This document shows, one piece after another, positions 1 through 60,244 of a DNA stretch of 60,244 nt. Every line of letters begins with the position of its first letter. Within the stretch, counting starts at the first letter, position 1. This DNA is from Candidatus Cloacimonadota bacterium (GTDB lineage Bacteria; Cloacimonadota; Cloacimonadia; JGIOTU-2; B8-G9). A program made the translations under genes and the position numbers. The notes beneath the pieces are model-generated. The model was not told where the DNA came from, did no database searches, and worked only from the letters and a program-made list of their open reading frames with translations. Where the stretch lies: positions 1 to 60,244 of the forward strand of contig QMNM01000001.1 in assembly GCA_003647765.1 (NCBI GenBank), written 5' to 3'.

Positions 1-123
1 AGAGAAAAGAGAAGAAGATATATTGAAGTGGCTGGATGATAACACTGAATCCTTACCTGAAGATTCTTTTCATCCTGAACTTATACCTGATTATACTCCG
101 ATTCCTTCCAAGCCTGTTTTGAA
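1..123. repeat. Terminal direct repeat copy A, identical to 60122-60244. Indicates a circular or circularly permuted genome of 60,121 bp.
   Basis: The window start agagaaaagagaagaagatatattgaagtgg...aagcctgttttgaa recurs exactly at the window end. Confidence 0.95.
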
Positions 124-3100
124 ACGGAAGCCCGAAAGGGTCTCTATGTTTTCTTTTGGTGTAGATTCAGATTTATCTCTGAAGAAGAAGATAGAATCAG
201 CGTATTCTATTTTTCAGAATGATTGGAGAGAGTTTTTACAGGCAAGGAAGGAGAGGCTTTCTCTGGCATGGAAGGCTGTATCAAAAGGCATAATTTCTCC
301 TGAAGAAGTAGATAAATTTGATTTTGTAGTTTCTGCTCTTGAGTGGGTAAAAGGAACTGATTTTAAGCATTTAATTAAGCGTGGGTTAGTAAATGAAAAG
401 GAAGCAAGGGTAAGGATTAAATTTTTTGAGACTTATGCCCAGAGAGTATGGAATGCTATTGGTGAAAGGCTTACAGGTTTAGATAATGTTTTAAAGAGCT
501 GGGCAAGGGGTGAGTTAAATTCAATAGATCCCAAAGATACTATTCATATAAGAGGATTGATTGAAGATGCTTTATCTGATTATCCTGCTTATACTCTCCA
601 GCAGTTAATAGAATTGCGTCGTGCTCATCGTATAGAGATTATTAGAAGGCTCTCAAAGAGTTATGCTTATACTTTACTGGACAGGTTTATTGAGAAAGGC
701 AGGAAGATAGATAAGAGTAGTTTAGATGCGATTTATAAGCAGTTAAGGAAATATGTAATCGGGTCTTATGTTTTAGCGATAGAAGGGAATGAGCGGAGTC
801 CTTTATTGAAAGAGTTAATGGGAGCTGGGTTATCAAAGCAACAAGCTATTCAACTTGTAAAGAATTCTTCTGCCAGAGCGACCCTGTTTTATCTTGATTA
901 TTTCTGGAGCAATTATGTTAAGGAATCAATGGGATTTTACAGGCTGGATACTCCTTTAGGCTGGGCTGGTGGTTTATTTAAATGGACCTGGGATTTAATC
1001 AAACTTGATTTCAATGCTCTACCTGCCAAATCAAAGAGATTACTGGTTGGCGAACTAGAAGATAACATTCTTCCTACAATAGATAAATTTATAGAGTTTG
1101 GTGATAAGTTATTAAGCATAAGGAAGACTCTGGAGCTTCCAGAGTATAAGCATATTTCAGCTATTAGGGCTTTAATGAAGAAGTTGCGGGATACTATTGA
1201 TGCTTATTTAAATAAGTCTTTGGATGTGAAGAAAGCCCAGAGAGAACTGGAGCATATCTGGAATGTTATTGTAGATAAATATGCAGTAGGGAATCACAGG
1301 GTTTTAGCCAAACTGGTTGCTAGAGAATTATTCCTTACTAATGCAAGGATTGGTTTACATAGGAAAGATGTTTCTGATTTTGAGAGATATAAATATCAAT
1401 CTGATGGTTTCCTGCGATTCTTGAAGCGGTATAATGATGCTTATAGTGCTTTATTGTATCTGGCAAAGAATGGAGAAGGTGCGACAAAGATTGTTGCAGA
1501 GCATTTATTGAAACTTCCTTATACCAGTATAGTTCTTCCACATGTTCCTATTAGGTTTGTAGAGAATTTATTTGGTGGAAAGACGACTGGTTTATATCGT
1601 CCCTATGAAGGTAACATGTTTGGAGAGATTATTGTTGATCCGAATGCTCTGCCCGATATTTTTGAAGCTACCATTTTTCATGAAATTTTACATGCATTGA
1701 CATTACATACACTTCATTTTTCCAAGAAAAGAGAAGAATATAGGGAAAGAATTAATAGTATTATAAACGATATTCGTCCATTGATTTCGGAGGAAGAATA
1801 CAAGTTAGGAAAATGGATAGTAGAAAATGAAGCAAGGCTTACCAAGCATGAATTGAAGGAAAAGATTGATAAGACTATTGCGAAAGATAGTCTTTTACAG
1901 GAGCATGTAGCTAGGTATGGAAAGCAGTCGTGGTTATCTTTTCTTGTTTCTCTACATGATCCTGATGAGTTTATTGTAACAGCTATAACTGAACCTGCGG
2001 GCAAGTTGTTCCTTATTGAGCATGATAAAAAATCCATCTGGAGAAAGATTCTTGATTTCATCAGGAACTTGTTAGGATTTCCAGTTGAAAAGAGAGAATT
2101 GTTTATCAGGACAGTTGACACTTTGATGGATATTGTTGCGGAATCTCATCCTATTTATGTTGCAGCTTTCAGGAAATACTTTAAGTTGCCTATAAATAAA
2201 ACTTTATATCAATTAGCTATGGCTTCTGCTGAAGAACTTTCTGATTTGGCTAACAGGATACAGAAAGAACATGAGTTAACAAGGCAAAGAATTAATCTTT
2301 CTGATTTTGAAGATAAGGTAAAAGATTTTGTTGAGCATATAAGGACATACAAAGCTCCTCCGCAAATGAAGGATATTAATATAATCAGGGAAAAATTTGG
2401 ATTACCTTTCTGGACAGCACTTCAAAATGAGTCTTTTAAGCCTTTATTTGATCATGTTACAAAGACAATGGAGAATAAGAATTTCACTTTACATGCTATT
2501 CTTCAGAAAGGAGAGACATATTTTAATGGGCTTGATGAAAAAAGAAGAAAGTATGTGGATTCTGCTATAAAGATAAGCGATGCTTTACAGGTCAGATTTA
2601 CGGAGGAGCATTTAAGGAATTTTCCAAGAGTTATTTCTAACATGAAGATTGCGTTCAATTTGATGTATCAGCTTTTGAAGCAGGAAGAAAGGTCTGGGTT
2701 AAATAGAAAGCAGAGAGCAGAGAGAAGGCAGGTTGTCCTGCAACGATTAAATGAAGCCACAAAGTTAGATTTACCAAAAGAATACTCTCAACCGCAGTAT
2801 GTTATCAGGTTTAAGCATTTCTTTGATTATGCAAGATTGCCAATAGACAAGTTATCCGATGAAGAAATAAAAGCATATAATAATTATGCAGAAGTAACTC
2901 AAGAGACTTTGAATCATCTAGGCGATACTTTCTTATCTCTGGTTTGTAAGCTGGTAATAAAGAACTATTTACAGAAGTTAAAGATAGATGTTCCTTCTAC
3001 TGTTCAGACTCAATGGATAAATACTTTAGTGGAGTTTGGTAAGGATATAGAGCAGGCTAGAGAGCGGGTTGCCCGAATGAATCCAGAAGCTAGAGAGATT

Positions 3101-5302
3101 TGGGAATCATTACTCAATGATTTGGAGGCTCATTCTCTCTATCAGAAATACAAAGAGATTCAGGATTTGATTAAAGATACCAAATTCTATTCTCCTCGTA
3201 TGAGAGATCCTGATGCTTCTGATATGATTGTAGTTGTAGAGAGAGAAAAATTCTTGGAAGAATACAGGAAGGCTTATAGAGAGACAGGTAATAGAGCGAA
3301 GGCTTTACAGCAAGCGTATTATGCGACTGCGAATGCCAATGGTGTCTATTTAAGAGAGCATGTTAGAAGAATAGATCCTGATTATAAGAGAAAGTTAGAG
3401 CATATTCAGTCTGTATTTAAAGATAGCAGGTTTCTTGTGCAGAGATTACCTAATTACAAGTTAGCGGAATCTGTCTGGGGCAATGTAAGTGAAGGAGATC
3501 TAGGAGCATTTCTCTCTGCTGTTGCAGAAAAAGTAAGGAAAGAAAATGTTGATTCTGAAACTTTAATGGGATTCTTGGAGAAGGTTGCAGATACAATTCA
3601 GACTGAATTGTTAGCTAAAAGTAGAGCAAAACAGAGATTTATTAAGAGAAATCCTTATCTGATTTTAGGATATACTCTGGATAATGTAAGGGAAGAATTA
3701 TTCAATTATGTAAACAATGCTTCTAATTATGCTGCCCGAATGGTAGCATTGGTAGAAGGATTACCTTTATTGAATCAAATAGATCCTTATCAGCAGAGAA
3801 GGTTGAGAGATTATGCTCATAAATGGTTCTTTGATCAATTGAAGCCACAGAGCCAGTTTGATCGTATTGTAGGAAAAGTAAAATCCTTGATGTTTATCTG
3901 GTATTTGGGCGGAGTGATTCGTCCTGCTTTAATTCAATTTACACAAATGTTTATTTCTACCATTCCAATGACAAGTATTGTTTATGATATTCCAATAACC
4001 AGAAGTATCTCTGTTTTTATGAAGGCTTATAGAGATGTATTGGATCACAGGAATTTAGATGAAAATAAGTATTTGACTGCGGACGAAAAAGAGTTCCTGC
4101 GGATTACATATACAAGTGGAATAACCACAGCTCAATTTATCAATCAGATGAGAGATGAAGTTGCGGGCAGAGGAAAAGTTCTCTCTACTCTGGCTACTTG
4201 GTTGACTACTCCTTTTGCATATATGGAAGAAAATAACAGGCTGGCAACAGCTTTAGGAATTTACAGGATTTTGAAAGAGAAAGGAATAGTCAGGCATGCA
4301 AAGGATAAGAAAGCTATGGAAGAAGCTACAACAATTGTTAATATGTCTCATTATTTAATGGGTAAACTCAATCTTCCTATTATAGCAACAGGTGGAGATG
4401 TGGCTTCTGGTTTAATGCGTCTAGCTCTTACTTTCCGTTCATTTACATTAAACTTATTAGAATCTTATATTTACATGCTCCGACATCTGCCTAAAGGACA
4501 GAGAGTTTGGGGTCTCAATAAAGAAGGATTGAGATTTGTTGGATATAGTTTTGCTGCCTTTACCTTATTCGGTGGAATTCTAGCAATACCTTTCCTTGAT
4601 GACTGGCTACAATTATTAGAAAGATTGACAGGAATTCCTATAAGAAAAAGGTTAGTTACTGTATTTGGAAATCCAGATTCTCCGCTATCTGTTGCTTTAG
4701 AAAGAGGATTACCTGCTGCCCTGATAGGTATGGATTTAAGCGGTTCATTGAAGATAGAATTCCCAAGACGACCAGAAGATATTTTGAATACTATTTTTGG
4801 AGTATATGGTGGACTTTCAAAGAGTTTTGCGGACGCAATGGTTGCTTTAGATGGTTATGATAGTTTGAACATCTTGTATAGGATTATGCCACAAGTGTTT
4901 GCCAATCCGATCAGGGCTTATGAAGCATATAAAGGAATAAAGAATCAATACAATAAAGTAATTCTGGACGAAGAAGGGCGACCATTGAGACTTACAGAAG
5001 GAGAAGCTGTCCTACTTGCACTTGGAATTAGACCAACAAGGTTGGGCAGAACTTATCTCTATAAGAGCACAAGTAGGAACATAGAAAAATACTTTGATAG
5101 TAAGCGGAAGGCTATATACAATGCTTATAGAAGTGCAAAGACTGCATCAGAGAGATGGAAAGTTTACAGGATGATTTATGAATATAACATGGAAGCTGCC
5201 AAATATGTATCTATTCCAAAGATTACTTTACAATCCCTGAAGGCAGCTTCCAAACCTGTTGAGAGCAAGCTAACACAAGAATTGAAACTTAAGGGTTATT
5301 AA
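1..5302 (+). CDS. Giant virion/ejection, polyvalent-like protein, C-terminal part. It is the continuation of 57084..60244 across the circular junction.
   Basis: The frame is open from base 2. Positions 23 and 60144 are equivalent and in frame with the ATG at 57084. An HExxH motif (HEILH) lies at 1679-1693. Several hydrophobic TM-like segments occur near the C-terminus (SLMFIWYLGGVIRPALIQF, FVGYSFAAFTLFGGILAIPFL). It is the last gene of the structural operon. Confidence 0.8.
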   Translation, partial: EKREEDILKWLDDNTESLPEDSFHPELIPDYTPIPSKPVLKRKPERVSMFSFGVDSDLSLKKKIESAYSIFQNDWREFLQARKERLSLAWKAVSKGIISPEEVDKFDFVVSALEWVKGTDFKHLIKRGLVNEKEARVRIKFFETYAQRVWNAIGERLTGLDNVLKSWARGELNSIDPKDTIHIRGLIEDALSDYPAYTLQQLIELRRAHRIEIIRRLSKSYAYTLLDRFIEKGRKIDKSSLDAIYKQLRKYVIGSYVLAIEGNERSPLLKELMGAGLSKQQAIQLVKNSSARATLFYLDYFWSNYVKESMGFYRLDTPLGWAGGLFKWTWDLIKLDFNALPAKSKRLLVGELEDNILPTIDKFIEFGDKLLSIRKTLELPEYKHISAIRALMKKLRDTIDAYLNKSLDVKKAQRELEHIWNVIVDKYAVGNHRVLAKLVARELFLTNARIGLHRKDVSDFERYKYQSDGFLRFLKRYNDAYSALLYLAKNGEGATKIVAEHLLKLPYTSIVLPHVPIRFVENLFGGKTTGLYRPYEGNMFGEIIVDPNALPDIFEATIFHEILHALTLHTLHFSKKREEYRERINSIINDIRPLISEEEYKLGKWIVENEARLTKHELKEKIDKTIAKDSLLQEHVARYGKQSWLSFLVSLHDPDEFIVTAITEPAGKLFLIEHDKKSIWRKILDFIRNLLGFPVEKRELFIRTVDTLMDIVAESHPIYVAAFRKYFKLPINKTLYQLAMASAEELSDLANRIQKEHELTRQRINLSDFEDKVKDFVEHIRTYKAPPQMKDINIIREKFGLPFWTALQNESFKPLFDHVTKTMENKNFTLHAILQKGETYFNGLDEKRRKYVDSAIKISDALQVRFTEEHLRNFPRVISNMKIAFNLMYQLLKQEERSGLNRKQRAERRQVVLQRLNEATKLDLPKEYSQPQYVIRFKHFFDYARLPIDKLSDEEIKAYNNYAEVTQETLNHLGDTFLSLVCKLVIKNYLQKLKIDVPSTVQTQWINTLVEFGKDIEQARERVARMNPEAREIWESLLNDLEAHSLYQKYKEIQDLIKDTKFYSPRMRDPDASDMIVVVEREKFLEEYRKAYRETGNRAKALQQAYYATANANGVYLREHVRRIDPDYKRKLEHIQSVFKDSRFLVQRLPNYKLAESVWGNVSEGDLGAFLSAVAEKVRKENVDSETLMGFLEKVADTIQTELLAKSRAKQRFIKRNPYLILGYTLDNVREELFNYVNNASNYAARMVALVEGLPLLNQIDPYQQRRLRDYAHKWFFDQLKPQSQFDRIVGKVKSLMFIWYLGGVIRPALIQFTQMFISTIPMTSIVYDIPITRSISVFMKAYRDVLDHRNLDENKYLTADEKEFLRITYTSGITTAQFINQMRDEVAGRGKVLSTLATWLTTPFAYMEENNRLATALGIYRILKEKGIVRHAKDKKAMEEATTIVNMSHYLMGKLNLPIIATGGDVASGLMRLALTFRSFTLNLLESYIYMLRHLPKGQRVWGLNKEGLRFVGYSFAAFTLFGGILAIPFLDDWLQLLERLTGIPIRKRLVTVFGNPDSPLSVALERGLPAALIGMDLSGSLKIEFPRRPEDILNTIFGVYGGLSKSFADAMVALDGYDSLNILYRIMPQVFANPIRAYEAYKGIKNQYNKVILDEEGRPLRLTEGEAVLLALGIRPTRLGRTYLYKSTSRNIEKYFDSKRKAIYNAYRSAKTASERWKVYRMIYEYNMEAAKYVSIPKITLQSLKAASKPVESKLTQELKLKGY

Positions 5303-7673
5303 AACTCAAATCCTTTCCTATTTTTCCTTCAGTTTCAATGGGGTATCCAACATTGATGCCCCAATGCTTTTTTATGTATTCTTTCGTTCTATTTTCAAAA
5401 CAATCTTTCAATATCTCTTGTGCTTTTTCGGCAACATCTTCTCTTGCTCTATAATAGTAGGCATCGTGGATAAAAAGGTTAGTCAGGATTACTTTATCTT
5501 TCAGGTCGGGGCGGGATTTTATTTCCTTCCAGAACAACATTATTCCAAGACATGCTAGTTCGCTACTGAAATTCTGAACAGGAGTATTGATTGCCTGCCT
5601 TTCCGCTTTACTTCTCAACCTGAAATCATCAGAATCAATATGCGGTAAATGTCTTTTCCTTCCTAAAACACATCTTATATACTTATGCTTTCTTGCAAAC
5701 TTAACCATTCGTTCATGATATAAAGGAAGTTTCCAGTATCCATTGGGTTTAGAGAAGAAAAGTTCTCTATATCGCTCTGCTTCTTCTAAAGTGAAGACGA
5801 CATCATAGTTTTTAAAAGCATAATCAACCAGAGAATTTGCCTGCATTCCGTATATTAATCCAAAATTTATCGGCTTTGAGAGCTGTCTCAAGTCTTTAGT
5901 AATTTCTTCTAAAGGCTTTCCTGAAATAAGGGAGGCTGTTCTTTTATGTAAATCTATCCCTTCATCTAAAGATTTCAGGATATTTTCATCTTGAGCCAGC
6001 CAGCCTATTATTCTCATTTCACTTTGACTTAAATCCTGACTGCATATAACCCAGCCATCTTCGGCTACAATATTTCCCAAAACCTTTTCAGAGAATTCTC
6101 CGTGTGCTGGAAATTGTTGCATAGGAGGGTCTAATATTACAGTTCTCCCTGTTACTGTTCCTGTTAGGAATATCTTTGGGTAAATATATCCATCTGGATA
6201 CAGATTTTTTCTTATTGCTTTGATGTAAGTGTTCAGAATTTTGCTTATCTGTTTATATCTTAATAGCTTTGCGACCCATTCGTTATCTTTGAATCGTTTT
6301 AGATGATATTTATCGGTAGAAGGTTGTTTTGTTTTTTCTGTAAATTCAACAGGTTTCAATCCCAGCCCTTTCTTTGTAAACATAAACTTTGCAATGATGT
6401 CGGGAGTTAATGAGTCTGCATCTTTCTTTATTGATTTAGGGATAGCATCCATTAATTCCTTTTCCAATTTTTTCATCTCTGTATAGAGAGAATCTTCGTT
6501 TTCATCTAGTTTATTCAGGTCTATTTTCCATCCGTTCGCAGATACATCGCTGAAAACGTTTTCAACGGGAAGGCAGTAATATTTGTAATATCTGGTTAAT
6601 TTTTTATCTTCCATAATCTTTTTCTTCAGGACATTGAAGACTTCAATAGTAACTTTAGCATCAAGACTGACATAATTCAGGAGCTTGCTTTCTTCTAATT
6701 TTTCCATCTCTGTCCTATTTCTATTCACTACATCTTTTATATTGTAGTAGGAAGTGAAGACATTTGCCAGATGCTCTAGGGAATAGGAAGCTAGGTTTTC
6801 ATCTACAACATGAGCCATTGTCATTACATCAAATATTTGTCCTTTAACTTCGCAACCAAGATTCTTTTTACATACAAGTTCATCAAAAGGACGATTATGC
6901 ACGACTTTCTTTATATTCTCATCTTCCAGTATTTTCTTTATACTTTCTTTGAGTTTATTGTCTTTGGTAAGGGATGCGTAGGGCAACCCTTCTTTTCCTG
7001 CCAGACCTATACATAAGACTTTTCCTTTCATGTGTGCGACCCGCAGGTTCTCTGTTTCAAGGTCAAAAGCTATTATTTTTCCTTTGGGCAAATTGATTGT
7101 TGTATATTCATGTTTAAAATCTTCCTTCTGTTTATAGAGAGCGACAGCATGTTTGATGTCGGCATAAAACAATTTCTCTACTTCATTCATCTTTTCTAAT
7201 GGAATATACGGATACCCACGCTTGCATTGTCTTAAAACATAGGCAGGATGAAATGTTGGAATAACAACAGCATCTCCGAAGGGAAATTGTAGTCCTCTGA
7301 AACTGGAAATTCTTTTCTTATTGAACATCTGATAGAGAGCCAGTTCTCCTAATAAGACAATCACTTTGGGTTTGAGGATTCCCAGAGCTTTTACAACATG
7401 TTCTTTACAGCACTTTGATGCTTTTTCTAAATCGGTTTTTTTATCCTGCCCTAATTTCTGGCACATTGTAGCATTCAAGATAGATATATCTACTCTAGAC
7501 ATCCCAAAGAGTGAAAACGTTTTCATTAAGAGTCGCCCACTTTCTCCTACAAAAGGACGACCTTCTCTTACTTCTTCCCACCCAGGACCTTCTCCTATAA
7601 CCACAAATTCAGGATTATTTTTCTCATATTTAACTTTCTTTCTTCCTTTAAAAGGACAATCTTTACAGCTCAT
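5289..7673 (-). CDS. polA: Family-A DNA polymerase fused to an N-terminal family-4 uracil-DNA-glycosylase-like domain and a 3'-5' exonuclease domain.
   Basis: UDG4 motifs GEGPG..PFVGESGRLL and HPAYVLR, plus N-terminal Cys residues. Exo I motif FDLETENL. Pol motif A DLSQSEMRI and motif B RQLSKPINFGLIYGM. Motif C-like IHDA. Confidence 0.9.
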   Translation of the reverse strand: MSCKDCPFKGRKKVKYEKNNPEFVVIGEGPGWEEVREGRPFVGESGRLLMKTFSLFGMSRVDISILNATMCQKLGQDKKTDLEKASKCCKEHVVKALGILKPKVIVLLGELALYQMFNKKRISSFRGLQFPFGDAVVIPTFHPAYVLRQCKRGYPYIPLEKMNEVEKLFYADIKHAVALYKQKEDFKHEYTTINLPKGKIIAFDLETENLRVAHMKGKVLCIGLAGKEGLPYASLTKDNKLKESIKKILEDENIKKVVHNRPFDELVCKKNLGCEVKGQIFDVMTMAHVVDENLASYSLEHLANVFTSYYNIKDVVNRNRTEMEKLEESKLLNYVSLDAKVTIEVFNVLKKKIMEDKKLTRYYKYYCLPVENVFSDVSANGWKIDLNKLDENEDSLYTEMKKLEKELMDAIPKSIKKDADSLTPDIIAKFMFTKKGLGLKPVEFTEKTKQPSTDKYHLKRFKDNEWVAKLLRYKQISKILNTYIKAIRKNLYPDGYIYPKIFLTGTVTGRTVILDPPMQQFPAHGEFSEKVLGNIVAEDGWVICSQDLSQSEMRIIGWLAQDENILKSLDEGIDLHKRTASLISGKPLEEITKDLRQLSKPINFGLIYGMQANSLVDYAFKNYDVVFTLEEAERYRELFFSKPNGYWKLPLYHERMVKFARKHKYIRCVLGRKRHLPHIDSDDFRLRSKAERQAINTPVQNFSSELACLGIMLFWKEIKSRPDLKDKVILTNLFIHDAYYYRAREDVAEKAQEILKDCFENRTKEYIKKHWGINVGYPIETEGKIGKDLSFNNP
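6551..6564. repeat. TGAAAACGTTTTCA palindrome, perfect copy, inside polA.
   Basis: Read as E-N-V-F. Confidence 0.95.
7512..7525. repeat. Palindrome, perfect copy, inside the polA UDG domain.
   Basis: Read as K-T-F-S. Confidence 0.95.
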
Positions 7674-7692
7674 TATTGCCCTCCTTTATCTT

Positions 7693-8892
7693 TCATTGTA
7701 ATTTTAGGAAAGAAAAAATCCATGCTATTACATCAACAGTCCAAGCATTGCCTATTGTTTTATATCTTTGTGTGTCAGATATTTGTTTAATTCTGCCGTT
7801 TTCAAAAATTCCGTATTTTGTATAGTTATCGGGTAAAGTTTGTAATCTTTCACATTCAAGAGGAGTTAATCTCCTAATTTTTACTTTACTTCTATCTTTT
7901 TCAAACACAAGTTGTCTTCTATGCTTTTCAAAATACTGTTTCAGGTTTCCTCCTTTATAATAATTAGCATCAATACATAACGATTTGTTTCTATCTGTGA
8001 TATATTTTTCTTCAATTATTTTTGGTTGTCTGTAACCACCCTGCATTGTAGTCAATGTAGGAGATTTACCTTCAGAACTATAAATTCTTTTTATACAATC
8101 CTGTCCTTTTATAGCCAGCTCTGCTACTTGCCTGCATCTCAAACTTTCATTTACCCAACAATTTCCGTTTGAGAAATTTGTTCTCAATGTAGTAGCTTTT
8201 CCGTCAGTAATGTTCCTTCTGTTGTAAGGGTCTATAATAAAATCAAGTTTATCAGGAAGGTATTTAAAAGGCTTTTTTATGTAATATTTTTCATCTACTT
8301 CACTCTCCAAAATATCTTTCAGTAAAATACCTTTATCTTCTGGCAATCCTTTTATAGGTATATTTGTCCAATATAATCTCTTTCTATTTTGAGCTGATAC
8401 TAAAGCAGAATTGATTTCAACAGGTTCTACTTCCAGAGTTTCTGTTATTACTTTTTCCCATTTTTTCTGCATTTTTACATTTTCAAGCAAAAACCATTTA
8501 GGTCTAATTTCCTTTAATAATCTTACAAATTCCCAGAACAGATAAGATTGTCCTTCAAATTCAAATTTCTGCTGTTTTAATTCCAGATATTGTTCTAAAG
8601 TAGTAACTTCTATTTTTGTTTTAGTTGACATTCCATATCTTTTCCCACACAAAGAAAATCCCTGGCAAGGACTTCCTCCCATTATTAAATCAATATCTTC
8701 AAAATCTTCTCCTTTCAAATTTCTAATATCACCAACAAAGATTGTATTGGGAAAATTATATCTTGTTATTGCAATTGCATATTTATCAATCTCACTTGCA
8801 TAATAATTTTCATATTCAATACCTGCTCTATTCAGAGCTAATCTTCCACAAGAAATACCATCAAAAAGACTTAAGATATTCCTTAATTTCAT
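7693..8892 (-). CDS. DNA (cytosine-5)-methyltransferase.
   Basis: Motif I LFDGISCG, motif IV GGSPCQGFS, motif VI LLENV, motif X QRYKTIGNAWTV. Confidence 0.9.
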   Translation of the reverse strand: MKLRNILSLFDGISCGRLALNRAGIEYENYYASEIDKYAIAITRYNFPNTIFVGDIRNLKGEDFEDIDLIMGGSPCQGFSLCGKRYGMSTKTKIEVTTLEQYLELKQQKFEFEGQSYLFWEFVRLLKEIRPKWFLLENVKMQKKWEKVITETLEVEPVEINSALVSAQNRKRLYWTNIPIKGLPEDKGILLKDILESEVDEKYYIKKPFKYLPDKLDFIIDPYNRRNITDGKATTLRTNFSNGNCWVNESLRCRQVAELAIKGQDCIKRIYSSEGKSPTLTTMQGGYRQPKIIEEKYITDRNKSLCIDANYYKGGNLKQYFEKHRRQLVFEKDRSKVKIRRLTPLECERLQTLPDNYTKYGIFENGRIKQISDTQRYKTIGNAWTVDVIAWIFSFLKLQ

Positions 8893-8919
8893 ACTCCCCT
8901 TCTCCTATTTTCAGGGTTT

Positions 8920-9228
8920 TCAGGATTTCAAAAGTTCTAAAAAGTCTTTAACTCTAATAATCACAAAATCATTTTCATGTCTTTTTCCTGTAATATGCAC
9001 GACTACAATAGGGATCTTTCCTTTTGCCAGCGGGTCTTTTTTAGTGTATTCTTCCGCTTGCCGATACCATTTTTCTCCCACAAACTTCTTTCTTGATTTC
9101 GCTTCAATACAGAATTTCTCCGTTATTACATCGCTTTCTCCCAGCACTCCGACATCCTTTCCATTAAACAATTCAGCTATTGCTTTCTGGTTAGCCTTTC
9201 CTCTCCTTCTATTTCTCTTTGGATTCAT
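8920..9228 (-). CDS. Small PD-(D/E)XK nuclease, a possible Holliday-junction resolvase.
   Basis: GESDV...CIEAKSRK resembles a D...ExK core. The start was moved to the ATG at 9228, which has AAGGAGG 5 nt upstream. Confidence 0.55.
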   Translation of the reverse strand: MNPKRNRRRGKANQKAIAELFNGKDVGVLGESDVITEKFCIEAKSRKKFVGEKWYRQAEEYTKKDPLAKGKIPIVVVHITGKRHENDFVIIRVKDFLELLKS

Positions 9229-10018
9229 TTTTGTCCTCCTTAAAACATATACTTCTGAAAACACACTTCCTTGCAGGAGGAGATAATCTTGAATTACATA
9301 TTTTAGGAGAGTCTTTTGTGGGATTGAATAAATGCATGAGAAGTTCTTTTATTCTGTTTTCTATTGAATATTCGTTTTTATCCACAAAGAAAGGTTTGAT
9401 TTGCAGGTTTTGAAAGTCTTTTTTGAAATAGAGAACTACCGCTTTGTCTTTTCTGATATGGAATTTTTGTAATCCTTCGTCCAGCTTTACTTTCTTTCGT
9501 TTGAACATCCATAGGTAAGTTAGCACTTGAAAAACATGGTCAAATAAAGGTTCTTGTAAATCATCAAATTGTCGGGCATTTATGCTTTTAATTTCAGCAA
9601 TATAAATTCCTGTTGGGTCTTTATAGAGAGCATCAATGTTCCCTACCAGTTTGAACTTTTTATTTGATAATTCCAGTCTGTAATCTTCCTGAACCAGATG
9701 TTTGCAGGGAATACGATTCCAGTCCCTATAAGACAAATAGTAAACGGATTTGCATTTTGGGCATCTCCATTTTGAGATTAGATAGGAGCTATATCTAGAA
9801 AAGAAATGTTGAATCAGGATGCCGTAGGCATAGGCAAGCATAACGGGTTTAGCATAGACAGGAGATTTTCTGAAGGGCATATTGGTTTTTCTGCTGTAAT
9901 AGACCGCACGGGGGCAGATTGTTGGAAGGTCGGATACATGAAAATACAAATCATTTCTCTCCCTACCTTTAAACTCTGCCTTTAAATTGTTGTATATATC
10001 TTCAACTATTTCCTTCAT
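9209..10018 (-). CDS. Cas4/RecB-like PD-(D/E)XK exonuclease with a Cys cluster.
   Basis: NIDALY...IAEIKS (D..ExK), QVLTYLW (QxxxY), an N-terminal Cys (ICPRAVYY) and C-terminal CNSRLSPPARKCVFRSIC. Confidence 0.7.
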   Translation of the reverse strand: MKEIVEDIYNNLKAEFKGRERNDLYFHVSDLPTICPRAVYYSRKTNMPFRKSPVYAKPVMLAYAYGILIQHFFSRYSSYLISKWRCPKCKSVYYLSYRDWNRIPCKHLVQEDYRLELSNKKFKLVGNIDALYKDPTGIYIAEIKSINARQFDDLQEPLFDHVFQVLTYLWMFKRKKVKLDEGLQKFHIRKDKAVVLYFKKDFQNLQIKPFFVDKNEYSIENRIKELLMHLFNPTKDSPKICNSRLSPPARKCVFRSICFKEDKNESKEK

Positions 10019-10238
10019 CTAACATCTCCTTCTTTGTTTCGTTTAAAATAGACATGAGTTTGATAAATTTTTCCAATCTTTTATAGTTCAAAGGTTTTTC
10101 TACCAGAAGTCTATATACCTGTTGCATCTGGAATTTCAGAAGGGTCTCAAGAATTCGTTTTGCTTTCTCAAAATTTTTATCTGTCCAGTTATCTGGGTTT
10201 AGATAAATATTCATTAATTCTTCTACCAAACTCATCAC
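10002..10238 (-). CDS. Hypothetical protein.
   Basis: ORF in an operon with overlapping start and stop codons. No motif recognised. Confidence 0.5.
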   Translation of the reverse strand: MMSLVEELMNIYLNPDNWTDKNFEKAKRILETLLKFQMQQVYRLLVEKPLNYKRLEKFIKLMSILNETKKEMLDEGNS

Positions 10239-10666
10239 AACACTCCTATTTTTTTCAGAATTAGTTTATCCAAAATGAGCAAATTACCATATTCTTCCCT
10301 GAACATCCTTGCTTTCTTTTTCGCTCCAGCTTCCCATATACCTTTAATTTCAATGAAGTGTCCATTAACTTCAAAATCAGGAATATACCACTTCAGGTTG
10401 CTCAATCTGAAAGCATAAGGTTCATATTTCCATTTAAGTCTATATGCTTCGCAGAATTTTTTAGCGAAATCCAGTTCCCATCTGCTTCTGAAATTAAAAT
10501 GTGGAGGAAGTGGGAAGCCTCCTTTAATTCTCTGCGGAGGATAAGAAATCAAGTAATTAGCAAAACACTTTCCACTACAAAAAACACTATACTTATCCAC
10601 AAAAGGCATGATTACTCTTTTCTTACACCATAGACAATAATGTATCATTTTTTCCCCTCCCACCAT
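10235..10666 (-). CDS. Zinc-ribbon plus PD-(D/E)XK nuclease (DUF1064/TnsA-N-like pattern).
   Basis: CLWCKK...CSGKC followed by RSRWELDFAKK...YEPYAF...YIPDFEV..HFIEIKG. Confidence 0.55.
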   Translation of the reverse strand: MVGGEKMIHYCLWCKKRVIMPFVDKYSVFCSGKCFANYLISYPPQRIKGGFPLPPHFNFRSRWELDFAKKFCEAYRLKWKYEPYAFRLSNLKWYIPDFEVNGHFIEIKGIWEAGAKKKARMFREEYGNLLILDKLILKKIGVL

Positions 10667-11628
10667 TTGTTTATGATTTGGTTTACTAAATTATCCCTGA
10701 ACTCTAAATTTTCCATCAAAGTTTTTTCTATCTCTTTTTGTGTCTTATATTTATTTCCAGCGTATTCATAGGAAGATTTATTTCTATTGATTATTCCCAG
10801 ATCAAGGGCAAATTTCAGGATAAGATTTTCATCAACAACCTTTCCCTGCTGAATATCAATTTTAAACTCTCCGCTAATGCGTGGGTAACCAGCTTTATTC
10901 TTTTCTATTGTGAATTGATGAACAGCTCTGTAAGGAATATCTCCTTTAGTTTCATATTTGGACAGGTATAAATGCACTATGAGATAGGAGAGATGTTCAA
11001 CTATATATCCTCCTGGCATTCTGATTTTTGATTCAAATTTCCTTGCTCCGACATTAGCCCTAGCTTGGTTTATCAGGATGCAGGTCAAAGGTCGCTTTTC
11101 CTTTTGAGCATTTGCCATACTAACCAATAACTTATTGAGCATTTTCCTTATTAACCTTGCCGACCCAGCTACTTGAGTATCTTCACTATCGTTTTCAACT
11201 TCACTAATAGAGATAATGGCAGGCAAGCTGTCTATCACAATAAGACTTACAGCGGGTTCTAAACTCATCTGATAAGCCAAATCCACTCCTTGTTCTCCAT
11301 AATCAGGAGAGATTATAACGATCCTTTTCATATCAGATACAAAATTAGACATCCATTCTTTGTTTAATGCCTGTTCAAAGTCAATATAGACAACATAATC
11401 CTGTGAAAACGTTTTCAAAAAGGAATCAATTACTTTAAAACTGAATGTGGTTTTGCCCGAACTCTTTGTGCCCCATAGGGTCGTAAATTTATTTACAGGA
11501 ATCCCTCCACCTGTAAGCAAATCAAAAGTAAATATTCTTGTAGGGATTTTTGTTATATTTGGGAATGTCTCTCCTATATTCAAAACATTCCCATATTCTT
11601 TTGTTATCTTTTCAAACAGTTCCTTCAT
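10645..11628 (-). CDS. RecA-family recombinase.
   Basis: GGIPVNKFTTLWGTKSSGKTT resembles the RecA GGLP..GRI.EI.G.ESSGKTT motif. YIDFEQAL is present. Walker B is LIVIDSLPAI. Confidence 0.8.
   Translation of the reverse strand: MKELFEKITKEYGNVLNIGETFPNITKIPTRIFTFDLLTGGGIPVNKFTTLWGTKSSGKTTFSFKVIDSFLKTFSQDYVVYIDFEQALNKEWMSNFVSDMKRIVIISPDYGEQGVDLAYQMSLEPAVSLIVIDSLPAIISISEVENDSEDTQVAGSARLIRKMLNKLLVSMANAQKEKRPLTCILINQARANVGARKFESKIRMPGGYIVEHLSYLIVHLYLSKYETKGDIPYRAVHQFTIEKNKAGYPRISGEFKIDIQQGKVVDENLILKFALDLGIINRNKSSYEYAGNKYKTQKEIEKTLMENLEFRDNLVNQIINKWWEGKK
11404..11417. repeat. Palindrome, perfect copy, inside the recA-like CDS.
   Basis: Read as K-T-F-S. Confidence 0.95.
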
Positions 11629-11909
11629 TTTTTAAACCCCCATTTTGTTAATCTTTCTTTTATCCTTTTTTCAACAAACTTTCTTGCTTCTTCATAAGTT
11701 TGTTGTATTTCTCCCTTCCTGCAAGGAACTGTTACTCCCACCCGCAGAGATAGACTTTCATATTCAGCCAATTTCAATGTTCTTTTTAACTCATAAGTAA
11801 CCCATGCGGGTTCTTCATCTGCGGGAGTTTTAGATGGGATTTGAACCATCTCATTATCTTCCACTATTGTCATCTGAACTGTTTTGTTCTTCATATCTTT
11901 TTTTGACAT
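11625..11909 (-). CDS. Hypothetical protein.
   Basis: ORF with an AGAGGAGG SD upstream of the ATG at 11909. Confidence 0.55.
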   Translation of the reverse strand: MSKKDMKNKTVQMTIVEDNEMVQIPSKTPADEEPAWVTYELKRTLKLAEYESLSLRVGVTVPCRKGEIQQTYEEARKFVEKRIKERLTKWGFKK

Positions 11910-12018
11910 AGTTCCAAACCTCCTCTGGTTTATGATAGGGTTTTTGTCTAAAATAGTAATAAGCCTCCTCCAAGATTTTCAGAGAAACACCTTTCTCTGC
12001 CAAATATCTGGCTTGGAG

Positions 12019-12249
12019 TCAGAAATCAAATAGCCAAGTAAACCTTGCAGTATTCTCTACAACACCTTTGCAGGGATTTGTCATTCCTACTCTATATAAG
12101 CAAACGCTTACAGGATAATTTTTATAAAACCCAAATTTTCCTTCTAGTTTATAGTATAGCAAAGTATTTATTTTGTTCTTCAGGAAAACTTTTGCTTTTT
12201 TTGGAGAGAGATTTCTCTTTTTTGCTAGTGGAGTATTTCCTCTTGGCAT
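12019..12249 (-). CDS. Hypothetical protein. The frame stays open after its TGA stop (see findings).
   Basis: ORF in the operon. No motif recognised. Confidence 0.4.
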   Translation of the reverse strand: MPRGNTPLAKKRNLSPKKAKVFLKNKINTLLYYKLEGKFGFYKNYPVSVCLYRVGMTNPCKGVVENTARFTWLFDF

Positions 12250-12260
12250 CCAGCCCTCCT

Positions 12261-13556
12261 TTAGAGTTTGATTATTTTAATTTTACAACCTTCATAATCC
12301 TTACTGCGTTTAGTGAAATAATTTCTCATCAAGGGAGAAAAGTTATCCACAATATCAACAATTATTGGCTGTCTTTTGTGTTCACTGATTCTCAAAACTC
12401 TCCCTATTGCCTGTTTGACTGAAGTTCTGGGAGTAGCCAGAATTAGACAATCAATATCAGGAGCATCAAACCCAATTCCCGATGCCTGATATGTCCCTAA
12501 AATAATCCTTTCCTTTCCTGTATAAGTTTTCTTTTCTCCTATAACCCACGCTTTATCAGGAACATCTATCAGCTTATTATACTCATAGAGCAATTCAAGA
12601 ATATCACTCAATATCAGAACTTTGTATCCTTTTTTGTAAGCCTTCAATGCTAGCTGGGCAACAATCTTATTCCTGCGTGGAATATTCAATTTCTTCAGGA
12701 ATCTACTTTTTATAAATCGCTTATTAATGAAACAATCTTTTGTGCTGGTCAATGGACTGTTGAATTCAATCTTCAGCACCTTTGGAGTAAGCAGGGTTGC
12801 TTCAGTCTTGGCTATAATAGGACCTATATGCCAGAAGAACAGATTTTCCATTCCATCTTCTCTATGCGGAGTAGCTGTCAGCCCTGTCCTGAATCTGGGA
12901 TTAAACAAAGTAACAGTTTGATTAAACTTCTCTGCTCCCAATATATGAACTTCATCATAGATTACATGTCCAAAATATTCTTTATAGGGAACTTCTTTCT
13001 TTCGTAATAATGTCTGGATCATGGCTATTGTAACAGGACGCAGGTCTTCTTTCTCCTGCCTGATTTCTCCCACTTCCATACCTAAAAATTCCTTTACCGC
13101 TCTTTTCCATTGTTCATAGAGTATTTCAGTATGAACGACAATCAGAGTGCGGTATTTTAATAGAGTAGCAAGATATAACCCAACAACTGTTTTTCCTGTT
13201 CCTGTTGGCATCTGGATAATTCCACCATAAGGAGCTTTTGTCTTTACTGCTTTTGCGTATTGAATCAGCACATCTTTCTGATATGGACGCAATTTGATGT
13301 TGTGTTTTAGCTTAACCCTTTCCCACTTTCCTTTTACTGGAGGATATTTTTTCAGCTTTAGGAAATAACGGGGGACTCCCACATAGTCCCCCTTGTTTTC
13401 ATAGAGAATGAGTGGCTCTTGCTCCCTACCAAAGTAGTCCTGTCTGGTTATAACCAGACGATTTAAATCTACTCTGGATTTGGGAACATAGAGCCACTCT
13501 TTACAGACAATTTTAGAACGGGACTTCATCGTCGTCATCGTCTCCTTTCTCATCAT
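12261..13556 (-). CDS. SF2 (DEAD/DEAH, XPB/Res-like) DNA helicase.
   Basis: LRPYQ, motif I MPTGTGKT, motif II DEVH, motif III GLTATP, motif VI QAIGRVLR. The exact start is uncertain because several ATGs lie between 13529 and 13556. Confidence 0.88.
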   Translation of the reverse strand: MMRKETMTTMKSRSKIVCKEWLYVPKSRVDLNRLVITRQDYFGREQEPLILYENKGDYVGVPRYFLKLKKYPPVKGKWERVKLKHNIKLRPYQKDVLIQYAKAVKTKAPYGGIIQMPTGTGKTVVGLYLATLLKYRTLIVVHTEILYEQWKRAVKEFLGMEVGEIRQEKEDLRPVTIAMIQTLLRKKEVPYKEYFGHVIYDEVHILGAEKFNQTVTLFNPRFRTGLTATPHREDGMENLFFWHIGPIIAKTEATLLTPKVLKIEFNSPLTSTKDCFINKRFIKSRFLKKLNIPRRNKIVAQLALKAYKKGYKVLILSDILELLYEYNKLIDVPDKAWVIGEKKTYTGKERIILGTYQASGIGFDAPDIDCLILATPRTSVKQAIGRVLRISEHKRQPIIVDIVDNFSPLMRNYFTKRSKDYEGCKIKIIKL

Positions 13557-14352
13557 CTAAATCGCTAAAATCTAAATCGTCATCTTCTTCGTCTTCTTCT
13601 TCGTCAATATCATTTTCTTCATTATCTTCTTCATCTTCTCCATCATCATTTTCTTCAAAGAGATCATCAAGTTCTTCTTCTTTTTCTTCTTCGTTATCTT
13701 CTTCCACAAAGAGATCGTCCAGTTCTTCATCAAGATTTTCTTCAGACCCGACAACAGTTACATCAAAACCCATGTTTTCTAATTCTTCATCAGTAGGAGG
13801 AGCTAGGACTTTCTCATAATCATAAGGTTCGGAGTCCTTTAGCTTCTTCAAATCTACTCTACCCAGTCTTTCAAATACAGCTCCGCAGTTTGGATCTTGG
13901 GCTGTATATCTTTTCACTTCAAATACAAGACCTCTTAAATTCTTTACCTTCTTCTTAATGTCTTCAATGATATTTATTGCACTCCCTTTTAAAGGCAACA
14001 GAACCTTCCTGTTTTTGAGCTTCCTTCCATCACTTGTTACGATTGTTCTAGTATCTATAATTGTGTAATATGCGGTATATGTTGGTCTATCTCCGCTCTG
14101 GCAGACAGGACAAGGCTTGAAGTCAGAAGTGCAGGTTACATAGTTGCCCCATCTTCCTGCTATTTTTAGGTTATGCTCTTTGATGTAGAAACCATCTGAA
14201 TCAAGAAAGATGATCTTCGCAGTTTCCTGCGGTCTTAACCTGAAGCGTGGGACGCTTTTCTCTTTCTTCATTTCAGCTATTGCATCTAATCTCTGCTTTT
14301 CCTTGAAACCTTCTTCTCCGATCCTAAACCATGTTGCATTTTTCTTTGCCAT
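13513..14352 (-). CDS. ssb: Single-stranded DNA-binding protein with a very long acidic tail.
   Basis: The C-terminus ...DDDDDEVPF resembles the bacterial SSB tip DDDIPF. CPVCQSGDRP is a Zn-like element. The gene sits beside the helicase and primase. Confidence 0.65.
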   Translation of the reverse strand: MAKKNATWFRIGEEGFKEKQRLDAIAEMKKEKSVPRFRLRPQETAKIIFLDSDGFYIKEHNLKIAGRWGNYVTCTSDFKPCPVCQSGDRPTYTAYYTIIDTRTIVTSDGRKLKNRKVLLPLKGSAINIIEDIKKKVKNLRGLVFEVKRYTAQDPNCGAVFERLGRVDLKKLKDSEPYDYEKVLAPPTDEELENMGFDVTVVGSEENLDEELDDLFVEEDNEEEKEEELDDLFEENDDGEDEEDNEENDIDEEEDEEDDDLDFSDLDDEKGDDDDDEVPF

Positions 14353-14364
14353 AACAGACCTCCT

Positions 14365-15291
14365 TTATATTTTTTTGATTGATTTTAATGCCTTGTTAAT
14401 AACTCCTTTTTCAACCATCTCTGCGGGATCATTACATCCTTGATAATCCTTTACTTTGTAGAAGACCATGTAATCTTTGAGCTTCTCATAAATTCTTTTT
14501 TCAGCTTTCTCTCCTGCCTTATCATTGTCAAAAAACAATACCAATTCTTTAGCTTCGCAGGTTCTCAAAGTTTTCAATTGAGCATTACTTATTTCCGATC
14601 CTCCCGCAGACCATACATTGTATATCCCAACATCCCATAACTTCAAAAGATTCCTTTCTCCTTCTACCAGAATTAAAGGCTCATCTGGATTTATAGGAAG
14701 ATGATAACCAAACCATACTCCCAAGCTGTGGGGCATCTGCCCCCCAAACTCTTTGTAAAATCTATATCTTGGTTGCTCTGGATCTAACCCTAAATATCTT
14801 CCTTTCAAGGCTATTACTCTATTGTTGTAGTAGCGAATTGGAATCACGACCCTTCTCTCTTTCGGATCATATCTCAATGAAAACGTTTTCACTGTTTCCT
14901 TCTTGAATAATTTTCCTGTGTAAATAGGGAAAGGAATATAGTTTATATATCTTGGTTTCTTCGGAGATATATCTCTGAACAGAGTAGGGATAAACAATTC
15001 CTTCTTCCCAAACTCTTTTAGAGAAGGATCATCTATTCCTGTTACATTTTTCCATGTATTATAGATACGGCTGACATGTCCTTTTATTCCGCACCCAAAA
15101 CAATGAAAGACACCGTTAGCTAGATTGATTCCAAACGATGGATTTCTATCCACTCCACCTTCATGAGTCCATTTTGCGAATGGGCAAGAGCTGTTTATCC
15201 AGTTCCCGTTTTTTCTGACCTGCGGGTTTTCTATCCCTAATCGGCGAAGCAAGTCTATATAAATGTGCAGGTTCATATATGTTTTGCCCAT
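14365..15291 (-). CDS. dnaG: DnaG-like primase (zinc finger plus TOPRIM).
   Basis: CPFAKWTHEGGVDRNPSF...FHCFGCGIKGH, then TOPRIM motifs LVEGERN and FFDNDKAGEKA. The start was set at the ATG at 15291, preceded by AAGGAGGAGG. Confidence 0.85.
   Translation of the reverse strand: MGKTYMNLHIYIDLLRRLGIENPQVRKNGNWINSSCPFAKWTHEGGVDRNPSFGINLANGVFHCFGCGIKGHVSRIYNTWKNVTGIDDPSLKEFGKKELFIPTLFRDISPKKPRYINYIPFPIYTGKLFKKETVKTFSLRYDPKERRVVIPIRYYNNRVIALKGRYLGLDPEQPRYRFYKEFGGQMPHSLGVWFGYHLPINPDEPLILVEGERNLLKLWDVGIYNVWSAGGSEISNAQLKTLRTCEAKELVLFFDNDKAGEKAEKRIYEKLKDYMVFYKVKDYQGCNDPAEMVEKGVINKALKSIKKI
14878..14891. repeat. Palindrome, perfect copy, inside the primase CDS.
   Basis: Read as K-T-F-S. Confidence 0.95.
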
Positions 15292-15514
15292 TTTCCTCCT
15301 CCTTTTCAGGTTTTCTAATGTTCCATTTTTTAAGATATTCATCATATAAATCCCACTCCTTATCTGTCATTATTAATTCTGGCTCTCCCATAAAACACAT
15401 TACAACAAACATCTCCATCATATAGGGAGTCCAATCTAAAGCCTGTTCTCCGAAATAGTGAATAAATGTCCTTATGATTCTATGTTGCTCTGGATGCAGT
15501 TTGATTTTCTTCAT
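15161..15514 (-). CDS. Hypothetical small protein overlapping the primase 5' end in another frame.
   Basis: 117-codon ORF. Its first roughly 75 codons fill the gap between dnaB and the primase start. Confidence 0.4.
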   Translation of the reverse strand: MKKIKLHPEQHRIIRTFIHYFGEQALDWTPYMMEMFVVMCFMGEPELIMTDKEWDLYDEYLKKWNIRKPEKEEENGQNIYEPAHLYRLASPIRDRKPAGQKKRELDKQLLPIRKMDS

Positions 15515-16697
15515 TTTTCACCTCCGAAAAATCCATTCTTTCCCAGTCCCAATTGATTTCAAAGGACTGGGTTATTCCTTCTCTATTTGCAAAAACATCT
15601 ATCACTTTTGTAGGAGAATTATCTTCTCCATGAATTCCTATTGCAACCGAAACTAATTGGCTCAAAGCATCGGTCAATTGTATCTTTTCCAGATCTCCTC
15701 CTTTAGTTCTTGATGCTTGTCTATTAAATTGGAACGAAACCACAAAAGGTTTGGAGTAAGTAAGAGCAAGGTTCTTTAGCTCATTGGCTAATACAGTCGC
15801 ATTCTCCCACAAACTCTTATAGTGCTTCTGGATTTTAATCAGATACCCGCCGTCAATGAACACAATATCTGGATTATATTTCTCTACAAGGAATGCAATA
15901 TCATCTATGGTTTTTGAAAACCTGCCTTCAACATATAAGAAAGGTAGTTCTGTATCCAGCAAGGAAGCGATTTCTCTTTCTGCAAATGAACTGATTTCTC
16001 CTGTATGAAGTGCAGAGAAATTCAGCTTGGAATGCAGAGCAATAATCCTTTTAGCTTGTTGCTTTATACTCATCTCCATTGAAATAAGCATAGGAATATA
16101 TCCCTGTTGGGCTACATGTAGAGCAGAATAAGCCATGATAAGAGATTTTCCCATCTTCGGTCGGGCAACAATCAGGTCCAAATCTTCTGGTTGATAGCCT
16201 CCAGTCAAGAAATCCAGCGTATCCCAGCCTGTTGGAATCCCAATTGGCTTATCTATCTTTGTTCTTTTCTCCTGAATATAATCCAGAACTGTTTGGGCTA
16301 AATCTCTGAAAGTTTTAACTCCATCTTCTATTTGCTTCAATCTCTTATATCTGGCAATAAACCTTTCCATTCTGGAAATAAGAGCATCAATCTCATGCTT
16401 CCGTATATCTTCTTCTATTTCAGTAGAGAGATTTAACAAATCTTCTTTGAGTTTCCTTTCTATGCACCGTTGATAGAGAAGATCAATAGGAGCATCGGGC
16501 ACTAGGATTTCTTCTTCATCTATCAGCTCGGCAAAGGTCTGGATTGATGGAAGGCTTCTATATTTCTCTACATATTCCTTTATTATTTTATATTGTTCCT
16601 TTTCGTAATCAATGAAAATGTTTTCATTCAGCAAACGAAATAACTTCAGATCCCTGTCTCGCAGTATTGCTACCAACAAATTTGTCCCGATTGACAT
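15480..16697 (-). CDS. dnaB: DnaB-like replicative helicase.
   Basis: GIPTGWDTLDFLTGG, Walker A ARPKMGKS, Walker B VFIDGGYL, then FQFNRQ. Confidence 0.9.
   Translation of the reverse strand: MSIGTNLLVAILRDRDLKLFRLLNENIFIDYEKEQYKIIKEYVEKYRSLPSIQTFAELIDEEEILVPDAPIDLLYQRCIERKLKEDLLNLSTEIEEDIRKHEIDALISRMERFIARYKRLKQIEDGVKTFRDLAQTVLDYIQEKRTKIDKPIGIPTGWDTLDFLTGGYQPEDLDLIVARPKMGKSLIMAYSALHVAQQGYIPMLISMEMSIKQQAKRIIALHSKLNFSALHTGEISSFAEREIASLLDTELPFLYVEGRFSKTIDDIAFLVEKYNPDIVFIDGGYLIKIQKHYKSLWENATVLANELKNLALTYSKPFVVSFQFNRQASRTKGGDLEKIQLTDALSQLVSVAIGIHGEDNSPTKVIDVFANREGITQSFEINWDWERMDFSEVKNEENQTASRAT
16613..16626. repeat. Palindrome variant TGAAAATGTTTTCA, inside dnaB.
   Basis: The central CG is TG. 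Read as E-N-I-F. Confidence 0.9.
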
Positions 16698-17169
16698 CTA
16701 TGATAACTCCTTCTTCTTCTAAATATTCTATGTTTTTCCCAAATATTTCCTGAAGTTCCAGCTTTCCCAGAACATCCATAACGATTTCTTTCTTTAACCG
16801 AAGGAGCTTAAATATATGTTTATACTTCACATCTGTTGTGGAAGAATCTACCAGCACCACCGACCCTTGAACTTCAGGATAGATAGAAAGAGAATCTACC
16901 TTTAAATTCCCATACTTGTAAATTTTATATAATTTTTTAGCAACACAATAACAAACAAGGCTTTCCTTTTTGATTGATTTCCTTCCCATTAGGATAATAG
17001 GATTTCCGTTTATTCTCCGCAGGAACTCCTTTTCATACCCGTAATCATAGGGAGAAAGAATCCTGATTCCGTGCGTTTTCATCACAACAAACACTGGGTT
17101 AGTCTTCATCATTCTTAAATCTCCTGTAAATCTTGCCATAATTAAAACAGAAAGATACAAGACTTCCAT
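16624..17169 (-). CDS. Hypothetical protein.
   Basis: ORF in the operon. No motif recognised. Confidence 0.5.
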   Translation of the reverse strand: MEVLYLSVLIMARFTGDLRMMKTNPVFVVMKTHGIRILSPYDYGYEKEFLRRINGNPIILMGRKSIKKESLVCYCVAKKLYKIYKYGNLKVDSLSIYPEVQGSVVLVDSSTTDVKYKHIFKLLRLKKEIVMDVLGKLELQEIFGKNIEYLEEEGVIIDVNRDKFVGSNTARQGSEVISFAE

Positions 17170-17449
17170 TATAGTTCTTAATCTTCCAAGCTAAATAATC
17201 TTCATTCTGGATTGCAAATCGGATCACTTGTGGAAGATCATCTGTGGCTATTTCATTAAGAAACTTTTTCAGGATTGCTTTGACCTTATATGTCATAGGA
17301 ACTAAATCGCTGGCAAGCCCTTCTACTTTGTGAGCCAAAACCCAAAATTTAACCAAATCTTTTTCTTTCCAACCTTTGCTTTTATACAATTTGATAAGGG
17401 ATCTCAAAGATTCTTCTCTGTCAACGGAAGGCAACCTTAAAACTTTCAT
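17099..17449 (-). CDS. Hypothetical protein, first gene of a leftward transcription unit.
   Basis: The ATG at 17449 has a GAAGGAGGG SD. A promoter lies just upstream. Confidence 0.55.
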   Translation of the reverse strand: MKVLRLPSVDREESLRSLIKLYKSKGWKEKDLVKFWVLAHKVEGLASDLVPMTYKVKAILKKFLNEIATDDLPQVIRFAIQNEDYLAWKIKNYNGSLVSFCFNYGKIYRRFKNDED

Positions 17450-17472
17450 TCCACCCTCCTTCGTTTTTCAAT

Positions 17473-17501
17473 TATATAACATCAGTATTTGTTTTTGTCA
17501 A
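17473..17501 (-). promoter_or_regulatory. Sigma70-like leftward promoter.
   Basis: On the minus strand the sequence reads TTGACA, 17 nt, TATATA(AT), about 25 nt upstream of the 17449 start. Confidence 0.6.
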
Positions 17502-17553
17502 TATCAAAAATAAAAATTTTGATTTTCTTTTCAAAATATGTTAGAAAGAAAGT

Positions 17554-17823
17554 ATGCAAGAGTTAATTCCAGGATTCCCACCTTTTCCGCTTGAGAAAAA
17601 AGTTAGGAGAGAGACAAAACTTTTCTGGACTTTCTTTGCAAGATGTCCGAAGGTTGATAATTTTTGTATCTACTATCGTCCTGCGTGGAGAAGATGTATG
17701 TTGTTGAAGGACAATAAGGGTAGGGAAGGGCGACCGATTAAGCAAGTAAAAGAATGTCCAGATGAATACGGATTCAAGTTTGGTCCTTCTGCATATAGAA
17801 AGATATATGAACCTTTAGATTGA
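17554..17823 (+). CDS. Hypothetical Cys-rich basic protein. It is the only plus-strand gene inside the leftward replication block.
   Basis: 89-codon ORF with a weak SD. Its TGA stop is the first triplet of a palindrome copy. Confidence 0.4.
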   Translation: MQELIPGFPPFPLEKKVRRETKLFWTFFARCPKVDNFCIYYRPAWRRCMLLKDNKGREGRPIKQVKECPDEYGFKFGPSAYRKIYEPLD

Positions 17824-17834
17824 AAACGTTTTCA
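17821..17834. promoter_or_regulatory. Palindrome, perfect copy, intergenic.
   Basis: Its TGA is the stop codon of 17554..17823. Confidence 0.95.
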
Positions 17835-17848
17835 CTCTAAAAATTAAA

Positions 17849-17868
17849 ACCCCCTCATTTGAGGGGGT
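17849..17868 (-). terminator. Intrinsic terminator for leftward transcription, placed after the AAA+ gene.
   Basis: Stem CCCCCTC/GAGGGGG with loop ATTT. On the minus strand it is followed by TTTTAATTTTT. Confidence 0.65.
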
Positions 17869-17934
17869 CGGAAGAAGGAGGGGAAGGAGGACTTTTGGGT
17901 ATCAGTTATATTTTACTGTTTTTTGTTTGAATAG

Positions 17935-19461
17935 TCAATTCAATAATACCTTTTTATTTGCGGATTTTTTCTTTGTGGTAGAAGAATTAGCAAGTCTTGC
18001 TCTTGTCTTTCCCCATTCCCGCAACGCTTCAATTTCTTCTTTCCTGCTTACAGACAAAGGTATAGTTTCTTCTATTGCTTCCAGTATATCGTTATCATTC
18101 ATGTCTCTATCTTCATAGAAAGCCTTGAGTTTTGCTTGTTTTATTGCAGTTTCTATTTCCGCTCCTGTAAATCCTTTTGTTGCTTCTGCGATTTTATCCA
18201 GATCAAAGATTTCTGGTTTCTCTCCTACTTTTCGCAGATGTATCCTTGCAATTTCTTTCCTTTCATTAGGAGCGGGCAAATCCACAAACCATATCTCATC
18301 AATTCTTCCTCTCCTTTCTAATTCTGGAGGAAGGGCTAGGACATTATTAACTGTAAATGCAAAGAAAAGTGGAGCTGTATTTTCCTGCATGAAATAGAGA
18401 AAAGAACTAATTACTCTTGCAGTAGTTCCTGCATCAGAAGAATCTGATGAAGATAACCCTGAAAATGCTTTTTCCGCTTCATCTATCATTACCACTGCGG
18501 GAGCTTGGGCTTCTATTTCCTTTAAGACCTTGCGTGTGTTTGCTTCTGTTTCTCCTAATCTACTGTTAAATAACTTTCCTATATCCACACGCAATAAAGG
18601 AATCTGGAAAAGGTTAGCCAGAATTTTACAGGAGAGAGTCTTCCCTGTCCCTGGAACTCCAGCCAAAAGCATTCCTTTAGGGACAGGAACTTTCTTTTTT
18701 ATTGCCTGTTCTCTATTCTTGAAAACTTTGCTGACCATTATTGCCCATTGTCTTAAATTATCCAGCCCGCCCAGATCATTAATTGTTTCCTGTGGAGCGA
18801 TATATTCAACCAGCCCTTCTTTCTTTACCTTTTCCGCTTTCAATCTTTGAATCAATTGCGGATCTATTTTTCCTTTACCTTTCACAATCGCTATTTCAAA
18901 CATCTTTTGGGCTTCAATCAGAGTAAGCCCTGATAAATACTCCGCACATTCTTCTAATAAAACTTTCCTTACTTTCAGTTCTTCTCTTTTACAGATCTCT
19001 TTCAGGAGATCAAAAATTTCAGTCTTTGAAGGTAGCGGAATATCAATTACTTGGCAGTATTGGCTGATTTCTGGTGGCAGATTGAATTCTCCCTGCAGGA
19101 TTACATGAACGAATTTAGAACTGTTCGCTATTTTCCTGATAAAAGAAATAATCGCAGGAACATTTAATCCTTCCCTGATGAAGCGATGATAGTTTAGTAG
19201 GAGATAAATGGTAGGCTCATCTTCTTCTTCAGCGATATGCCGAAGGATGTCAAGATAATTAGCATATTCTCTATTCCCAAGTCCATCAATAGCGTCCCAG
19301 ATTTTTAATTGGTATTCGCTCAAATCTTCTATGCGGGAAGATTCTTTTAGCTTCTTATTCAGAACTCCCACCTGTTCCTTAACATATTCAATTGCTCTTT
19401 CTGTTTCTATTGTGTTTAAGACAATTATTTTACATTGACTTCTGATCAGAAGTTCCAGCAT
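17935..19461 (-). CDS. AAA+ ATPase (classic AAA clade, Ycf46-like architecture).
   Basis: Walker A GVPGTGKT and Walker B VVMIDEAEKAF. The AAA domain is in the C-terminal half of a 508-aa protein. Confidence 0.85.
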   Translation of the reverse strand: MLELLIRSQCKIIVLNTIETERAIEYVKEQVGVLNKKLKESSRIEDLSEYQLKIWDAIDGLGNREYANYLDILRHIAEEEDEPTIYLLLNYHRFIREGLNVPAIISFIRKIANSSKFVHVILQGEFNLPPEISQYCQVIDIPLPSKTEIFDLLKEICKREELKVRKVLLEECAEYLSGLTLIEAQKMFEIAIVKGKGKIDPQLIQRLKAEKVKKEGLVEYIAPQETINDLGGLDNLRQWAIMVSKVFKNREQAIKKKVPVPKGMLLAGVPGTGKTLSCKILANLFQIPLLRVDIGKLFNSRLGETEANTRKVLKEIEAQAPAVVMIDEAEKAFSGLSSSDSSDAGTTARVISSFLYFMQENTAPLFFAFTVNNVLALPPELERRGRIDEIWFVDLPAPNERKEIARIHLRKVGEKPEIFDLDKIAEATKGFTGAEIETAIKQAKLKAFYEDRDMNDNDILEAIEETIPLSVSRKEEIEALREWGKTRARLANSSTTKKKSANKKVLLN

Positions 19462-19510
19462 ATCTCCCTCCTTTTTATAGCCCCAGCATAGAGCTGGGGC
19501 ATTTGTTTGC

Positions 19511-19843
19511 TTATAGAGAGCGGTATCTTACATAGAAGAACTCAAAATCATCTTCTCCTACTTCCTTTCCTTTGTCTGCGGGATTGCTAACCCTGTATTT
19601 CAATTTCATAACCAGCATCTCATCTCCATCATTTAAATCAGTTTCCGCTCTATTAAGTGGAACTTCTATTCCTGTCCATTTTCTTATTAACTCAACATTC
19701 TGCGGATACCCTATATAAGACTCTAACTCACCCCTTTTGTGGGCTTTTTGGAGCAAGAGCTTAAACTCCTGAAAAGAAATTTTGTATGCAGAATACTGCC
19801 CTTCCTTTGGCATTACTGCAGAATTTAACAACTTTACTGCCAT
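19511..19843 (-). CDS. DUF1874-like protein (family of the AcrIII-1 viral ring nuclease). By-eye assignment.
   Basis: LLNSAVMP..., ...YIGYPQNVELI..., ...LNRAETDLNDGDEMLV... match my memory of the DUF1874 pattern. Confidence 0.5.
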   Translation of the reverse strand: MAVKLLNSAVMPKEGQYSAYKISFQEFKLLLQKAHKRGELESYIGYPQNVELIRKWTGIEVPLNRAETDLNDGDEMLVMKLKYRVSNPADKGKEVGEDDFEFFYVRYRSL

Positions 19844-19957
19844 GATAAACCTCCTTTTTTGGTTTTTATCCGCAAGGGATTATTTTGCACTCTTTACAAT
19901 TCTTGAACGGGCAGATGGAGCACTCACTTAAATCCATATCCACCTGCCCGTTCTCTC

Positions 19958-20131
19958 CTATTCGGAGACAGATATAATGCAATCTGTCTCCGTCAGATCT
20001 TCTTGTTCCAGAATTATTCCTAGTCTGTCTGTAATTTGCCTTATTGGTTCTCTGCATTCTTCCCCCCAAAAATTTTGCCCTTCTATTCTTACTTCCCCGT
20101 TTTCTTTGATTTCAATTTTAATTACAGGCAT
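19958..20131 (-). CDS. DUF2997-like small protein (57 aa). It is not in the supplied ORF track.
   Basis: Hand translation gives MPVIKIEIKENGEVRIEGQNFWGEECREPIRQITDRLGIILEQEDLTETDCIISVSE. An AAGGAGGG SD lies 5 nt upstream of the ATG at 20131. Confidence 0.6.
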   Translation of the reverse strand: MPVIKIEIKENGEVRIEGQNFWGEECREPIRQITDRLGIILEQEDLTETDCIISVSE

Positions 20132-20142
20132 GTATCCCTCCT

Positions 20143-20403
20143 TTATAGTTGTATAAAAATTGTGTTTTCTTTCTGTTCTACTATACCATTAACGAAATTT
20201 GATAAATAATCTGCAACAATACCAGTCAATTTTTCCGTATCCATATTATCGTATTTTACATATCCGTTATCATCTACATAAATAGGAGCGAACAAGCCTT
20301 GCCCAGTTATACGACCATTTTTCACTTTAAATCCTTTGCGTCTGGCACTTTCTAAAAACAAATTCTTTTCTACCTTTAGGCTTAATTTTACTCTTTGAGA
20401 CAT
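20143..20403 (-). CDS. DUF1257 (Ycf35)-like protein.
   Basis: N-terminus MSQRVKLSLKVEKNLFLESARRKGFKV. The size and its adjacency to a DUF2997-like gene fit the family. Confidence 0.45.
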   Translation of the reverse strand: MSQRVKLSLKVEKNLFLESARRKGFKVKNGRITGQGLFAPIYVDDNGYVKYDNMDTEKLTGIVADYLSNFVNGIVEQKENTIFIQL

Positions 20404-20421
20404 AATGACCTCCTTTATCTT

Positions 20422-20877
20422 TTACCACCAAAGTTTTTTATTGGATTTCTTTAATATCTTTAATTCTTCTTTTCCTTTAGTGAAAATGTTTTCAATGTTT
20501 CCTTCTACAAAGAACTTGGTTTTCGTATGGACTATTTTCTTATAACTAGCTTTCTTGCTCACCTTTGCTCCCACAATAGTCGCAGAATAAGGATGCCCAA
20601 ATACTATAAATACAATTCTCATCACGATCCAGATTCCGTCTGGAAGCCATACCGCCATCTCTCTACTGTTCATGTAAGGATACTCGTTTACAGGACGCAA
20701 GTATTCTATTTCGTCTGCAAGGAATCGGTAATTTATATAAGCATTCCACTCCGACAGCCTTATTGCGTTCTTTGGCAAAGTATTTGCTTTCCCTATCGCT
20801 ACTCGCAAGCTCCTTTCCGTATCCAGCGTATATGTTCCACAAAAAAACCTTATTTTATTCTTCATTGAACAATTCAT
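20422..20877 (-). CDS. Hypothetical protein.
   Basis: ORF in the operon. It contains a variant palindrome copy read as ENIF. Confidence 0.5.
   Translation of the reverse strand: MNCSMKNKIRFFCGTYTLDTERSLRVAIGKANTLPKNAIRLSEWNAYINYRFLADEIEYLRPVNEYPYMNSREMAVWLPDGIWIVMRIVFIVFGHPYSATIVGAKVSKKASYKKIVHTKTKFFVEGNIENIFTKGKEELKILKKSNKKLWW
20481..20494. repeat. Palindrome variant (TG centre), inside CDS 20422..20877.
   Basis: Read as E-N-I-F. Confidence 0.9.
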
Positions 20878-21466
20878 TTTCCAACTCCTGCCTATTTACC
20901 AGAAATTCTTGGCAAATATATTCTAATGCAGAACTAACACTTTCTACTCCTATCTCTTTCTTCGCTCTTTCCACTGCGGATATTATCACATCATACTGGT
21001 CGTTTTTCAACTTCAGGGTCAAAGTGGTAGTCTTTTCTTCCCTTCCGCCCACTTTCTCTTTTCGCTGTTTAATTTCAGCCTCTAATTCCCTAAAAGACAT
21101 AGAAGGAGCTTTTTTTAATAACTCCTTTATATCTTCAATAGACTCTAATTTTGCTATTTCTTTTAATTTAGTCCATGAAATTTCCATAACCACTTGTCGT
21201 GGGAGATCAAATCGCTCTATAAATTCTCCAATCTGGGCATACCACAACCCTACTCTATAAGGAATGCCCAGATCCTCCTCTATCCATTCCCTAAACTTTG
21301 AGAATCCCCAATTCACAAACAGTTCTTCCTTCTTAACCTGATACACTTTTAAGTAAAGATCATACTTTTTTTCATCTATTTCCCGCAACAACTCTTTTAT
21401 CTCCTCTCGGATTGTCTTCTTTACTTGTTTTGTCTTCTTTGTGGAAAGTTTTTTACTCATCTCCAA
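20855..21466 (-). CDS. Hypothetical protein, possibly DNA-binding (helix-turn-helix-like segment).
   Basis: FSKFREWIEEDLGIPYRVGLWYAQIGEFIERF. The similarity judgement is weak. Confidence 0.45.
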   Translation of the reverse strand: MEMSKKLSTKKTKQVKKTIREEIKELLREIDEKKYDLYLKVYQVKKEELFVNWGFSKFREWIEEDLGIPYRVGLWYAQIGEFIERFDLPRQVVMEISWTKLKEIAKLESIEDIKELLKKAPSMSFRELEAEIKQRKEKVGGREEKTTTLTLKLKNDQYDVIISAVERAKKEIGVESVSSALEYICQEFLVNRQELENELFNEE

Positions 21467-21827
21467 CCTCCTTTATTTTCTTTAAGGAGTAACGGAAATA
21501 ACCTGTTGTTTTCTTAATATACTCCTGTAGCTCCGTCTGCGGTATGTATTTTTTCACCGCAGATGTTACAGTAACAACTTTCACAAAATCCTTTTTTAAT
21601 CTCTTTGCGACCTTTACAGGGTCATATTCCGCCCGCTCACTGTAAGAAATCGTCAGCTTAAACCTCTCTCCATAATAAGTTCCTTCTTCCTGCGGAAGAA
21701 GGGCTTTTAACTTTTCTTTTTCTTCATTTAATTTTTTTATCTTCTGATCAATCTCTCCATATTTATCAATTAATTTTTTCAAATCAACCTTCTGTCCGTT
21801 TTTCCTTCCATTATTTTTCCTTGCCAT
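21453..21827 (-). CDS. Hypothetical coiled-coil protein.
   Basis: ORF with a good SD. Confidence 0.5.
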   Translation of the reverse strand: MARKNNGRKNGQKVDLKKLIDKYGEIDQKIKKLNEEKEKLKALLPQEEGTYYGERFKLTISYSERAEYDPVKVAKRLKKDFVKVVTVTSAVKKYIPQTELQEYIKKTTGYFRYSLKKIKEVGDE

Positions 21828-21846
21828 GATACCCCTCCTTTGTTTG

Positions 21847-22044
21847 TTATTTTGTTTTTTGGTATATTGTTAACCATTTGTGCAAGGTTTCTTTCTTACA
21901 ATATTCACAGTATTGTAGGAGAAACGGATTCTTTACATATTTGCTTTTTATGAATGGTATATCTTTATCCGATACTCCCATCATATAAAAGATATTAGTT
22001 TTACCACATCTTACGCACCGTGCTTCGTAAACCCATTGTTTCAT
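21847..22044 (-). CDS. Small zinc-ribbon protein, first gene of the leftward replication operon.
   Basis: CVRCGK...CEYCKK, with an AAGGAGGAAAAGG SD. Confidence 0.55.
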   Translation of the reverse strand: MKQWVYEARCVRCGKTNIFYMMGVSDKDIPFIKSKYVKNPFLLQYCEYCKKETLHKWLTIYQKTK

Positions 22045-22088
22045 CCTTTTCCTCCTTTGTTTGTTTTTGTTAAACTTTTGTTAATTCT

Positions 22089-22117
22089 AATTTAATCACA
22101 GGTTTTGTTTTTGTCAA
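22089..22117 (-). promoter_or_regulatory. Sigma70-like leftward promoter.
   Basis: On the minus strand the sequence reads TTGACA, 17 nt, TAAATT. Confidence 0.5.
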
Positions 22118-22125
22118 GAAAAAGT

Positions 22126-22153
22126 TTGAAAATTTTTTCAAATTTATTATAAT
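22126..22153 (+). promoter_or_regulatory. Sigma70-like rightward promoter for the terS block.
   Basis: TTGAAA, 16 nt, TATAAT. A palindrome copy starts 7 nt downstream of the -10. Confidence 0.65.
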
Positions 22154-22159
22154 TGTCAG

Positions 22160-22173
22160 TGAAAACGTTTTCA
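22160..22173. promoter_or_regulatory. Palindrome, perfect copy, between the -10 element and the terS SD.
   Basis: It starts 7 nt after TATAAT and ends 12 nt before AAGGAGG. Confidence 0.95.
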
Positions 22174-22199
22174 ATTCAACAAAAAAAGGAGGTTGAGCG

Positions 22200-22676
22200 A
22201 TGAAATATTATTTGCCACCACCAAGAGAGTTCACAGATGAAGAATTGGAAGGTTTTGACAAACTTGGAGAGAAGGTCAAGAAGTTTGCCCACTATTATTT
22301 GACTACAAGGAAGCCTGTATCTTCTGCAATAAAGGCTGGGTTTAGTAGGGAGAAGGCAAGGTCAGCTGCGAATCGCTTACTCCAGAACAAGAAAGTCCGA
22401 AGGTATATTGAATATCTCAAAGCACAAATGAGACAGATGGCAGAAGTGGATAGGGATTATATTGTGTTAAAGCTCAAGGAGATTGTAGAGAAAGAGAATG
22501 CATCAGATCAGGTCAAGATTTCGGCATTGAATACGCTGGCAAAGATCGGAGGCTTTCTCCAAGATTCAAAGCCTCCGCAAACTTTCGTGTTAAATGTGAT
22601 AGGGCTAGATGAGGAAAAAGATAAAGTGAAGGAAGTTGGAGTGAGTGTTCAATTTGACAAGGTTGATAAAATTTAA
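22200..22676 (+). CDS. terS: Terminase small subunit.
   Basis: KFAHYYLTTRKPVSSAIKAGFSREKARSAANRLLQNKKVRRYI matches the Terminase_2 HTH pattern (NATKAAI.AGYS...A...). Confidence 0.8.
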   Translation: MKYYLPPPREFTDEELEGFDKLGEKVKKFAHYYLTTRKPVSSAIKAGFSREKARSAANRLLQNKKVRRYIEYLKAQMRQMAEVDRDYIVLKLKEIVEKENASDQVKISALNTLAKIGGFLQDSKPPQTFVLNVIGLDEEKDKVKEVGVSVQFDKVDKI

Positions 22677-22716
22677 GTGAAAGCAAAAAAACAAAACCAA
22701 AAAAAGGAGGGGAGTT
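22638..22716 (+). repeat. Conserved cassette leader, copy 1. It overlaps the terS 3' end.
   Basis: ggagtgagtgttcaatttgacaaggttgataaaat...gaaagcaaaaaaacaaaaccaaaaaaaggagggg. Confidence 0.8.
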
Positions 22717-22941
22717 ATGGCAAACTTTATAAGCAAAAGAGCACCTAAAAACTGGTATCCTTCACCGCACGAATGGGTAAAAGGAAAAAGTGGGAAGAAG
22801 GAGTATGTAGGAAGGGTTATCCCTTCCATCAAAAATGAGAAAAAACCTGCAATATTTAGGAAGGGGCGGGGGGTCTTCTGTTACATTTTGACTCCCGCAG
22901 GGAAAAGAGTGGCTGTTTATGAATTAGAGCCATTAACCTAA
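22717..22941 (+). CDS. Hypothetical protein.
   Basis: ORF with an AAGGAGGGG SD. Confidence 0.55.
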   Translation: MANFISKRAPKNWYPSPHEWVKGKSGKKEYVGRVIPSIKNEKKPAIFRKGRGVFCYILTPAGKRVAVYELEPLT

Positions 22942-22963
22942 ACTAAACAGAAGGAGGGGAGAT

Positions 22964-23473
22964 ATGATTTGTCCTGTATGTAATCTCAATTATCCTGATA
23001 GGCAGTGTCCTAGATGTGGCTGGAAGCCAGGGCACTGTCCTAACTGTGGTTTTGTTCTCATTAATGATGAGTGTTTTAGGTGCGGATTTAAACTCCTAAA
23101 AATTGAAAACGTTTTCACTCAAAAGGAGGGGAAAATGCTTAATTTAAGGCTAATTAACGAAGAAGGTAAAGAAAAAGAAATAACCGCATTAGATTTTGAA
23201 CATTTAGCAGAGAAGGTTTTTGATTTCTATTACAACGGTCAACCTAATTTCATCACTCCGCACATTTTAGAATACAGCCATAAACGGAATGGAAATAGAT
23301 TTCTGTTCGTAGAATTAAGTAAGGGAGAAGGGATTTATCATGAGCGGATATATGGAGTTACAGTTTTGGAAGGCAGACTAAAAGGGAACAAACTGTATCT
23401 GAAGCGGAGAATAGACAAAATGAAGTGTTTTAAGAATATCAATGAAGCCAAGACCTACATCAGAAGTTTATAA
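22964..23473 (+). CDS. Hypothetical protein with an N-terminal triple CxxC zinc ribbon. A second SD and ATG lie in frame at 23135.
   Basis: CPVC..CPRC..CPNC..CFRC. A palindrome copy plus AAGGAGGGG precede the internal ATG. Confidence 0.55.
   Translation: MICPVCNLNYPDRQCPRCGWKPGHCPNCGFVLINDECFRCGFKLLKIENVFTQKEGKMLNLRLINEEGKEKEITALDFEHLAEKVFDFYYNGQPNFITPHILEYSHKRNGNRFLFVELSKGEGIYHERIYGVTVLEGRLKGNKLYLKRRIDKMKCFKNINEAKTYIRSL
23104..23117. promoter_or_regulatory. Palindrome, perfect copy, before the internal SD and ATG at 23135.
   Basis: It ends 5 nt before AAGGAGGGG. It is also read as E-N-V-F in the long ORF. Confidence 0.95.
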
Positions 23474-23484
23474 AGGAGGGGGAG

Positions 23485-23853
23485 ATGAGACCAATAAAGC
23501 GAAGGTATTATAAAGTGATTATTGAGGAGTATTGTTGTAGGTGTCCACGAGAGGTCAATAAGATGGTTTTAAGCAATGTAATCGCAGAGACTTTTGAAGA
23601 CATGGAAGGGGTAGAATGGTTTTTGGAGGAGCGATACGGTAAGATTCCAAGAATAAAGAAACATAACCTTCTCTATGATGATGAGGAAAGGGAAGTTGGT
23701 TTTACTTATTCCTTCTGGAATAGGGATATTAGAGACTTCTCTACGAGATGGTGGCAAGTGGACTTCATTTTTATCTTTAAAGTGATAGAGGAAAGAGATC
23801 CTGTTCATAGGTTTTTACACAGACAAAAGAAAGTGAATGCAAAAGTTGCATGA
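23485..23853 (+). CDS. Hypothetical protein.
   Basis: ORF with an AGGAGGGGG SD. Confidence 0.55.
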   Translation: MRPIKRRYYKVIIEEYCCRCPREVNKMVLSNVIAETFEDMEGVEWFLEERYGKIPRIKKHNLLYDDEEREVGFTYSFWNRDIRDFSTRWWQVDFIFIFKVIEERDPVHRFLHRQKKVNAKVA

Positions 23854-23896
23854 TTTGTTAAAATAAAAACAAAAAACCAAAAAAAGGAGGGGAGAG

Positions 23897-24910
23897 ATGA
23901 AGCACTATTATTCAAATTACGAGCTTATAGAGATGTTCGTTGAGGGAAAAATCCCATCTGGAGAAGTAATTTATAGTTACAATGGAAATCTTACAGCGAT
24001 GGACAAGATTATTTGGACCTATAACTCTCCATTGGGAATAAAGAAAAACGGATTTATCTTAGTGAACGGTGATAATTACTCTTTTACTTCAAATAGGCAT
24101 AGAAACATGTTGCTAGAATGCACTAACACTAGAGGAACAGGGGTAGCGGTTTCATTTTCCGCTATTTCAAACCTTATAGAAGAGTTTGACTGGGACTTTA
24201 CTAGGAACTGGGATTCTGACGATAAGATTCCTGTATTACCGTTTAAAGCAAAGAGTGCATGGTTTGATTGGGTTGAGGTTATTGACTTTATACCTGATAA
24301 GCATGAATATCATGATTTTAAGTATGAGTGGAAAGCTGAAGAAAAAATGAAGGGGTATCCTGAAGATGTAAAAGTTTGTTTAGAGAGATTGAGGAAGAAT
24401 TACACAGCGACGGGAGTGAGTAAATCTAGGTGGAATGGTAAACTTATCTTTACTGTTTGGGGACACACAGCGGCGACAGTTCTCCTACGGATCAGAGGTC
24501 TGAATATCTTAGCTGGATTTGATGAAAGAAGTTATTACTGTTCTTTATTACCAAGTGGGGCTTGCACTGTAAAAGAAGCATTTGAGATATTAAAACCTGA
24601 ACCTGTAAAAAGAGCGGAAGCTGAAGGTAAGCAAGTTTTAAGACAAGGGGAATGGTTTTTTGTTAAAGTTGCGGACGATCCCAAAGAGATCGGGTTAAGA
24701 AATAAAGACTTTAAAAAGAGCTGGTTGCCATGCAGGAAGGGCGGAAGTCGGCACTGGTGCAGACTTCTCTATAAAGATGAGAAAATTTATGCTACTGGAT
24801 TAGTAAGGCACGAAGGTAGGGAACACAGGGCTTTGAAGCTGGACGGCATTTACCAAGCATATTACAATACGGCAATAATGAGTGTGAGTGCCGACTCCAG
24901 AGTTGACTAA
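23897..24910 (+). CDS. Hypothetical protein.
   Basis: 337-codon ORF with an AAGGAGGGG SD. Confidence 0.6.
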   Translation: MKHYYSNYELIEMFVEGKIPSGEVIYSYNGNLTAMDKIIWTYNSPLGIKKNGFILVNGDNYSFTSNRHRNMLLECTNTRGTGVAVSFSAISNLIEEFDWDFTRNWDSDDKIPVLPFKAKSAWFDWVEVIDFIPDKHEYHDFKYEWKAEEKMKGYPEDVKVCLERLRKNYTATGVSKSRWNGKLIFTVWGHTAATVLLRIRGLNILAGFDERSYYCSLLPSGACTVKEAFEILKPEPVKRAEAEGKQVLRQGEWFFVKVADDPKEIGLRNKDFKKSWLPCRKGGSRHWCRLLYKDEKIYATGLVRHEGREHRALKLDGIYQAYYNTAIMSVSADSRVD

Positions 24911-24945
24911 CTCCAAACTCCATATTCCACAAAATAAGCCAATAA

Positions 24946-24968
24946 CACCGCACCTTTTCGGTGCGGTG
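24946..24968 (+). other. GC-rich intergenic hairpin.
   Basis: Stem CACCGCACC/GGTGCGGTG with loop TTTTC. No T-run follows. Confidence 0.5.
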
Positions 24969-25022
24969 AATGTTCAAGTTGACAAGAAATTTAAAATAGA
25001 AGCAAAAAAAGGAGGGTTTGCT
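24964..25022 (+). repeat. Conserved cassette leader, copy 2.
   Basis: cggtgaatgttcaagttgacaagaaatttaaaatagaagcaaaaaaaggaggg. Confidence 0.8.
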
Positions 25023-25388
25023 ATGTTAAAGATTAAGTTTAAAAAAGTTTATATCTATGAGCCTGAATTGGGGAAAAAATATTGCTGCAGGTTATACGTG
25101 TATTTACCAGCCTGCAATAATTGCTTACTAAAAAAAGAACTATTAAGCGAAACCCAATTGTTGGGATCCGTTCTGCATGAAAATTGGGGAACTTTCATAG
25201 ACGAAAATGGCGAATACTGGCGACGAAAACATATCGTCTTGTTCGCAAAACATGGGTGGCAAGACCTACAACAACAGGTCAACGATGAAATAAAACATAT
25301 CATTAACCAGCTGAAAGAAATAGTAAACTTCAATAAGGAACAGGAACAAAAGAAACCTAGCGACGAGTCCCTTATAGTTGAAATATAA
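25023..25388 (+). CDS. Hypothetical protein, paralogue A of a tandem pair.
   Basis: The ATG at 25023 follows AAAGGAGGG. The N-terminus MLKIKFKKVYIYEP matches that of the next gene. Confidence 0.6.
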   Translation: MLKIKFKKVYIYEPELGKKYCCRLYVYLPACNNCLLKKELLSETQLLGSVLHENWGTFIDENGEYWRRKHIVLFAKHGWQDLQQQVNDEIKHIINQLKEIVNFNKEQEQKKPSDESLIVEI

Positions 25389-25396
25389 TAAACCGT

Positions 25397-25410
25397 TGAA
25401 AACATTTTTA
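25397..25410. promoter_or_regulatory. Degenerate palindrome TGAAAACATTTTTA, intergenic.
   Basis: It follows the stop of 25023..25388 and precedes the hairpin at 25414-25434. Confidence 0.7.
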
Positions 25411-25474
25411 ATCGGGCTACCACAACGGTAGCCCTAGACCTTACCTATAATTAAACCAAAAAAGGGGGTTGAAA

Positions 25475-25840
25475 ATGTTAAAGGTTAAAGTCAAAAAAAG
25501 TTACATTTATGATCCGACTCACAAAAGACCTTTTATTGGAATGTTAGAAGTATCCCTTCCAGCAGAAAAATGTTATATTAAAGAGCCTCTCAGGAAGTAT
25601 AAGGTTTATCTGTTTGACGAAGAATTACTTGAAAGCTGGGGTTGTTATACAGAAGATAAAGACGGTAAATGGAGATCCAGAACATATATCACCTACAAGT
25701 CTTCATGGGAAGAAGCAAAAGAAGATCTAAATAAAAAGACAGAAGAAGTGATAAACACCTTGCGTCAAATTTATAGAGAATATAAACAAAATGTCGAATC
25801 CGCTCCTAATGAAGAAGAAAACATCTATATCATAGAATAA
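25475..25840 (+). CDS. Hypothetical protein, paralogue B of the tandem pair.
   Basis: N-terminus MLKVKVKKSYIYDP. It has the same length as 25023..25388 and shares W.G...D..G.W and IN.L motifs. Confidence 0.6.
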   Translation: MLKVKVKKSYIYDPTHKRPFIGMLEVSLPAEKCYIKEPLRKYKVYLFDEELLESWGCYTEDKDGKWRSRTYITYKSSWEEAKEDLNKKTEEVINTLRQIYREYKQNVESAPNEEENIYIIE

Positions 25841-25845
25841 ATCAT

Positions 25846-25859
25846 TGAAAACATTTTCA
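25846..25859. promoter_or_regulatory. Palindrome variant (CA centre), intergenic.
   Basis: It follows the stop of 25475..25840 and lies directly before the terminator. Confidence 0.9.
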
Positions 25860-25861
25860 AC

Positions 25862-25890
25862 GGGCGGGCTTTTTGCCCGCCCTTTTTTTT
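25862..25890 (+). terminator. Intrinsic terminator.
   Basis: Stem GGGCGGGC, loop tttt, stem GCCCGCCC, followed by T8. Confidence 0.85.
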
Positions 25891-25923
25891 GCTCTCACTC
25901 TATAGACCTACGACCTAGCACAG

Positions 25924-26170
25924 CCTATATAGACTAATACTCCATTATAAATCTCTTAAAGAGATTTATAATGGGTATATGTCTATAAGGTCGTCAGCCT
26001 GTATAGACTTATATCCCATATAAAATATCTTAAAGATATTTTATATGGGTATTAGTCTATCAGGTCGGATATATACAGCTAGCACTATAGACGAGCACTC
26101 CACCCTTATATGTCTATATGCTATTATTAATTCTTTAAAGAATTAATAATAGCTATAAGACATATTAGGG
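25924..26170. repeat. Three tandem extended hairpins (25924-25990, 25998-26064, 26104-26170).
   Basis: Perfect inner palindromes of 33, 35 and 34 nt lie at 25942-25974, 26015-26049 and 26120-26153. They share the centre TCTT(T)AAAGA but have different arms. Their bases carry TATAGAC/GTCTATA. Confidence 0.9.
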
Positions 26171-26174
26171 CGGG

Positions 26175-26244
26175 CTGGAGTGAATGTCCAGGTTGACAGG
26201 TTTGATATACTGGAAGCAAAAAAACAAAACAAAGGGGGTCGCTT
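26175..26244 (+). repeat. Conserved cassette leader, copy 3.
   Basis: ctggagtgaatgtccaggttgacaggtttgatatactggaagcaaaaaaacaaaacaaaggggg. Confidence 0.8.
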
Positions 26245-26526
26245 ATGGAACTCATTATTAAAAGCATTGAAAAAATGTTCTTAAAGAGCGGGGAAAAATC
26301 TAGTAATGTGGACAAAGGAAAATTGATTGTAGATAGGGACAAATTGATTTATAAAAACGGTAAAGAGATTGAAGTAGAGCTGGAGCGGGTAGAAAAAGAA
26401 AAAAGTTATTCGTTATTATACGCAAGACTTGAATTAGAGGGCGGGATTGTTGCTCAATTAAATGTGTATGAATTGAAAAGAAAAGAAAAGAAAAATCAAC
26501 GAAAAAAATCCAGTAGCTTGATTTAA
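26245..26526 (+). CDS. Hypothetical protein.
   Basis: 93-codon ORF after AAAGGGGG. A terminator follows it. Confidence 0.5.
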   Translation: MELIIKSIEKMFLKSGEKSSNVDKGKLIVDRDKLIYKNGKEIEVELERVEKEKSYSLLYARLELEGGIVAQLNVYELKRKEKKNQRKKSSSLI

Positions 26527-26533
26527 AGTTGCA

Positions 26534-26565
26534 AGGGGCGGACAAAATGTCCGCTCCTTTTTTTT
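26534..26565 (+). terminator. Intrinsic terminator.
   Basis: Stem AGGGGCGGAC, loop aaaat, stem GTCCGCTCCT, followed by T8. Confidence 0.8.
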
Positions 26566-26639
26566 GCCCAAATAACCCCACCCCTATCGGACACAGGGGG
26601 GTTTATATAGGGGACGGGGCGGGGCTTTTTGTGAACCTC

Positions 26640-26935
26640 TCACAAAAATCCCGAATTTCAGAAAATCCCAAATTCTAGAAAATCCTAAACTTTTAAAAAT
26701 TCTAAATTTTAACTTTCTCACAAAAATCTTAAATTTCAGATGAACTTCTCACAAAAATCCTAAATTTCAGAAAATCTTAAATTTCACAAAAATCCTAAAT
26801 TTTGTAAAAATCTTAAATCTTGAATTTTGTAAAAATCCTGAATTTTAGAAAACCTTAAAATTGAAAAATCCCGAATTTCAGAAAATCTTGAATTTTGTAA
26901 AATTCTGAATTTAGGAAATCCTGAATTCTTCTATA
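26640..26935. repeat. About 15 contiguous degenerate 17-18-bp units with consensus AAAATCYYRAATTTYAG.
   Basis: Examples are aaaatcccgaatttcag, aaaatcccaaattctag, aaaatcctaaatttcag, aaaatcttaaatttcac and aaaatcctgaattttag. CTCACAAAAAT is interspersed three times. Confidence 0.85.
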
Positions 26936-26980
26936 AGGAATTTTAAGAGTTTTTATATAGGGAGAGTTTTTGGGTAGGGA

Positions 26981-27000
26981 AGCCCGCAGGTGGGCGGGCT
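26981..27000. other. GC-rich hairpin immediately before the twin palindrome copies.
   Basis: Stem AGCCCGC, loop aggtgg, stem GCGGGCT. GGGCGGGCTGGAGTGAA (26992-27008) is identical to 26168-26184. Confidence 0.6.
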
Positions 27001-27004
27001 GGAG

Positions 27005-27018
27005 TGAAAACGTTTTCA
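27005..27018. promoter_or_regulatory. Palindrome, perfect copy, first of a twin pair.
   Basis: Its start is 29 bp from the start of its twin (15-bp gap). It lies at the convergent junction. Confidence 0.95.
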
Positions 27019-27033
27019 ATCCGTCCCTGCCAG

Positions 27034-27047
27034 TGAAAACGTTTTCA
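27034..27047. promoter_or_regulatory. Palindrome, perfect copy, second of the twin pair.
   Basis: It ends 3 nt before the stop of the 27050 gene. Confidence 0.95.
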
Positions 27048-27049
27048 AT

Positions 27050-27595
27050 TTAAACAGTTACATAAGACGCACCATAGTAAATTTTGTCGTCTCTATTAAT
27101 CTTAATTACCCGCACATCGTTTTTTATCCCGTCCAGCATCCGCTCTAAACAATGATGAATAAAAAATCCGTCCCGATCATCATACCCATCAGGCAACTCA
27201 TATAACAAAATTACATCATATAACTTGTCCACAGACTCAACACATTTCCTTGCCTGCACAAAATATTCCGCAAGAAAAGGATACTTCGCTACCTGTAAAA
27301 GAATATAGGAGAAAACATCAAATATCGTCCTGTCCGCTACAAAACTGGGCATCGTCCTTACACAAAATAAATAAGATAAAAGAATCGCTGACTCAAACCT
27401 TGCCCACGAAACTAAATCCTCCTTCGCTGGATTCCTCCAGTTAAAATGAGTTAATTTCAATAAATCCCTCGCAAACTCTGGAATCAATGGTAAATCAGAA
27501 ATTCTGCTTAACTTTGTAGCAAGCGTGGTCTTCCCTACTCCATGTGCTCCAGAAATACCAATTCTTTTATACTCACTTAAATCTAAAACCTGCAT
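27050..27595 (-). CDS. P-loop NTPase (AAA_28/NadR-like kinase pattern).
   Basis: IGISGAHGVGKTTLATKL. The start was moved to the ATG at 27595, preceded by AAGGAGGG and a palindrome copy. Confidence 0.6.
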   Translation of the reverse strand: MQVLDLSEYKRIGISGAHGVGKTTLATKLSRISDLPLIPEFARDLLKLTHFNWRNPAKEDLVSWARFESAILLSYLFCVRTMPSFVADRTIFDVFSYILLQVAKYPFLAEYFVQARKCVESVDKLYDVILLYELPDGYDDRDGFFIHHCLERMLDGIKNDVRVIKINRDDKIYYGASYVTV

Positions 27596-27612
27596 ATTAC
27601 CCTCCTTTTCAG

Positions 27613-27626
27613 TGAAAACGTTTTCA
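27613..27626. promoter_or_regulatory. Palindrome, perfect copy, upstream of the SD of 27050..27595 (minus strand).
   Basis: It lies 5 nt from AAGGAGGG. Confidence 0.95.
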
Positions 27627-27833
27627 ATGTTTGAGTTTGAATCTCGGCACAAGTTTGCCATTATAAAATACAACTTCTTCCCACATAGAAAGCGGTCTCG
27701 CCCACACAACATCAGGACTCCTTATATCATGATAAATTACCATATCTTCCTTCGTCTCCGTATGCTTCGCAATACACAAAACTTTATACAAACCTCCTTT
27801 AAAATGCTTATAAATCCTCCCAACTTTTACCAT
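27624..27833 (-). CDS. DUF1653-family protein.
   Basis: YKHFKGGLYKVL..AKHTET.E.MVIY......VWARPLSMW.E......VPRF. Confidence 0.7.
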   Translation of the reverse strand: MVKVGRIYKHFKGGLYKVLCIAKHTETKEDMVIYHDIRSPDVVWARPLSMWEEVVFYNGKLVPRFKLKH

Positions 27834-27845
27834 CCTTTCCCTCCT

Positions 27846-28334
27846 TTAAATCCCAGTCTGCCCAATCCCTCCTCTATTCTCATTTAACAACCTTTCAACT
27901 TCAATAAACTCAATCTTCTCCATATTCTTTATTATTCGGAATTGACAGAGTCGGGCATATAAAGGAACAAAAGTCCCTCTGGTCGCATAAGCAAGAAAAT
28001 GCCAAATATCATCATCTCCACAATAAGAATTATCAATAACCGCAGGAGGATTCGTCTGCTGTAAACCATATCTTCCAAATGTAGAAGACCTTGCCACAAT
28101 CCATGCTTCATGTCCTTGTGGTAATTCTATAGAAACTCCAAGCCCAAATTTTACATACTCTCCCCCACCAATAAACCAACCTTTCTGTTTCTCTCCATTA
28201 ATTTCCCATTCAACAGGTTTCCGTTCTTTCTCATCTATAATCAATTTTGTCGCATACAAATCAATCCAGTCTCCTTTCTCTATAACTTTCAATCTGGGCA
28301 TTGAAGGATCATGATATTTAACTTTTATCTTCAT
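27846..28334 (-). CDS. dut: dUTPase.
   Basis: KGDWIDLYA, IELPQGHEAWIVARSS, AVIDNSYCGDDD, LCQFRI. Confidence 0.8.
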   Translation of the reverse strand: MKIKVKYHDPSMPRLKVIEKGDWIDLYATKLIIDEKERKPVEWEINGEKQKGWFIGGGEYVKFGLGVSIELPQGHEAWIVARSSTFGRYGLQQTNPPAVIDNSYCGDDDIWHFLAYATRGTFVPLYARLCQFRIIKNMEKIEFIEVERLLNENRGGIGQTGI

Positions 28335-28693
28335 CGGATAGCCTCCTTTACAACCAGAGACTCTAAAATGTTCTCTACTATCAAATAAAGCCTGTAATTA
28401 TCTTTCAAAACCACATCGCTTACTTTCATTCCCATGATTTCTTCAATAGGGAATCCGACCATATCCATGATTCCATGTGCCGTGTCCACAATCACAGTAG
28501 AATTGATAAAAACCAGCTTATTTTTATTTTCTTCATATTCTCCATTCTTCGCATCAAGCAAAATCCTGATCGCATCGTCTATTCTTTCTTTATACGCTTC
28601 ACTTCTCCTGCTCAAACTCTCCTTCGCTACATTTAAATTTGCAGAAAGCATATTCTTCTTTTCCATATAGTCTAAACATTCCTTTACTGTCAT
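28331..28693 (-). CDS. Hypothetical protein.
   Basis: ORF in the operon with overlapping stop and start. Confidence 0.5.
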   Translation of the reverse strand: MTVKECLDYMEKKNMLSANLNVAKESLSRRSEAYKERIDDAIRILLDAKNGEYEENKNKLVFINSTVIVDTAHGIMDMVGFPIEEIMGMKVSDVVLKDNYRLYLIVENILESLVVKEAIR

Positions 28694-29118
28694 AATTCCC
28701 CCCGCAAAGTTTTGACTAATACTCTAGTTAAATTATTGATTCCGTAATAATATGCTCCGTTCCTATCCCGATACCATACAGTCCGCACAAGACTTTCTCT
28801 AATGTCAATATGCCACCCTGGATTGTTCCAGAATGGATAAAACCCAATTGCTCCTATTTTTCTAAATTGGGACAATAAACAAAATTGCTCTAAATAGGAA
28901 AATCTATCTGGACTCACTTTCCAATGAAAATCCACTGCCATTCCTTTATAATGGAGTGATTTAGGAGAGTGCCCGCTGTCGTCCCACGCAACATGGATTA
29001 TAATCGGAAACCCAGACGCTTCTCTTATTTCATCCATCAGAAATACAAGGGAAGGAATAACTTTGTCGGGATCTTTCCTGAATTCTTCTTTTTTAAAATG
29101 TTTTACTCTCTCCCACAT
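28690..29118 (-). CDS. Peptidase M15-type peptidoglycan hydrolase (endolysin candidate).
   Basis: HFKKEEF, SGHSPKSLHYKGMAVDFH and GWHIDIR form a His/Asp/His Zn-ligand pattern. The ATG at 29118 follows AAAGGAGG. Confidence 0.7.
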   Translation of the reverse strand: MWERVKHFKKEEFRKDPDKVIPSLVFLMDEIREASGFPIIIHVAWDDSGHSPKSLHYKGMAVDFHWKVSPDRFSYLEQFCLLSQFRKIGAIGFYPFWNNPGWHIDIRESLVRTVWYRDRNGAYYYGINNLTRVLVKTLRGEL

Positions 29119-29164
29119 AAAATCCTCCTTTAATTTAAAATGATGTTGTGCAAAGAAAAGCAAA

Positions 29165-29760
29165 ACTCAACAATGCCACAGCAAGGGATTGGTAAACTTG
29201 GCACTGCCGTTGCCGCTCCTTACGAAACAATGCCTATGCTACTCTTTACGAAACAACACCTATCCTTACGAAACAGCACCTATGCTGCTCCTTACTGAAC
29301 TATACCCTGGCGATTCCTTACAAAACAATGCCTCTGCGATTCCTTGCCATACTAAACCTACGCCGAACACAACGATACTGCACTTAACCCCTGCCTATAC
29401 AACGCTACGCATTGTAGCACACCGCCCTTGCTATGATATTCAGTGCTTTGCCAATGCAAAACTTCTTGAAGCATTGCTCCGCCTTTGCTAAACCTGACTC
29501 TGCTAATCTCTGCCTCTGCTATACCTAGCCACTCCTTACTACTCATCACCACTGCTGGACAACTCATTACTTTCCGTCGCTTCACCGTTGCGAAACTAGG
29601 TATTACTTCGCCATTGCAAATCAGCACTCTACTTGACCATGCCTTTCCATTGCGTCCCACAACCCAACCATACAGAGCAATACCATAGCTTAACGGCACA
29701 GCACTAAACCATCGCCCGACTGGGCAACGCCTCTGCTCTGCAAAAATATACTATACGATG
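29165..29760. other. Non-coding island of roughly 600 bp. The plus strand is G-poor and C-rich, with degenerate roughly 26-bp repeats. Candidate ncRNA or cis element.
   Basis: In 29221-29280 I count 19 C and 6 G. Repeats of CCTTACGAAACA.. occur at 29216-29345. The three overlapping ORFs here have no SD and an atypical amino-acid composition. Confidence 0.7.
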
Positions 29761-29766
29761 CCATTA

Positions 29767-30390
29767 CTACTTAACTCTTTCCCAAGTAAATCTTCCATAC
29801 CCACCATTTCTCCATTGCCCTAGTCCCTTCAGTTTTCCATAATCCAGCAATGTTTCTATTACTTTCCAATTCAATTCTTTATGTGGAAGAAGGGCTATTT
29901 CTATTTCAAATTCAACAGGATCAATAAAATCGGAACTGATTAATGAAACTCTAGGACCTTGTGGAGTGTTGGCACGCAGAGACCGCTCTAATCTTCCATC
30001 AGGCTTCTCTTTCAACCAGATATATCGTGGAAAAACAAACACATAATTGTCAATCTTGCTCCGCAAGTTCTTTATTTTCAGTATATCTTTCAACACATTC
30101 CCAGCTTCTTTCAGGAAACCTTTGATATGATAATCCATTAAATAAACTCCATCAGCGTCAGTGTAGAAACCAGTTTCTCCCTGCCCTTCAGGAGCTAATT
30201 TCTGTTCTATCTGCATCTGCATTTCTTGCTCATCTAACTGCTCTGGATCAGCATCCATTAAATCTTCTTCCTTTCCATAATACTTTGCCTGAACATATCT
30301 TGTGAAAACTTTTAAATCTTTAGGGATACTGCCCAGCAATTTCTCAATCAAAATGATTTTATACTTTCTCTTATCCATCTCTATACCCAT
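29767..30390 (-). CDS. RAMP/Cas6-like protein. Tentative.
   Basis: The C-terminal GLGQWRNGGYG (29794-29826) fits the Cas6 glycine-rich loop pattern GhGxxxxxGhG. HIKGFLKEAG resembles the RAMP ..KG.lR.. motif. The N-terminal strand is KYKIILIEKLLG. Confidence 0.35.
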   Translation of the reverse strand: MGIEMDKRKYKIILIEKLLGSIPKDLKVFTRYVQAKYYGKEEDLMDADPEQLDEQEMQMQIEQKLAPEGQGETGFYTDADGVYLMDYHIKGFLKEAGNVLKDILKIKNLRSKIDNYVFVFPRYIWLKEKPDGRLERSLRANTPQGPRVSLISSDFIDPVEFEIEIALLPHKELNWKVIETLLDYGKLKGLGQWRNGGYGRFTWERVK

Positions 30391-30401
30391 CACGCCCTCC
30401 T

Positions 30402-30857
30402 TTAAAAATATTTTTCTATCAAATCCAAATCTTTTAAAGCCTCATCCATATAACTTTCAGCATTGATTTCTGGATCAAAGTAGAGATAAATATTGAACAG
30501 ATGCTCAAGAATTTTGCCGAAATAGGCAAACTCAAACCTGTTCCTGACCGACGACCAGATGTCATCTCCTAATGCCAGCAGAAAATTCAAATAATACCTG
30601 ACATCAAACTCTTTCTTACTTTTCTTCACATCTTCAAAAAATTCTTCTGCCTTCTTGCTAGTAATCGCAAGCTCTTTTCCTAAATCTCCCTTGAATGTAG
30701 CATAGAGATACTCCCGAAGTCTATCTCTCCTTCTCTTGATTGCATTTAACCATGCCCAAACTTTAATAGGGAGATGCTTCTGCCTGAACATTTCAATGAA
30801 GGCTTCATCAGATAGGCAGGCAAGATAGAAGAATTTACGCTGATCTTTGCGTGCCAT
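30402..30857 (-). CDS. Hypothetical helical protein.
   Basis: The ATG at 30857 follows GGAAGGAG and a variant palindrome copy. Confidence 0.55.
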   Translation of the reverse strand: MARKDQRKFFYLACLSDEAFIEMFRQKHLPIKVWAWLNAIKRRRDRLREYLYATFKGDLGKELAITSKKAEEFFEDVKKSKKEFDVRYYLNFLLALGDDIWSSVRNRFEFAYFGKILEHLFNIYLYFDPEINAESYMDEALKDLDLIEKYF

Positions 30858-30871
30858 CTCCTTCCCCTTAT

Positions 30872-30885
30872 TGAAAACATTTTCA
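30872..30885. promoter_or_regulatory. Palindrome variant (CA centre), upstream of the SD of 30402..30857 (minus strand).
   Basis: It lies 6 nt from GGAAGGAG and abuts the stop of the 30886 gene. Confidence 0.9.
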
Positions 30886-31134
30886 CTACAACTTTTTCTT
30901 CTTATACTTCCTTGCCATGTTCACTTTTCTCAATCTAACACTCTTTGGCTCTTTATAATGCTTGGACAACTTCTTCCTGCCCTTCGCAGTCAAATCCAGC
31001 GTCCCTTTTTTCAAATATCCCAACTTTTGCCAATGTCCAACAATAATCCTATACGCTTCCTCTCTTGGAATCTTTTTCTCTCTCATTAAAGCTGCGACAG
31101 CATGCTCTACTGGTTCTGGAACTTTCTTTCCCAT
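30886..31134 (-). CDS. Small basic protein.
   Basis: 82-codon K/R-rich ORF. Confidence 0.5.
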   Translation of the reverse strand: MGKKVPEPVEHAVAALMREKKIPREEAYRIIVGHWQKLGYLKKGTLDLTAKGRKKLSKHYKEPKSVRLRKVNMARKYKKKKL

Positions 31135-31207
31135 CCCTTCACCCCTTTTTGTTAATGTTTACTTTAATTACTAATTTTAAAAATGTCAATACTAAAATTT
31201 TAATTTT

Positions 31208-31414
31208 TTATTTTCTCTTACTCAATTTTCTCAAAGTAAGAGCAAGTCTTGCTTTTCTCGCAACCCTTCCACTTCCTTTTGCTTTCTTTCTCAACCATGA
31301 AACTTTGATTGTTCCATCAGGATTCAATGCTCCTTCTCTCTTTGCAATTGCCCGCAGAGACCCTGGTCTCTTAATTGCCTTCTGAATCCATTTGTTATCT
31401 TTCTTCTTTGCCAT
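31208..31414 (-). CDS. Small basic protein, first gene of the leftward block.
   Basis: The ATG at 31414 follows AAGGAG. N-terminus MAKKKDNKWIQKAIKRPGSLR.... Confidence 0.5.
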   Translation of the reverse strand: MAKKKDNKWIQKAIKRPGSLRAIAKREGALNPDGTIKVSWLRKKAKGSGRVARKARLALTLRKLSKRK

Positions 31415-31832
31415 TTTTCTCTCCTTTTTCTGATCTTCCGAAATTATTTCCAATTTTCCAAAAATATCTCCGATTTTTAAAAATTATTCCCAATCCTATC
31501 AAAATATTCCCAAATCTCCAAAATTCTAAAATTTTCTCCTTTTTTCTGATTTATTTACCAAAATCCCTGATTATTTTCAATCTCCAAGTATTGAGCAGGG
31601 AATCAAAAATTTTGACATTAACAAAAAGTTTACATAATTCTCCGTCGGCGTGCTAGGTCGTATTAGTGTATTGATAAAGACGGGAAAATTTGTTTTTGTT
31701 TTCAAAAAGTTGTAGAGAATCCCTACTAGAAAATTCCAATTAGAGTCAAAAAATTAATTTTTGCAAAAAGTTTTTCAATTTTTCTCAAAATTTCTCAAAA
31801 TTTCTTCACAAAGCTCAATGTCAGTTCAGATA

Positions 31833-31855
31833 GCCTTAAGCCTTAAGCCTTAAGC
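31833..31855. repeat. Tandem heptamer (GCCTTAA) x3.
   Basis: gccttaagccttaagccttaagc. Each junction creates CTTAAG. Confidence 0.9.
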
Positions 31856-31899
31856 AGACCAAAATAAACCACGAGTTCTGGAAAGAAAAGAAAAGTGCA

Positions 31900-31978
31900 T
31901 CTCTAAATAAAATATTAAAATATTTTATTCAGAGACTTATAGTAAAATATAGACATTTACATGTCTTATATTTTACTA
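31900..31978. repeat. Two adjacent AT-rich hairpins. The second carries TATAGAC/GTCTTATA.
   Basis: 31900-31935 reads tctctaaataaaatatt..aatattttattcagaga. 31940-31978 reads tagtaaaatatagacat-ttac-atgtcttatattttacta. Confidence 0.75.
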
Positions 31979-32259
31979 AAGGCAAAAGAAAAGAAAGATA
32001 AACAACTAAATAAAACTAAAAATAAAAAAATATATAAATAGCCCTAGCACTATACCCTTAAGCCATTTTTTATTTTACTTTCAATTTTTGTAGGGAGACA
32101 CTTGATTTCTCCTATAAACCATTGAAAAATAAAGTTTCGCTGGAAATTTTTGATTTTGTCAGTTTAAATTTGAAATGTTGGTAAGGCAGAGAAAGCAACG
32201 CTTCCTGTTGTTTGATTTTGTCAAAAATGAAATTTCTCTATTTTTTATTGAAGTTGTTA

Positions 32260-32288
32260 TTGACAAAATGATTTTTGTGTATTATTGT
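32260..32288 (+). promoter_or_regulatory. Sigma70-like promoter of the structural (rightward) operon.
   Basis: TTGACA, 17 nt, TATTGT, about 20 nt before the ATG at 32309. Confidence 0.6.
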
Positions 32289-32308
32289 TAAGGAAAAAGG
32301 AGGTGGGC

Positions 32309-32659
32309 ATGGAAGAAAAATTGCGGAATAAGTTGATTGACTGGTATTACAAAGAAGGGCTTTCTCCTGGAGAGATTGCGGACAAGATTGGGAGGAGCAG
32401 GTCTGCGGTTTATTTTTTGCTTCGCAAGTATGGTCTTCCATTGAGAGGAGATGAGAAGGGAAGGAAATTGTTATCTCCTGCCTGTCCGAAGTGTGGCTCT
32501 CATGAAGCGATTACGCTAGTGTCTGCGAATGGAGGGAGTGAAATTATCCGCTACCGAATTTGTAGAAAGTGCAAGTATAAGTTCAGAACAAAGGAGGTGA
32601 TAATTGGAAGGGCAGATAGCGATAGTGGAGACATGGTCTCCAGCAAACAGGACTCTTGA
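32309..32659 (+). CDS. HTH plus zinc-ribbon DNA-binding protein (candidate transcription regulator).
   Basis: GLSPGEIADKIGRSRSAVYFLLRKYG is the HTH. CPKCGS...CRKCKY is the ribbon. The start is the ATG at 32309 after AAAGGAGGTGGG. Confidence 0.6.
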   Translation: MEEKLRNKLIDWYYKEGLSPGEIADKIGRSRSAVYFLLRKYGLPLRGDEKGRKLLSPACPKCGSHEAITLVSANGGSEIIRYRICRKCKYKFRTKEVIIGRADSDSGDMVSSKQDS

Positions 32660-33059
32660 TATTACAGTGATAGCAGAGACTTTAGATGAGATTGTAGATA
32701 AAATTGGTTTAGTCAAGCATGGAGATGCGAGGATAATAACTTATGATCCCATCCCTTTACACCCCTTATTGGTGCAGTATGTAAAATTGCCTAAAAACGA
32801 AATAGAAGGAGGTTTGAGCGTTTTACAGCCATTAGAAGAATCTTACATTGCGATGGATTTTTGGACTGATGTTTATTACAGGCTTCTATTGGAAAAAAAG
32901 ATTGATAAATCTGTGCCTGAGTTTGTGTATGGGAACATTGTATTGAATTCTTGCAAGAAGTTTGATCCGAATGTTATAATAAGAGTGTTGGAAAGGAATT
33001 TCTTGGCATGGAAGACGAAGGTGAAGGTTTTTCGTTATACTGGAAATCCAGCGGATTGA
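32604..33059 (+). CDS. Hypothetical protein with a TTG start that overlaps the 3' end of the regulator gene.
   Basis: AAGGAGG lies 6 nt before the TTG at 32604. The TGA stop is part of a palindrome copy. Confidence 0.5.
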   Translation: MEGQIAIVETWSPANRTLDITVIAETLDEIVDKIGLVKHGDARIITYDPIPLHPLLVQYVKLPKNEIEGGLSVLQPLEESYIAMDFWTDVYYRLLLEKKIDKSVPEFVYGNIVLNSCKKFDPNVIIRVLERNFLAWKTKVKVFRYTGNPAD

Positions 33060-33070
33060 AAACGTTTTCA
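33057..33070. promoter_or_regulatory. Palindrome, perfect copy, upstream of the terL SD.
   Basis: Its TGA is the stop of 32604..33059. It ends 4 nt before GAGGAGGG. Confidence 0.95.
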
Positions 33071-33083
33071 CTAGAGGAGGGCG

Positions 33084-35966
33084 ATGGAGAGTTTCTCTAT
33101 AAACGAAGTTCCTTATAACTTCAATGATGTTCCTACCATTAAGAAGTTTTATCTTTCAAACAAGAAAATCAGGGCTATTGTAGGACCGTATGGTTGTTTT
33201 CCAGAATATTGTGAGTATTTGAGTTTTTCTGATGGAGAATATCGCTGGAAGAAGATCAAGGATTATCAAGAAGGGGAAAAGATTGCGGTTTATGATTTTG
33301 AGACAAAGGAGCTTCGGTTTGAGAAGCCTTTGGCTTATGTAAAGCTCCCTATGAATGATCTCTGGATTCATATTCGTGGCAGTAGATTTTTTGAAGCGAT
33401 AGTTTCTCCTGAACATGTCTTTCCCTATATTGTGTCTCATTCTGGGAAATATGGAGTGAAGTCCATTACTGAATTGATTAAGTGGGGGATTACGAATGCA
33501 AGGGTGGTTAATACTTTTCGCATTTGTGGGGAGACTTTTGGTTTAGATGAGTGGTTGGTCAGGTTTATAGCGATGCTTTCTGCTGATGGGCATAAGTGTT
33601 CTGATACCAGATGGCAGGTTTCTTTGAGGAGACGGAGGAAGATTGAGAGGTTGGAGTTTTTGTGCAGGAAGGTAGGAGTTCCTTATTCTCGTAAAGTTTA
33701 TGATTCCCGTCCTACTGAAAATGTTTTCATTTTAGATTTATCTTCTCATCCGCAACTTGCGGGGTTGACCAAGAAGTTTCCGAATTATTTTTACAATTTA
33801 TCTTCTGATTTACTTGATGTTTTAGTGGATGAGATTTTGTATTGGGACGGCTCATTTTACAATGGGAATGATAGGAGATATTTTACGACCATTAAGGAGA
33901 ATGCTGAATTTATCCAGTATGCTTCTCATGCAACGGGCAGGCGTGCTTCCGTTCTTAAAGTTTCGTATCCGAAAGATAATTGGAAGGATTGTTATATTGT
34001 TCATATTTCTGGGAAGGGGGTAAAGAAGACCTGTTTTATTGACAAGGATGCTCCTAAAGATAGGTCAATAAGGTATATTTCTCCGAAGGAAGGTGAATTT
34101 AAGTATTGTTTTACCACTTCAACAGGGTTTTTTCTTGTTAGGTTTAATGGAGCTGTTTATATTTCTGGGAATTCGGGCAAGTCATCTGGTTGTGTTATTA
34201 CTATGCTTCGTCATACTTGTGAGCAGATGCCAGATCCGCATGGGATAAGGAGAACTAGATGGGTTGTTGTTAGAAATTGTTATTCTGATGATACAGAGAT
34301 TCTGACAGAGAAGCGGGGCTGGGTATTGTTTAAAGATTTACTTCCTGATGATAAGGTGGCTCAATATAATCCTGCGACTGATAGATTGGAATTTGTAAAG
34401 CCGACTTATTATTATCGCTCCTATTATAGTGGAGATATGATTTGGGTTCATTCCAGTAGAAAGGAGCTTGATCTTCTTGTTACTCCAGATCATAGGCTTT
34501 ATGTTGCTGATTATAAAGATGGAAAGTGTGGGTCTTTTGATTTTAAAATGGCAAAGTTTTGTTATGGGAAGAAAGTTGCTTTTATTGGTTCTGATGGAGA
34601 GTTGATAGTTGCAGATGAATCTGATTGGGATATGGTAGCTTATAGTGGAATGGTTTATTGTGTAGAAGTTCCTACTCATATCATTTTGGTTTGCAGGAAT
34701 GGAAAACCAGTTCTTTGTTCCCAGACTTACAGACAGCTGAAGGACACAACCAAAAAGACAATAGACTACTGGTTGCGGTTTGCAGAATGGAGAGAATCAG
34801 AGTTTAAGTATATTCTCAAGTTCAGGTTGCAGGATAATACGATAGTGGAGTCTGAATGGCTTTTGAGAGCGTTGGACAGACCAGAGCATATTGCGAATTT
34901 ACTTTCTTTAGAGATAACGGGTGCGTGGTTGAATGAAGCAAGGGAGATTCCGAAGGAGATTTTTGATGCGATAGAAGGAAGATTGCGTTATCCTCCTACA
35001 ATAAGAGACAGAGATGGGAAAGTTTTATATGGTCCTACTTGGTTAGGGATTTTGTTAGACACGAACCCTCCTGATGAAGATCATTGGTTTTACAAGTATT
35101 TTGAAGAAAATAGACCAGAGAAAGCGGAGATTTTTCATCAGCCATCTGGTTTATCTCCTGAAGCGGAGAATATCAGGAATCTTCCTCCGAATTATTATCA
35201 GGATCTTTGTGTTGGCAAGGATCAGGATTGGATAGATGTTTATGTGCATGGGAAATATGGTTCTGTAAGGTCGGGCAAGCCTGTATTTTCTCTCTACAAT
35301 GATGAGATTCATTGTGCGAAAGAGCCGTTAGCTCCATTGATGGGATTTCCGTTGATAATTGGAATGGATTTTGGTTTAACTCCTGCTGCTGTGATTTTAC
35401 AGAAGCCTCCACGCAGGTTATTTGTTCTTGATGAAGTTGTAGCTGAAGAACCGATTGATGTAATTGAGTTTATTCGTTATATGCTTCTTCCTTTTATGGA
35501 GGAGAAGGAATTTTATCGGGGCAAGAATTTCATAATTGTGGGAGATCCAGCAGGTAAGGCAAGGTCGCAGGTTGATGGAAGGAGTGTATTTGAAGCGATA
35601 AATCAGTTAGGGTTGCGTGCTTATCCTGCCTATACGAACTCTTTACAAATCAGGTTAAATGCGGTAAATCAATATTTAACAAGATTGGATACTTTTGCTG
35701 GGGAGATGAAGCCAGCGTTTTTATTATCTCCTACTTGCAGGATGCTGAGGCAAGCCTTGAAAGGGAAGTATAGGATGAAAAGGGTAGCGACTGGGACAGA
35801 TATGTATTCTGATGTTCCTGTGAAGGACAAGTGGTCGCATGTTGCGGATGCGTTGCAATATGGAGCTTTAGGGTATAGGAAGCCGACTTTTAATGAAGAA
35901 TTTGATGAGTTTTCTAACATAGAAGGGCGGGGAGGACCAACGCATTTAGGAACAGGTATTTATTAA
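33084..35966 (+). CDS. terL: Terminase large subunit interrupted by two inteins. The spliced product would be about 485 aa.
   Basis: The split Walker A is IVGPYG / SGKSSG. VVVRN / TYRQLKDTT is also split. Walker B-like WLNEARE. Nuclease motifs IIGMDFGL, GDPAG and HVADALQY. Confidence 0.9.
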   Translation: MESFSINEVPYNFNDVPTIKKFYLSNKKIRAIVGPYGCFPEYCEYLSFSDGEYRWKKIKDYQEGEKIAVYDFETKELRFEKPLAYVKLPMNDLWIHIRGSRFFEAIVSPEHVFPYIVSHSGKYGVKSITELIKWGITNARVVNTFRICGETFGLDEWLVRFIAMLSADGHKCSDTRWQVSLRRRRKIERLEFLCRKVGVPYSRKVYDSRPTENVFILDLSSHPQLAGLTKKFPNYFYNLSSDLLDVLVDEILYWDGSFYNGNDRRYFTTIKENAEFIQYASHATGRRASVLKVSYPKDNWKDCYIVHISGKGVKKTCFIDKDAPKDRSIRYISPKEGEFKYCFTTSTGFFLVRFNGAVYISGNSGKSSGCVITMLRHTCEQMPDPHGIRRTRWVVVRNCYSDDTEILTEKRGWVLFKDLLPDDKVAQYNPATDRLEFVKPTYYYRSYYSGDMIWVHSSRKELDLLVTPDHRLYVADYKDGKCGSFDFKMAKFCYGKKVAFIGSDGELIVADESDWDMVAYSGMVYCVEVPTHIILVCRNGKPVLCSQTYRQLKDTTKKTIDYWLRFAEWRESEFKYILKFRLQDNTIVESEWLLRALDRPEHIANLLSLEITGAWLNEAREIPKEIFDAIEGRLRYPPTIRDRDGKVLYGPTWLGILLDTNPPDEDHWFYKYFEENRPEKAEIFHQPSGLSPEAENIRNLPPNYYQDLCVGKDQDWIDVYVHGKYGSVRSGKPVFSLYNDEIHCAKEPLAPLMGFPLIIGMDFGLTPAAVILQKPPRRLFVLDEVVAEEPIDVIEFIRYMLLPFMEEKEFYRGKNFIIVGDPAGKARSQVDGRSVFEAINQLGLRAYPAYTNSLQIRLNAVNQYLTRLDTFAGEMKPAFLLSPTCRMLRQALKGKYRMKRVATGTDMYSDVPVKDKWSHVADALQYGALGYRKPTFNEEFDEFSNIEGRGGPTHLGTGIY
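33195..34172 (+). mobile_element. Intein 1 (326 aa) with a LAGLIDADG homing-endonuclease domain, inserted in the terL P-loop.
   Basis: It starts with Cys38 (CFPEY...). Block B is VSPEH. The LAGLIDADG-like segments are FIAMLSADGH and VDEILYWDGSF. It ends ...VYISGN, followed by Ser. Confidence 0.85.
33716..33729. repeat. Palindrome variant (TG centre), inside the intein 1 endonuclease domain.
   Basis: Read as E-N-V-F. Confidence 0.9.
34278..34724 (+). mobile_element. Intein 2, a mini-intein of 149 aa, in terL.
   Basis: It starts CYSDDTEILTEKRGWVLFKDL. Block B is LVTPDHRLYV. Block F/G is VYCVEVPTHIILVCRNGKPVLCSQ, followed by Thr. Confidence 0.8.
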
Positions 35967-35973
35967 GGAGTGA

Positions 35974-37980
35974 ATGATGTTGGAGTTTATACCAGTTTCA
36001 GCTCTCCCGCAATCAGAGACAGGTGAGCCTGTTGAAGAAATGCAGGAATTGAAAGTAGATTCTCCTATAACGCAACAGAATTTAGCTGCTTATGTTTTAT
36101 CAAAGTTTGAAGAAGCAAAAAGGGCGAAGCAACCAATTGAAGAAAGGTTAGTTGATTGTTTGGAGCGGTATCAATCAAAGTATTCACAACAGAAGTTAGC
36201 TGAATTAAGGGAGATAAATGCTCCTGAAGTTTATATTCCATTGACTTCAATTAAGTGCAGGGCTTTGACTGCATGGCTTGTGGATATTTTATTTAGCACT
36301 GATGAATTGCCTTATGATATTTCTCCTACTCCTATTCCCGAACTTCCGCTTGAAGTTCAGAATGTAATTTGGGAGAGGGTGAAGGATGCGGTTGCTCCTA
36401 TTGTAGAGCATATTCCTTTTGATGAATTGCGTTCTTTAGTTATGGATGCGAAGACTTTAGCTGAAAGGGAATTGAAGAAGCAGATAGAGAAATATTCTGT
36501 GAAACTTGCGGAAGGGTTTAAGAAAAGATTAGATGATGTTTTGATTGAAGGTGGGTTTCATGAAGCCTTATCCAAATTTTGTGTTGATATTGCGATTTAT
36601 CCCACTGCGATAATCAAAGGTGGGGTGTTGAAGAAAGAGAAAGGGTATGTCAGGACTGCGTATGGGTTAGAACCGCAGGACAAAGAAGTTTATGTTTTCA
36701 AGACAGTTTCTCCTTTCAATATTTATCCATCTCCTTATTCAGTGAATTTTGATGATTATGTGATTGAAGTTTTACAGCTTCTTCCGCAGGATTTGTATGA
36801 TTTAAAAGACCTTCCTGGGTATAATTCTGATGTAATAGAAGATGTTTTGAACAGGTATGAGTCTGGGTATAGGTTTCATCATTTAAATTATAAGTGGGAT
36901 GTGGATAGTTTGGAAGGTAATGAAGGGGCAGTGGAAGCTGATTATCCCTATATTGATGTTTTAGAATTTTGGGGATCTGTTAGAGGCAAGCTACTTCAGG
37001 ACTATGGAATAAATGTGAAAGATCCAGATCGTTATTATGAAGCGACGGTTTGGGTTATAGAGAATCATGTTTTGAAAGCTGTTTTGAATGAAGATCCGTT
37101 AGGAATGAAGCCTTATGCGAAGGCTTCGTTTATCAATGTTCCTTATTCTTTTTGGGGCATTGCCTTACCTGAAGTTCTTGCTCCGATTCAGGATTCTATA
37201 AATGCGATGGCTAGGGCTATTGTAGTGAATGCGGTTCTTTCTTCAGGACCAATTGTTGAAAGGAATATAGATAGGATTTCTCATTCTGATCCAAAGGTAT
37301 TGATGCCCTGGCATATATATGATGTGCATGAATCTGCGATGAACAATGCTCCTGCTTACAGATTTAATTATCCGCAATTGACTGCGGACAGGTTAATAAA
37401 CACAATGATGTTTTATATCAAGTTAGCGGATGATACTTGTGGGATTCCAAGTTATACTCATGGGAGTTTGATGCCGACTGGTTCTGTTGGTCGCACTGCG
37501 ACTGGGTTATCAATGTTTATTAACAATGCGACCAGAGGAATCAAGGCAGTTCTTCGCAATATTGATACTGGGATAATTGAGCCGATAATCAAGCGGATGT
37601 ATTATACTTTAGTAACCAAGTCTAGGTTGACTGATATTCCTGATTTAAAGATAAGGACGAAGGGAACTATTGCTCTTGCTGAAAGGGAGATGGAAGCCAA
37701 CAGGGCGTTGGAGCTTCTCCGAATTATATCCAATCCATTAGATCAGCAGTTAACTGGGCTTGAGGGTCGCAAGTATCTTCTCACTTCCATTGCCAAGTCA
37801 ATTGGTATTGATCCAGACAAGGTATTTGCTCCTACTGATGAGATACAGGAGTTATTGCGTCCTATTATTGAGCAGACGCAGGCACAAATGGCACAAACCA
37901 AGAGTCCTTTGAATTCTGTGCAGAATGAAGCTGTGCAGAAAGGGTTAGATGTATCTCAATTTGTGGAGGAGAATGGATGA
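35974..37980 (+). CDS. Portal protein.
   Basis: 668 aa and immediately downstream of terL. The size and position are typical of a portal. Confidence 0.7.
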   Translation: MMLEFIPVSALPQSETGEPVEEMQELKVDSPITQQNLAAYVLSKFEEAKRAKQPIEERLVDCLERYQSKYSQQKLAELREINAPEVYIPLTSIKCRALTAWLVDILFSTDELPYDISPTPIPELPLEVQNVIWERVKDAVAPIVEHIPFDELRSLVMDAKTLAERELKKQIEKYSVKLAEGFKKRLDDVLIEGGFHEALSKFCVDIAIYPTAIIKGGVLKKEKGYVRTAYGLEPQDKEVYVFKTVSPFNIYPSPYSVNFDDYVIEVLQLLPQDLYDLKDLPGYNSDVIEDVLNRYESGYRFHHLNYKWDVDSLEGNEGAVEADYPYIDVLEFWGSVRGKLLQDYGINVKDPDRYYEATVWVIENHVLKAVLNEDPLGMKPYAKASFINVPYSFWGIALPEVLAPIQDSINAMARAIVVNAVLSSGPIVERNIDRISHSDPKVLMPWHIYDVHESAMNNAPAYRFNYPQLTADRLINTMMFYIKLADDTCGIPSYTHGSLMPTGSVGRTATGLSMFINNATRGIKAVLRNIDTGIIEPIIKRMYYTLVTKSRLTDIPDLKIRTKGTIALAEREMEANRALELLRIISNPLDQQLTGLEGRKYLLTSIAKSIGIDPDKVFAPTDEIQELLRPIIEQTQAQMAQTKSPLNSVQNEAVQKGLDVSQFVEENG

Positions 37981-38204
37981 TTGATTTGAAGCAATTAAGG
38001 AAAGTTATTCGTTCCAATCCTGCTCTTTATCAGAATTTAAGAGAGTATTTTCAGTCCAGATTGCGGGAGAATTTTTTAAAGATGGTATCCTGTGAGGATA
38101 CCACGAGGCTTCATTTTCTTCGTGGTGTAGCTTTTAGTAATCTTCAGGTTATAAATGATCTTTTTGAAGATAAAGAGGAGAAACAGACAGGAGTGAAGTT
38201 ATGA
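37977..38204 (+). CDS. Hypothetical protein.
   Basis: Its start overlaps the upstream stop, suggesting translational coupling. Confidence 0.5.
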   Translation: MIDLKQLRKVIRSNPALYQNLREYFQSRLRENFLKMVSCEDTTRLHFLRGVAFSNLQVINDLFEDKEEKQTGVKL

Positions 38205-38545
38205 TATGGGATTCACTCAATTTTGGTGTTTCTCTTTTAACAACTATTACAGGTATAGCAATTGTATGGGGGAAGATGGTGGAGAGGGTAAAGAGGATTG
38301 AGGATGATGTATTAGGGTTGAAGAAGGTTTTGGGGAGGACAGGGAACGGCTCATCGCTCTATATTACTTCCAGAGAGCATGAGAAGGATATAAATGTTTT
38401 AAGGGAAGACATACAGGAAATAAAGGATATGGTGAGACAATTGCAATTGGATTTACAGGAGCATGCAAGGCAGAATACTGAAGAATTACAGGCAATTCAG
38501 GCAACGATAGGCAAGATGCAGTATTATTTAGATACGCACAAGTGA
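38201..38545 (+). CDS. Membrane-anchored coiled-coil protein.
   Basis: An N-terminal TM-like segment LNFGVSLLTTITGIAIVWG is followed by a coiled coil. Confidence 0.5.
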   Translation: MIWDSLNFGVSLLTTITGIAIVWGKMVERVKRIEDDVLGLKKVLGRTGNGSSLYITSREHEKDINVLREDIQEIKDMVRQLQLDLQEHARQNTEELQAIQATIGKMQYYLDTHK

Positions 38546-38556
38546 AAACATTTTCA
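38543..38556. promoter_or_regulatory. Palindrome variant (CA centre), intergenic.
   Basis: Its TGA is the stop of 38201..38545. It ends 4 nt before AAGGAGGG. Confidence 0.9.
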
Positions 38557-38573
38557 ATCAAAGGAGGGTTCTG

Positions 38574-38855
38574 GTGCTGGTAAAAGTTCCCTTTAATCAA
38601 ATTCAGGTAAACATGGTAGCGTTTGAGGGTGCGGAGGTTATTTTTCCTTATGGAGATAAATGGTTCAGAATGAAGTGGGACGATGTTCCTACGAGGTTCA
38701 AGCAACTGTATGTTCTCAAGTTAAGGCTAGGAGGGGTCAGAGTTCCTGATGCTTTACAACAGCATTTTGTTGATAACATAGATGTGGTTGATTTAAGTAT
38801 AGAATTGGATTTAGACAAAGCTGAAGAAATAGATGAGAGTTATCCTGTGAGGTAG
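38574..38855 (+). CDS. Hypothetical protein with a GTG start.
   Basis: AAGGAGGG lies 5 nt before the GTG at 38574. Confidence 0.5.
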   Translation: MLVKVPFNQIQVNMVAFEGAEVIFPYGDKWFRMKWDDVPTRFKQLYVLKLRLGGVRVPDALQQHFVDNIDVVDLSIELDLDKAEEIDESYPVR

Positions 38856-38861
38856 AGATAA

Positions 38862-40484
38862 ATGCCAATTTCCTATGACAGTTCAACCAATACAATATCA
38901 GTGGTTGGCGGAAGCGAAGCAAGTCCCTATTCTTTTGAAGATATTTATCAAGCGGATCAGAATAATGGTTGGGGTGTTGTAAGCAAGCCTACTGGTGATA
39001 GTTATGTTATTGGGTCTAAGTTAGTTATTGGAGATGGTTCAACATGGACTTATTTTGCAGATAAGGAAAAGCTGGTTATATTCACGCCTACTTTAGATTA
39101 TCATGAGGCAATAATTTTAATAAAGAGGCATGCTTATTTTTGGATTGGAGAAGGAGATGAAGATACTCGGACTGGGCATAAAGGGTGTGTATTTGATGTT
39201 AGGGAAGCAGTATTTAACAGCTGGGCTTTTGTAATTTATAATGAGTCTGAAGGAGATATAAGATTATATGGAGTAACGATATTTAACAAGAGGTTTGAAG
39301 GCTATAGGCACAATTTATGGCTTAGAGGTTCTGTTAATAGAGTATGGAGTTGTCAAGTGAAGGGAGGGGGTTCGGGGATATATCCGACTGAGAATTTAGA
39401 TATAAATGAATTTTTGGTTCAAGATTGTGGTCAAGGGTGGATTTATGGTTATAATCCTGTATATCCGATTACCAAGATAAATGTTGAGTATAATAATACT
39501 GGAGTTTATTTTTATGCTGATCAGGTGTATAATCTTAGGAATGCGAGGTTTATGAAGAATAATAGGACAATTCATACAAGTGATTTGAGAGCTTCGGCGA
39601 GGCTAACTGATTGTGAAGCGGATGATTGGAGTATAGACTGGGCAGGAAGTCCAGATTTAGATAAAGCTAAAGTAGAAAGGGCTTATACTTTTAGTGTTAA
39701 GATTACGGACAGGAGTGGTAATCCTATTCAAAATGCTTTAGTAGAGTTATATGACAGAGATGGTAATTTAGTGTTTGCAGAGTTGACTAATGTAGATGGG
39801 GAGATTTCTGAACATTCAATAGTTTCTATAACCTATACTCCGACTGAGACTATTGATAATAATCCTTATACGGTTAAGATAACCAAAGATGGTTATACTT
39901 CTTTGGAAGCTCAAATAACAATAGATAGACCAATGAAAAATCTTATCTGGCAGTTAGATGCTCTTGATTATACTTTAGATGAGATTATGCAGGAGCTTCA
40001 GAGTCATCGTGATGCGGTAGAACCAAAGATAGATGTTTCTATATCTTCCCGCAGTTCTCACACTCCTGCCGATGTCTGGACTTATCCTACAAGAGAGCTA
40101 ACTAACCCAGACAATTACAAAGCTGATATAAGCGACCTAGCTAGAGAAAGCACTGTTCAGGCTATAAAGTCTCAAACGGATAAATTACAATTTAATACGG
40201 ATAGTGATGTGAAGGCGACGCTTGATGGAGAGAGAGTAAGGCTGACTTCGGATATTGAATTATTGTTAAATATCATTTTAGGTCTTGTTCAGCATAATTA
40301 CAGGTTGTTTAATACGACTTATACAGAGATAAAGGGAATGAAGAAGCTGACTTCTGCTACTGTTAAAGTTTATTCTTCAAGGGAAGATTGTGAGAATGAT
40401 GTGAATCCTTTGAAGGTTTATGATTTACAGATAAGTTATGATGAAGATGGTTGTGTAGTTGATTATAGGAGTGTGGAGTCCTGA
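38862..40484 (+). CDS. Virion fibre/spike-like structural protein.
   Basis: It contains a CarboxypepD_reg-like segment, FSVKITDRSGNPIQNALVELYDRDGNLVFAELTNVDGE. Confidence 0.5.
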   Translation: MPISYDSSTNTISVVGGSEASPYSFEDIYQADQNNGWGVVSKPTGDSYVIGSKLVIGDGSTWTYFADKEKLVIFTPTLDYHEAIILIKRHAYFWIGEGDEDTRTGHKGCVFDVREAVFNSWAFVIYNESEGDIRLYGVTIFNKRFEGYRHNLWLRGSVNRVWSCQVKGGGSGIYPTENLDINEFLVQDCGQGWIYGYNPVYPITKINVEYNNTGVYFYADQVYNLRNARFMKNNRTIHTSDLRASARLTDCEADDWSIDWAGSPDLDKAKVERAYTFSVKITDRSGNPIQNALVELYDRDGNLVFAELTNVDGEISEHSIVSITYTPTETIDNNPYTVKITKDGYTSLEAQITIDRPMKNLIWQLDALDYTLDEIMQELQSHRDAVEPKIDVSISSRSSHTPADVWTYPTRELTNPDNYKADISDLARESTVQAIKSQTDKLQFNTDSDVKATLDGERVRLTSDIELLLNIILGLVQHNYRLFNTTYTEIKGMKKLTSATVKVYSSREDCENDVNPLKVYDLQISYDEDGCVVDYRSVES

Positions 40485-40657
40485 TGTTATTTTTGGGCAA
40501 GATTATATTTGGTGGAGAAGTTTTTTATACAGGAAATTACACATTGCCTTTGCAATTGAAAGTGAAGAAAAGCGAATTTAAGTTAGTTGTTAGGAAGAAA
40601 GGGATAGTTGTGAAGTTGACTATTCCCAATTATAATATTTTGATAGACAAAAAGTGA
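40484..40657 (+). CDS. Small hypothetical protein (57 aa). It is not in the ORF track.
   Basis: Its start is coupled to the upstream gene by an ATGA overlap. Hand translation gives MLFLGKIIFGGEVFYTGNYTLPLQLKVKKSEFKLVVRKKGIVVKLTIPNYNILIDKK. The TGA stop is part of a palindrome copy. Confidence 0.4.
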   Translation: MLFLGKIIFGGEVFYTGNYTLPLQLKVKKSEFKLVVRKKGIVVKLTIPNYNILIDKK

Positions 40658-40668
40658 AAACGTTTTCA
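40655..40668. promoter_or_regulatory. Palindrome, perfect copy, intergenic.
   Basis: Its TGA is the stop of 40484..40657. It ends 7 nt before GGAGGGAG. Confidence 0.95.
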
Positions 40669-40685
40669 ATTTTTTGGAGGGAGAT

Positions 40686-41033
40686 ATGGCTGGCATTCCT
40701 GATTTTTACAGGGGGGACACGCAGATATATGAGCTTACCATTACTGATGAGAATGGTAATCCTGTGGACATAACTGGTGCTACTGTTTGGTTTACTTTAA
40801 AGACGGATAAGAGTTTGCCTGATAATGAAGCAGTGATTCAGAAGGTAGTAACCGACCATGTTGACCCTGCGAATGGGAAGACGAAGGTAGTTTTGACTGC
40901 TGATGAGACAGCGAATTTAGTTCCCAATACTTATTATTTTTATGATTTTCAGATTAAGTTTCAGAATGGGGATGTATTTACGCTTATTGCGGACAAGGTA
41001 AAGATTTTAGAAGATGTAACCAAGTCATCGTAG
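40686..41033 (+). CDS. Ig-like small structural protein (candidate decoration or fibre accessory protein).
   Basis: The ATG at 40686 follows GGAGGGAG. FYRGDTQIYELTITDENGNPVDITGATVWFTLK. Confidence 0.5.
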   Translation: MAGIPDFYRGDTQIYELTITDENGNPVDITGATVWFTLKTDKSLPDNEAVIQKVVTDHVDPANGKTKVVLTADETANLVPNTYYFYDFQIKFQNGDVFTLIADKVKILEDVTKSS

Positions 41034-41042
41034 GGCAGGGCG

Positions 41043-42521
41043 ATGGCGATAATCAAGTTAAATGTCTCTATAAAGAAGCCAGTAATAAATTGTTCTATTC
41101 AGAAGAAGGAAATTAAGTGCACTTTTAGGGAAGTGCTTTTTACTTATAATGAGGATTATGAAGTTGATTTTTTAGCGAATCATTTAGAAGGTGCGGGCAA
41201 CATAAAGATAACCGAAGATGAGCAGAATAAGAAAGTTATTATAGATGATACACATGATCATGATTCGCAGTATTTAAAGAAGGATGAGAAGGCTGTGGAT
41301 TCGTTCAAGCTGGACGGCAAGGATTCTTCCTATTACACTACTGCCCAGAATATAACTTATGATAATTCCACATCGGGGCTTTCTTCTACAAATGTCCAAG
41401 ATGCAATAGATGAATTAGATGATGCGTTGGACAATTTATCTACTGATGCAAAGGATATAAATTATGATAATTCTACATCAGGCTTATCTGCTACCAATGT
41501 TCAGGATGCTTTAGATGAGATAGACAATAATGTAGATTCGTTAGAGAGTGATGTAAGCAATTTGAATAATGAAGTGAGTGGTTTAAATAATGATGTAGGT
41601 AATTTAAGTAATGAAGTTAGCAATTTAAGCGATGAGTTTGATGCACATAAGGCAGATACCAATAATCCGCACAATGTAGTAGCGTCGCAGGTTTCCTACG
41701 ACAATACCACTTCAGGTTTAAGTGCGGGCAATGTTCAATCTGCTATTGATGAAGTAGTTTCGGATTTAATTTCTCATATAAATGATCAGAATAATCCGCA
41801 TAATGTAACAGCGTCCCAGATAGGGGGGCAGAATATTTTAAATGAGCTTTTGAATGTAGATGGTAGCGGGTCGGGTTTAGATGCTGACCTATTAGACGGT
41901 TTTCATGCGGATACCAATCCTGCTCCAAATACTATTATTCCTTTGAATAATGTAGGTATTTTGGATTTATCGGAGACTTCAGCTAAGATAAATGCTTATA
42001 CTATCAGAAGGGTGGATTTGACTGATGCAGAAGAAGATTATTTTCTGGAGGTTGGGGAGGAAGCATATATAGAATTTACAAACACAACAGAAGTTCCTTT
42101 GCATATAGCTACAAGTAGTGGTTCTTATTATGAGCTTGATTTACTTCCCACTAATGAAGGTAGTCAAAGTGGGGGAGGAGTAGCTCCTATTTTTCTCAAA
42201 CCTAACAACACAACCTATTCAAATGCTTTTAAGTTTGCTCAAATGTTCAGGAATAGAGATACACACAGTTCTTCTTATGAAACTTTTTCGGCTTTTAGAA
42301 TTGGTTTTAATTGGGCACATATAAGATGTTATATATGGAACACGACGCAATATAAATCTATAATTAGTTTAAATAATCTGTATGGAGGTGATCCTGATTA
42401 CCCTGGTTTAGTAATTGCAAGCACTAATTGGCGGAATACAACTACTCCCTGGACTTCTCTTGGGACAATAACTTTTCCACAACTATCGTCAGGAAAAATT
42501 CTTATAAGGAGAATTTTATAA
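41043..42521 (+). CDS. Tail fibre protein with internal repeats.
   Basis: There are three copies of YDN(S/T)TSGLS..NVQ.AIDE. NNPHNV.ASQ occurs twice. Confidence 0.7.
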   Translation: MAIIKLNVSIKKPVINCSIQKKEIKCTFREVLFTYNEDYEVDFLANHLEGAGNIKITEDEQNKKVIIDDTHDHDSQYLKKDEKAVDSFKLDGKDSSYYTTAQNITYDNSTSGLSSTNVQDAIDELDDALDNLSTDAKDINYDNSTSGLSATNVQDALDEIDNNVDSLESDVSNLNNEVSGLNNDVGNLSNEVSNLSDEFDAHKADTNNPHNVVASQVSYDNTTSGLSAGNVQSAIDEVVSDLISHINDQNNPHNVTASQIGGQNILNELLNVDGSGSGLDADLLDGFHADTNPAPNTIIPLNNVGILDLSETSAKINAYTIRRVDLTDAEEDYFLEVGEEAYIEFTNTTEVPLHIATSSGSYYELDLLPTNEGSQSGGGVAPIFLKPNNTTYSNAFKFAQMFRNRDTHSSSYETFSAFRIGFNWAHIRCYIWNTTQYKSIISLNNLYGGDPDYPGLVIASTNWRNTTTPWTSLGTITFPQLSSGKILIRRIL

Positions 42522-42592
42522 GGTTGGTATTTGTAGCTTTACTTGACACATATAAAAAGTTTCGTTAATAAATAAAATAAAGGAGGTCAGAT

Positions 42593-43426
42593 ATGCCTGA
42601 AAATGCAGTAAGGAAGGATGAAGATCAGTTTACACAACAGCAAGATGCTCAACAGCAGGATAGTCAGCAGGATATTCCTGATGAAGGGATGCAGGGAGAA
42701 CCGCAAGCTCCTGCTGTTGATTGGGAACATAAGTATAAAACCCTTCAAGGGAAGTATAATGCGGAGATAGGCAGGCTTCAGACTTCTCTGCGGGATCTTC
42801 AAGCGGAGAATGAAGCGTTGAAGACGGAGTTAAAGACTTTGAAAGAGATGATTGAAAAGAGGAATACGACTGAAGCGAATGAAGAAATGTTGCAGAATTT
42901 GAAGGAGACTTTTCCTGAAATATATGATGTTTTGAAGCAAATGAGTTCTAGGTTTGTAACCAGAGATGAGTTAGAGAGGATCAAGCAGGAAGTTGCTCAA
43001 GAGATTCAGCCTGTTATGAAGACCACATTTGAAGCTCAATTGACAGCTCTTGTTCCTGATTGGCAGGAGTTAAATTATGATCCAGATTTTATTAATTGGT
43101 TACAGCAGAAAGCTCCTTTTTCAACCAAGACTTTACATGAGTTGATGTTAGATGCTTATAATGCGGGCGACGCACAAGCGGTTGCCCAATTTTTTATAGA
43201 GTATAAGAATCAGAAGAAGCAGAAGTCCACTTTGCCCCCACAAAGCAATGTAAGTCCTGTGGGGAGACAAGTGGCGAGGACGACTACATCTCCCAGACTG
43301 ATAAAGCGGGAGGAGATTGTGAAGTTTTATAGGGATTGTGCGTTAGGTAGATATACTCCTGAAGAAAAGGCAAAGAAGGAGGAGGAGATCAGGAAGGCTA
43401 TTGAGGAGGGAAGGGTGATAGACTAA
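42593..43426 (+). CDS. Scaffolding protein candidate.
   Basis: Q/E-rich coiled-coil protein directly upstream of the capsid gene. Confidence 0.5.
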   Translation: MPENAVRKDEDQFTQQQDAQQQDSQQDIPDEGMQGEPQAPAVDWEHKYKTLQGKYNAEIGRLQTSLRDLQAENEALKTELKTLKEMIEKRNTTEANEEMLQNLKETFPEIYDVLKQMSSRFVTRDELERIKQEVAQEIQPVMKTTFEAQLTALVPDWQELNYDPDFINWLQQKAPFSTKTLHELMLDAYNAGDAQAVAQFFIEYKNQKKQKSTLPPQSNVSPVGRQVARTTTSPRLIKREEIVKFYRDCALGRYTPEEKAKKEEEIRKAIEEGRVID

Positions 43427-43447
43427 CTCTAACAGGGAGGTGTGGTC

Positions 43448-44371
43448 ATGCCAATACCAAGACTTCCGAATTATCCTGATTATAATGCAACCAAGAATAT
43501 TCCTGTAATATTTGCGGGGAAAACTCTTGAGAAATTTTATGCTGCTTCTACTGTGGCTAATATAGCCACAACTGATTATGTGGGGGAGATTAAGAATCAA
43601 GGAGACACTGTTTGGATCAGGACTGTTCCATCTATTACTATCAAGCCATATAAGAAAGGGCAGAGGTTAGAGCTGGAATATCCAGAATCTACATATGTAG
43701 AGTTTACTGTTAATCGTGCTAAATATTACAATTTTGCTCTTGATGATATTGATATTAAGCAGTTTGATTTGAATATGATGGATAAATATGCTCAAGATGC
43801 CAGTCAGCAGTTAAAGATTGTGTATGATAGGGAAGTATTTGGGACTATTTATGTGGATGTAGATGAGAATAATCGTGGTCCTAATGCAGGAAAGCAGACT
43901 CATGCGTTTAATTTAGGAGAGACTGGTTCTCCGCTTGAAGTAACGAAAAATAATATAATTGATCTTATAGTAGATATGGGAACTGTTCTTGATGAGCAGG
44001 ATAGGCCAAGAACTGATAGGTATATTGTTCTTCCTCCGAAGATTGCTGGTCTTATCAAGAAATCTGAATTGAAAGATGCATCTCTTACTGGAGATAGGCA
44101 GTCAGTATTGAGAAGTGGTCTTATAGGCAGGATAGATGATTTTGATATTTATATTTCTAATTTACTTCCTATTGTAGAAGATGGTGGGAGCAAGTGCACT
44201 TACATTTACTTTGGGCATAAATCTGCGTTAGTATTTGTAATGCAGTTAGTAAAGGAAGAAACCTATCGTCCACCTGATACTTTTGCGGAGGCAATGAAGG
44301 GGTTAGTTGTTTATGATTTTAAGGTATTACAGCCTGCAAGTTTAGGTGTTGCTTATGTTAAATTAGTATAA
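43448..44371 (+). CDS. Major capsid protein.
   Basis: Its position follows the scaffold gene and it is about 307 aa. The pattern GDTVWIRT...YYNFALDDIDIKQ...RYIVLPP...IGRIDDFDIYISN is typical of HK97-fold coat proteins. The ATG at 43448 has better SD spacing than the alternative. Confidence 0.75.
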   Translation: MPIPRLPNYPDYNATKNIPVIFAGKTLEKFYAASTVANIATTDYVGEIKNQGDTVWIRTVPSITIKPYKKGQRLELEYPESTYVEFTVNRAKYYNFALDDIDIKQFDLNMMDKYAQDASQQLKIVYDREVFGTIYVDVDENNRGPNAGKQTHAFNLGETGSPLEVTKNNIIDLIVDMGTVLDEQDRPRTDRYIVLPPKIAGLIKKSELKDASLTGDRQSVLRSGLIGRIDDFDIYISNLLPIVEDGGSKCTYIYFGHKSALVFVMQLVKEETYRPPDTFAEAMKGLVVYDFKVLQPASLGVAYVKLV

Positions 44372-44383
44372 GGAGGTAAACAA

Positions 44384-44818
44384 ATGGCAGTAATAGATGC
44401 ATTAAACGGATATGAAGCAGGAGTCCCATTCAGGACTTCTGGGGCATTATTTGTATTAGAGAACACTATTGATTTTGATGCTTTAAATGTAGCCAGTGGA
44501 GATGTTATTCAAGCTCTTCCTGTTGGTGCGGGCATGAGAGTTTTATTAGTAGAGACTGAGATAGTAACTCCTTCTGATGCTGGCACTTCTGCTACTGCTA
44601 CAATAGGAGATGGAGATGACGATGATGGTTTTGATGCTGATGTGGATTTAAAAGCGACAGCGGGCACAATTGTTTCTACTGGTTCTGGTGATGCTTATGC
44701 TGTATCTGGAAAGAGATATACTGAAGATGATACTATAGATATTATTCCTACTTGGAGTGGAGATGTTTCTGTAAAAGGTAAGGTGAAAATCAGGGCACTT
44801 GTTGCCAAGATGGGATAA
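44384..44818 (+). CDS. Capsid-associated (decoration-like) protein.
   Basis: It lies immediately after the major capsid gene and is followed by a terminator. Confidence 0.4.
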   Translation: MAVIDALNGYEAGVPFRTSGALFVLENTIDFDALNVASGDVIQALPVGAGMRVLLVETEIVTPSDAGTSATATIGDGDDDDGFDADVDLKATAGTIVSTGSGDAYAVSGKRYTEDDTIDIIPTWSGDVSVKGKVKIRALVAKMG

Positions 44819-44825
44819 TCAAGAA

Positions 44826-44847
44826 GGGGGCGGTTGCCCCCTTTTTT
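44826..44847 (+). terminator. Intrinsic terminator after the capsid genes.
   Basis: Stem GGGGGC, loop ggtt, stem GCCCCC, followed by T6. Confidence 0.8.
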
Positions 44848-44850
44848 AAT

Positions 44851-44864
44851 TGAAAACGTTTTCA
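44851..44864. promoter_or_regulatory. Palindrome, perfect copy, just after the capsid terminator.
   Basis: It ends 4 nt before AAGGAGG of the 44878 gene. Confidence 0.95.
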
Positions 44865-44877
44865 CTAAAAGGAGGCA

Positions 44878-45066
44878 ATGATGGCAAAGAAGAAAGATAT
44901 AATAGAATTAGTAGATCAGAAGGCAGAGAAGGAAGAAGTGAAGGTAAAGAAGGAAGAACCTGAACATCCTCCTTATCTTAAGCATGTTCCTACTGGAAGG
45001 ATTTATCCTTATCATCCGATTACAGCCCAGCGGGGGGATATGATTCCTTATTATAAGAAGGAGTAG
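44878..45066 (+). CDS. Hypothetical small protein.
   Basis: ORF after a palindrome copy and an AAGGAGG SD. Confidence 0.5.
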   Translation: MMAKKKDIIELVDQKAEKEEVKVKKEEPEHPPYLKHVPTGRIYPYHPITAQRGDMIPYYKKE

Positions 45067-45069
45067 TGA

Positions 45070-45687
45070 ATGACCCGACTTGAAGTATTGGATCAGGTGC
45101 GGAAGTTTTTATCAGATGAGAAAGCTCCTTATTTATGGAGTGATGATGAATTAAATTTTTATTATGATTTAGCTGTAAAGGAGTTTTGTAAGCATACAAG
45201 GATTTTTCTGAAGACGGTAGAGTATAGCACGGAGGCTGGGAAGTTTCTCTATGATTTTCCTTCATCTTTAATTGATATTGATTTTGTTTCTGTGGAAGGT
45301 AGGGATTTAGACAAGATTCCTTATGAGTTTATTTCTTCTCATAAAGGGATTTTAGGAGAGGTTAGATGGTTTTGTTTGGATTATCGTCCTGATAAAGTTT
45401 TATTGCATTATGCTCCAGAGTCGGATGGGATGAAGGTAGAGATAACAGGACCAGCAATTCCTGAAGGTGCGGAGATTGATTCTGCTGTTCCTGTGAAGTA
45501 TTCTCATTATTTAGTTGATGGAGTGATAGCCACTGCTTTTACGAAGACTGATACGGAGACGATTTCTCCGTTAGCTGAAAAGTATTTAGCGTTATGGATG
45601 GCTGATATTGAGAAGGTAAAGAGAGATTTAGAAAGGCAGTATCAGCATTATATTAACAGGACTATAATACCGAAAGGTTTGTTATAA
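45070..45687 (+). CDS. Head-tail adaptor candidate.
   Basis: Assigned from position and size only. Confidence 0.35.
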   Translation: MTRLEVLDQVRKFLSDEKAPYLWSDDELNFYYDLAVKEFCKHTRIFLKTVEYSTEAGKFLYDFPSSLIDIDFVSVEGRDLDKIPYEFISSHKGILGEVRWFCLDYRPDKVLLHYAPESDGMKVEITGPAIPEGAEIDSAVPVKYSHYLVDGVIATAFTKTDTETISPLAEKYLALWMADIEKVKRDLERQYQHYINRTIIPKGLL

Positions 45688-46409
45688 TGGCAAAGGCAGG
45701 AGCGGATTATAGAAGGGATTTATTAAAGGCTTTTGGTTTCAGGGGGGAAGCCAAACTTCCTCCCTATCATGTTTTTAATCAGCAAGAGCCTTATGTTCCT
45801 TCTCTTATAAATGGATTTATTACAGATGATTTTACCATAAAGAATCAGCCGATTTCTGGGCTTATTTTTGTAGGGGAAGCGAAAGTTCCTCCATTACATT
45901 TTACTTTCAGGGCATTAGCTCGTGAGTGGGAAGTGAGAGATAATGTTCTTATTTATTCCAAGCCTTTTGGGAAGTTAATTAAAGGAGATTTACATTTTCA
46001 GGATGAGAGTTTGAAGCCGATTATTTTTGATTCACTTATTAATGCTGTGAGTATTTCTCCCAGTGGAGAGACTCCACGCTGGGGTCTTTATATTTCTACT
46101 CATCAAGGAGTTTATGAATTAAAGTTTTCTGAAAGCAAACCTGTTGTATCAAGGGTTATAGATGCTCCTGCGTGTGGGAGTATTGGAGTATTTACTTTAG
46201 AGAAAAGCACTGAAGATTTAGTTGCGGGGACGCAGGTTTGTGTTATTCCGACCAAAGTTGGGATTTATCTTGCCACTTCTTCTGGGATTAAGATTTTGAC
46301 TCCGCAGGAATCTGATGTTTTGAAAGATATTGATTATGTGCATATTGCTTTAAAGAATGATGATTATGGGCAGTATCTTTTGTTTTTAGTTGCTCCATAT
46401 AAGCAATAA
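45687..46409 (+). CDS. Virion structural protein.
   Basis: Assigned from its position in the structural operon. Confidence 0.45.
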   Translation: MAKAGADYRRDLLKAFGFRGEAKLPPYHVFNQQEPYVPSLINGFITDDFTIKNQPISGLIFVGEAKVPPLHFTFRALAREWEVRDNVLIYSKPFGKLIKGDLHFQDESLKPIIFDSLINAVSISPSGETPRWGLYISTHQGVYELKFSESKPVVSRVIDAPACGSIGVFTLEKSTEDLVAGTQVCVIPTKVGIYLATSSGIKILTPQESDVLKDIDYVHIALKNDDYGQYLLFLVAPYKQ

Positions 46410-46411
46410 AT

Positions 46412-46425
46412 TGAAAACGTTTTCA
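46412..46425. promoter_or_regulatory. Palindrome, perfect copy, intergenic.
   Basis: It ends 5 nt before AGGGAGG of the 46443 gene. Confidence 0.95.
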
Positions 46426-46442
46426 ATTTTAGGGAGGTAGGT

Positions 46443-47243
46443 ATGGGAAATATAATGATTTCAACAGGGTTAGCTGGTGCTTTAGCAACAAAAGGTTCTC
46501 TAAAAGAGCTTTTAACTGATTTTGTGTTAGAGATATTTAGTGGTGCGATTCCTGCTTCTGCTGATGATGCAGAGAGCGGGACTAGGTTAGTAACCATTAC
46601 TACTGATGGGGAGGATTGGAGTCCTTCTAAAAAGCAGGTAGTTTCTTTTGATGTAACCAATGAAGGGGCTGAAGGGGATTCTGTTACTATAACCATAACT
46701 CCTGTTGTTCCATCTGGGAGCAATGAGGTTATTCAGTATAACAGGACTGCTGATGATGATACTACTTTAAAGGTTGCGTTAGGTATTGCAGAAGCGATAA
46801 ATGCGAATTCTAATTTAGTGGAAGCGGTAGCTTGTGGTTCGGGCACGGTAGTTGTATCCAGCAAGTATAAAGGAGATGGGTTTTCTTTGAATGTAGTGGC
46901 AAGTGGTTCTCTTGCTGTTTCTGATGTGCAGGAGGTTGTAGCGAATGTAAGGGGCAAGGGATTACATTTTGAGAGTCCGCAGACTGTTACTGCTGGGGTG
47001 TTAGAGAAAGCCAATGATGATGTATGGAAAGGGACTGTGGTAGCGACTGGGACAGCTTCTTATTTTCGTATAAAGGCTCATGATGATAATGGTGGTGCGG
47101 ATTCAAGCAAGTTAAGGATACAGGGCACTGTAGGCACTCTTTCAGATTCTCCATTGCAGATTTCAGGTTCTTCTACTTTAACTGCTGGCACTAGTGTAAC
47201 GATTGGGACTTTTTCAATAAGAATTCCGTTAAACAATGGTTAA
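46443..47243 (+). CDS. Virion structural protein that shares terminal domains with 49155..50006.
   Basis: IFSGAIPASADDAESGTRLVTIT and ASYFRIKAHDD...LRIQGTVGT. Confidence 0.5.
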   Translation: MGNIMISTGLAGALATKGSLKELLTDFVLEIFSGAIPASADDAESGTRLVTITTDGEDWSPSKKQVVSFDVTNEGAEGDSVTITITPVVPSGSNEVIQYNRTADDDTTLKVALGIAEAINANSNLVEAVACGSGTVVVSSKYKGDGFSLNVVASGSLAVSDVQEVVANVRGKGLHFESPQTVTAGVLEKANDDVWKGTVVATGTASYFRIKAHDDNGGADSSKLRIQGTVGTLSDSPLQISGSSTLTAGTSVTIGTFSIRIPLNNG

Positions 47244-49143
47244 GAAGATATTACAGGGGGATGTGTGGCACAAGTATGTTGGTCTTGCCCAGCATTTATT
47301 TAACAAGTTACCTGCTGGGCAGAAGAAGGTTTATCGTGTTGGTGATGCGGTAATAGAAGTATGCAAGAAGAATCCTAGTGATTATATTCGGATAAGGGTT
47401 TCGGAAGAACGGGGGAAGGATGTTGCTATTTTCGCTACTTTTCAATGGGATTTTGCTGGGGATGAAGACCATTTTAAGTTAGATTTAGCTTTTTGGAAGA
47501 TAGATAGTGCAGGGAATATTGACACGATTTGGGCTGACCAGTTTGACTGGTATAATGGATATATCAATGAGCCTTTATGTGGTCGCTTCGGAGTAATCAA
47601 TCCTTTATCCTTCTATTTATATTTTTATGACAATCTTTCTCATACAACCACTGATAAGGAGAATGTTAGGGTTTGTTATGATAGGTGGGGTAATGAGAAG
47701 CGTGTTTTTTGTGATAGAGAACATTCTTCTTATACCAGAGCGTATGTTTACAGGTTTGATTTAGATTATAAGAAGCTCTCCTTTTCGGCTAAAAAGATAA
47801 AGACTTATACGGATAGTAGTTATTATGAGTGGCAATGGATGCATCCTTATTGTGAGCAATATGATCCCAATGATTGGCATTGGGATGATTGGTTGAATGC
47901 GTGGTCTTATGCCAAGTTAGGGAATCGCATATTTGAGAAGAAGTGGAAGTCTGTTTTAGATATTTATCCTTTAGGAGATGATATAAAAGAGCTTTATCTG
48001 GAGCATCATTCAAAGGTTCAGTATTTTGATATTAATGATGTTCCTTATAATCCTGAAGGGCAGGCTAGTGAATATTGTCCTGCCAGTCGTTATACTCATT
48101 ATCCTAGATATACGCAACTTGAAGAAGCGTATAAGCGTGATCCCAGAGCCAGAGCGAGTGTGCATAATTCCCTAAAGTATAATGGTCATAGTATTACTTT
48201 AGAGAATACGAAAGTTCATTGTTGTATGCGTTTTTATTATACGGGGTTGTATTATGAAAGAGATATTCCCTGTTTTGGTGGGAGAGATGTTTCAAAGAAT
48301 CCCATAAATGCTTTTATTGTTAACGAATCGGATTTTGTGTGGTGTTATTATGAGAAAAGGGATATGAATCATTTTTATGTGGATTGTATTCGTAAGTCTT
48401 TGGGTTCTTATGATATTCCGCAGGAGTTATATGGTCCTTATACTTATGTTTCCTGTTATGATCCTTATCAGCCTGATGGGTTTTTGGGTGCGGGAGTTCC
48501 CTATTGTCATGTAGCCCAGCATCATGGGTATGTGAAAAGAGTAACTTTTCCTGCTTTATCTTTATTGACCAGAAACAGGATGGTTTTTACTGCGAATTTA
48601 AGGATAATCAGGGAGTTTTCTTATGCGGATAATGTATTTGATGTAGTTCCGCTGGACGAGATTTCTTTTTTTACAGACAAGCATGGGAATGATGCGTTAA
48701 TTTTTGATAGAATGGTTTTAATGTATCCTGATCCTGCTTTTGAGAAATCTGATCAGGAGCGGTATAAAGGTTTCCTAATAGTTGATGATGCGGATTATAG
48801 TTATTGTGGATTGGGTTTTTCTAATCCTATTTTTTTCAAAGGTCCTTATTTTCTTCCTTTTGTTCAGTTTAAGATAGAGGATGATACTATTTTTTATAAG
48901 CCAAAGAAGAAGGAACATTTTGGGCAGAGTTTATTGAATCCCACATATTGGGATTGTATAATTTTTCCTAGAATTCCAGATGCAGGGTTTTTTATAGGGA
49001 AGCAGGGTGCTCCTCCAGGGTTAAAGAGTGTTTTGTTGGGGGAGAGAGTTTTATTAGATGTTCAATACTTGCAAAAGTATAAAGACAAGTGGTATAAGAA
49101 TGGTGATGAATTAGAAGATTTTAATGAAAAACTTTTAGGATAA
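47236..49143 (+). CDS. Large tail structural protein.
   Basis: 635 aa, rich in W, Y and D. Assigned from position. Confidence 0.5.
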   Translation: MVKKILQGDVWHKYVGLAQHLFNKLPAGQKKVYRVGDAVIEVCKKNPSDYIRIRVSEERGKDVAIFATFQWDFAGDEDHFKLDLAFWKIDSAGNIDTIWADQFDWYNGYINEPLCGRFGVINPLSFYLYFYDNLSHTTTDKENVRVCYDRWGNEKRVFCDREHSSYTRAYVYRFDLDYKKLSFSAKKIKTYTDSSYYEWQWMHPYCEQYDPNDWHWDDWLNAWSYAKLGNRIFEKKWKSVLDIYPLGDDIKELYLEHHSKVQYFDINDVPYNPEGQASEYCPASRYTHYPRYTQLEEAYKRDPRARASVHNSLKYNGHSITLENTKVHCCMRFYYTGLYYERDIPCFGGRDVSKNPINAFIVNESDFVWCYYEKRDMNHFYVDCIRKSLGSYDIPQELYGPYTYVSCYDPYQPDGFLGAGVPYCHVAQHHGYVKRVTFPALSLLTRNRMVFTANLRIIREFSYADNVFDVVPLDEISFFTDKHGNDALIFDRMVLMYPDPAFEKSDQERYKGFLIVDDADYSYCGLGFSNPIFFKGPYFLPFVQFKIEDDTIFYKPKKKEHFGQSLLNPTYWDCIIFPRIPDAGFFIGKQGAPPGLKSVLLGERVLLDVQYLQKYKDKWYKNGDELEDFNEKLLG

Positions 49144-49154
49144 GGAGGTTTGTT

Positions 49155-50006
49155 ATGGCTTTCAGGTTTTCAACAGGGTTAAAGAACAAACTTTTAGGCA
49201 AGACTGTTGATATAATTGAGAATGGGTCTTTTAGTTCAGATGCATCTGGCTGGTCTGCTATTGATGCCACACTTCAGGCTGTTGAAGGTGGATATGAAGG
49301 TAAATGTTTACAGATTACTAACACGACTACTGCGAAAGGGTATGCATATCAAGGTAAGCCTGTAAAGATGGGGCATCGGTATATGCTGGAGTTATATCAT
49401 AAGAATGGGACTGCGAAGGGTAGGGTGAAGGTAGGACCAGACATAAATGATGGTTCTTATGTAGATCAGCAGTTAGATGATTCGGAGTGGACTCGTCATC
49501 TTTTTCTGATAGAAGTTCCTGATGATGTGAATACTATTTATATAACTCTTGTTGTGGATTCTGAAACTGCGAATGATACGACACTTTTTGATGAGATTAA
49601 GTGCACTTGGGAGGCTTCTTCTATTAAGGAGATTTTTAAGAATTCCAAGCTCATAATTTATTCAGGCACTCAACCTGATAGTCCTGATGAAGCTCCAGTA
49701 GGGACGAAGTTAGTGGAGATTACGAAGAATGCGAGTGGTAATTTTGATTTAGAGTTTGCGGAAGCGGAAGATGGTTCTATTGACAAAGTTCCAGTAGATA
49801 ACTGGTCTGGGTATGCTACTGCTGATGGAGATGCGGGCTGGTTTAGACTTATAACCAATGGAGATTCGGGGGTATATTCTGAAACAGATTGTCGTATAGA
49901 TGGGTCAGTGGGAACTGCGGATGCAGAGTTAATTATGGCGGATACACATATAACCAATGGGTCTATTCAGACGATTTCAGTGTTTAGGATAAGTATCAGT
50001 ATTTAG
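49155..50006 (+). CDS. Structural protein with a CBM-like central domain.
   Basis: IENGSFSSDASGWSA is a CBM_4_9-like start. IYSGTQPDSPDEAPVGTKLVEIT and AGWFRLITNGD...CRIDGSVGT are shared with 46443..47243. Confidence 0.5.
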   Translation: MAFRFSTGLKNKLLGKTVDIIENGSFSSDASGWSAIDATLQAVEGGYEGKCLQITNTTTAKGYAYQGKPVKMGHRYMLELYHKNGTAKGRVKVGPDINDGSYVDQQLDDSEWTRHLFLIEVPDDVNTIYITLVVDSETANDTTLFDEIKCTWEASSIKEIFKNSKLIIYSGTQPDSPDEAPVGTKLVEITKNASGNFDLEFAEAEDGSIDKVPVDNWSGYATADGDAGWFRLITNGDSGVYSETDCRIDGSVGTADAELIMADTHITNGSIQTISVFRISISI

Positions 50007-50028
50007 AATAAGTATAGGTATGTAAGCT

Positions 50029-52311
50029 ATGGGATTTAAGGACAAAAAAGAGTTTAGTTGGAAAGTTTTTGAGAGAGGAGCTTATTGGACTATATATACT
50101 CATGTTGGCGTGTTTGGATGGAAGAATTTTTATTTTATTTTGAGGCAGTATGGAAATGTTCTTTTCTTGAGAAAATATAAATTTCCCGATGTATTACTAT
50201 GGGAAAGAAAGGTATATAATAAACCAGACTGGAAAGCTCTACCATTAGGAGCTGGGGTAGTAACACCATCTAGGATCTATTTTGCTAGATGGATAGATGA
50301 AGATGTAGGATGGATAGAACATAAAGATGATGTAGGGGATTATCCTACTTTCCATCCTATTTTATCGGCAGGTGGTAGAAAAGAAAATTTACAAGGACTT
50401 GCGTCTGTAAAAAAATGGTCAGCTACATTATACAGAGATGCTTATTTGTTTCATTGTGATGTAGGAGCACATCGTATTTTAGTTACTGATCTTGATGGGG
50501 GGTATATAGGAGAATTTGGAAGTTATGGTAGTTTACATGGGCAATTTAAAAAACCGCATCAATGTGCTTTATATTGGCATCCTGTATTTGGAGATATACT
50601 TTTTGTAGCGGATTATGGTAATGGGAGAATAACGGTATGGCAGATAGAGTCTATAAATCCTTTTAAAGTAAATCCAGTGGCAGGTGGGATTGAAGGTTTA
50701 GTTGATGATGATCGTCCGTGTGGGGTAGCGGTTTGGAGGAATCAACTATATATAAGATGTTATAAACATAAAGTAAAAGAATTTAAAATAAATTCGGATT
50801 TAACATTGGAGGCGACTGGAAATGAAGATTCTTTTGATTCTGATTGGGTTAATGGATTATGTATGTATTTAGCAAAAGATTCTAATTCTCTTGTTACTCT
50901 TGTTCAGAGTTATGCTGGTGAATTTCAGGCTTCAAGAGTAAATTTAGTTACTTATACAATAACTGCCATTGAAAATACAATGGAAGGTTCGGTAGGGTTT
51001 CGTTGCGATGCTTTGAGTTTTGGGATTGAAAATAGTTTTGGGTTTAGTATTCGTGCTGGACATCAAGGAGTATGGAAAGGATTTGATTTAGAATTTGAAG
51101 GGTATGCACCACCTCCTCCTGTTGTAGATGTTGATTTTAAATTTTCCTGTTCTGCGAAGCATGATATTCGTGCAATGATTCGCTCCTTTGGTTTCAAAGG
51201 ACGTGTAGAACAAAGGCAGATAATAGAATTTATATTCTTCTCTTTTTTAGGACATTCTAATTATATGTTTGGAAATGTAGATTTTTCCATAGACATGGAT
51301 ATAATCGTTACTGAATTTCTCACTGGTGAAAACATTTTCAATTTTAAGATGATAGCGAATGCTCCGCTGGTTTATACCTGCCATCTTGACACAAAGCCTA
51401 TTGAACTTGAAGGAGAGCTTATTAATTCTTCTTTTGTTTCCTGTTCTCTTGAATTACCTTCATTAGAGATTGTTATCAGAGAGAGTCCTGCAGGGAGCGT
51501 TGATTTACCTGCGATAGATATTTTTGGAGAGATAGAAGTTCCTGTTGTTGGTAATGTGGGTTTGAATTTAGCAAGGTTGCAATCATCAGGGCAGATAGTA
51601 AATCCGTTCTTTGTTGGTGGGCAGGCAATTGTGCCTGCAATGAAAGTTTCTGGTCTTATTTATCGTCCTGATTTAATCAGTGGTAATTTAATTTTCAGAG
51701 CTTTACAGACAAATGGAATTGGGTATGCGTCGCTGGATAGATTAGATATTCATTGTATTTTGAATGAGTTACAAATGAATAGTGAAATTCTTGTGAATCC
51801 TGTTTTGGTAGGAGAGTGTGAACTGGCTCTATTTGAAGTAAGGGCTGTTGAAAGGAAGGAGATTTCTTCTACTGAAGAAATTTATCAGAATGATGAATTG
51901 AATGTTGTTTCTGCTGAATATCCTGAAGTTGAAGGTAGGGAATTGTTAGGTGTTGCTGTAAATCTTTTGAACAAGGGAATTACGAAATTAGCGAATACTT
52001 CAAATATGGTTATAGATTTAGGTTATATAGACCTTCACAAGTCTGTAATAAATCAGTATTTGGAAGTTTTTATTAGTGGAAAATCTGACCAGCCAGCTAT
52101 TGGAGAGTTAATTATAGGAGATTATTCTTATTCAATTGATGAGTGGGTAACGGAAGGGGAGTGGAGGATTCTTGTTGGTAAAGGTTTGACAAGACGCACG
52201 GCTTCCAATCCTGATAAAAGATATATTCCTATTAAGTTAAAATTAGTTTCAGGTTTTGAGTTAAAGAGTGTGGTTGTGAAGGCAATACCAGTTGCTAGGA
52301 GAGGAAGGTAA
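50029..52311 (+). CDS. NHL-repeat (beta-propeller) tail protein.
   Basis: GSYGSLHGQFKKPHQCALYWHPVFGDILFVADYGNGRITVWQI. Confidence 0.55.
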   Translation: MGFKDKKEFSWKVFERGAYWTIYTHVGVFGWKNFYFILRQYGNVLFLRKYKFPDVLLWERKVYNKPDWKALPLGAGVVTPSRIYFARWIDEDVGWIEHKDDVGDYPTFHPILSAGGRKENLQGLASVKKWSATLYRDAYLFHCDVGAHRILVTDLDGGYIGEFGSYGSLHGQFKKPHQCALYWHPVFGDILFVADYGNGRITVWQIESINPFKVNPVAGGIEGLVDDDRPCGVAVWRNQLYIRCYKHKVKEFKINSDLTLEATGNEDSFDSDWVNGLCMYLAKDSNSLVTLVQSYAGEFQASRVNLVTYTITAIENTMEGSVGFRCDALSFGIENSFGFSIRAGHQGVWKGFDLEFEGYAPPPPVVDVDFKFSCSAKHDIRAMIRSFGFKGRVEQRQIIEFIFFSFLGHSNYMFGNVDFSIDMDIIVTEFLTGENIFNFKMIANAPLVYTCHLDTKPIELEGELINSSFVSCSLELPSLEIVIRESPAGSVDLPAIDIFGEIEVPVVGNVGLNLARLQSSGQIVNPFFVGGQAIVPAMKVSGLIYRPDLISGNLIFRALQTNGIGYASLDRLDIHCILNELQMNSEILVNPVLVGECELALFEVRAVERKEISSTEEIYQNDELNVVSAEYPEVEGRELLGVAVNLLNKGITKLANTSNMVIDLGYIDLHKSVINQYLEVFISGKSDQPAIGELIIGDYSYSIDEWVTEGEWRILVGKGLTRRTASNPDKRYIPIKLKLVSGFELKSVVVKAIPVARRGR
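51327..51340. repeat. Palindrome variant (CA centre), inside the NHL protein CDS.
   Basis: Read as E-N-I-F. Confidence 0.9.
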
Positions 52312-54278
52312 TGGATTTAAATGAGTTAGTGAATTATTACAATCAGATTACGAATAATATTTCGGTGATAGGGAATGAGATTGTGAATTTTTCTGATGAA
52401 GTAAAGAGCGTTGTGGTTAACACTTTTACCGTGCCTGAAGGAGATGATGATCCGTCTGCCTATGATCATTTTGCAGGAGATAGCTGGACAGATTTTTTAG
52501 ATGAATTAGAAAATAAAGTTCCTGATATAGATATAGACATTCCAGATTTCAGCGTGGATTCTTCTGATTATAAAGCGATTATTTCGTCTTTAAATGATGC
52601 GTTGGATCAACTTTTTGAAGAAGCGTCTTCCTATGTAATAAACCTTCCTTCTATTTCCATTCGTGAAGGAGATGATATTCCTGATTATTCTTTTGAATAT
52701 ACTTATCCAGAGAATATTTCTCCTTCTATTCCAGAGTTGCCGACGATTCCCGACCCTTATATTTTTCAGATTCCTGATTTAGATATTGAAGTTCCAGACA
52801 AGGAGACTTTTTCTGTTAATGATTTATTGATTTACATAAATGATTATGTAGCACAAATTGTGGAGGCTCTGGATAGTATTTCGGTTAATTTAGATGTATC
52901 TCATGATTTCAATTTAGATATTGATACTTCTTTTTATAGAGACGCAAAGAGTCTTGATGACTGGAAGAAGGATTATGATAGGGTTTTAGGGTATCAGGGT
53001 CGGATTGATTTGAATTTGATTAAGGAAGTGGTGGAAGGGGAGCGGTTGGATTCGTATGTATTTTCAGAAGAAATGATAAAATCTCTGGCTGATTTTTCAG
53101 AGAGAGTAGTCAGGGTTGCTCCATTGAAGCATTTGAAGACTCTGGAATTAGAGAAAGAATTAGACCAGCTTTCAAGCGAAGCTGTATCCAGAGGCTTTTC
53201 TGATGATGTGATTGATGGGAGTCTTTATTATGATATTTCTCTACATAAGTTAAAAGTTAAGAATGAATTAGCTGAAATTAAAGCTAAAGTGCTTTCTGAA
53301 TACGGTGAGCGTGTGTGGAAAATGGTGGAGAACAAATCTGCTCTATTCAATATTTTTTCTTCTTTCTTACTTCTTTCTTATTTTTCATTAGTTGATATGG
53401 TTTCAAAGATTTATATGACAGAGATACGCAGGGTAAATCAGTATATTTCAATACTGGAGAGATTCTGGCAGTTGAAGATTCGGCAGGTTGATTCTTTGAT
53501 AAACAAAGTAAAATCCAATCTTTCTATGCTTGTTGCGGATGTGCGACAGAAGTTATTAAATGAAACAATTGATTTAGATAGTGAGATTTTTTCCAAACAG
53601 GCTTTGTCTCTATTGGTAGAGAATGTAAATCAGAAGATTCAGAGATTTTTGCAGACATTGAAAACATTTTCAACGAAGGTGCGGGAAGAAAGAACGAAAT
53701 TAGACCTTTATCAGATTAAGTCTTATTTAATTCAGCAACAGATGAGATTAGAGACGATAAAGAGCGACCAGTATATAGTAAAGAACAGGAATAATCTTCT
53801 TACTGCTTTAAGAGATATAACAGATATGGATATTTTGAGTTCCAAGCTGGATTTTATAAGCAGGAGTCAGCGGGCTAAATTGGAAGTAGTCAGGACTTAT
53901 TTAGATTATATTTCAACCGCATTGCGGAAGTATAACAATGTTCCAGATTTAACCAGACGGATTGAGAATTTGCGGGCAGAGATAGACAAGTTCTCTATTC
54001 AATCCAATGCAGAGAGCAGGATAAAGAATTTGTGGTTATCTACTATGGATGAGAGAGCGGGGAGAGATACTTTTGATTATAGATTGTTTATGAAGAAGGC
54101 TTTATTTGATGTGGACAGGGCTGTTGATTTTGCTTTAATGCATTTAAGGGACAGGTTGAATAAAGACACGACAAAGTATAGGATTTTAGGAGAGTATTAT
54201 GAAAGGAATATTCGTGGAGTGTTATCTGCGGCACATACAATTGTTTCCATGACTGATAAGCTATTGGAGGGTGGTTAA
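52311..54278 (+). CDS. Internal virion/ejection protein candidate, paralogue 1.
   Basis: An acidic, IPD-rich N-terminus is followed by a long helical C-terminus. NLLTALRD is shared with the next gene. Confidence 0.5.
   Translation: MDLNELVNYYNQITNNISVIGNEIVNFSDEVKSVVVNTFTVPEGDDDPSAYDHFAGDSWTDFLDELENKVPDIDIDIPDFSVDSSDYKAIISSLNDALDQLFEEASSYVINLPSISIREGDDIPDYSFEYTYPENISPSIPELPTIPDPYIFQIPDLDIEVPDKETFSVNDLLIYINDYVAQIVEALDSISVNLDVSHDFNLDIDTSFYRDAKSLDDWKKDYDRVLGYQGRIDLNLIKEVVEGERLDSYVFSEEMIKSLADFSERVVRVAPLKHLKTLELEKELDQLSSEAVSRGFSDDVIDGSLYYDISLHKLKVKNELAEIKAKVLSEYGERVWKMVENKSALFNIFSSFLLLSYFSLVDMVSKIYMTEIRRVNQYISILERFWQLKIRQVDSLINKVKSNLSMLVADVRQKLLNETIDLDSEIFSKQALSLLVENVNQKIQRFLQTLKTFSTKVREERTKLDLYQIKSYLIQQQMRLETIKSDQYIVKNRNNLLTALRDITDMDILSSKLDFISRSQRAKLEVVRTYLDYISTALRKYNNVPDLTRRIENLRAEIDKFSIQSNAESRIKNLWLSTMDERAGRDTFDYRLFMKKALFDVDRAVDFALMHLRDRLNKDTTKYRILGEYYERNIRGVLSAAHTIVSMTDKLLEGG
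53659..53672. repeat. Palindrome variant (CA centre), inside CDS 52311..54278.
   Basis: Read as K-T-F-S. Confidence 0.9.
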
Positions 54279-56119
54279 TGTCCACGATAGGTAGTTTAAT
54301 AGACGAACGAATTAATACGATTCTTACTGAATCCGCAGAGATAACTTCTGCTATAAATCATTATGTTGAAGAAATCAGGAGAAGGGGAAGCATCAGGATA
54401 ACAGCTCCGCCCCCGCCAGACATTGATTTTGATTTATATCCCTTACCTGATTTTCCGACCGAATCTCCCATATCAGATATAGATGAATTACCAGAGAGAG
54501 TTTATCCTGATAGGGATATTGTTGATTTTGATGTGTCTTCTTATCTGTCGGAGATAGAAGATTTGATTAAGGAAGTGAGCGTTCAGTCTCCTACTTTTGA
54601 TTCCATTAATTTGGAAGTATCTTCTGTATCTCCTCCAGAGATTCCTGATGAATTACAATCAATAGAATCTCCGACTTTAGATTCTTTACCTTCTTTTACT
54701 GCTCCTGAATTAGAAGGGATTGAGCGTCCGCTTCTATTCAATCCAAGATATGATTTTGATTTTTATCAGGATGATTTAGTTATTGAGTCTAAAAAGTTTT
54801 TTGAGCAGATAGATTCTCTATTGAATCAGGATTTACAATATGGGATATGGTTGAAACAGCTTATTGAAAAGAGAAGGTCGGATGTAGAAAGGGTAATAGG
54901 TTTTTATGAGCAGGTTATTTCTATTTTAGAGAGTAAGGATTTTCTTGAGCGTTCGGAGCTGGCTAGGCAAAGGATTGATTCTATCATTAGTGATAAATAT
55001 GACCAATATATTGAGCCTGTTTATGATGTTTATACTGCCAATGCTCCTGCATTTTTAAAGGAGAAATTGAGCAAGTTAGACCAGCAAATAGACAATCTTG
55101 TTAGTGGTCGGGCAGATGAGTTGGTTTTCAGTGAAAACGTTTTCAAAGATAAAGATAGGCAGGACAGGCTTTATGAGCTGATAATGAAAGCGAAGGAAGA
55201 ATTAAACAGGCAGGAAGAATTATTTGTAAACACTTTAGTTTCTCTACAAGAGCTTTTTCAGTCTTATGTTTTGCTTTATCTCAATCGGGTTTATTTAAAT
55301 GCGTATATTTTGTATGAGAAGGAGAATTTATTAACTGCTTTGCGGGATGTTTATATTGTGGTTGTGGGACGATATGTTTCTCTATATAAGGAAACTTATT
55401 CTGATTATTATTCTGTTATTCTCAAAAGAAGTCGGGCAGTTCTGGAGTATATAGATTCAATTTTGAGAAAGAACAATGCTTTGTGGCAGGCATATAATAA
55501 TCAAGTTTCTCTATTAGAAGATTTTGTAAATCAATATCAGTCTTTAGCTAGGACTTATAGTTCTCGTGTGGATTTTGAAGCTAGCAAAGTTTCTCTAATG
55601 GAGGGTATGTTTAGGATCAATCAATCCAAACAGGATTTATTTGAAGCTATTGCAAGGAAAGTGAGAAATATGTATTCTTTAAGAAAGGAGAAGATACAGG
55701 AGATACTTACAAAGGCAGATGCGGAGATGGGATTAGAGAGAATGTATCAGCAGATAACACAGGAGAAGGGCAGGGTTCTGGAGAATATTCAAAGGCTTCA
55801 ATCTCAAGTTTTATCTACTGATGTAATCAGGTATGGGAAGGAATTTAATAAATGGCTTGAAGATATAATGGTAGATTATAGGGCAAAAGTCAGGGCTAAT
55901 GCGGTAAAGATTAATTTATTATCGCAAGCGTATGATACTTTTGTGCGGAGGGCACTCAAGTATGCTTCCTATTTAAGAACAGCACAAGGAATGATTAATG
56001 ATTTTACAGAGAGATTAGCCCTGATGGCATTTAGTCCATTGGCAGAGATGTCTAATGGGCTAAATAGTGCAATAGATGCAGTAGTTAATGGTATGTATGA
56101 GTTTGTAGTGGAGGCTTAA
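54278..56119 (+). CDS. Internal virion/ejection protein candidate, paralogue 2.
   Basis: Same architecture as paralogue 1. ENLLTALRDV and R.RAVLEYIDSILRK parallel RAKLEVVRTYLDYISTALRK in the previous gene. Confidence 0.5.
   Translation: MSTIGSLIDERINTILTESAEITSAINHYVEEIRRRGSIRITAPPPPDIDFDLYPLPDFPTESPISDIDELPERVYPDRDIVDFDVSSYLSEIEDLIKEVSVQSPTFDSINLEVSSVSPPEIPDELQSIESPTLDSLPSFTAPELEGIERPLLFNPRYDFDFYQDDLVIESKKFFEQIDSLLNQDLQYGIWLKQLIEKRRSDVERVIGFYEQVISILESKDFLERSELARQRIDSIISDKYDQYIEPVYDVYTANAPAFLKEKLSKLDQQIDNLVSGRADELVFSENVFKDKDRQDRLYELIMKAKEELNRQEELFVNTLVSLQELFQSYVLLYLNRVYLNAYILYEKENLLTALRDVYIVVVGRYVSLYKETYSDYYSVILKRSRAVLEYIDSILRKNNALWQAYNNQVSLLEDFVNQYQSLARTYSSRVDFEASKVSLMEGMFRINQSKQDLFEAIARKVRNMYSLRKEKIQEILTKADAEMGLERMYQQITQEKGRVLENIQRLQSQVLSTDVIRYGKEFNKWLEDIMVDYRAKVRANAVKINLLSQAYDTFVRRALKYASYLRTAQGMINDFTERLALMAFSPLAEMSNGLNSAIDAVVNGMYEFVVEA
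55132..55145. repeat. Palindrome, perfect copy, inside CDS 54278..56119.
   Basis: Read as E-N-V-F. Confidence 0.95.
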
Positions 56120-56120
56120 T

Positions 56121-57074
56121 ATGGCTACTTTTGATTGGAGAGAACAATTTAGGAGAGAGAATAGGCAGTTTTTGAAAGAGATAGAGCCATATATGGTTGG
56201 GATGATGGGTGGGCTTGGTGGTAAGTTTGGGAGAGGATTAGGGAAGGTTGCGAAGTGGGCATTACCTACTTTTGGTTTATACTGGTTTATGTCTGGGAAG
56301 AAAGAGAAACCACAACAACCTGTATCTGCGATCCCGCAGACTCCTGTTATTACACAGGAGCAATATGAAGCTGTAAAGAATATGGTAAAGGGAATGGTAT
56401 CTGGGGCAGGGACTCCTGATTATTTTACACAGGCTTTAAATCTCCCACAGAGTTTCCTACAACAATATCAGGATATTGTTTCGGCATTAGGGAAGACTCA
56501 AAAAAGGCAGAGTCGGGCATTAAAGAATTTAGCCAGTGCTATTCCTTTAGTATCAACAAGTGGGCTGGCTTACTGGAATCCCAATATTGTTTCTGCGTTA
56601 GAAGATAGGATTACGACTTTAGCCAGTATGGCTATTCCCAGAGATACAAGTTGGGATTCTCTGTTAAGAGCGAAGTATGCAAGGAGAGCATTACAGGCTT
56701 TATTGCCAGCGTATTCTAGATTAGTTTCTGCTACAAGGCAGACGATTACTCCTTCTGCTGTTGCTCCTAATTTATTAGTTCAAGCTATGCAATTAGAGAC
56801 TGCCCCACAGACAGCTTTATTACAGGCATTACCTTCTGTTTATGAATGGCAACAGAGAGCATTAATTGAAGCTGCAAAAGCTCAAGCAAAGGCAGAGCAG
56901 GAAAAGAGAGCATTGATTGATAAAGCGATACAGCAACAACAGGAGATACCAATCAAGGTAGCACAGGCATTATCAAGGTTGACTTTATCTCCAGAGCAAA
57001 CACAGGCATTATCCAATTTCTTATTTAGTCTTTTGAATTTACAGAGAAGTGCTTTACCAATTCCTACTATGTAG
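56121..57074 (+). CDS. Internal virion protein candidate with a TM-like segment.
   Basis: VAKWALPTFGLYWFMSG. The C-terminus is Q/A-rich. Confidence 0.45.
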   Translation: MATFDWREQFRRENRQFLKEIEPYMVGMMGGLGGKFGRGLGKVAKWALPTFGLYWFMSGKKEKPQQPVSAIPQTPVITQEQYEAVKNMVKGMVSGAGTPDYFTQALNLPQSFLQQYQDIVSALGKTQKRQSRALKNLASAIPLVSTSGLAYWNPNIVSALEDRITTLASMAIPRDTSWDSLLRAKYARRALQALLPAYSRLVSATRQTITPSAVAPNLLVQAMQLETAPQTALLQALPSVYEWQQRALIEAAKAQAKAEQEKRALIDKAIQQQQEIPIKVAQALSRLTLSPEQTQALSNFLFSLLNLQRSALPIPTM

Positions 57075-57083
57075 GAGTGAGTT

Positions 57084-60000
57084 ATGGCAGAAAAGAAACA
57101 GGTTTTACCAACAATAGATGATCAATATGTAGAATTTCTTACTCGCAGGATGTTAGGGCTTCCTTTAACAGGACAGCTCAATTTACCTAAAGAGAAAGAT
57201 TTATTAAAGGTTCAGAGTCAAGGGCAGACAGCTTTACCTGTTTCAGTTCCGACGATGCAAGTTCCGCAAGCTCCTTCTGTTCCTATTCAGACACAGCAAG
57301 AAGAAGGCTGGCTTCCTGTTCTTGGTAAAGCGGTAGCCAGAGGATTAGCTACTCCTGTAATAGGTGCTACTGGAGCAATATCTGCTCTGGGAGAGCGGTT
57401 AGGTTTTGATACAAGTAAAATTCAGAAGTGGGCGAATGAGTTGTCTAACTTATTAGCTCCCAAAGTGGGTAAGAATAAAGCGAAGGCTTATGCTTATGGG
57501 ATTATAGATTCAACGATAAATAGTATTACTCAATTTCTCCTTTCAAGGTTTACCAGAGTTCCGCTTCTTCCTATGTTTGGTATTACTTCTGGTGGTGAAA
57601 AGTTCTTACAGGCAAGAGCGGAAGGGTATCCTTATGAGAAGGCAATAAAGACAGCTGTTCCTACTGGTTTATCTGAAGCTCTGACAGAGATGATTCCCTT
57701 CCACAGTCTTACAAAGACAATGAAGAAATCTATCATTAAGGGAGTTGTTGAGTTATTTGGTGGTGAGTTAGTGGGAGAGAATTTAAATACTATTGTTGAA
57801 AACATATCTGATCAGCTAGCTTTAGGTAAGCATAAGACTTGGAGTGAATTTTTACAGGATTTAGTGGACACAACTATTACCACATTAGGGCAGACTGCTC
57901 TTACTGCTGGATTGGGAGCGGGGGTTCACAGATTAGCACGAAGGGTAGAAAAGAAAGCAAAGGCAATAGAGCAACCTGCTCCTGAAGTTCCTCCACAACC
58001 ACAACCAGCTCCAGCAACATCTCCTTATGAATTACTAACTGCTTTACCACAGAAGCCAGAGCAGGTATCTGCGGGAGTAGCTTCTATATATGATAGGATT
58101 GCGGATAGGTTAGAAGGAAAACAGAAAGAAAGGGCAAGGAAACATGCTTCTGTATTGAGAGATATAAGTCAGAAGAAAGTTCCTGCTGTTGAAGATATAA
58201 AGGAAGTTAGGGAAGATATAAGTAAATCTGAAAGGTTGCCTAAATCTGTAAAGAATATTTTAGTAAAGCATTTAGATTCTCTGATTAAGCAGGCTGAAGA
58301 AAAGAAAAAGAAAGAGCTTATTCCTAAAGAAACCAAGCCAGAAGTTAAAGAAGAAAAGCCGAAACCAAAGGAAGAAAAGCCAAAGGAAGAAGTCAAAACA
58401 GAAGAAAAAATTGAAAACGTTTTCACTCAACCAGAAGAAGAAAAGTTGACTGATGAAGAAATAAAGATTTTGAAGGATAGAGGATTTACTGACAATCAGA
58501 TTAAGAAACTCCTTCCTGAAGAAGGGAGGAGGTTAATAAAAGAAAATCTTGCTCCTGAACAGGTAAGCGTTCTCCCTAATGGAAAGGTAAAAGTTATAGA
58601 GAAGAAGAAGGAAGTTTCTGTTCCTGAAAAAGAAGAAGCGAAGGAAAAAGAACCCTGGCAATTGACGAAGAAAGAATGGGAAAGTTTATTGGAGAAAGAT
58701 TTAACTCCAGAAGAAGCAAACAAATTCTTTCCTAAAAAGCGAATTGATAAATACAGAATTTATCACAAGAAGTATGGGGAGAAAGTTGTTCCTACATATA
58801 AGCGTATAGATAAAAAGACGAAGGGCACTTTTGAGATAAACAAGTATATTTTACAATCTGAACCTGATTTGATTGATGTAATTAGGAGATGGCATGTAGA
58901 GCAGGCTTTAAAGGAAGGTAAACCCGTTCCTGAAGAAGTTTTGAAGGAATTTCCTGATTTAGTAAAAGAAGAAAAGAAACCAGAAAAAACCAAACCTTTA
59001 TTTGAAGGAGTAGATAATTATCGTCTTACTTCTAAAGGACATGAGTTAAGGGTTGTAAGGGCAGGAGAAGCACTTTCTCATCCTGATAGGAAAGGGACTT
59101 GGTTTGTTGTTGAAAAATATAAAGGGCAGATTCCTCCGTATGCAACTTCTCCTATAACAAAAGGTGGAGTTGCTGGTGTTGGTGGAAAAGAGATATGGAG
59201 GACTTCTGTTACTTTGCGTAATCCTTATTTGTTTGAGATTCCTGAAGATATAAAGAGTGAAGGAGAGATTCCTTTAGCTCTCTATAAGGAAGTTACAGGG
59301 AAAGAGCCTCCAAAGAGAGGATTAAAAGGAAAGAATGCAGAAAAAAGGTTTGCGAAATTAGAAAGTGAGATAGCGGATACTTTAAGAAAGAAAGGTTATG
59401 ATGGAGTAATTCTTTATCAGAGAGTTGGGGAGAATACTTATCCCGACCAAGTATTTGTTTTTAGGGATACAGAGGCTCATAAAGAGTTGGAGAAAAGTTT
59501 AGAGAAGAAATCAGAAGCGAAAGAGAAAGAGACCAAGAAAGAACTTATCCCTGCTGAAAAGAAGGAACAGAAGAAGGAAACCAAGCAAGAGCTTATTCCT
59601 ACTGAAGAAAAGAAGGAAAAGAAAGAACAGAAGAAGAAGGAACTTATCCCTTCTGCTGAAGAAGTAAAGAAAGCGAAACCTGTTTCTAAAATTTCTTTTG
59701 AATATGGAAAGACCAAGAGTCAGATGAAAGTAAGGCATGAGGTTTATGGAGAGTTGCCTTTCTTTATAAAGAGAGGGTTTAAAGGCTGGAAATTATATGG
59801 AGAGAGAGCTGTAAAGTTAAAGAATGGCAGGGTTGTTATTGTTCGTCAATTAAGGGCACAGGGATTAAAATCTGTTGAAGATGTTAGGAAGAAGATTCAG
59901 TCTTTTATTGATGAAGGTGAGCCTGTAATTATAGCTGATAAGGATGTATTGAAAGAGCGTCCGCTGGAGGATATAAGCGGGAAGGTAATCAGACCTGAAG

Positions 60001-60244
60001 ATATAGATTTGAAGGAATTAAAGAAGGTTGCTGTTTTTAAGGAGATAGGGAAGAAGGCAAAGCAGGAATCTGCGGAGATTAGGGAAAGGGTAGATGAAGT
60101 TGAGGAGATTCTTTCTGAAGTAGAGAAAAGAGAAGAAGATATATTGAAGTGGCTGGATGATAACACTGAATCCTTACCTGAAGATTCTTTTCATCCTGAA
60201 CTTATACCTGATTATACTCCGATTCCTTCCAAGCCTGTTTTGAA
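57084..60244 (+). CDS. Giant virion/ejection, polyvalent-like protein, N-terminal part. It runs off the window end and continues at base 1.
   Basis: The ATG at 57084 follows TAGGAG. I translated the whole stretch by hand and found no stop. It is absent from the ORF track because it has no stop inside the window. Confidence 0.8.
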   Translation, partial: MAEKKQVLPTIDDQYVEFLTRRMLGLPLTGQLNLPKEKDLLKVQSQGQTALPVSVPTMQVPQAPSVPIQTQQEEGWLPVLGKAVARGLATPVIGATGAISALGERLGFDTSKIQKWANELSNLLAPKVGKNKAKAYAYGIIDSTINSITQFLLSRFTRVPLLPMFGITSGGEKFLQARAEGYPYEKAIKTAVPTGLSEALTEMIPFHSLTKTMKKSIIKGVVELFGGELVGENLNTIVENISDQLALGKHKTWSEFLQDLVDTTITTLGQTALTAGLGAGVHRLARRVEKKAKAIEQPAPEVPPQPQPAPATSPYELLTALPQKPEQVSAGVASIYDRIADRLEGKQKERARKHASVLRDISQKKVPAVEDIKEVREDISKSERLPKSVKNILVKHLDSLIKQAEEKKKKELIPKETKPEVKEEKPKPKEEKPKEEVKTEEKIENVFTQPEEEKLTDEEIKILKDRGFTDNQIKKLLPEEGRRLIKENLAPEQVSVLPNGKVKVIEKKKEVSVPEKEEAKEKEPWQLTKKEWESLLEKDLTPEEANKFFPKKRIDKYRIYHKKYGEKVVPTYKRIDKKTKGTFEINKYILQSEPDLIDVIRRWHVEQALKEGKPVPEEVLKEFPDLVKEEKKPEKTKPLFEGVDNYRLTSKGHELRVVRAGEALSHPDRKGTWFVVEKYKGQIPPYATSPITKGGVAGVGGKEIWRTSVTLRNPYLFEIPEDIKSEGEIPLALYKEVTGKEPPKRGLKGKNAEKRFAKLESEIADTLRKKGYDGVILYQRVGENTYPDQVFVFRDTEAHKELEKSLEKKSEAKEKETKKELIPAEKKEQKKETKQELIPTEEKKEKKEQKKKELIPSAEEVKKAKPVSKISFEYGKTKSQMKVRHEVYGELPFFIKRGFKGWKLYGERAVKLKNGRVVIVRQLRAQGLKSVEDVRKKIQSFIDEGEPVIIADKDVLKERPLEDISGKVIRPEDIDLKELKKVAVFKEIGKKAKQESAEIRERVDEVEEILSEVEKREEDILKWLDDNTESLPEDSFHPELIPDYTPIPSKPVL
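58412..58425. repeat. Palindrome, perfect copy, inside the giant ORF.
   Basis: Read as E-N-V-F. Confidence 0.95.
60122..60244. repeat. Terminal direct repeat copy B, identical to 1-123.
   Basis: Same 123 bases as the window start, and in the same reading frame as the giant ORF. Confidence 0.95.

Follow-up and report, generated by a model that had tools for sequence, protein, structure and literature searches.

We describe a tandem array of 15 short cores in the non-coding space that separates two convergent operons in a complete phage genome. The array is tentatively read, at a probability of about 0.4, as a row of candidate binding sites that would act at the DNA level and be occupied by a dimeric protein, with replication control as the likeliest role. 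This reading rests on the fixed position of the array in five lineages, with the same boundaries despite turnover of the units, on a conserved core combined with free linker and spacing, on low duplex stability, and on the terminators to the left and the trailer of the minus-strand operon to the right. Replication is considered the likeliest role because validated repeat arrays of phages and satellites are most often origins or control sites; taken by itself, the replication role is rather doubtful. Both the binding of a protein to the array and the process that it would serve we infer.

The stretch of DNA analysed here (the window, 60,244 bp) is the entire contig C1 of a metagenome bin (1.97 Mb). 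Positions 1–123 and 60122–60244 carry the same 123 bases, from which we conclude that the phage genome is complete and corresponds to a circle of 60,121 bp. The two end-truncated open reading frames (57084–60242 and 2–5302) join in frame to a single gene of ~2,780 codons, for which no family match was obtained. In ORF scans against Pfam and PHROG the recognizable genes of the window were phage genes only. The terminase small subunit gene terS (22200–22676) is of the Terminase_2 (PF03592) type. The portal protein is 31% identical to that of Rhizobium phage RHph_TM3_14A and 26% identical to those of HMO-2011-type phages, and terL is 40–45% identical to its counterparts in Vibrio VA-RY-3, Cronobacter Ss1 and BcepC6B. 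The phage is a distant relation of the HMO-2011-like podoviruses. The RpoC of the bin has its best match, with just 69% identity, in a Cloacimonadaceae genome and therefore places the host loosely. A different contig of the bin (G000, C85) contains a Rep3_N-domain protein at 1701–2051 (404-aa open frame) and is possibly a plasmid fragment. For the operon blocks and the features of the convergent junction see Table 1.

Table 1. Operon blocks of the phage and features in and around the convergent junction (window coordinates).
Feature	Position	Strand or direction	Description and basis
Replication block	5289–21827	leftward	family-A DNA polymerase, methyltransferase, Cas4-like exonuclease, UvsX/RecA-like recombinase, T7 endonuclease I-like protein, helicase, primase, DnaB-like helicase, AAA ATPase
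terS block	22200–26526	rightward	Terminase_2-type terS, then small uncharacterised genes
Gene of 93-aa protein with lysine-rich tail	26245–26526	+	last of rightward block; ORF list
Intrinsic terminator T1	26533–26567	+	12-bp stem (26533–26559), then T8; terminator scan, RNA fold
Long imperfect GC-rich hairpin, then TTTTT	26566–26630	+	C-runs paired with G-runs
Inverted repeat TTTTTGTGA-ACCTC-TCACAAAAA	26626–26648		from terminator tail to first unit; first CTCACAAAAAT box inside
Array	26645–26928		15 cores, 16–18-bp spacing, three longer intervals, 109-bp higher-order duplication
Right boundary word GAATTCTTCTATAAGGAATT	26925–26945		imperfect inverted repeat
Two 17-bp units, AGAGTTTTTATATAGGG / AGAGTTTTTGGGTAGGG	26946–26980		Tandem Repeats Finder
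GC hairpin AGCCCGC-N6-GCGGGCT	26981–27000	−	leftward operon trailer; fold; kept in relatives
Two TGAAAACGTTTTCA palindromes	27005–27018, 27034–27047		just past the kinase gene's stop codon
AAA_28 / NadR-like P-loop kinase gene	27050–27712	−	last of leftward block
Kinase-end block	27050–31414	leftward	P-loop kinase, dUTPase-like gene, peptidase M15-like lysin
Structural block, long	from 32285	rightward	terL, portal, capsid

A fuzzy parse of the array yielded 15 cores matching AAAATCYYRAATTT (consensus RAAAATC-YT-RAWTTT). They start at 26645, 26662, 26679, 26696, 26723, 26754, 26771, 26789, 26807, 26832, 26849, 26865, 26882, 26899 and 26915, which corresponds to spacings of 17, 17, 17, 27, 31, 17, 18, 18, 25, 17, 16, 17, 17 and 16 bp. 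Tandem Repeats Finder reported period-17 arrays at 26644–26712, 26754–26927 and 26815–26912 together with a higher-order period of 109 bp (2.4 copies, 26632–26895). With at most one mismatch, AAAATCYYRAATTT matched 14 times within 26645–26912 and once elsewhere in the window; shuffled windows gave 1.66 ± 1.39 matches and none of 100 shuffles reached 15. The tandem array of about 15 units described in the initial annotation, made from the DNA letters, is thus confirmed. Its description as contiguous and free of spacers holds for 11 of the 14 intervals (16–18 bp) and fails for the three long ones, each of which encloses either a CTCAC box or an incomplete unit. A box had also been said to interrupt the array three times, and exact copies of CTCACAAAAAT were indeed found at 26639, 26717 and 26748 and nowhere else in the window. 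The second and third copies sit in the 109-bp duplicated block, which copies the left boundary of the array, TGAACYTCTCACAAAAATC.

Each unit contains two A/T tracts, and the array as a whole is 77% A+T. Since the 17-bp period does not divide by three and every unit contains stop codons, the array is non-coding. Elsewhere in the phage the motif is no more frequent than expected by chance (22 matches at up to two mismatches, 21 expected). The related motifs formerly noted at 31440–31830 come down to a single site at this threshold (31520–31534), and the claim of motifs shared between the two non-coding regions is not supported.

The array is located in a gap of 523 bp (26527–27049), the only convergent operon junction of the phage. 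With the operons arranged in this way, little transcription should cross the array. The rightward operon ends in T1, and the long GC-rich hairpin that follows reads as a second terminator, possibly a bidirectional one. The RNA fold of 26520–26650 has an energy of −52.9 kcal/mol (z = −5.4), and the second hairpin (26566–26630) is kept in all relatives. The bracket of G-runs and GC hairpin reported for the left side accordingly proved real, as a canonical terminator with its T8 tract and a long GC hairpin with T5. A G-quadruplex reading of the left G-runs was rejected, since these runs pair with the upstream C-runs in a terminator-like hairpin. For the inverted repeat between terminator tail and first unit (26626–26648), a conserved hairpin is not supported, because the relatives carry no compensatory changes.

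The gene of the 93-aa protein adjoins the array in every relative that extends this far. Homologues of the protein are 72–100% identical and confined to this clade. The protein gave no family match and, in a sequence search, no PDB match; its AlphaFold model (pLDDT 48) is unusable.

On the right, the part TTCTATAAGGAA of the boundary word is kept in four of the five lineages. The word TTATATAGGG is present at 26603 too and is not enriched genome-wide. A T7-like promoter based on TATATAGGGAGA was considered and dropped, as the word is not enriched. The GC hairpin at 26981–27000 is not followed by a T-run on the minus strand. Together with the TGAAAACGTTTTCA palindrome it forms a leftward-block trailer that also follows other genes of the phage, and at the position of the twin palindromes L018 and L017 have one copy. 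Palindrome TGAAAACGTTTTCA occurs 26 times in the genome (0.6 expected). The right bracket of the initial annotation thus stands as far as the GC hairpin and the twin palindromes exist, but the palindrome is a genome-wide element and not specific to the array. It is also found in gene trailers preceding terminators (25846, 27005, 27034). A further copy begins 6 bp past the −10 box of the terS promoter, at about +1; this promoter, within 22125–22173 upstream of terS, is sigma-70-like (TTGAAA-N16-TATAAT).

Relatives of the junction were obtained as independent metagenome contigs, reached via homologues of both flanking genes, the kinase gene included. Samples containing the phage or relatives of it are ERZ27227322, ERZ27248090, ERZ27248286, ERZ27262656, SRR21462135, GCA_053938045.1 and JGI 3300021494. 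They represent five lineages: the window with L198, L196, L197, L018 with L019, and L017. L198 is the same phage in a separate assembly and shows the same 15 units with one C-to-T change. At 62,106 bp, the L198 contig is ~2 kb longer than the genome circle; the excess could imply a terminal redundancy of ~1,985 bp (window 38449–40433 if there are no indels) or could be a strain bubble. L196 (flanking-protein identity 95%) has 8 units, L197 (85%) has 9, and L018, which equals L019 (72–87%), has 7–8. L017 (86%) has 10–11 units of a 15–16-bp variant, AAAATCCTGATTTT; its contig also carries an extra 105-aa gene (3239–3556) between the right flank of the array and the kinase gene. In all five sampled lineages (5/5) an array of 7 to 15 units thus occupies this position. 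The left boundary is identical in the relatives (TTTTTGTRAACYTCTCAYAAAAA), as is the right flank, where the GC hairpin is followed by GTGAAAAC[A/G]TTTTCAAT. The lineages differ in the array by gains and losses of whole units. Units that can be aligned are 0.84–0.95 identical and the matching flanks 0.84–0.99. By its sequence, the window array reads as a first block of the L018 type fused to an array of the L196 type, which suggests unequal recombination. Loss or high variability of the array among otherwise syntenic relatives had been named beforehand as one part of what would speak against the proposed roles. The outcome is mixed: no sampled relative has lost it, yet the copy number ranges from 7 to 15.

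An alignment of 49 units from the five lineages defined the core as a 15-bp imperfect dyad, AAAAT-N4-AWTTT. The left A-run is conserved in 47–49 of the 49 units and the right half in 43–46, except for the W position (35/49). Changes at the centre are transitions (C/T, A/G). The linker of 2–3 nt carries 0.3–0.5 bits, and units range in length from 15 to 18 bp. In L017 the variant AAAATCCTGATTTT is more symmetric and homogenised. A conserved core with a free linker would be the pattern expected for a site that is read by a dimer and that imposes no phase between sites. Part of the pattern could be mutational, as it is the C/G positions that vary, in a way compatible with decay of CCCG. The relatives are also close (flanks 84–99% identical), which makes the shared presence of the array weak evidence of selection.

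The more distant relatives L021, Rhizobium phage RHph_TM3_14A and L200–L203 have no comparable array. Near and distant DNA searches of a phage collection returned no match to the array, searches of viral contigs for relatives by single proteins returned nothing close, host genomes of the same order contained no copy, and scans of metagenome and viral contigs with the boundary sequences of the array found none. A scan with a two-unit pattern gave 91 metagenome matches, mostly satellites of the low-coding, AT-rich sample Ga0208946. Matches in viral contigs and genomes were few, with 2–3 units each, and those in L012 are coding. A homologue of a window protein was present at none of the two-unit-pattern loci. 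The Ga0208946 matches come from dozens of short, low-coding contigs (L025–L110, 24–36% GC) with long look-alike arrays (GAAAATCTCAATTTT, CAAAATCCCAATTTTTGAC and others), probably a eukaryotic satellite family unrelated to the phage.

The comparison bears directly on the strongest alternative, a near-neutral variable-number tandem repeat. In this case an AT-rich word prone to slippage would have expanded in a gap whose one requirement is to keep two sets of terminators apart, with no specific partner and a length free to drift. We consider this unlikely, if still a substantial possibility. Whole-unit insertions and deletions leading to 7–15 copies are in keeping with drift, yet at least seven units are present in all five lineages of a compact phage genome. 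Similarly, the alignable units are just as identical as the flanks and the changes at the centre are compatible with C-to-T and G-to-A decay, but the A/T positions of the core are kept far better than the linker. The duplication of the 109-bp block and the resemblance of the window array to an L018-type block plus an L196-type array also favour a neutral repeat, whereas L017 keeps the same dyad core after turnover and the boundaries are fixed in every lineage. Finally, look-alike AT-rich satellites are common, the Ga0208946 contigs being an example, and the array is missing beyond the close clade.

A packaging signal or genome end, that is, a pac loading array, the zone of the virion termini or of a terminal repeat, or an iss-like injection pause, has a slight chance only. 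Well-known pac sites are located in or beside terS. In SPP1 the terS product, G1P, assembles with repeated boxes and A-tracts into a multi-subunit nucleoprotein complex, and we take this protein to belong to the Terminase_2 (PF03592) family. The terS found here is of the Terminase_2 (PF03592) type as well, which speaks for packaging; the array, however, lies 4 kb downstream of terS. In P22 and SPP1, pac is in or beside the gene (PMC9611059). The array is in this respect unlike known pac sites, and the earlier suggestion of a pac array is disfavoured. The iss of T5 consists of non-coding direct repeats and palindromes (bioRxiv 10.1101/866236), and three long palindromes do lie 470 bp to the left of the array, but the paired DnaA boxes of the T5 iss are missing and no bend is predicted for the regular array. 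The circle with its 123-bp overlap shows no sign of ends at the array, being itself uninformative on ends, and the independent contigs of the relatives continue across it.

Only one 250-bp segment of the genome is less stable than the array (top 0.04%), which is clamped on both sides by GC-rich hairpin sequences. Curvature was predicted with two wedge models using parameters after those of the dnacurve package. For the regular array this gave an end-to-end ratio of 0.96–0.98, equal to the genome mean, and an irregular part near 26691 is moderately curved (0.87–0.89). In both models the most curved DNA of the genome is found at 31461–31600 and 31701–31850 (0.67–0.75). The former segment contains a 20-bp repeat with A/T tracts in 10-bp phase and lies immediately upstream of the leftward operon. 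The tracts of the array, in contrast, recur every 8.5/17 bp, out of phase with the helix, and their spacing varies between lineages. The earlier proposal of intrinsically bent DNA is not supported, the regular array being predicted as nearly straight.

These data leave a poor chance for a role in DNA mechanics or topology, either as curved DNA or as a site for wrapping by a nucleoid protein or gyrase that relieves supercoils of the convergent operons. The location at a convergent junction, the two A/T tracts per unit and the very low duplex stability would suit such a role, and so would the very basic 68-aa protein of the phage with its weak match to fusellovirus VP2. The ratio of the regular array, with no more than moderate curvature near 26691, the off-phase tract spacing that varies between lineages, and the truly curved DNA elsewhere, at 31461–31600 and 31701–31850, all argue against it. 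The 68-aa protein is encoded by the first gene of the leftward operon (31208–31414, minus strand); its match to the VP2 DNA-binding capsid family scored 25.4 bits, just below the cut-off of 27.

The second large non-coding region, at 31.4–32.3 kb, has a flavour in common with the array region, but motif and geometry differ. Divergent promoters are found here together with the lowest duplex stability and the strongest curvature of the genome, and the cumulative GC skew reaches its minimum. The least stable 250 bp of the genome (31882–32130) coincide with this minimum and are the best origin candidate by classical criteria. The GC skew tracks coding orientation and is uninformative about replication, and a by-block analysis of coding-strand skew fits no single origin. 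Within the region, 31880–32040 is 82% A+T. Near-perfect inverted repeats (31900–31935 and 31940–31978) are located in the least stable segment, between the divergent operons. The first gene of the late block (32285–32659, plus strand) encodes a helix-turn-helix and an NrdR-like zinc ribbon, which makes its product a candidate transcription regulator of the phage.

RNA folds of the array are unremarkable (z = −1.3 and −2.4), and an Rfam search of 26527–27049 gave only a chance-level match, on the terminator. The Nop domain (PF01798) had no match in the whole assembly, while control genomes did match. TIGR arrays consist of two alternating 8–12-nt repeats with 9-nt variable spacers in a 36-nt unit (PMC12045711). 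An array of the TIGR or CRISPR type was rejected on the grounds of the 17-nt unit, the lack of spacers and of a Nop protein, and variation confined to 3–4 central positions, by transitions. A function of the array as RNA, be it a TIGR/CRISPR/VIPR-type guide-RNA array or a sponge for an RNA-binding protein, is thus hardly credible: the minus strand shows AGGA or GGGA in about half of the units and the trailer hairpin without a T-run makes read-through into the array possible, but there are no 9-nt variable spacers, alternating repeats, 36-nt units, Nop-domain proteins or Rfam matches, the folds do not stand out, two terminators block entry from the left, and variability is greatest at the GGA positions.

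We also looked for proteins that might read the array. Six-frame searches of the phage contig gave no match to Rep3_N and, in a search run without a positive control, none to RepA_N; Pfam and PHROG scans revealed no initiator among the phage ORFs. The absence of an obvious initiator gene, remarked upon earlier, holds for these searches. DnaA boxes were not found near the array. A ParB is lacking on the phage (ParB_N matches host contig C142 only), and the scans revealed no ParA- or ParM-like gene among the neighbouring ORFs, which speaks against the partition-like array also suggested in the initial annotation. A decoy for a host regulon was rejected, as the motif is no commoner in host contigs than control words with swapped centres.

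For the row of binding sites, read as a cis-acting DNA element rather than a gene, an RNA or a device of curved DNA, we propose the following mode of action. Each array would offer 7–15 independent docking sites, each of them a 15-bp imperfect dyad. Dimers would occupy neighbouring sites in large numbers on AT-rich, easily opened DNA, with the GC-rich hairpins acting as clamps on either side of the array. The array may act in an iteron-type initiation or in the control of initiation. Iterons of RepA_N-type initiators usually take the shape of semi-palindromic direct repeats (PMC7145576). Among the findings that count against the proposal, the copy number of 7–15 with whole units coming and going is unusual for origin iterons, and the region at 31.4–32.3 kb looks more like a classical origin.

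Measured against iterons, the array has the tandem direct repeats of ~17–22 bp (15 cores, period 17). A cognate initiator gene is found neither in the array nor next to it. The array is itself of low stability, and a separate AT-rich unwinding element is not present. Neither the helical phasing of ~11/22 bp nor a stable copy number is seen (15–18 bp, 7–15 copies). The iteron-like loading array first envisaged is a reasonable candidate reading, in keeping with the dyad core, fixed position, insulation on the left and easy melting; its use as an origin is disfavoured by the missing Rep_3 and RepA_N proteins and DnaA boxes, by the unphased spacing and by the classical features at 31.4–32.3 kb. 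A bolder version, to which we give little credence, combines the array, the GC clamps, the trio of long self-complementary palindromes located 470 bp to the left and the lysine-tailed 93-aa protein, whose gene lies between palindromes and array, into one undescribed cis/trans module of this phage clade. Such a module would be a landing strip free of transcription for a phage protein that loads with tolerance of copy number and spacing and starts or meters replication or concatemer processing without a known initiator family.

To our knowledge, origins, packaging sites and other cis-acting signals are undescribed for almost all uncultured phages, the HMO-2011-like podoviruses included. The array is a clean candidate for such a signal, with a sharp 15-bp core, natural alleles of 7–15 copies and a variant core in one lineage, and the candidate binders are few: the 93-aa protein, the basic 68-aa protein, the helix-turn-helix and zinc-ribbon protein (32285–32659), terS, and the uncharacterised 181-aa and 116-aa products encoded upstream of DnaB. 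Should one of them prove to be the partner, array and protein would constitute a new pair of site and protein. If there is no partner, the array would be a well-documented instance of a repeat maintained by a compact phage genome although nothing reads it specifically, and would caution against naming every repeat array an origin.

Several known systems resemble the array in part. The pac of SPP1 overlaps the 5' end of terS, is intrinsically bent, and consists of repeated boxes and A-tracts. The likeness lies in the Terminase_2-type terS, given the membership assumed above for G1P (for an overview of TerS and pac see PMC9611059). The array differs in being 4 kb downstream of terS and in the predicted straightness of its regular part. 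The T5 iss (bioRxiv 10.1101/866236) has in common with the array a large untranslated zone of a virulent phage, direct repeats with palindromes, and a conserved place. It comprises nine DRD copies and paired DnaA boxes inside a 10-kb terminal repeat, whereas the array has no DnaA boxes and the phages are unrelated.

The parC sites of R1 and pSK41 and the omega heptad arrays of pSM19035 are contiguous repeats bound by proteins of the ribbon-helix-helix or ParR type. The array is like them in its contiguous repeats, its tolerance of copy number and the side-by-side loading of dimers proposed here. It is unlike them in lacking a ParA/ParM motor or adaptor nearby and a ParB, and the phage shows no sign of a plasmid lifestyle. 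Iteron systems such as lambda ori, P1 oriR/incA and the RepA_N iterons of the PLE satellite (PMC7145576) have 3–9 units with a helical phasing of ~11/22 bp inside or beside a rep gene. The array, in contrast, has 15 units spaced by 15–18 bp at a convergent junction, its copy number varies between close relatives, and it has no adjacent or detectable initiator gene and no DnaA boxes. Common to both are head-to-tail repeats of ~17–19 bp, imperfect dyads around A/T tracts, AT-rich and easily melted DNA, and action at the level of DNA. Among phage cis-elements the array belongs to a known kind, of which it is a clade-specific member.

Follow-up and report, generated by a model that had tools for sequence, protein, structure and literature searches.

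[quoted passage not shown] They are defined by a phage-encoded stand-alone ancestral RAMP protein of ~20 kDa, flanked by intergenic pentanucleotide-repeat RNAs, and the published set comprises 2,664 Vipr proteins (10.64898/2026.04.26.720920). The accepted repeats are GGY/NN and the related NNNGG, YNNNG, and NNNNG, and the YNNNG variants, continuous "staggered" arrays (described with a 1-nt overlap), and stand-alone vipr genes are all included in VIPR (10.64898/2026.04.26.720920). Vipr polymerizes on the repeats of the vrRNA, whose variable bases direct DNA binding against competing phages (10.64898/2026.04.26.720920, 10.64898/2026.04.26.720927), with one protomer per repeat (companion paper, 10.64898/2026.04.26.720927). 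Array transcription and copurification of the RNA with Vipr as a filament have been demonstrated only in SUSP1, P. fulva, and representatives of types III and V (10.64898/2026.04.26.720920, 10.64898/2026.04.26.720927). VIPR types run from I to VII. The characterized example, from Escherichia phage SUSP1, is of type II, and the published type II reading follows a 1-nt-skip rule (10.64898/2026.04.26.720920).

The window analyzed here (the whole stretch of 60,244 nucleotides) belongs to a phage-like contig that encodes an SU10-type portal, a small terminase, and an endolysin. Between an M15 peptidase gene and the gene for a 207-aa protein there is a gene-free gap of ~620 bases (29147 to 29767), and this island is very probably a VIPR vrRNA (guide-RNA) array. 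The assignment is based on the anatomy of the repeats, the RAMP fold of the neighboring protein, and a near-obligate same-strand association over ~100 unrelated loci, shown here. The kind of system has already been described, and the window locus carries its YNNNG (G-Y-N-N-N) repeat variant. As a clearly bounded new example, it comes from a hydrothermal-sediment phage that was binned with a MAG of Cloacimonadota and belongs to a clade that uses this less-studied repeat in long continuous arrays; it also illustrates that a VIPR-type array can be picked up from raw sequence by a reader.

Using a dynamic-programming parse and a position matrix, the putative vrRNA array (29147 to 29767, minus strand) resolves into ~120 unbroken G-Y-N-N-N units, 98 pentamers and 22 hexamers, the extra base of the hexamers being a terminal G; 19% of the units are 6 nt long and the rest 5 nt. 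In the position matrix, the first position is G in 93% of the units and the second is Y in 87%, while positions 3 to 5 are variable. The array starts at the last base of the stop codon of the vipr-like gene, and its ~10 final units (about 29147 to 29215) are degenerate. The extra G comes back every 4 to 7 units, giving a sharply peaked hexamer spacing, and this recurrence might correspond to the published staggered arrays with 1-nt overlap. The Fourier period of the island, 5.2 nt, is the strongest in the 60 kb (its power is 37, while the median over the window is 3.5 and the 99th percentile 12); this mean arises because one hexamer is inserted per ~5 pentamers, and the 10.4-nt harmonic is absent. 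The longest G-Y-N-N-N run outside the island in the 60-kb window has 16 units compared to the 120 of the island, and shuffle controls gave runs of 14 to 17 units, or at most 25 when shuffled with the composition of the island.

Superimposed on the pentamers there are higher-order repeats (29216 to 29365, minus strand), consisting of six diverged five-unit blocks of 26 nt (20 nt in one copy) with the form GYnnn GTttc GTaag GAnnn GCnnnG. TRF reported a period of 26 with 3.2 copies and a period of 20 with 1.9 copies, and a repeat search recovered five copies within 29217 to 29365 and one more at 29533 (families D1, D2, and D4). A preliminary description of this DNA, made by eye, had reported degenerate units of about 26 bp, which both programs found, but it missed the basic unit: the array is built of 120 pentamer units, and five of them (4 × 5 + 6) make up the 26-bp repeat, a duplication of higher order.

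The island has a GC content of 0.47, the maximum of the whole window, versus 0.37 to 0.38 in the flanking genes, and an RNA made from its minus strand would contain 32% G and 15% C. Several compositional remarks of the preliminary description were accurate, including the raised GC content, the 19 C and 6 G in 29221 to 29280 (an exact count), the preference of plus-strand G for TGC or CG contexts (54 of 88, versus 36 ± 4.5 in shuffles), and the potential local pairings, with GCATTG at 29409, CAATGC at 29452, and GCATTG at 29471 all present. The extreme and abrupt strand asymmetry that it also claimed did not hold, as the GC skew of the island (−0.37) falls within the values of the flanking minus-strand genes (−0.24 to −0.41).

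Searches for known elements returned little. The Rfam scan that had been proposed as a check gave zero matches across the whole window at gathering score, and on positions 28900 to 30000, at E values of up to 10, the matches were at chance level alone (mir-2068 and MIAT). No tRNA or tmRNA was found, and the island DNA had no similarity to any of 50,697 phage records. We were unable to identify a convincing promoter or terminator in a minus-strand scan of the island; −10-like hexamers at the array start (TATAGT/TATATT) were considered as a promoter and left as unsupported. The M15 peptidase gene (28690 to 29118, minus strand) has its true ATG at 29118, preceded by AAAGGAGG, so that the spacer separating it from the array (29119 to 29146, minus strand) contains its ribosome-binding site (AAAGGAGG); the minus-strand scan showed no terminator between them.

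The vipr-like gene (29767 to 30390, minus strand) starts with an ATG at 30390 after GGAGGG and ends with a TAG stop at 29769 to 29767. Its 207-aa product (RLC49275.1) has no family in Pfam, PHROGs, or NCBIfam, and its AF2 model (pLDDT of 88.6) identifies it as a stand-alone Cas7/Csm3-like RAMP. All the top PDB matches of this model are backbone subunits of the Cas7 family, and the best ones in Foldseek were type VII Cas7, Csm3, Cmr4, and Cas7-11 (E values of 4e-8 to 1e-5, TM of ~0.5, probability of 1.0); the best BFVD match was a phage "RAMP superfamily protein" (E value of 9e-18). The family profile matches PDB Cas7 (E value of 1.3e-3) and Csm4 through the G-loop. We collected 751 homologues, in which GLGQ[W/F]RNGGYGRF and R136/R139 are conserved, and from the model we infer that the long beta-hairpin 132-156, with the invariant R136/R139, is the thumb. 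The homologues come from IMG/VR viral contigs and prophage-like regions of MAGs, and the clade of >750 proteins is found in MAGs assigned to >12 lineages. A tblastn search against isolated phages reached four uncultured gut phage records only and did not reach SUSP1. Three 197-aa genes of one related locus (L009) were examined as possible tandem Vipr paralogues, and just one of them is a Vipr. The idea put forward in the preliminary description, that the island is a substrate of an adjacent Cas6-like protein, was essentially right in naming the RAMP neighbor as the partner, but the protein resembles Cas7/Csm3 and not the Cas6 endonuclease.

We located the SUSP1 locus, in which the residue numbering agrees with the paper, and compared both systems. 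The window protein, of 207 aa, is like the SUSP1 Vipr (195 aa) a small stand-alone phage RAMP without a CRISPR array or cas genes (here, among the ten ORFs around the island), and both carry the G-loop G-x-G-x-W-R...G-R-F. In an alignment limited to the G-loop, W178 and R179 of SUSP1, which hold G2 and Y3, have as counterparts W193 (a position with W or F across the family) and R194, which is invariant, and D177, which reads G1, is replaced by the invariant Q192. This replacement agrees with the absence of the first G from the clade's repeat. Sequence similarity to the SUSP1 Vipr is low and does not extend beyond the G-loop (hhalign probability of 70%, HMM score of 10.9 bits), so the link to Vipr rests on the fold, the G-loop residues, and the architecture of the locus. 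In both systems, intergenic tandem pentanucleotide repeats adjoin the gene on the same strand, with a conserved G/Y scaffold and hypervariable remaining positions. The repeat here is G-Y-N-N-N, which lacks the first G and has three variable positions, instead of the strict GGY-NN of SUSP1. Another difference is the organization of the array, which here is a single continuous one of ~120 units with an extra G per ~5 units, whereas SUSP1 has discrete vrRNAs of ~100 nt with 9 to 16 repeats, each ending in a structured tail of ~40 nt. A conserved 3′ tail of ~40 nt between guides was found neither in the window, where the array is continuous, nor in 20 related loci; hammerhead or other ribozymes were also absent from the window and from these 20 loci, in which tRNAs were the sole finds. 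Last, there is no recognizable vap gene here, vap being typical but not obligatory in VIPR.

Arrays on the same strand, of 20 to 318 units, were found within a few kilobases of the homologue in 103 of 108 nonredundant loci that span many phyla and GC contents of 32 to 67%. In most of them the array directly abuts the gene, downstream in some and upstream in others, and the period is 5.15 to 5.25 nt in every locus, with 10,317 same-strand units in total. A homologous locus of Caldicoprobacter algeriensis TH7C1, in a prophage, has an array of 88 units. Arrays seemingly on the opposite strand proved to be GC-type units parsed as their mirror image, or runs so short that they approach the noise. 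The genes surrounding the RAMP and its array vary between loci. A G periodicity of 5.2 nt beside a Vipr homologue is a simple and reliable annotation test for these arrays. The arrays of relatives differ widely in length and sequence, and between related arrays (33 pairs, which are not independent) the mismatch rate was 5.8% at the G, 9% at the extra G, 18% at the Y, and 24 to 27% at positions 3 to 5. These rates show the pattern of a conserved scaffold with hypervariable specificity positions.

The island most likely acts as an RNA made from the gene-sense (minus) strand, and its transcription, filament assembly, DNA targeting, and biological role are predicted by homology, from the type II, III, and V systems that have been published. 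Transcription of the array would accompany that of the vipr gene upstream or follow it closely. The Cas7-like Vipr would then polymerize on this transcript with a protomer on each pentanucleotide unit, where it would sequester the conserved G and the pyrimidine and present the variable bases. Such a filament would bind double-stranded DNA of matching sequence in competing phages or prophages and silence it.

Other explanations of the island were weighed against the vrRNA array. That it is protein-coding DNA, be it one of its ORFs, a recoded gene, or a decayed gene, deserves almost no credence. There are indeed three ORFs inside the array, of 100 aa (29189 to 29491, plus strand), 113 aa (29358 to 29699, minus strand), and 67 aa (29485 to 29688, plus strand), and the ENA annotation calls the 113-aa one as a gene, but stop codons occur across the island in all six frames and a 5.2-nt repeat is unable to keep a reading frame. 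The period-3 signal of these ORFs is 0.3 to 0.6, compared to 10 to 20 for their period-5.2 signal and to a period-3 signal of 2.4 to 3.2 in three flanking genes out of four (the fourth, the M15 gene, has 0.47). Besides, none has a Pfam match, the great differences in length and sequence among relatives' arrays speak against a gene, and no gene is called in the stretch of a related locus (L010) that corresponds to the 113-aa ORF. We judged all three to be spurious, an example of what gene callers put in such arrays. With no gene, no period-3 signal, and no family match, the island of ~600 bp is non-coding, as the preliminary description had argued from ORFs that looked unlike genes, naming a coding homologue as the finding that would speak against it. 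We consider extremely unlikely its suggestion of a ribosome or Shine-Dalgarno (SD) decoy, in which many GTAAGGAG sites would titrate 30S subunits or a plus-strand transcript would mimic the anti-SD. The counts on which this was founded are correct, since the three perfect copies of GTAAGGAG (29216, 29288, and 29532) are all in the island and none is found elsewhere in the 60 kb, and four one-mismatch copies lie beside the perfect ones. Nevertheless, the octamer arises where two adjacent units abut (GTAAG followed by GAGnn), and five of the seven copies are within the six recent duplicates of one 26-nt block; they are by-products of adjoining units inside duplicated blocks. The SD-like pentamers AGGAG/GGAGG appear at 1.65 per kb in 146 arrays of relatives, with essentially none in the GC-rich ones, and it is the G-Y phase, not GGAG, that the loci conserve.

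Just as improbable as the decoy is a large structured ncRNA that acts through its fold, like the GC-rich islands of AT-rich genomes. The island is the highest-GC stretch of the window and has a fold z-score of −2.2, but no Rfam family matches it, either at gathering score or at E values of up to 10, and with 32% G and 15% C there are few Watson-Crick partners. Relatives share no alignable sequence, only the 5.2-nt phase, and positions 3 to 5 of the units evolve freely, which is incompatible with a conserved fold. From the long ncRNA of the preliminary description we thus retain the non-coding nature and, most likely, a minus-strand RNA, but a stable fold is unlikely. It is also highly improbable that the element works at the DNA level, as an iteron origin, a G-rich R-loop primer, or a 5.2-bp phase (half a helical turn) for a duplex-binding protein. 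Direct repeats of 20 to 26 bp are iteron-like, 5.2 is about half of 10.4 bp, and the sense strand is G-rich; against this, the 10.4-nt harmonic is absent, the 5.2 average arises from about one hexamer per five pentamers, and the G-rich strand is always the coding strand of the RAMP (10,317 same-strand units), which points to a transcript. Moreover, the arrays accompany the RAMP gene across unrelated phages, with neighbors that change by locus and no replication gene, which argues against the R-loop priming replication that had been proposed, and the published homologous systems work as RNA. Finally, a Cas7-like filament could be a decoy ribonucleoprotein that mimics the crRNA backbone and soaks up host CRISPR or RNA-binding defense proteins without guiding to DNA. 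The protein has the same fold as Cas7 and is phage encoded, the array is very long and uninterrupted, without obvious guide boundaries, and no targets were found for it. We regard this as very unlikely too, if the least so of these alternatives, as positions 3 to 5 are hypervariable even between sister phages, which is expected of specificity determinants and not of a decoy, the published relatives are programmable DNA binders, and a decoded match of 21 nt was found in a regulator gene of a sister phage (see below).

Among other known systems, the closest solved folds are those of the class 1 CRISPR backbone (Cas7/Csm3/Cmr4 and type VII Cas7), which share the RRM core and the G-rich loop and, presumably, the polymerization of identical subunits on a guide RNA with bases flipped at a fixed interval. 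This interval is 5 nt (occasionally 6) here and 6 nt for Cas7, and the bases predicted to be flipped here are sequence specific (G and Y) and encoded in the guide itself. The phage-borne locus has no repeat-spacer array or repeat handle and, among the ten ORFs around the island, no Cas5, Cas6, Cas8, Cas10, or adaptation genes. Of the features of a CRISPR array or class 1 effector, we found neither repeats of 24 to 48 nt nor spacers in the array, nor the 6-nt spacing, nor cas genes, with no Cas family in a Pfam scan of the ten ORFs around the island and no Rfam match to a CRISPR repeat family (CRISPR-DR) in the window. Racrs (RNA anti-CRISPRs) and ToxI (the RNA repeats of type III toxin-antitoxin systems) are likewise repeat RNAs, tandem or solitary, that phages carry and that function by binding to a RAMP or to an endoribonuclease. 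However, their repeats are structured, sequence identical, and 28 to 36 nt long, as opposed to a 5-nt unit with free variable positions, and the window array has neither an adjacent toxin gene nor similarity to CRISPR repeats. A more distant analogy is provided by TRAP, which reads GAG/UAG every 5 nt, and by the origin of assembly of the TMV coat protein, with a G every 3 nt. In both, the RNA repeats a fixed base at an interval equal to the spacing of the protomers in the oligomeric protein that binds it, but their folds and functions are unrelated to those of VIPR and their RNAs carry no programmable information.

We searched for targets of the arrays under different decoding rules. There is no self-target in the window (the best match was 16/21), and eight or nine rules applied to DNA of related phages (1.3 Mb and 3.2 Mb) gave no excess over shuffled-unit controls. 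Two decoded 21-mers of the window array were absent from IMG/VR, and the one metagenome match of a window 21-mer, inside a bacterial sfsA gene, was at chance level. In a sister phage (L006), a 7-unit block bounded by hexamers and decoded without skip matches perfectly, over 21 to 22 nt, another sister phage (L012) where the gene of an AlpA-like regulator (alpA-like gene) has its ribosome-binding site and start codon. Within IMG/VR this target sequence is unique; L006 itself does not have it, and the equivalent block of the L012 array is mutated. It was the single match of the target scan of the sister group and is a post hoc example. Matches of 18 nt (L057 to L089) and of 15 nt at a ribosome-binding site region (L063 to L039) were discarded as chance level or composition driven.

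It is possible, if rather doubtful, that this clade departs from the published type II rule and, with G-Y flipped out, reads three contiguous bases per unit, triplet by triplet and with no skip, and that the extra G punctuates the array into guides of ~12 to 21 nt. This reading would be supported by the three equally hypervariable positions, the change from D177 to the invariant Gln at position 192, the peaked hexamer spacing, and the match between L006 and L012; against it stand the single post hoc example and the absence of an overall statistical excess. If three bases are read per unit, there would be a second decoding rule on the same protein scaffold, which, if true, bears on the evolution of the code and on the design of programmable Vipr tools.

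Directly upstream of the vipr-like gene there is a gene for a 151-aa protein (30402 to 30857, minus strand) that is a candidate accessory (vap-like) gene. A clade-wide accessory (vap) partner was not found, either by tblastn of the window neighbors or by clustering 1,277 neighboring ORFs. The 151-aa protein has no family in Pfam, PHROGs, or NCBIfam and no other relatives in a large protein database, and its single-sequence AF2 model was unusable (pLDDT of 47). Homologues with 47% identity are present only in three sister phages (L006, L013, and L014), and in all three of them the gene follows a second repeat array.

The island at 29147-29767 (minus strand) is a gap truly free of genes, lying between the 207-aa gene upstream (29767-30390, minus strand) and the M15 peptidase gene downstream, which is also on the minus strand and has its true start at an ATG at 29118, behind AAAGGAGG. 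A Fourier scan of the island's minus strand gave one sharp peak, at 5.2 nt. Its power, computed in 400-nt windows, is 37, compared with 3.5 for the median and 12 for the 99th percentile of the window, and no other signal of this kind in the 60 kb is as strong. When the region was parsed by dynamic programming with an iteratively refined position matrix, the stretch from 29767 down to 29147 resolved into a single uninterrupted run of about 120 units, whose first base is also the last base of the 207-aa gene's stop codon. The first position is G in 93% of the units and the second a pyrimidine in 87% (A in 11%), while positions 3 to 5 are variable and C-poor. There are 98 pentamers and 22 hexamers, and the sixth base of each hexamer, a G, makes up a GGY with the unit that follows. 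The longest run outside the island reaches 16 units, and shuffled controls gave 14 to 17 units for the whole window and at most 25 for sequence of the island's composition.

The observation made in the preliminary description is thus confirmed and sharpened. Its base counts were correct on recounting, as were the placement of G in TGC or CG contexts, the 26-bp repeats, the copies of GTAAGGAG and the GCATTG/CAATGC sites; what it missed was the basic unit, revealed by the Fourier scan and the parse. The 26-bp repeat comprises five such units (5+5+5+5+6) and has the form GYnnn GTttc GTaag GAnnn GCnnnG, in about six duplicates that have since diverged. The three open reading frames in the island have a period-3 signal of only 0.3-0.6 and carry the 5.2-nt signal, compared with period-3 values of 2.4-3.2 in three of four neighboring genes (the M15 gene reaches merely 0.47), and a protein-family search with them returned no match. 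One of them, a 113-aa frame inside the array (29358-29699, minus strand), is called as a gene in the public ENA annotation; with no periodicity of a coding sequence, it probably belongs to the many spurious "proteins" that such arrays have contributed to metagenome gene catalogues.

The 207-aa product, deposited as RLC49275.1, matched no family in Pfam, PHROGs or NCBIfam, and 751 homologs were found in a large protein collection. When 40 of these were aligned, a C-terminal loop, GLGQ[W/F]RNGGYGRF, proved invariant or nearly so, and arginines were conserved in a long beta-hairpin. AlphaFold gave a confident model (pLDDT 88.6, pTM 0.80), whose best matches among solved structures were all backbone subunits of the Cas7 family (type VII Cas7, Csm3, Cmr4 and the Cas7 domains of Cas7-11; E values of 4e-8 to 1e-5, TM scores of about 0.5). 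Through the G-loop, the sequence profile also reached Cas7 (E value, 1.3e-3) and Csm4 in the PDB. Among predicted viral structures, the best match was a phage "Cas system-associated RAMP superfamily protein" (E value, 9e-18), followed by two archaeal-virus proteins. The earlier label of "RAMP-like" was therefore right, but the resemblance is to Cas7 and not, as had been proposed, to Cas6.

A protein and repeats of this kind have been described as VIPR systems in two 2026 preprints from one group (bioRxiv 10.64898/2026.04.26.720920 and 10.64898/2026.04.26.720927). Vipr is an early-branching RAMP protein of about 20 kDa, found mostly in phages and prophages, whose gene stands alone or with one accessory gene (10.64898/2026.04.26.720920). 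The guide RNAs (vrRNAs) come from flanking intergenic regions with tandem pentanucleotide repeats, a conserved GGY being followed each time by a hypervariable NN; other Vipr clades have NNNGG, YNNNG or NNNNG repeats, and arrays can be continuous ("staggered"), separated by ribozymes or reduced to single vrRNAs (10.64898/2026.04.26.720920). In the cryo-EM filament, one Vipr protomer sits on each repeat, G1 being contacted by H17 and D177, G2 by R138 and W178, and Y3 in a pocket with R179, while the NN bases are presented to DNA for pairing and one target base is skipped per unit (10.64898/2026.04.26.720927). VIPR represses transcription experimentally, its natural targets being competing phages, satellites and prophages. 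The G-Y-N-N-N unit of the window is the published YNNNG in another register. A stand-alone Cas7-like RAMP protein in a phage, a same-strand pentanucleotide array running from its stop codon, and a conserved G-Y with a hypervariable remainder together argue that the island is very probably the vrRNA array belonging to a YNNNG-class VIPR system. This kind of system is already described, and the window locus adds a member to it. By analogy, we infer that the array would be transcribed, processed, bound by the protein and directed at targets.

We located the characterized type II locus of Escherichia phage SUSP1 in KT454805, with a 195-aa gene (28474-29061), a 146-aa gene and tailed GGYNN repeats in both flanking gaps; when this Vipr is numbered, the residues cited in the cryo-EM paper are the amino acids named there. 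Sequence similarity between the window family and SUSP1 Vipr is limited to the G-loop (hhalign probability of 70%), so that VIPR membership rests mainly on fold and architecture. In the loop alignment, W178 and R179 of SUSP1 correspond to W193 and the invariant R194 of the window family, and D177, which reads the first G, to an invariant Q192. This change would agree with a repeat in which the second G and the pyrimidine are conserved and the first G is not. The window also differs from SUSP1 in that each unit has three variable positions rather than two, that about 120 units run on continuously where SUSP1 has vrRNAs of about 100 nt (9-16 repeats with a 40-nt tail), that an extra G punctuates the array, and that no vap gene is identifiable.

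The pairing of protein and array extends well beyond the window. In the first three relatives (74%, 61% and 58% identity), the gene was again followed by a G-rich, gene-free stretch of 440-675 bp. Applying the parse used for the window to 80 loci from IMG/VR and 35 from species-representative genomes, we found a same-strand array of 20-318 units within a few kilobases of the homolog in 103 of 108 nonredundant loci, directly adjoining the gene in most. These arrays total 10,317 units, on contigs of 32%-67% GC from MAGs assigned to more than 12 lineages, and lie downstream, upstream or on both sides of the gene. Opposite-strand runs either mirrored these arrays or were short and borderline, and this fixed strand relation between array and gene argues for a transcript. 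The RAMP gene is the only neighbor common to the whole clade. Among 7,221 units, position 1 is G in 96% and position 2 a pyrimidine in 92%; pentamers make up 79% and hexamers 19%, with G as the sixth base in 83% of the latter. Between related arrays, the G changes at 5.8% of aligned positions, the extra G at 9%, the pyrimidine at 18% and positions 3 to 5 at 24-27%, which indicates a conserved scaffold with three hypervariable positions.

Every array-bearing locus has a Fourier period of 5.15-5.25 nt, which is constant because of the regular spacing of the hexamers: the distance from one to the next peaks sharply at 4-7 units (mode, 5) and is not geometric. This recurrence suggests that the hexamers punctuate the filament, for its structure or its processing, and they may be what the VIPR paper calls "staggered arrays"; examples are L017, L031, L043, L071, L079 and the window itself (29147-29767). 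Some arrays are very long, with 182 and 318 units on either side of vipr in L071 (2042-2987 and 3565-5221), far more than the 9-16 repeats of each SUSP1 vrRNA, and others at L079 3673-4822 and L043 3750-4781. In L043 (5082-5152), L045 (4624-4692) and L071 (983-1054 and 5610-5680), a tRNA gene is found a few hundred bases past the array, and in L071 there is also one upstream; these genes might provide the array transcript with sites for RNase P/Z processing. One locus belongs to the cultured thermophilic bacterium Caldicoprobacter algeriensis TH7C1 (NZ_JAHUQD010000006.1, 29325-35921; L101), with a homolog of 46% identity and an 88-unit array directly downstream, and would make the clade tractable for RNA-seq.

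Other readings of the island had been proposed, and only its non-coding, RNA-level nature and its binding by the adjacent RAMP protein, the latter by analogy, have held; the ideas of a ribosome sponge, a structured RNA and an R-loop origin have not. The SD-like octamer is simply the junction GTAAG|GAGnn within the 26-bp block. With 0.47 against 0.37-0.38 in the adjoining genes, the island has the highest GC content of the 60 kb. Its strand asymmetry is not "extreme": the GC skew of -0.37 falls within the range of the minus-strand genes on either side (-0.24 to -0.41). As a replication origin or early promoter region, the divergent intergenic region at 31600-32200 is a better candidate than the island; it is AT-rich (GC of 0.28-0.30), and the GC skew switches sign there between the minus-strand and plus-strand gene blocks. 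In a scan for signals, no terminator turned up where the array gives way to the endolysin gene, and no promoter was convincing. Neither in the window nor in 20 relatives does a ribozyme or tail-like conserved segment split the array.

For targets, all arrays were decoded under eight or nine rules with shuffled-order controls, and no rule gave an excess of matches in related phage DNA, first over 1.3 Mb and then over 3.2 Mb. The window showed no self-targeting (best match, 16/21), two 21-mers decoded from its array were absent from IMG/VR, and a third decoded-block search, of a metagenome collection, gave one match, in a bacterial sfsA coding sequence, equal to chance expectation. In sister phage L006 (74% Vipr identity to the window), seven units following one hexamer and ending in the next (5956-5991), read with positions 3 to 5 contiguous, decode to AGGAGGAGATCATGGAAGAAA(G). 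Over 21-22 nt, this string agrees perfectly with the ribosome-binding site and ATG of an AlpA/HTH_17-like gene in sister phage L012 (match at 1728-1748), where that gene sits close upstream of vipr; it is the only occurrence of the 21-mer in all IMG/VR. The alpA homolog of L006 itself (about 4030-4120) is a truncated remnant without the matched site, and the equivalent array block of L012 is mutated. The pair is a single post hoc example; purine-rich decoded strings are biased toward RBS-like matches, and a scan of the sister group gave no further guide-target pairs. It is conceivable, if rather doubtful, that positions 3 to 5 of each unit are read contiguously, with no skip, against the target. 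Such a reading would keep the published geometry, in which 5 nt of guide span 3 nt of target, with the base skipped there now read as well; three variable positions per unit and the D-to-Q change would be in line with it. This possible triplet code and the constant hexamer punctuation are worth an experiment.

The window corresponds to ENA contig k141_1273563 (62 kb), of which there is a second deposit as a MAG contig of "Candidatus Cloacimonadota", and carries phage genes for an SU10-type portal, a small terminase and an endolysin. Upstream of vipr is a 151-aa gene (30402-30857, minus strand) with homologs restricted to the sister phages (L006 7079-7561), where it comes directly after another repeat array, shorter than the first (L006 6884-7116). 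The gene may be an accessory specific to the clade, and prediction for its product gave no usable fold. Further along, 31208-31453 (minus strand) codes for a very basic 81-aa protein that matches three PHROGs of unknown function and, below threshold, the Fusellovirus VP2 DNA-binding capsid protein family (E value, 1.9e-5; 25.4 bits, cutoff 27). With a STIV_B116-like gene elsewhere on the contig, archaeal-virus-like families are present on a contig binned as bacterial.

What the first reader, a model, noticed from the sequence alone, without database searches (positions are those of the whole stretch)
29767..30390. Orphan RAMP/Cas6-like protein encoded next to the repeat island, with no CRISPR array or other cas genes
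The 208-aa product ends with GLGQWRNGGYG (29794-29826). This fits the Cas6 glycine-rich loop consensus GhGxxxxxGhG exactly, including the required basic residue.

It also has an N-terminal beta-strand-like KYKIILIEKLLG and an HIKGFLKEAG segment resembling the RAMP '..KG.lR.a' motif. Its size matches a two-RRM RAMP.

It sits immediately upstream, in the same transcription direction, of the 600-bp repeat-bearing non-coding island.

A phage-borne solitary Cas6-like RNase paired with its own repetitive RNA would be a new arrangement. It could be RNA processing of a phage ncRNA, or interference with host crRNA maturation.

This rests on short motifs only. The repeat units do not form a conserved hairpin, which weakens a classical Cas6-substrate model.
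Basis: inference. Interest (0 to 1): 0.72.

Follow-up and report, generated by a model that had tools for sequence, protein, structure and literature searches.

The report
Phage VIPR system: RAMP plus pentamer-repeat RNA
The gene encodes a small Cas7-like (not Cas6-like) RAMP protein of the recently described phage "VIPR" family, and the 600-base island beside it is its guide-RNA array of about 110 five-base YNNNG repeats, so this is a real RNA-guided system of a kind first reported in 2026 preprints.

Summary
ORF 29767-30390 (-) encodes a 207-aa protein ending in the glycine-rich loop GLGQWRNGGYG (29794-29826). It lies directly upstream, on the same strand, of a 648-nt non-coding island in a tailed-phage genome with no CRISPR array.

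The protein is a RAMP, but a single-RRM, thumb-bearing Cas7/Csm3-like one, not a two-RRM Cas6-like RNase. Its family aligns over full length with that of the characterised SUSP1 Vipr protein (hhalign 95.4 %, E 1.9e-8).

The island is a strand-specific array of about 110 YNNNG pentamers (G lag-5 autocorrelation 0.43, z = 10.7, unique in the window). One YNNNGG hexamer occurs every 4-6 units. The same arrays abut homologues in 127 of 160 surveyed loci. The repeat G is about 7-fold more conserved than the NNN positions.

[quoted passage not shown] There, Vipr protomers coat a pentanucleotide-repeat RNA and use the variable bases to bind and silence competing phage DNA.

Relative to the characterised type II system, this clade has lost the first G of GGY, carries Q instead of D in the G-loop, has no 3' tails, and has one long phase-slipping array. 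Targets were not found. Verdict: a new member of a just-described kind.

The parts
29767..30390 (-). vipr gene: 207-aa single-RRM, thumb-bearing RAMP (Vipr family). An alternative GTG start at 30393 gives 208 aa.
   Evidence: ORF and ribosome-binding site. 835 homologues. AF2 pLDDT 87.6. Foldseek to Cas7/Csm3. hhalign to the SUSP1 Vipr family 95.4 %, E 1.9e-8.
29794..29826 (-). Codons for the G-loop GLGQWRNGGYG. Q193-W194-R195 align with SUSP1 D177-W178-R179, the residues that contact the GGY bases.
   Evidence: Invariant columns. hhalign alignment. Residue roles from 10.64898/2026.04.26.720927.
29197..29766 (-). vrRNA array: about 110 YNNNG pentamers, punctuated by about 20 YNNNGG (mostly CANNGG) hexamers. 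The resulting modules are 26, 31 or 36 nt. No tails, ribozymes or hairpins.
   Evidence: G lag-5 autocorrelation 0.43, z = 10.7, unique in the window. Segmentation: 113 of 122 units end in G and position 1 is Y in 82 %. No Rfam match and no terminator.
29119..29196 (-). 3' flank of the array, GC...CATTG TTGAG TTTTG CTTTT CTTTG, conserved in close relatives. It then runs into the ribosome-binding site of the downstream endolysin gene. Role unknown: end of the array transcript or 5'-UTR.
   Evidence: Conserved in L008 and L009. Sequence.
30402..30857 (-). Candidate accessory (vap-like) gene, 151 aa, predicted all-helical, 11 nt upstream of vipr (9 nt from the GTG start at 30393). Membership in the system is uncertain.
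   Evidence: 47 % identical homologue placed after the second array in L002, L011 and L012. 92 % identical in L008 and L009. Absent from the other loci. No family or database homologues. The AF2 model is unusable, pLDDT 47.

Best explanation
This is a VIPR (Viral Interference Programmable Repeat) locus carried by a tailed phage.

**Shown here.**
- The 207-aa protein is a Vipr-family RAMP with a single RRM, a G-loop and a beta-hairpin thumb.
- The adjacent same-strand island is an array of pentanucleotide repeats. One G and the following pyrimidine are fixed. Three positions are free to vary.

**Inferred by homology to the characterised SUSP1 system.**
- The island is transcribed, probably by read-through from the vipr operon.
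- One Vipr protomer binds each pentamer. The conserved G and Y are flipped into pockets formed by the G-loop (Q193-W194-R195), the thumb and helix alpha-1.
- The filament displays the variable bases, which pair non-contiguously with double-stranded DNA of a competing mobile element and silence its transcription.

**Clade-specific inference.**
- The first G of the canonical GGY is not required. This coincides with the G-loop Asp that reads it in SUSP1 being Gln here.
- The extra G every 4-6 units shifts the register by +1. It divides the roughly 570-nt array into about 20 modules of 26-36 nt. These may be individual short guides (a 'staggered' array) or turns of one long filament.
- Arrays diversify by module duplication or loss and by point mutation at the N positions, not by spacer acquisition.
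For: **Protein.**
- AF2 model pLDDT 87.6 with topology beta1-alpha1-beta2-[hairpin 133-157]-beta3-alpha2-G-loop-beta4.
- The top 50 PDB Foldseek hits shown are all CRISPR effector-complex chains, most of Cas7/Csm3 size.
- The profile hits type VII Cas7 (E 0.005), Csm4, and the PDB chain 'SUSP1 Vipr protein'.
- Profile-profile alignment to the SUSP1 Vipr family: 95.4 %, E 1.9e-8, 173 columns. GLGQWR is superposed on GVGDWR.
- The top BFVD hit is a phage 'Cas system-associated RAMP superfamily protein' (E 5e-16, TM 0.71).

**RNA array.**
- Period-5 G signal, z = 10.7, on the minus strand only and unique in the 60 kb.
- 113 of 122 units end in G, with Y at position 1 in 82 %.
- The same architecture lies next to homologues at 58-74 % identity. 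It is also present in 65 of 80 IMG/VR loci and 62 of 80 genome loci, always on the vipr strand.
- Substitution rate between related arrays is 0.017 at the G against 0.10-0.13 at the other four positions.
- Hexamers far outnumber tetramers (66:0 in L064) and recur mostly every 4-6 units (431 of 591 spacings).
- Close relatives (at least 90 % identical protein) carry arrays of 649, 433 and 353 nt that share some modules.

**Context.**
- The window is a phage genome: large terminase subunit (TerL), a portal-like head-tail adaptor/connector protein, DNA polymerase and a weak endolysin match for ORF 28690-29163.
- There is no CRISPR array.

**Mechanism precedent.** 10.64898/2026.04.26.720920 and .720927. 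The first explicitly lists YNNNG repeat variants and staggered arrays.
Against: - No expression, binding or targeting data exist for this clade.
- No target was identified. Six skip rules gave no excess over shuffled-unit controls in a 0.9-Mb local set. A concatenated-NNN query found nothing in 50,697 phage genomes. The single 18-base xNN hit in IMG/VR is at chance level and its skip bases fall on codon position 1.
- The repeat lacks the first G. In SUSP1, substitutions in the GGY motif (the tested set included GGY>AGY) abolished silencing, so the decoding rule may differ.
- Modules of 4-6 units would give only 8-18 nt of specificity.
- No conserved vap gene is present across the clade.
- About 20 % of homologous loci show no adjacent array at my threshold.
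Confidence: 0.85

Rival explanations
1. Cas6-like RNase. The protein is an endoribonuclease that processes the island transcript or host pre-crRNA, possibly as an anti-CRISPR.
For: - It has a true RAMP G-loop.
- The long array must be processed somehow. No ribozyme or tail was found.
Against: - The top-ranked structural neighbours are Cas7/Csm3-type backbone subunits, and none of the 50 listed entries is a Cas6 structure.
- The fold has a single RRM with a thumb.
- The repeats have no hairpin for a Cas6 to grip.
- No invariant His, Tyr, Lys or Asp catalytic constellation is evident beyond RNA-binding residues.
- The homologous SUSP1 Vipr forms filaments along the RNA rather than cutting it.
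- Its own array co-occurs in 79 % of loci, which argues against host crRNA as the substrate.
Confidence: 0.05
2. A VIPR-like ribonucleoprotein with a different output. The same protein-RNA filament targets RNA, or uses a different code (three read bases per unit, a long multi-module guide), or serves the phage's own gene regulation or genome packaging rather than inter-phage silencing.
For: - The first G is lost and the G-loop carries Asp-to-Gln.
- There is a continuous roughly 570-nt array with a +1 register slip every 4-6 units, unlike the discrete 12-16-unit SUSP1 vrRNAs with tails.
- The nearest CRISPR relatives (types III and VII) target RNA.
- The 1-nt-skip rule found no targets.
Against: - The published survey says that all seven VIPR types use the pentamer code or a related consensus, and it includes YNNNG and staggered arrays.
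- The target searches here had low power: a small local database and an exact-match requirement.
Confidence: 0.08
3. The island is not an RNA gene. It would instead be a DNA element (iterons or origin, a binding array for a DNA-binding protein, or decayed coding sequence), and its adjacency to the RAMP gene would be incidental.
For: - Public gene callers place a 113-aa ORF in it.
- No promoter of its own is evident.
Against: - The periodicity is 5, not 3, and is strand-specific.
- The array always lies on the vipr strand, whether upstream or downstream of the gene, in 127 of 160 loci across many phyla.
- Only the G (plus Y) is constrained while the sequence otherwise turns over.
- The experimentally verified SUSP1 arrays give the same signal.
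Confidence: 0.02

Closest known systems
VIPR type II system of Escherichia phage SUSP1 (Vipr + vrRNA + Vap1; bioRxiv 10.64898/2026.04.26.720920 and 10.64898/2026.04.26.720927)
   Same: - A phage-borne RAMP of about 200 aa with a single RRM, G-loop and thumb.
- Full-length profile homology.
- The G-loop core GxG-x-W-R.
- Adjacent same-strand tandem pentanucleotide repeats with an invariant G and Y and hypervariable N positions.
- No cas genes and no CRISPR array.
   Different: - The repeat is YNNNG, not YNNGG: the first G of GGY is not conserved (position-4 G about 0.21-0.25).
- G-loop Asp177 is replaced by an invariant Gln.
- There is one continuous roughly 570-nt array with a hexamer every 4-6 units. 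SUSP1 has discrete 12-16-unit vrRNAs, each with a hairpin or pseudoknot tail.
- There is no vap1 homologue.
- Direct BLASTP identity is only about 25 %.
Cas7 backbone subunits of type VII and type III CRISPR-Cas (type VII Cas7, e.g. 8z4l, 8yhd, 9j9e; Csm3, e.g. 6ifl, 6xn3)
   Same: - Best structural matches (Foldseek E 1e-6 to 1e-5, TM about 0.5).
- Best sequence-profile hit (E 0.005 over the beta3-alpha2-G-loop-beta4 region).
- The same RRM plus thumb plus G-loop topology, and the same logic of one protomer per fixed RNA step.
   Different: - 6-nt crRNA periodicity against 5-nt here.
- They are part of multi-subunit effectors with Cas5, Cas10, Cas11 or Cas14 and a CRISPR array, none of which is present here.
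- They target RNA.
- Only 10-16 % identity.
Cas6 endoribonucleases
   Same: RAMP superfamily with a glycine-rich loop near the C-terminus.
   Different: - Cas6 has two RRM/ferredoxin domains and binds and cuts repeat hairpins.
- This protein has one RRM and a thumb.
- No Cas6 structure appears among the top structural hits.
- The repeats here have no hairpin.

Membership tests
VIPR system (Vipr + vrRNA) | Protein homologous to characterised Vipr proteins | tested here: met
   hhalign of the window family (A1) against the SUSP1 Vipr family (A2): probability 95.4 %, E 1.9e-8, 173 aligned columns. The A1 profile also reaches PDB chain 36pp_D 'SUSP1 Vipr protein', but only weakly (E 0.62).
VIPR system (Vipr + vrRNA) | RAMP hallmarks: single RRM core, glycine-rich loop, thumb; no second RRM | tested here: met
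   AF2 model pLDDT 87.6. Secondary structure is beta1, alpha1, beta2, long beta-hairpin 133-157, beta3, alpha2, G-loop 186-200, beta4. Foldseek matches Cas7/Csm3.
VIPR system (Vipr + vrRNA) | Adjacent tandem pentanucleotide repeats with a conserved G(G)Y and hypervariable N positions (YNNGG, or the published variants NNNGG, YNNNG, NNNNG), at least 4 units | tested here: met
   About 110 YNNNG units. G substitution rate 0.017 against 0.10-0.13 elsewhere. The strict YNNGG form is not met: only one 5-unit run. The variants are listed in the paper's methods.
VIPR system (Vipr + vrRNA) | Non-CRISPR context (no CRISPR array, no other cas genes), typically viral | tested here: met
   No CRISPR-like repeats in the 60 kb. 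The five neighbouring ORFs scanned have no cas-family hits, and neither protein scanned against PADLOC (the RAMP and the 151-aa ORF) has a hit. Phage hallmark genes are present.
VIPR system (Vipr + vrRNA) | Associated vap accessory gene (vap1-6) | tested here: inconclusive
   The 151-aa upstream ORF is linked only in the closest relatives. It shows no similarity to SUSP1 vap1. It has no family hits, and its model is unusable. The paper notes that stand-alone vipr genes exist.
VIPR system (Vipr + vrRNA) | vrRNA is expressed, co-purifies with Vipr, and guides dsDNA binding by the 1-nt-skip code | not testable with these tools
   In-silico target searches were uninformative.
VIPR type II (SUSP1/P. 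fulva clade) | GGYNN repeats in discrete vrRNAs of 9-16 units capped by a conserved structured 3' tail; vap1 | tested here: not met
   The window has single-G repeats, no tails and a continuous array. The SUSP1 control shows discrete GGYNN runs plus hairpin tails. There is no vap1 homologue.
Cas6 | Two RRM/ferredoxin-like domains; binds and cleaves CRISPR repeat RNA; usually beside a CRISPR array | tested here: not met
   One RRM plus thumb. The top-ranked structural hits are Cas7/Csm3-type subunits and no Cas6 structure is listed. No CRISPR array. Cleavage activity is not testable here.
Cas7 (CRISPR class 1 backbone) | Encoded in a cas operon with Cas5 and large/small subunits, and assembles on crRNA from a CRISPR array | tested here: not met
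   The fold criterion is met. There is no cas operon or CRISPR array in the window.

The most novel reading that the evidence does not exclude
This clade may implement a decoding geometry different from the published 1-nt-skip GGY/NN code. Its features are a single-G YNNNG repeat, an invariant G-loop Gln in place of Asp, and a strictly +1 register slip (one extra G) every 4-6 units.

One possibility is that three bases are read per protomer. Another is that each 26-36-nt module corresponds to one helical turn or one mini-guide of a very long, multi-target filament. Arrays reach 1.7 kb (L064).

New guides would arise by module duplication and mutation. That would make it a second RNA-guided recognition code, not just another VIPR member.
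Probability: 0.2. Interest if true: 0.75.

Novelty: new member of a known kind. Interest (0 to 1): 0.5.

Why it matters
VIPR systems were reported only in 2026 preprints. They are proposed as the viral ancestors of CRISPR RAMPs and as a minimal programmable DNA-binding platform of about 20 kDa. Only type II has been characterised biochemically and structurally.

This locus belongs to a very large clade that has not been tested experimentally. The clade has 2385 clusters at 50 % identity. It spans phages and prophages of Bacillota, Thermodesulfobacteriota, Chloroflexota, Planctomycetota, Actinomycetota, Bacteroidota and others.

Three things make the clade a natural test of how flexible the repeat code is:
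- The clade drops one of the two guanines of the GGY motif; in SUSP1, substitutions in that motif abolished silencing.
- The matching G-loop residue is changed (Asp to Gln).
- Guides are packed in long, phase-slipping arrays without tails or ribozymes.

The clade therefore offers a way to ask how guides are delimited and how they evolve.

For annotation, the public records call spurious ORFs inside these arrays and label the protein 'hypothetical'.

Tried and rejected
1. **Curated family libraries.** Pfam, PHROGs, NCBIfam and PADLOC gave no hit for the window protein or, in NCBIfam and PADLOC, for SUSP1 Vipr. The family is absent from these libraries.
2. **Strict YNNGG scan.** Only one 5-unit run was found in the island. 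The strict motif is not the right model; a period-5 G analysis was needed.
3. **Rfam.** Neither gathering nor E-value mode showed a ribozyme or known RNA in the island. The one hit was a spurious mir-2068 match at 29099-29166.
4. **Promoter and terminator scan.** Nothing exceeded the shuffled background. No terminator lies between the gene and the array.
5. **Local target search.** All 81 arrays were tested against 0.9 Mb of window plus loci under six skip rules, with seed-and-extend and shuffled-unit controls. There was no excess.
6. **Concatenated-NNN pseudo-target.** blastn against INPHARED phages found no match.
7. **Pattern scan of IMG/VR.** The xNN pattern of the 9-unit module gave one distinct sequence (L090 and L091). 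It lies inside a 167-aa ORF, does not extend, and its skip bases fall on codon position 1. I judged it chance-level.
8. **The 151-aa neighbour as vap.** The homologue search returned only the protein itself. The single-sequence model had pLDDT 47 and was not searched.
9. **L005 versus L006 arrays.** They are identical, so they say nothing about which positions vary.
10. **Three 197-aa genes in tandem in L005.** They are not Vipr paralogues.

Full report
**1. The observation**

Window 29767-30393 (-) is an open reading frame. The likely start is ATG at 30390, 8 nt after AGGAGG. That gives the 207-aa protein deposited as RLC49275.1, 'hypothetical protein DRH57_00200', from a 62-kb Candidatus Cloacimonadota MAG contig.

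The C-terminus reads ...KGLGQWRNGGYGRFTWERVK.

The next real gene downstream on the same strand is a 142-aa protein with weak M15-peptidase/endolysin matches, starting at ATG 29118. The gene is therefore followed by a 648-nt non-coding island (29119-29766).

The window is a tailed-phage genome. It encodes a large terminase subunit, a head-tail adaptor/connector protein, DNA polymerase, helicase, dUTPase and a probable endolysin. It has no tRNA, no Rfam family at gathering score and no CRISPR-like array.

**2. The protein**

No model in Pfam, PHROGs, NCBIfam or PADLOC matches it. Yet it belongs to a large family.
- 835 hits in the word-indexed search.
- 2385 clusters at 50 % identity with E <= 0.001, of which 757 have E <= 1e-30.

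In a 33-sequence alignment the invariant residues cluster in two places. One is helix alpha-1: G92, F93 and K95 are invariant and K91 is nearly invariant (at least 90 %). The other is the C-terminal loop G186-x3-G190-x2-Q193-x-R195-x4-G200-x-F202.

A profile of that alignment was searched against PDB sequences. The hits were:
- type VII Cas7, E 0.005
- Csm4, E 0.03
- a chain named 'SUSP1 Vipr protein' (36pp_D), E 0.62

An AlphaFold2 model built from the alignment is confident (pLDDT 87.6, pTM 0.80). It shows one ferredoxin/RRM core with a long beta-hairpin (residues 133-157) inserted before beta-3. A poorly conserved helical insertion follows beta-1.

Foldseek against the PDB returns only CRISPR effector-complex chains among the 50 hits shown. 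The top-ranked ones are type VII Cas7 and type III Csm3 (E about 1e-6 to 1e-4, TM about 0.5), and no Cas6 structure is listed.

Against predicted viral structures, the best hit is a phage protein already labelled 'Cas system-associated RAMP superfamily protein' (E 5e-16, TM 0.71). Archaeal-virus proteins follow.

It is a single-RRM, thumb-bearing Cas7-like one, not a two-RRM Cas6.

**3. The literature link**

The PDB name led to two 2026 preprints.
[quoted passage not shown] - Vipr is a solitary, mostly phage-encoded RAMP of about 20 kDa.
- It is flanked by non-coding regions that encode vrRNAs made of 9-16 YNNGG pentamers.
- One protomer binds each repeat. The GGY bases are flipped into pockets formed by the RRM sheet, thumb and G-loop (H17, R138, D177, W178, R179 in SUSP1).
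- The NN dinucleotides pair with dsDNA while skipping every third target base. This silences competing phages or satellites.

The papers define seven types. They mention variant repeats (NNNGG, YNNNG, NNNNG), 'staggered' arrays, ribozyme-interspersed arrays, and six kinds of accessory vap genes.

**4. Homology to the characterised Vipr**

I fetched the SUSP1 genome and located the locus. vipr is KT454805 28474-29061 (-), and vap1 is 28031-28471 (-). Clear GGYNN runs with hairpin tails lie in both flanks.

Direct BLASTP between the SUSP1 and window proteins is weak (24.5 % over 163 aa, E 0.02 in a tiny database). An alignment of 27 SUSP1-clade proteins compared with the window family by hhalign gives 95.4 % probability, E 1.9e-8, over 173 columns end to end.

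The G-loops superpose as GLGQ193-W194-R195-NGGYGRF on GVGD177-W178-R179-PR-FGRF.

**5. The island is a pentamer array**

On the minus strand, G shows autocorrelation of +0.43 at lag 5, +0.23 at lag 10 and +0.19 at lag 15.
- Against 5000 shuffles this is z = 10.7, and the largest shuffled value was 0.14.
- Among all 300-nt windows on both strands of the 60 kb, the island is the only region above 0.25.
- It exceeds the verified SUSP1 flanks, which score 0.21-0.29.

A dynamic-programming segmentation into 5-nt units, with 4- and 6-nt units penalised, gives 122 units. Of these, 113 end in G. Position 1 is a pyrimidine in 82 % of units and G in only 2 %. Positions 2-4 are mixed and C-poor. The repeat is therefore YNNNG.

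Twenty units are hexamers, nearly all CANNGG, and only one is a tetramer. The hexamers recur every 4-7 units. They divide the array into modules of mostly 26, 31 or 36 nt.

The strict YNNGG motif is essentially absent. There are no hairpin tails, ribozymes or terminators. The 113-aa ORF that gene callers place inside the island is almost certainly spurious. The sequence periodicity there is 5, not 3, and relatives have no such ORF.

**6. Comparative evidence**

The same YNNNG-plus-hexamer arrays lie immediately downstream of homologues at 73 %, 61 % and 58 % identity. One of these is in a GC-rich genome.

| Survey | Loci | With adjacent same-strand period-5 G island |
|---|---|---|
| IMG/VR | 80 | 65 (40 downstream; 25 upstream only) |
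| GTDB genomes | 80 | 62 |

Hardly any such islands occur elsewhere in the flanks. The genome loci span many bacterial phyla.

Across 31 arrays the architecture is constant.
- 76-99 % of units end in G.
- Hexamers (consensus YNNNGG) greatly outnumber tetramers.
- 431 of 591 hexamer spacings are 4-6 units.
- One array (L064) is 1675 nt with 321 units.

Between related arrays, the substitution rate at the repeat G is 0.017, against 0.10-0.13 at the other four positions. Both Gs of the hexamer are also conserved (0.03-0.04).

Three near-identical phages (at least 90 % identical protein) carry arrays of 649, 433 and 353 nt. They share some modules, with point differences. The 3' modules of the window array are obvious paralogues: CATAGG/CATTG-TTTCG-TAAGG occurs three times. 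Arrays therefore appear to evolve by module duplication or loss plus mutation. This is an inference.

**7. Mechanism**

Shown here:
- a Vipr-family RAMP
- a co-oriented array of pentamers with a selectively maintained G and Y and free N positions
- tight genomic coupling of the two across the family

Inferred from the SUSP1 work:
- transcription of the array, probably by read-through from the vipr operon, since no terminator intervenes
- filament assembly with one protomer per pentamer
- display of the variable bases for non-contiguous pairing with dsDNA
- silencing of a competitor element

Clade-specific inference: in SUSP1 the first G of GGY is read by H17 and D177. Substitutions in the GGY motif, in a tested set that included GGY>AGY, abolished silencing. 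In the window clade that position is not conserved (G about 0.21-0.25), and the G-loop residue is Gln in 102 of 106 loci. The SUSP1 clade mostly has Asp. This is a comparison of only two clades, so it is suggestive and no more.

[quoted passage not shown] I could not see that figure, so this is unverified.

**8. What I could not establish**

Targets:
- Six skip rules gave no excess over shuffled controls in the local 0.9-Mb set.
- A concatenated-NNN query found nothing in INPHARED.
- An 18-base xNN pattern found one chance-level sequence in IMG/VR.

Accessory gene: the 151-aa ORF just upstream (30402-30857) has a 47 % homologue in L002, L011 and L012. There it sits after a second array, downstream of vipr. 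It is absent from the rest of the clade. It has no database homologues, and its single-sequence model is unusable.

VIPR type: the type assignment of this clade, and whether RLC49275.1 is among the paper's 2664 proteins, could not be checked. The supplementary tables are not held.

**9. Verdict**

The RAMP call and the protein-RNA pairing are right. The Cas6/RNase reading is not.

The feature is a VIPR system, a kind published as preprints in 2026. It belongs to a large clade that has not been tested experimentally. The clade's repeat (YNNNG), G-loop (Gln) and array organisation (long, tail-less, hexamer-punctuated) differ from the characterised type II.

I rate it a new member of a known kind, with moderate interest (0.5). 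There is about a 20 % chance that the differences amount to a distinct recognition code.

Noticed in passing
window 26632-26919 (within the ORF-poor stretch about 25841-27049): An AT-rich cluster of direct repeats (units of about 17-31 nt, e.g. AAAATCCYAAATTTCAGAAAATC, at least 4-5 copies) lies in a 1.2-kb region without long ORFs. It could be an origin, iterons or a promoter cluster. It has no period-5 G signal.
   Followed up: no
window 31436-31525 and 31454-32284: A period-20 tandem repeat (TTCCAAAATTATTTCCAATT, 4.5 copies) and several short A/T repeats lie in the roughly 800-nt AT-rich gap between the leftward vipr-containing operon and the rightward structural operon. This is probably a divergent promoter or regulatory region.
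   Followed up: no
window 29358-29699 (-): A 113-aa ORF lying entirely inside the pentamer array is called as a gene in the public record of this contig (L007 4692-5033). In L005 a 172-aa gene call likewise overlaps the array. These look like annotation artefacts caused by the G-periodic, stop-poor repeat sequence.
   Followed up: partly
window 31208-31453 (-): An 81-aa basic protein two genes upstream of the vipr operon matches the Fusellovirus VP2 capsid/DNA-binding family (PF25632, E 1.9e-5, below cut-off) and PHROG 25798 (E 6e-11). That is an odd family to find in a tailed phage.
   Followed up: no
window 33084-35966 (+): A 960-aa ORF combines a PhoH-like ATPase N-terminal region (residues 24-367) with a terminase large-subunit region (543-937). 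Between them is a short ribonucleotide-reductase-like match (500-597). It may be a fusion or an intein-containing TerL.
   Followed up: no
window 23-5302 (+): A 1759-aa ORF has a C-terminal DarB-like antirestriction match (PHROG 10089, E 1.5e-18). This is another counter-defence candidate in the same phage.
   Followed up: no
L002 4650-5190 and 5870-6090 (also L011); L064 5551-7225; L029: Some relatives carry two or three separate arrays around vipr. In L002 the second array is followed by the homologue of the window's 151-aa ORF. L064 has a single 1675-nt array of 321 units with 100 % Y at position 1.
   Followed up: partly
L090 4683-4708 and L091 4891-4916 (IMG/VR UViGs 3300037104_000734 and 3300036885_000599): This is the only IMG/VR sequence matching all 18 specified bases of the xNN pattern from the window's 9-unit module. 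It lies inside a 167-aa ORF. Four of 8 skip bases also match repeat position 4. The match stops at the module borders. It is statistically at chance level but was not excluded as a real target.
   Followed up: partly
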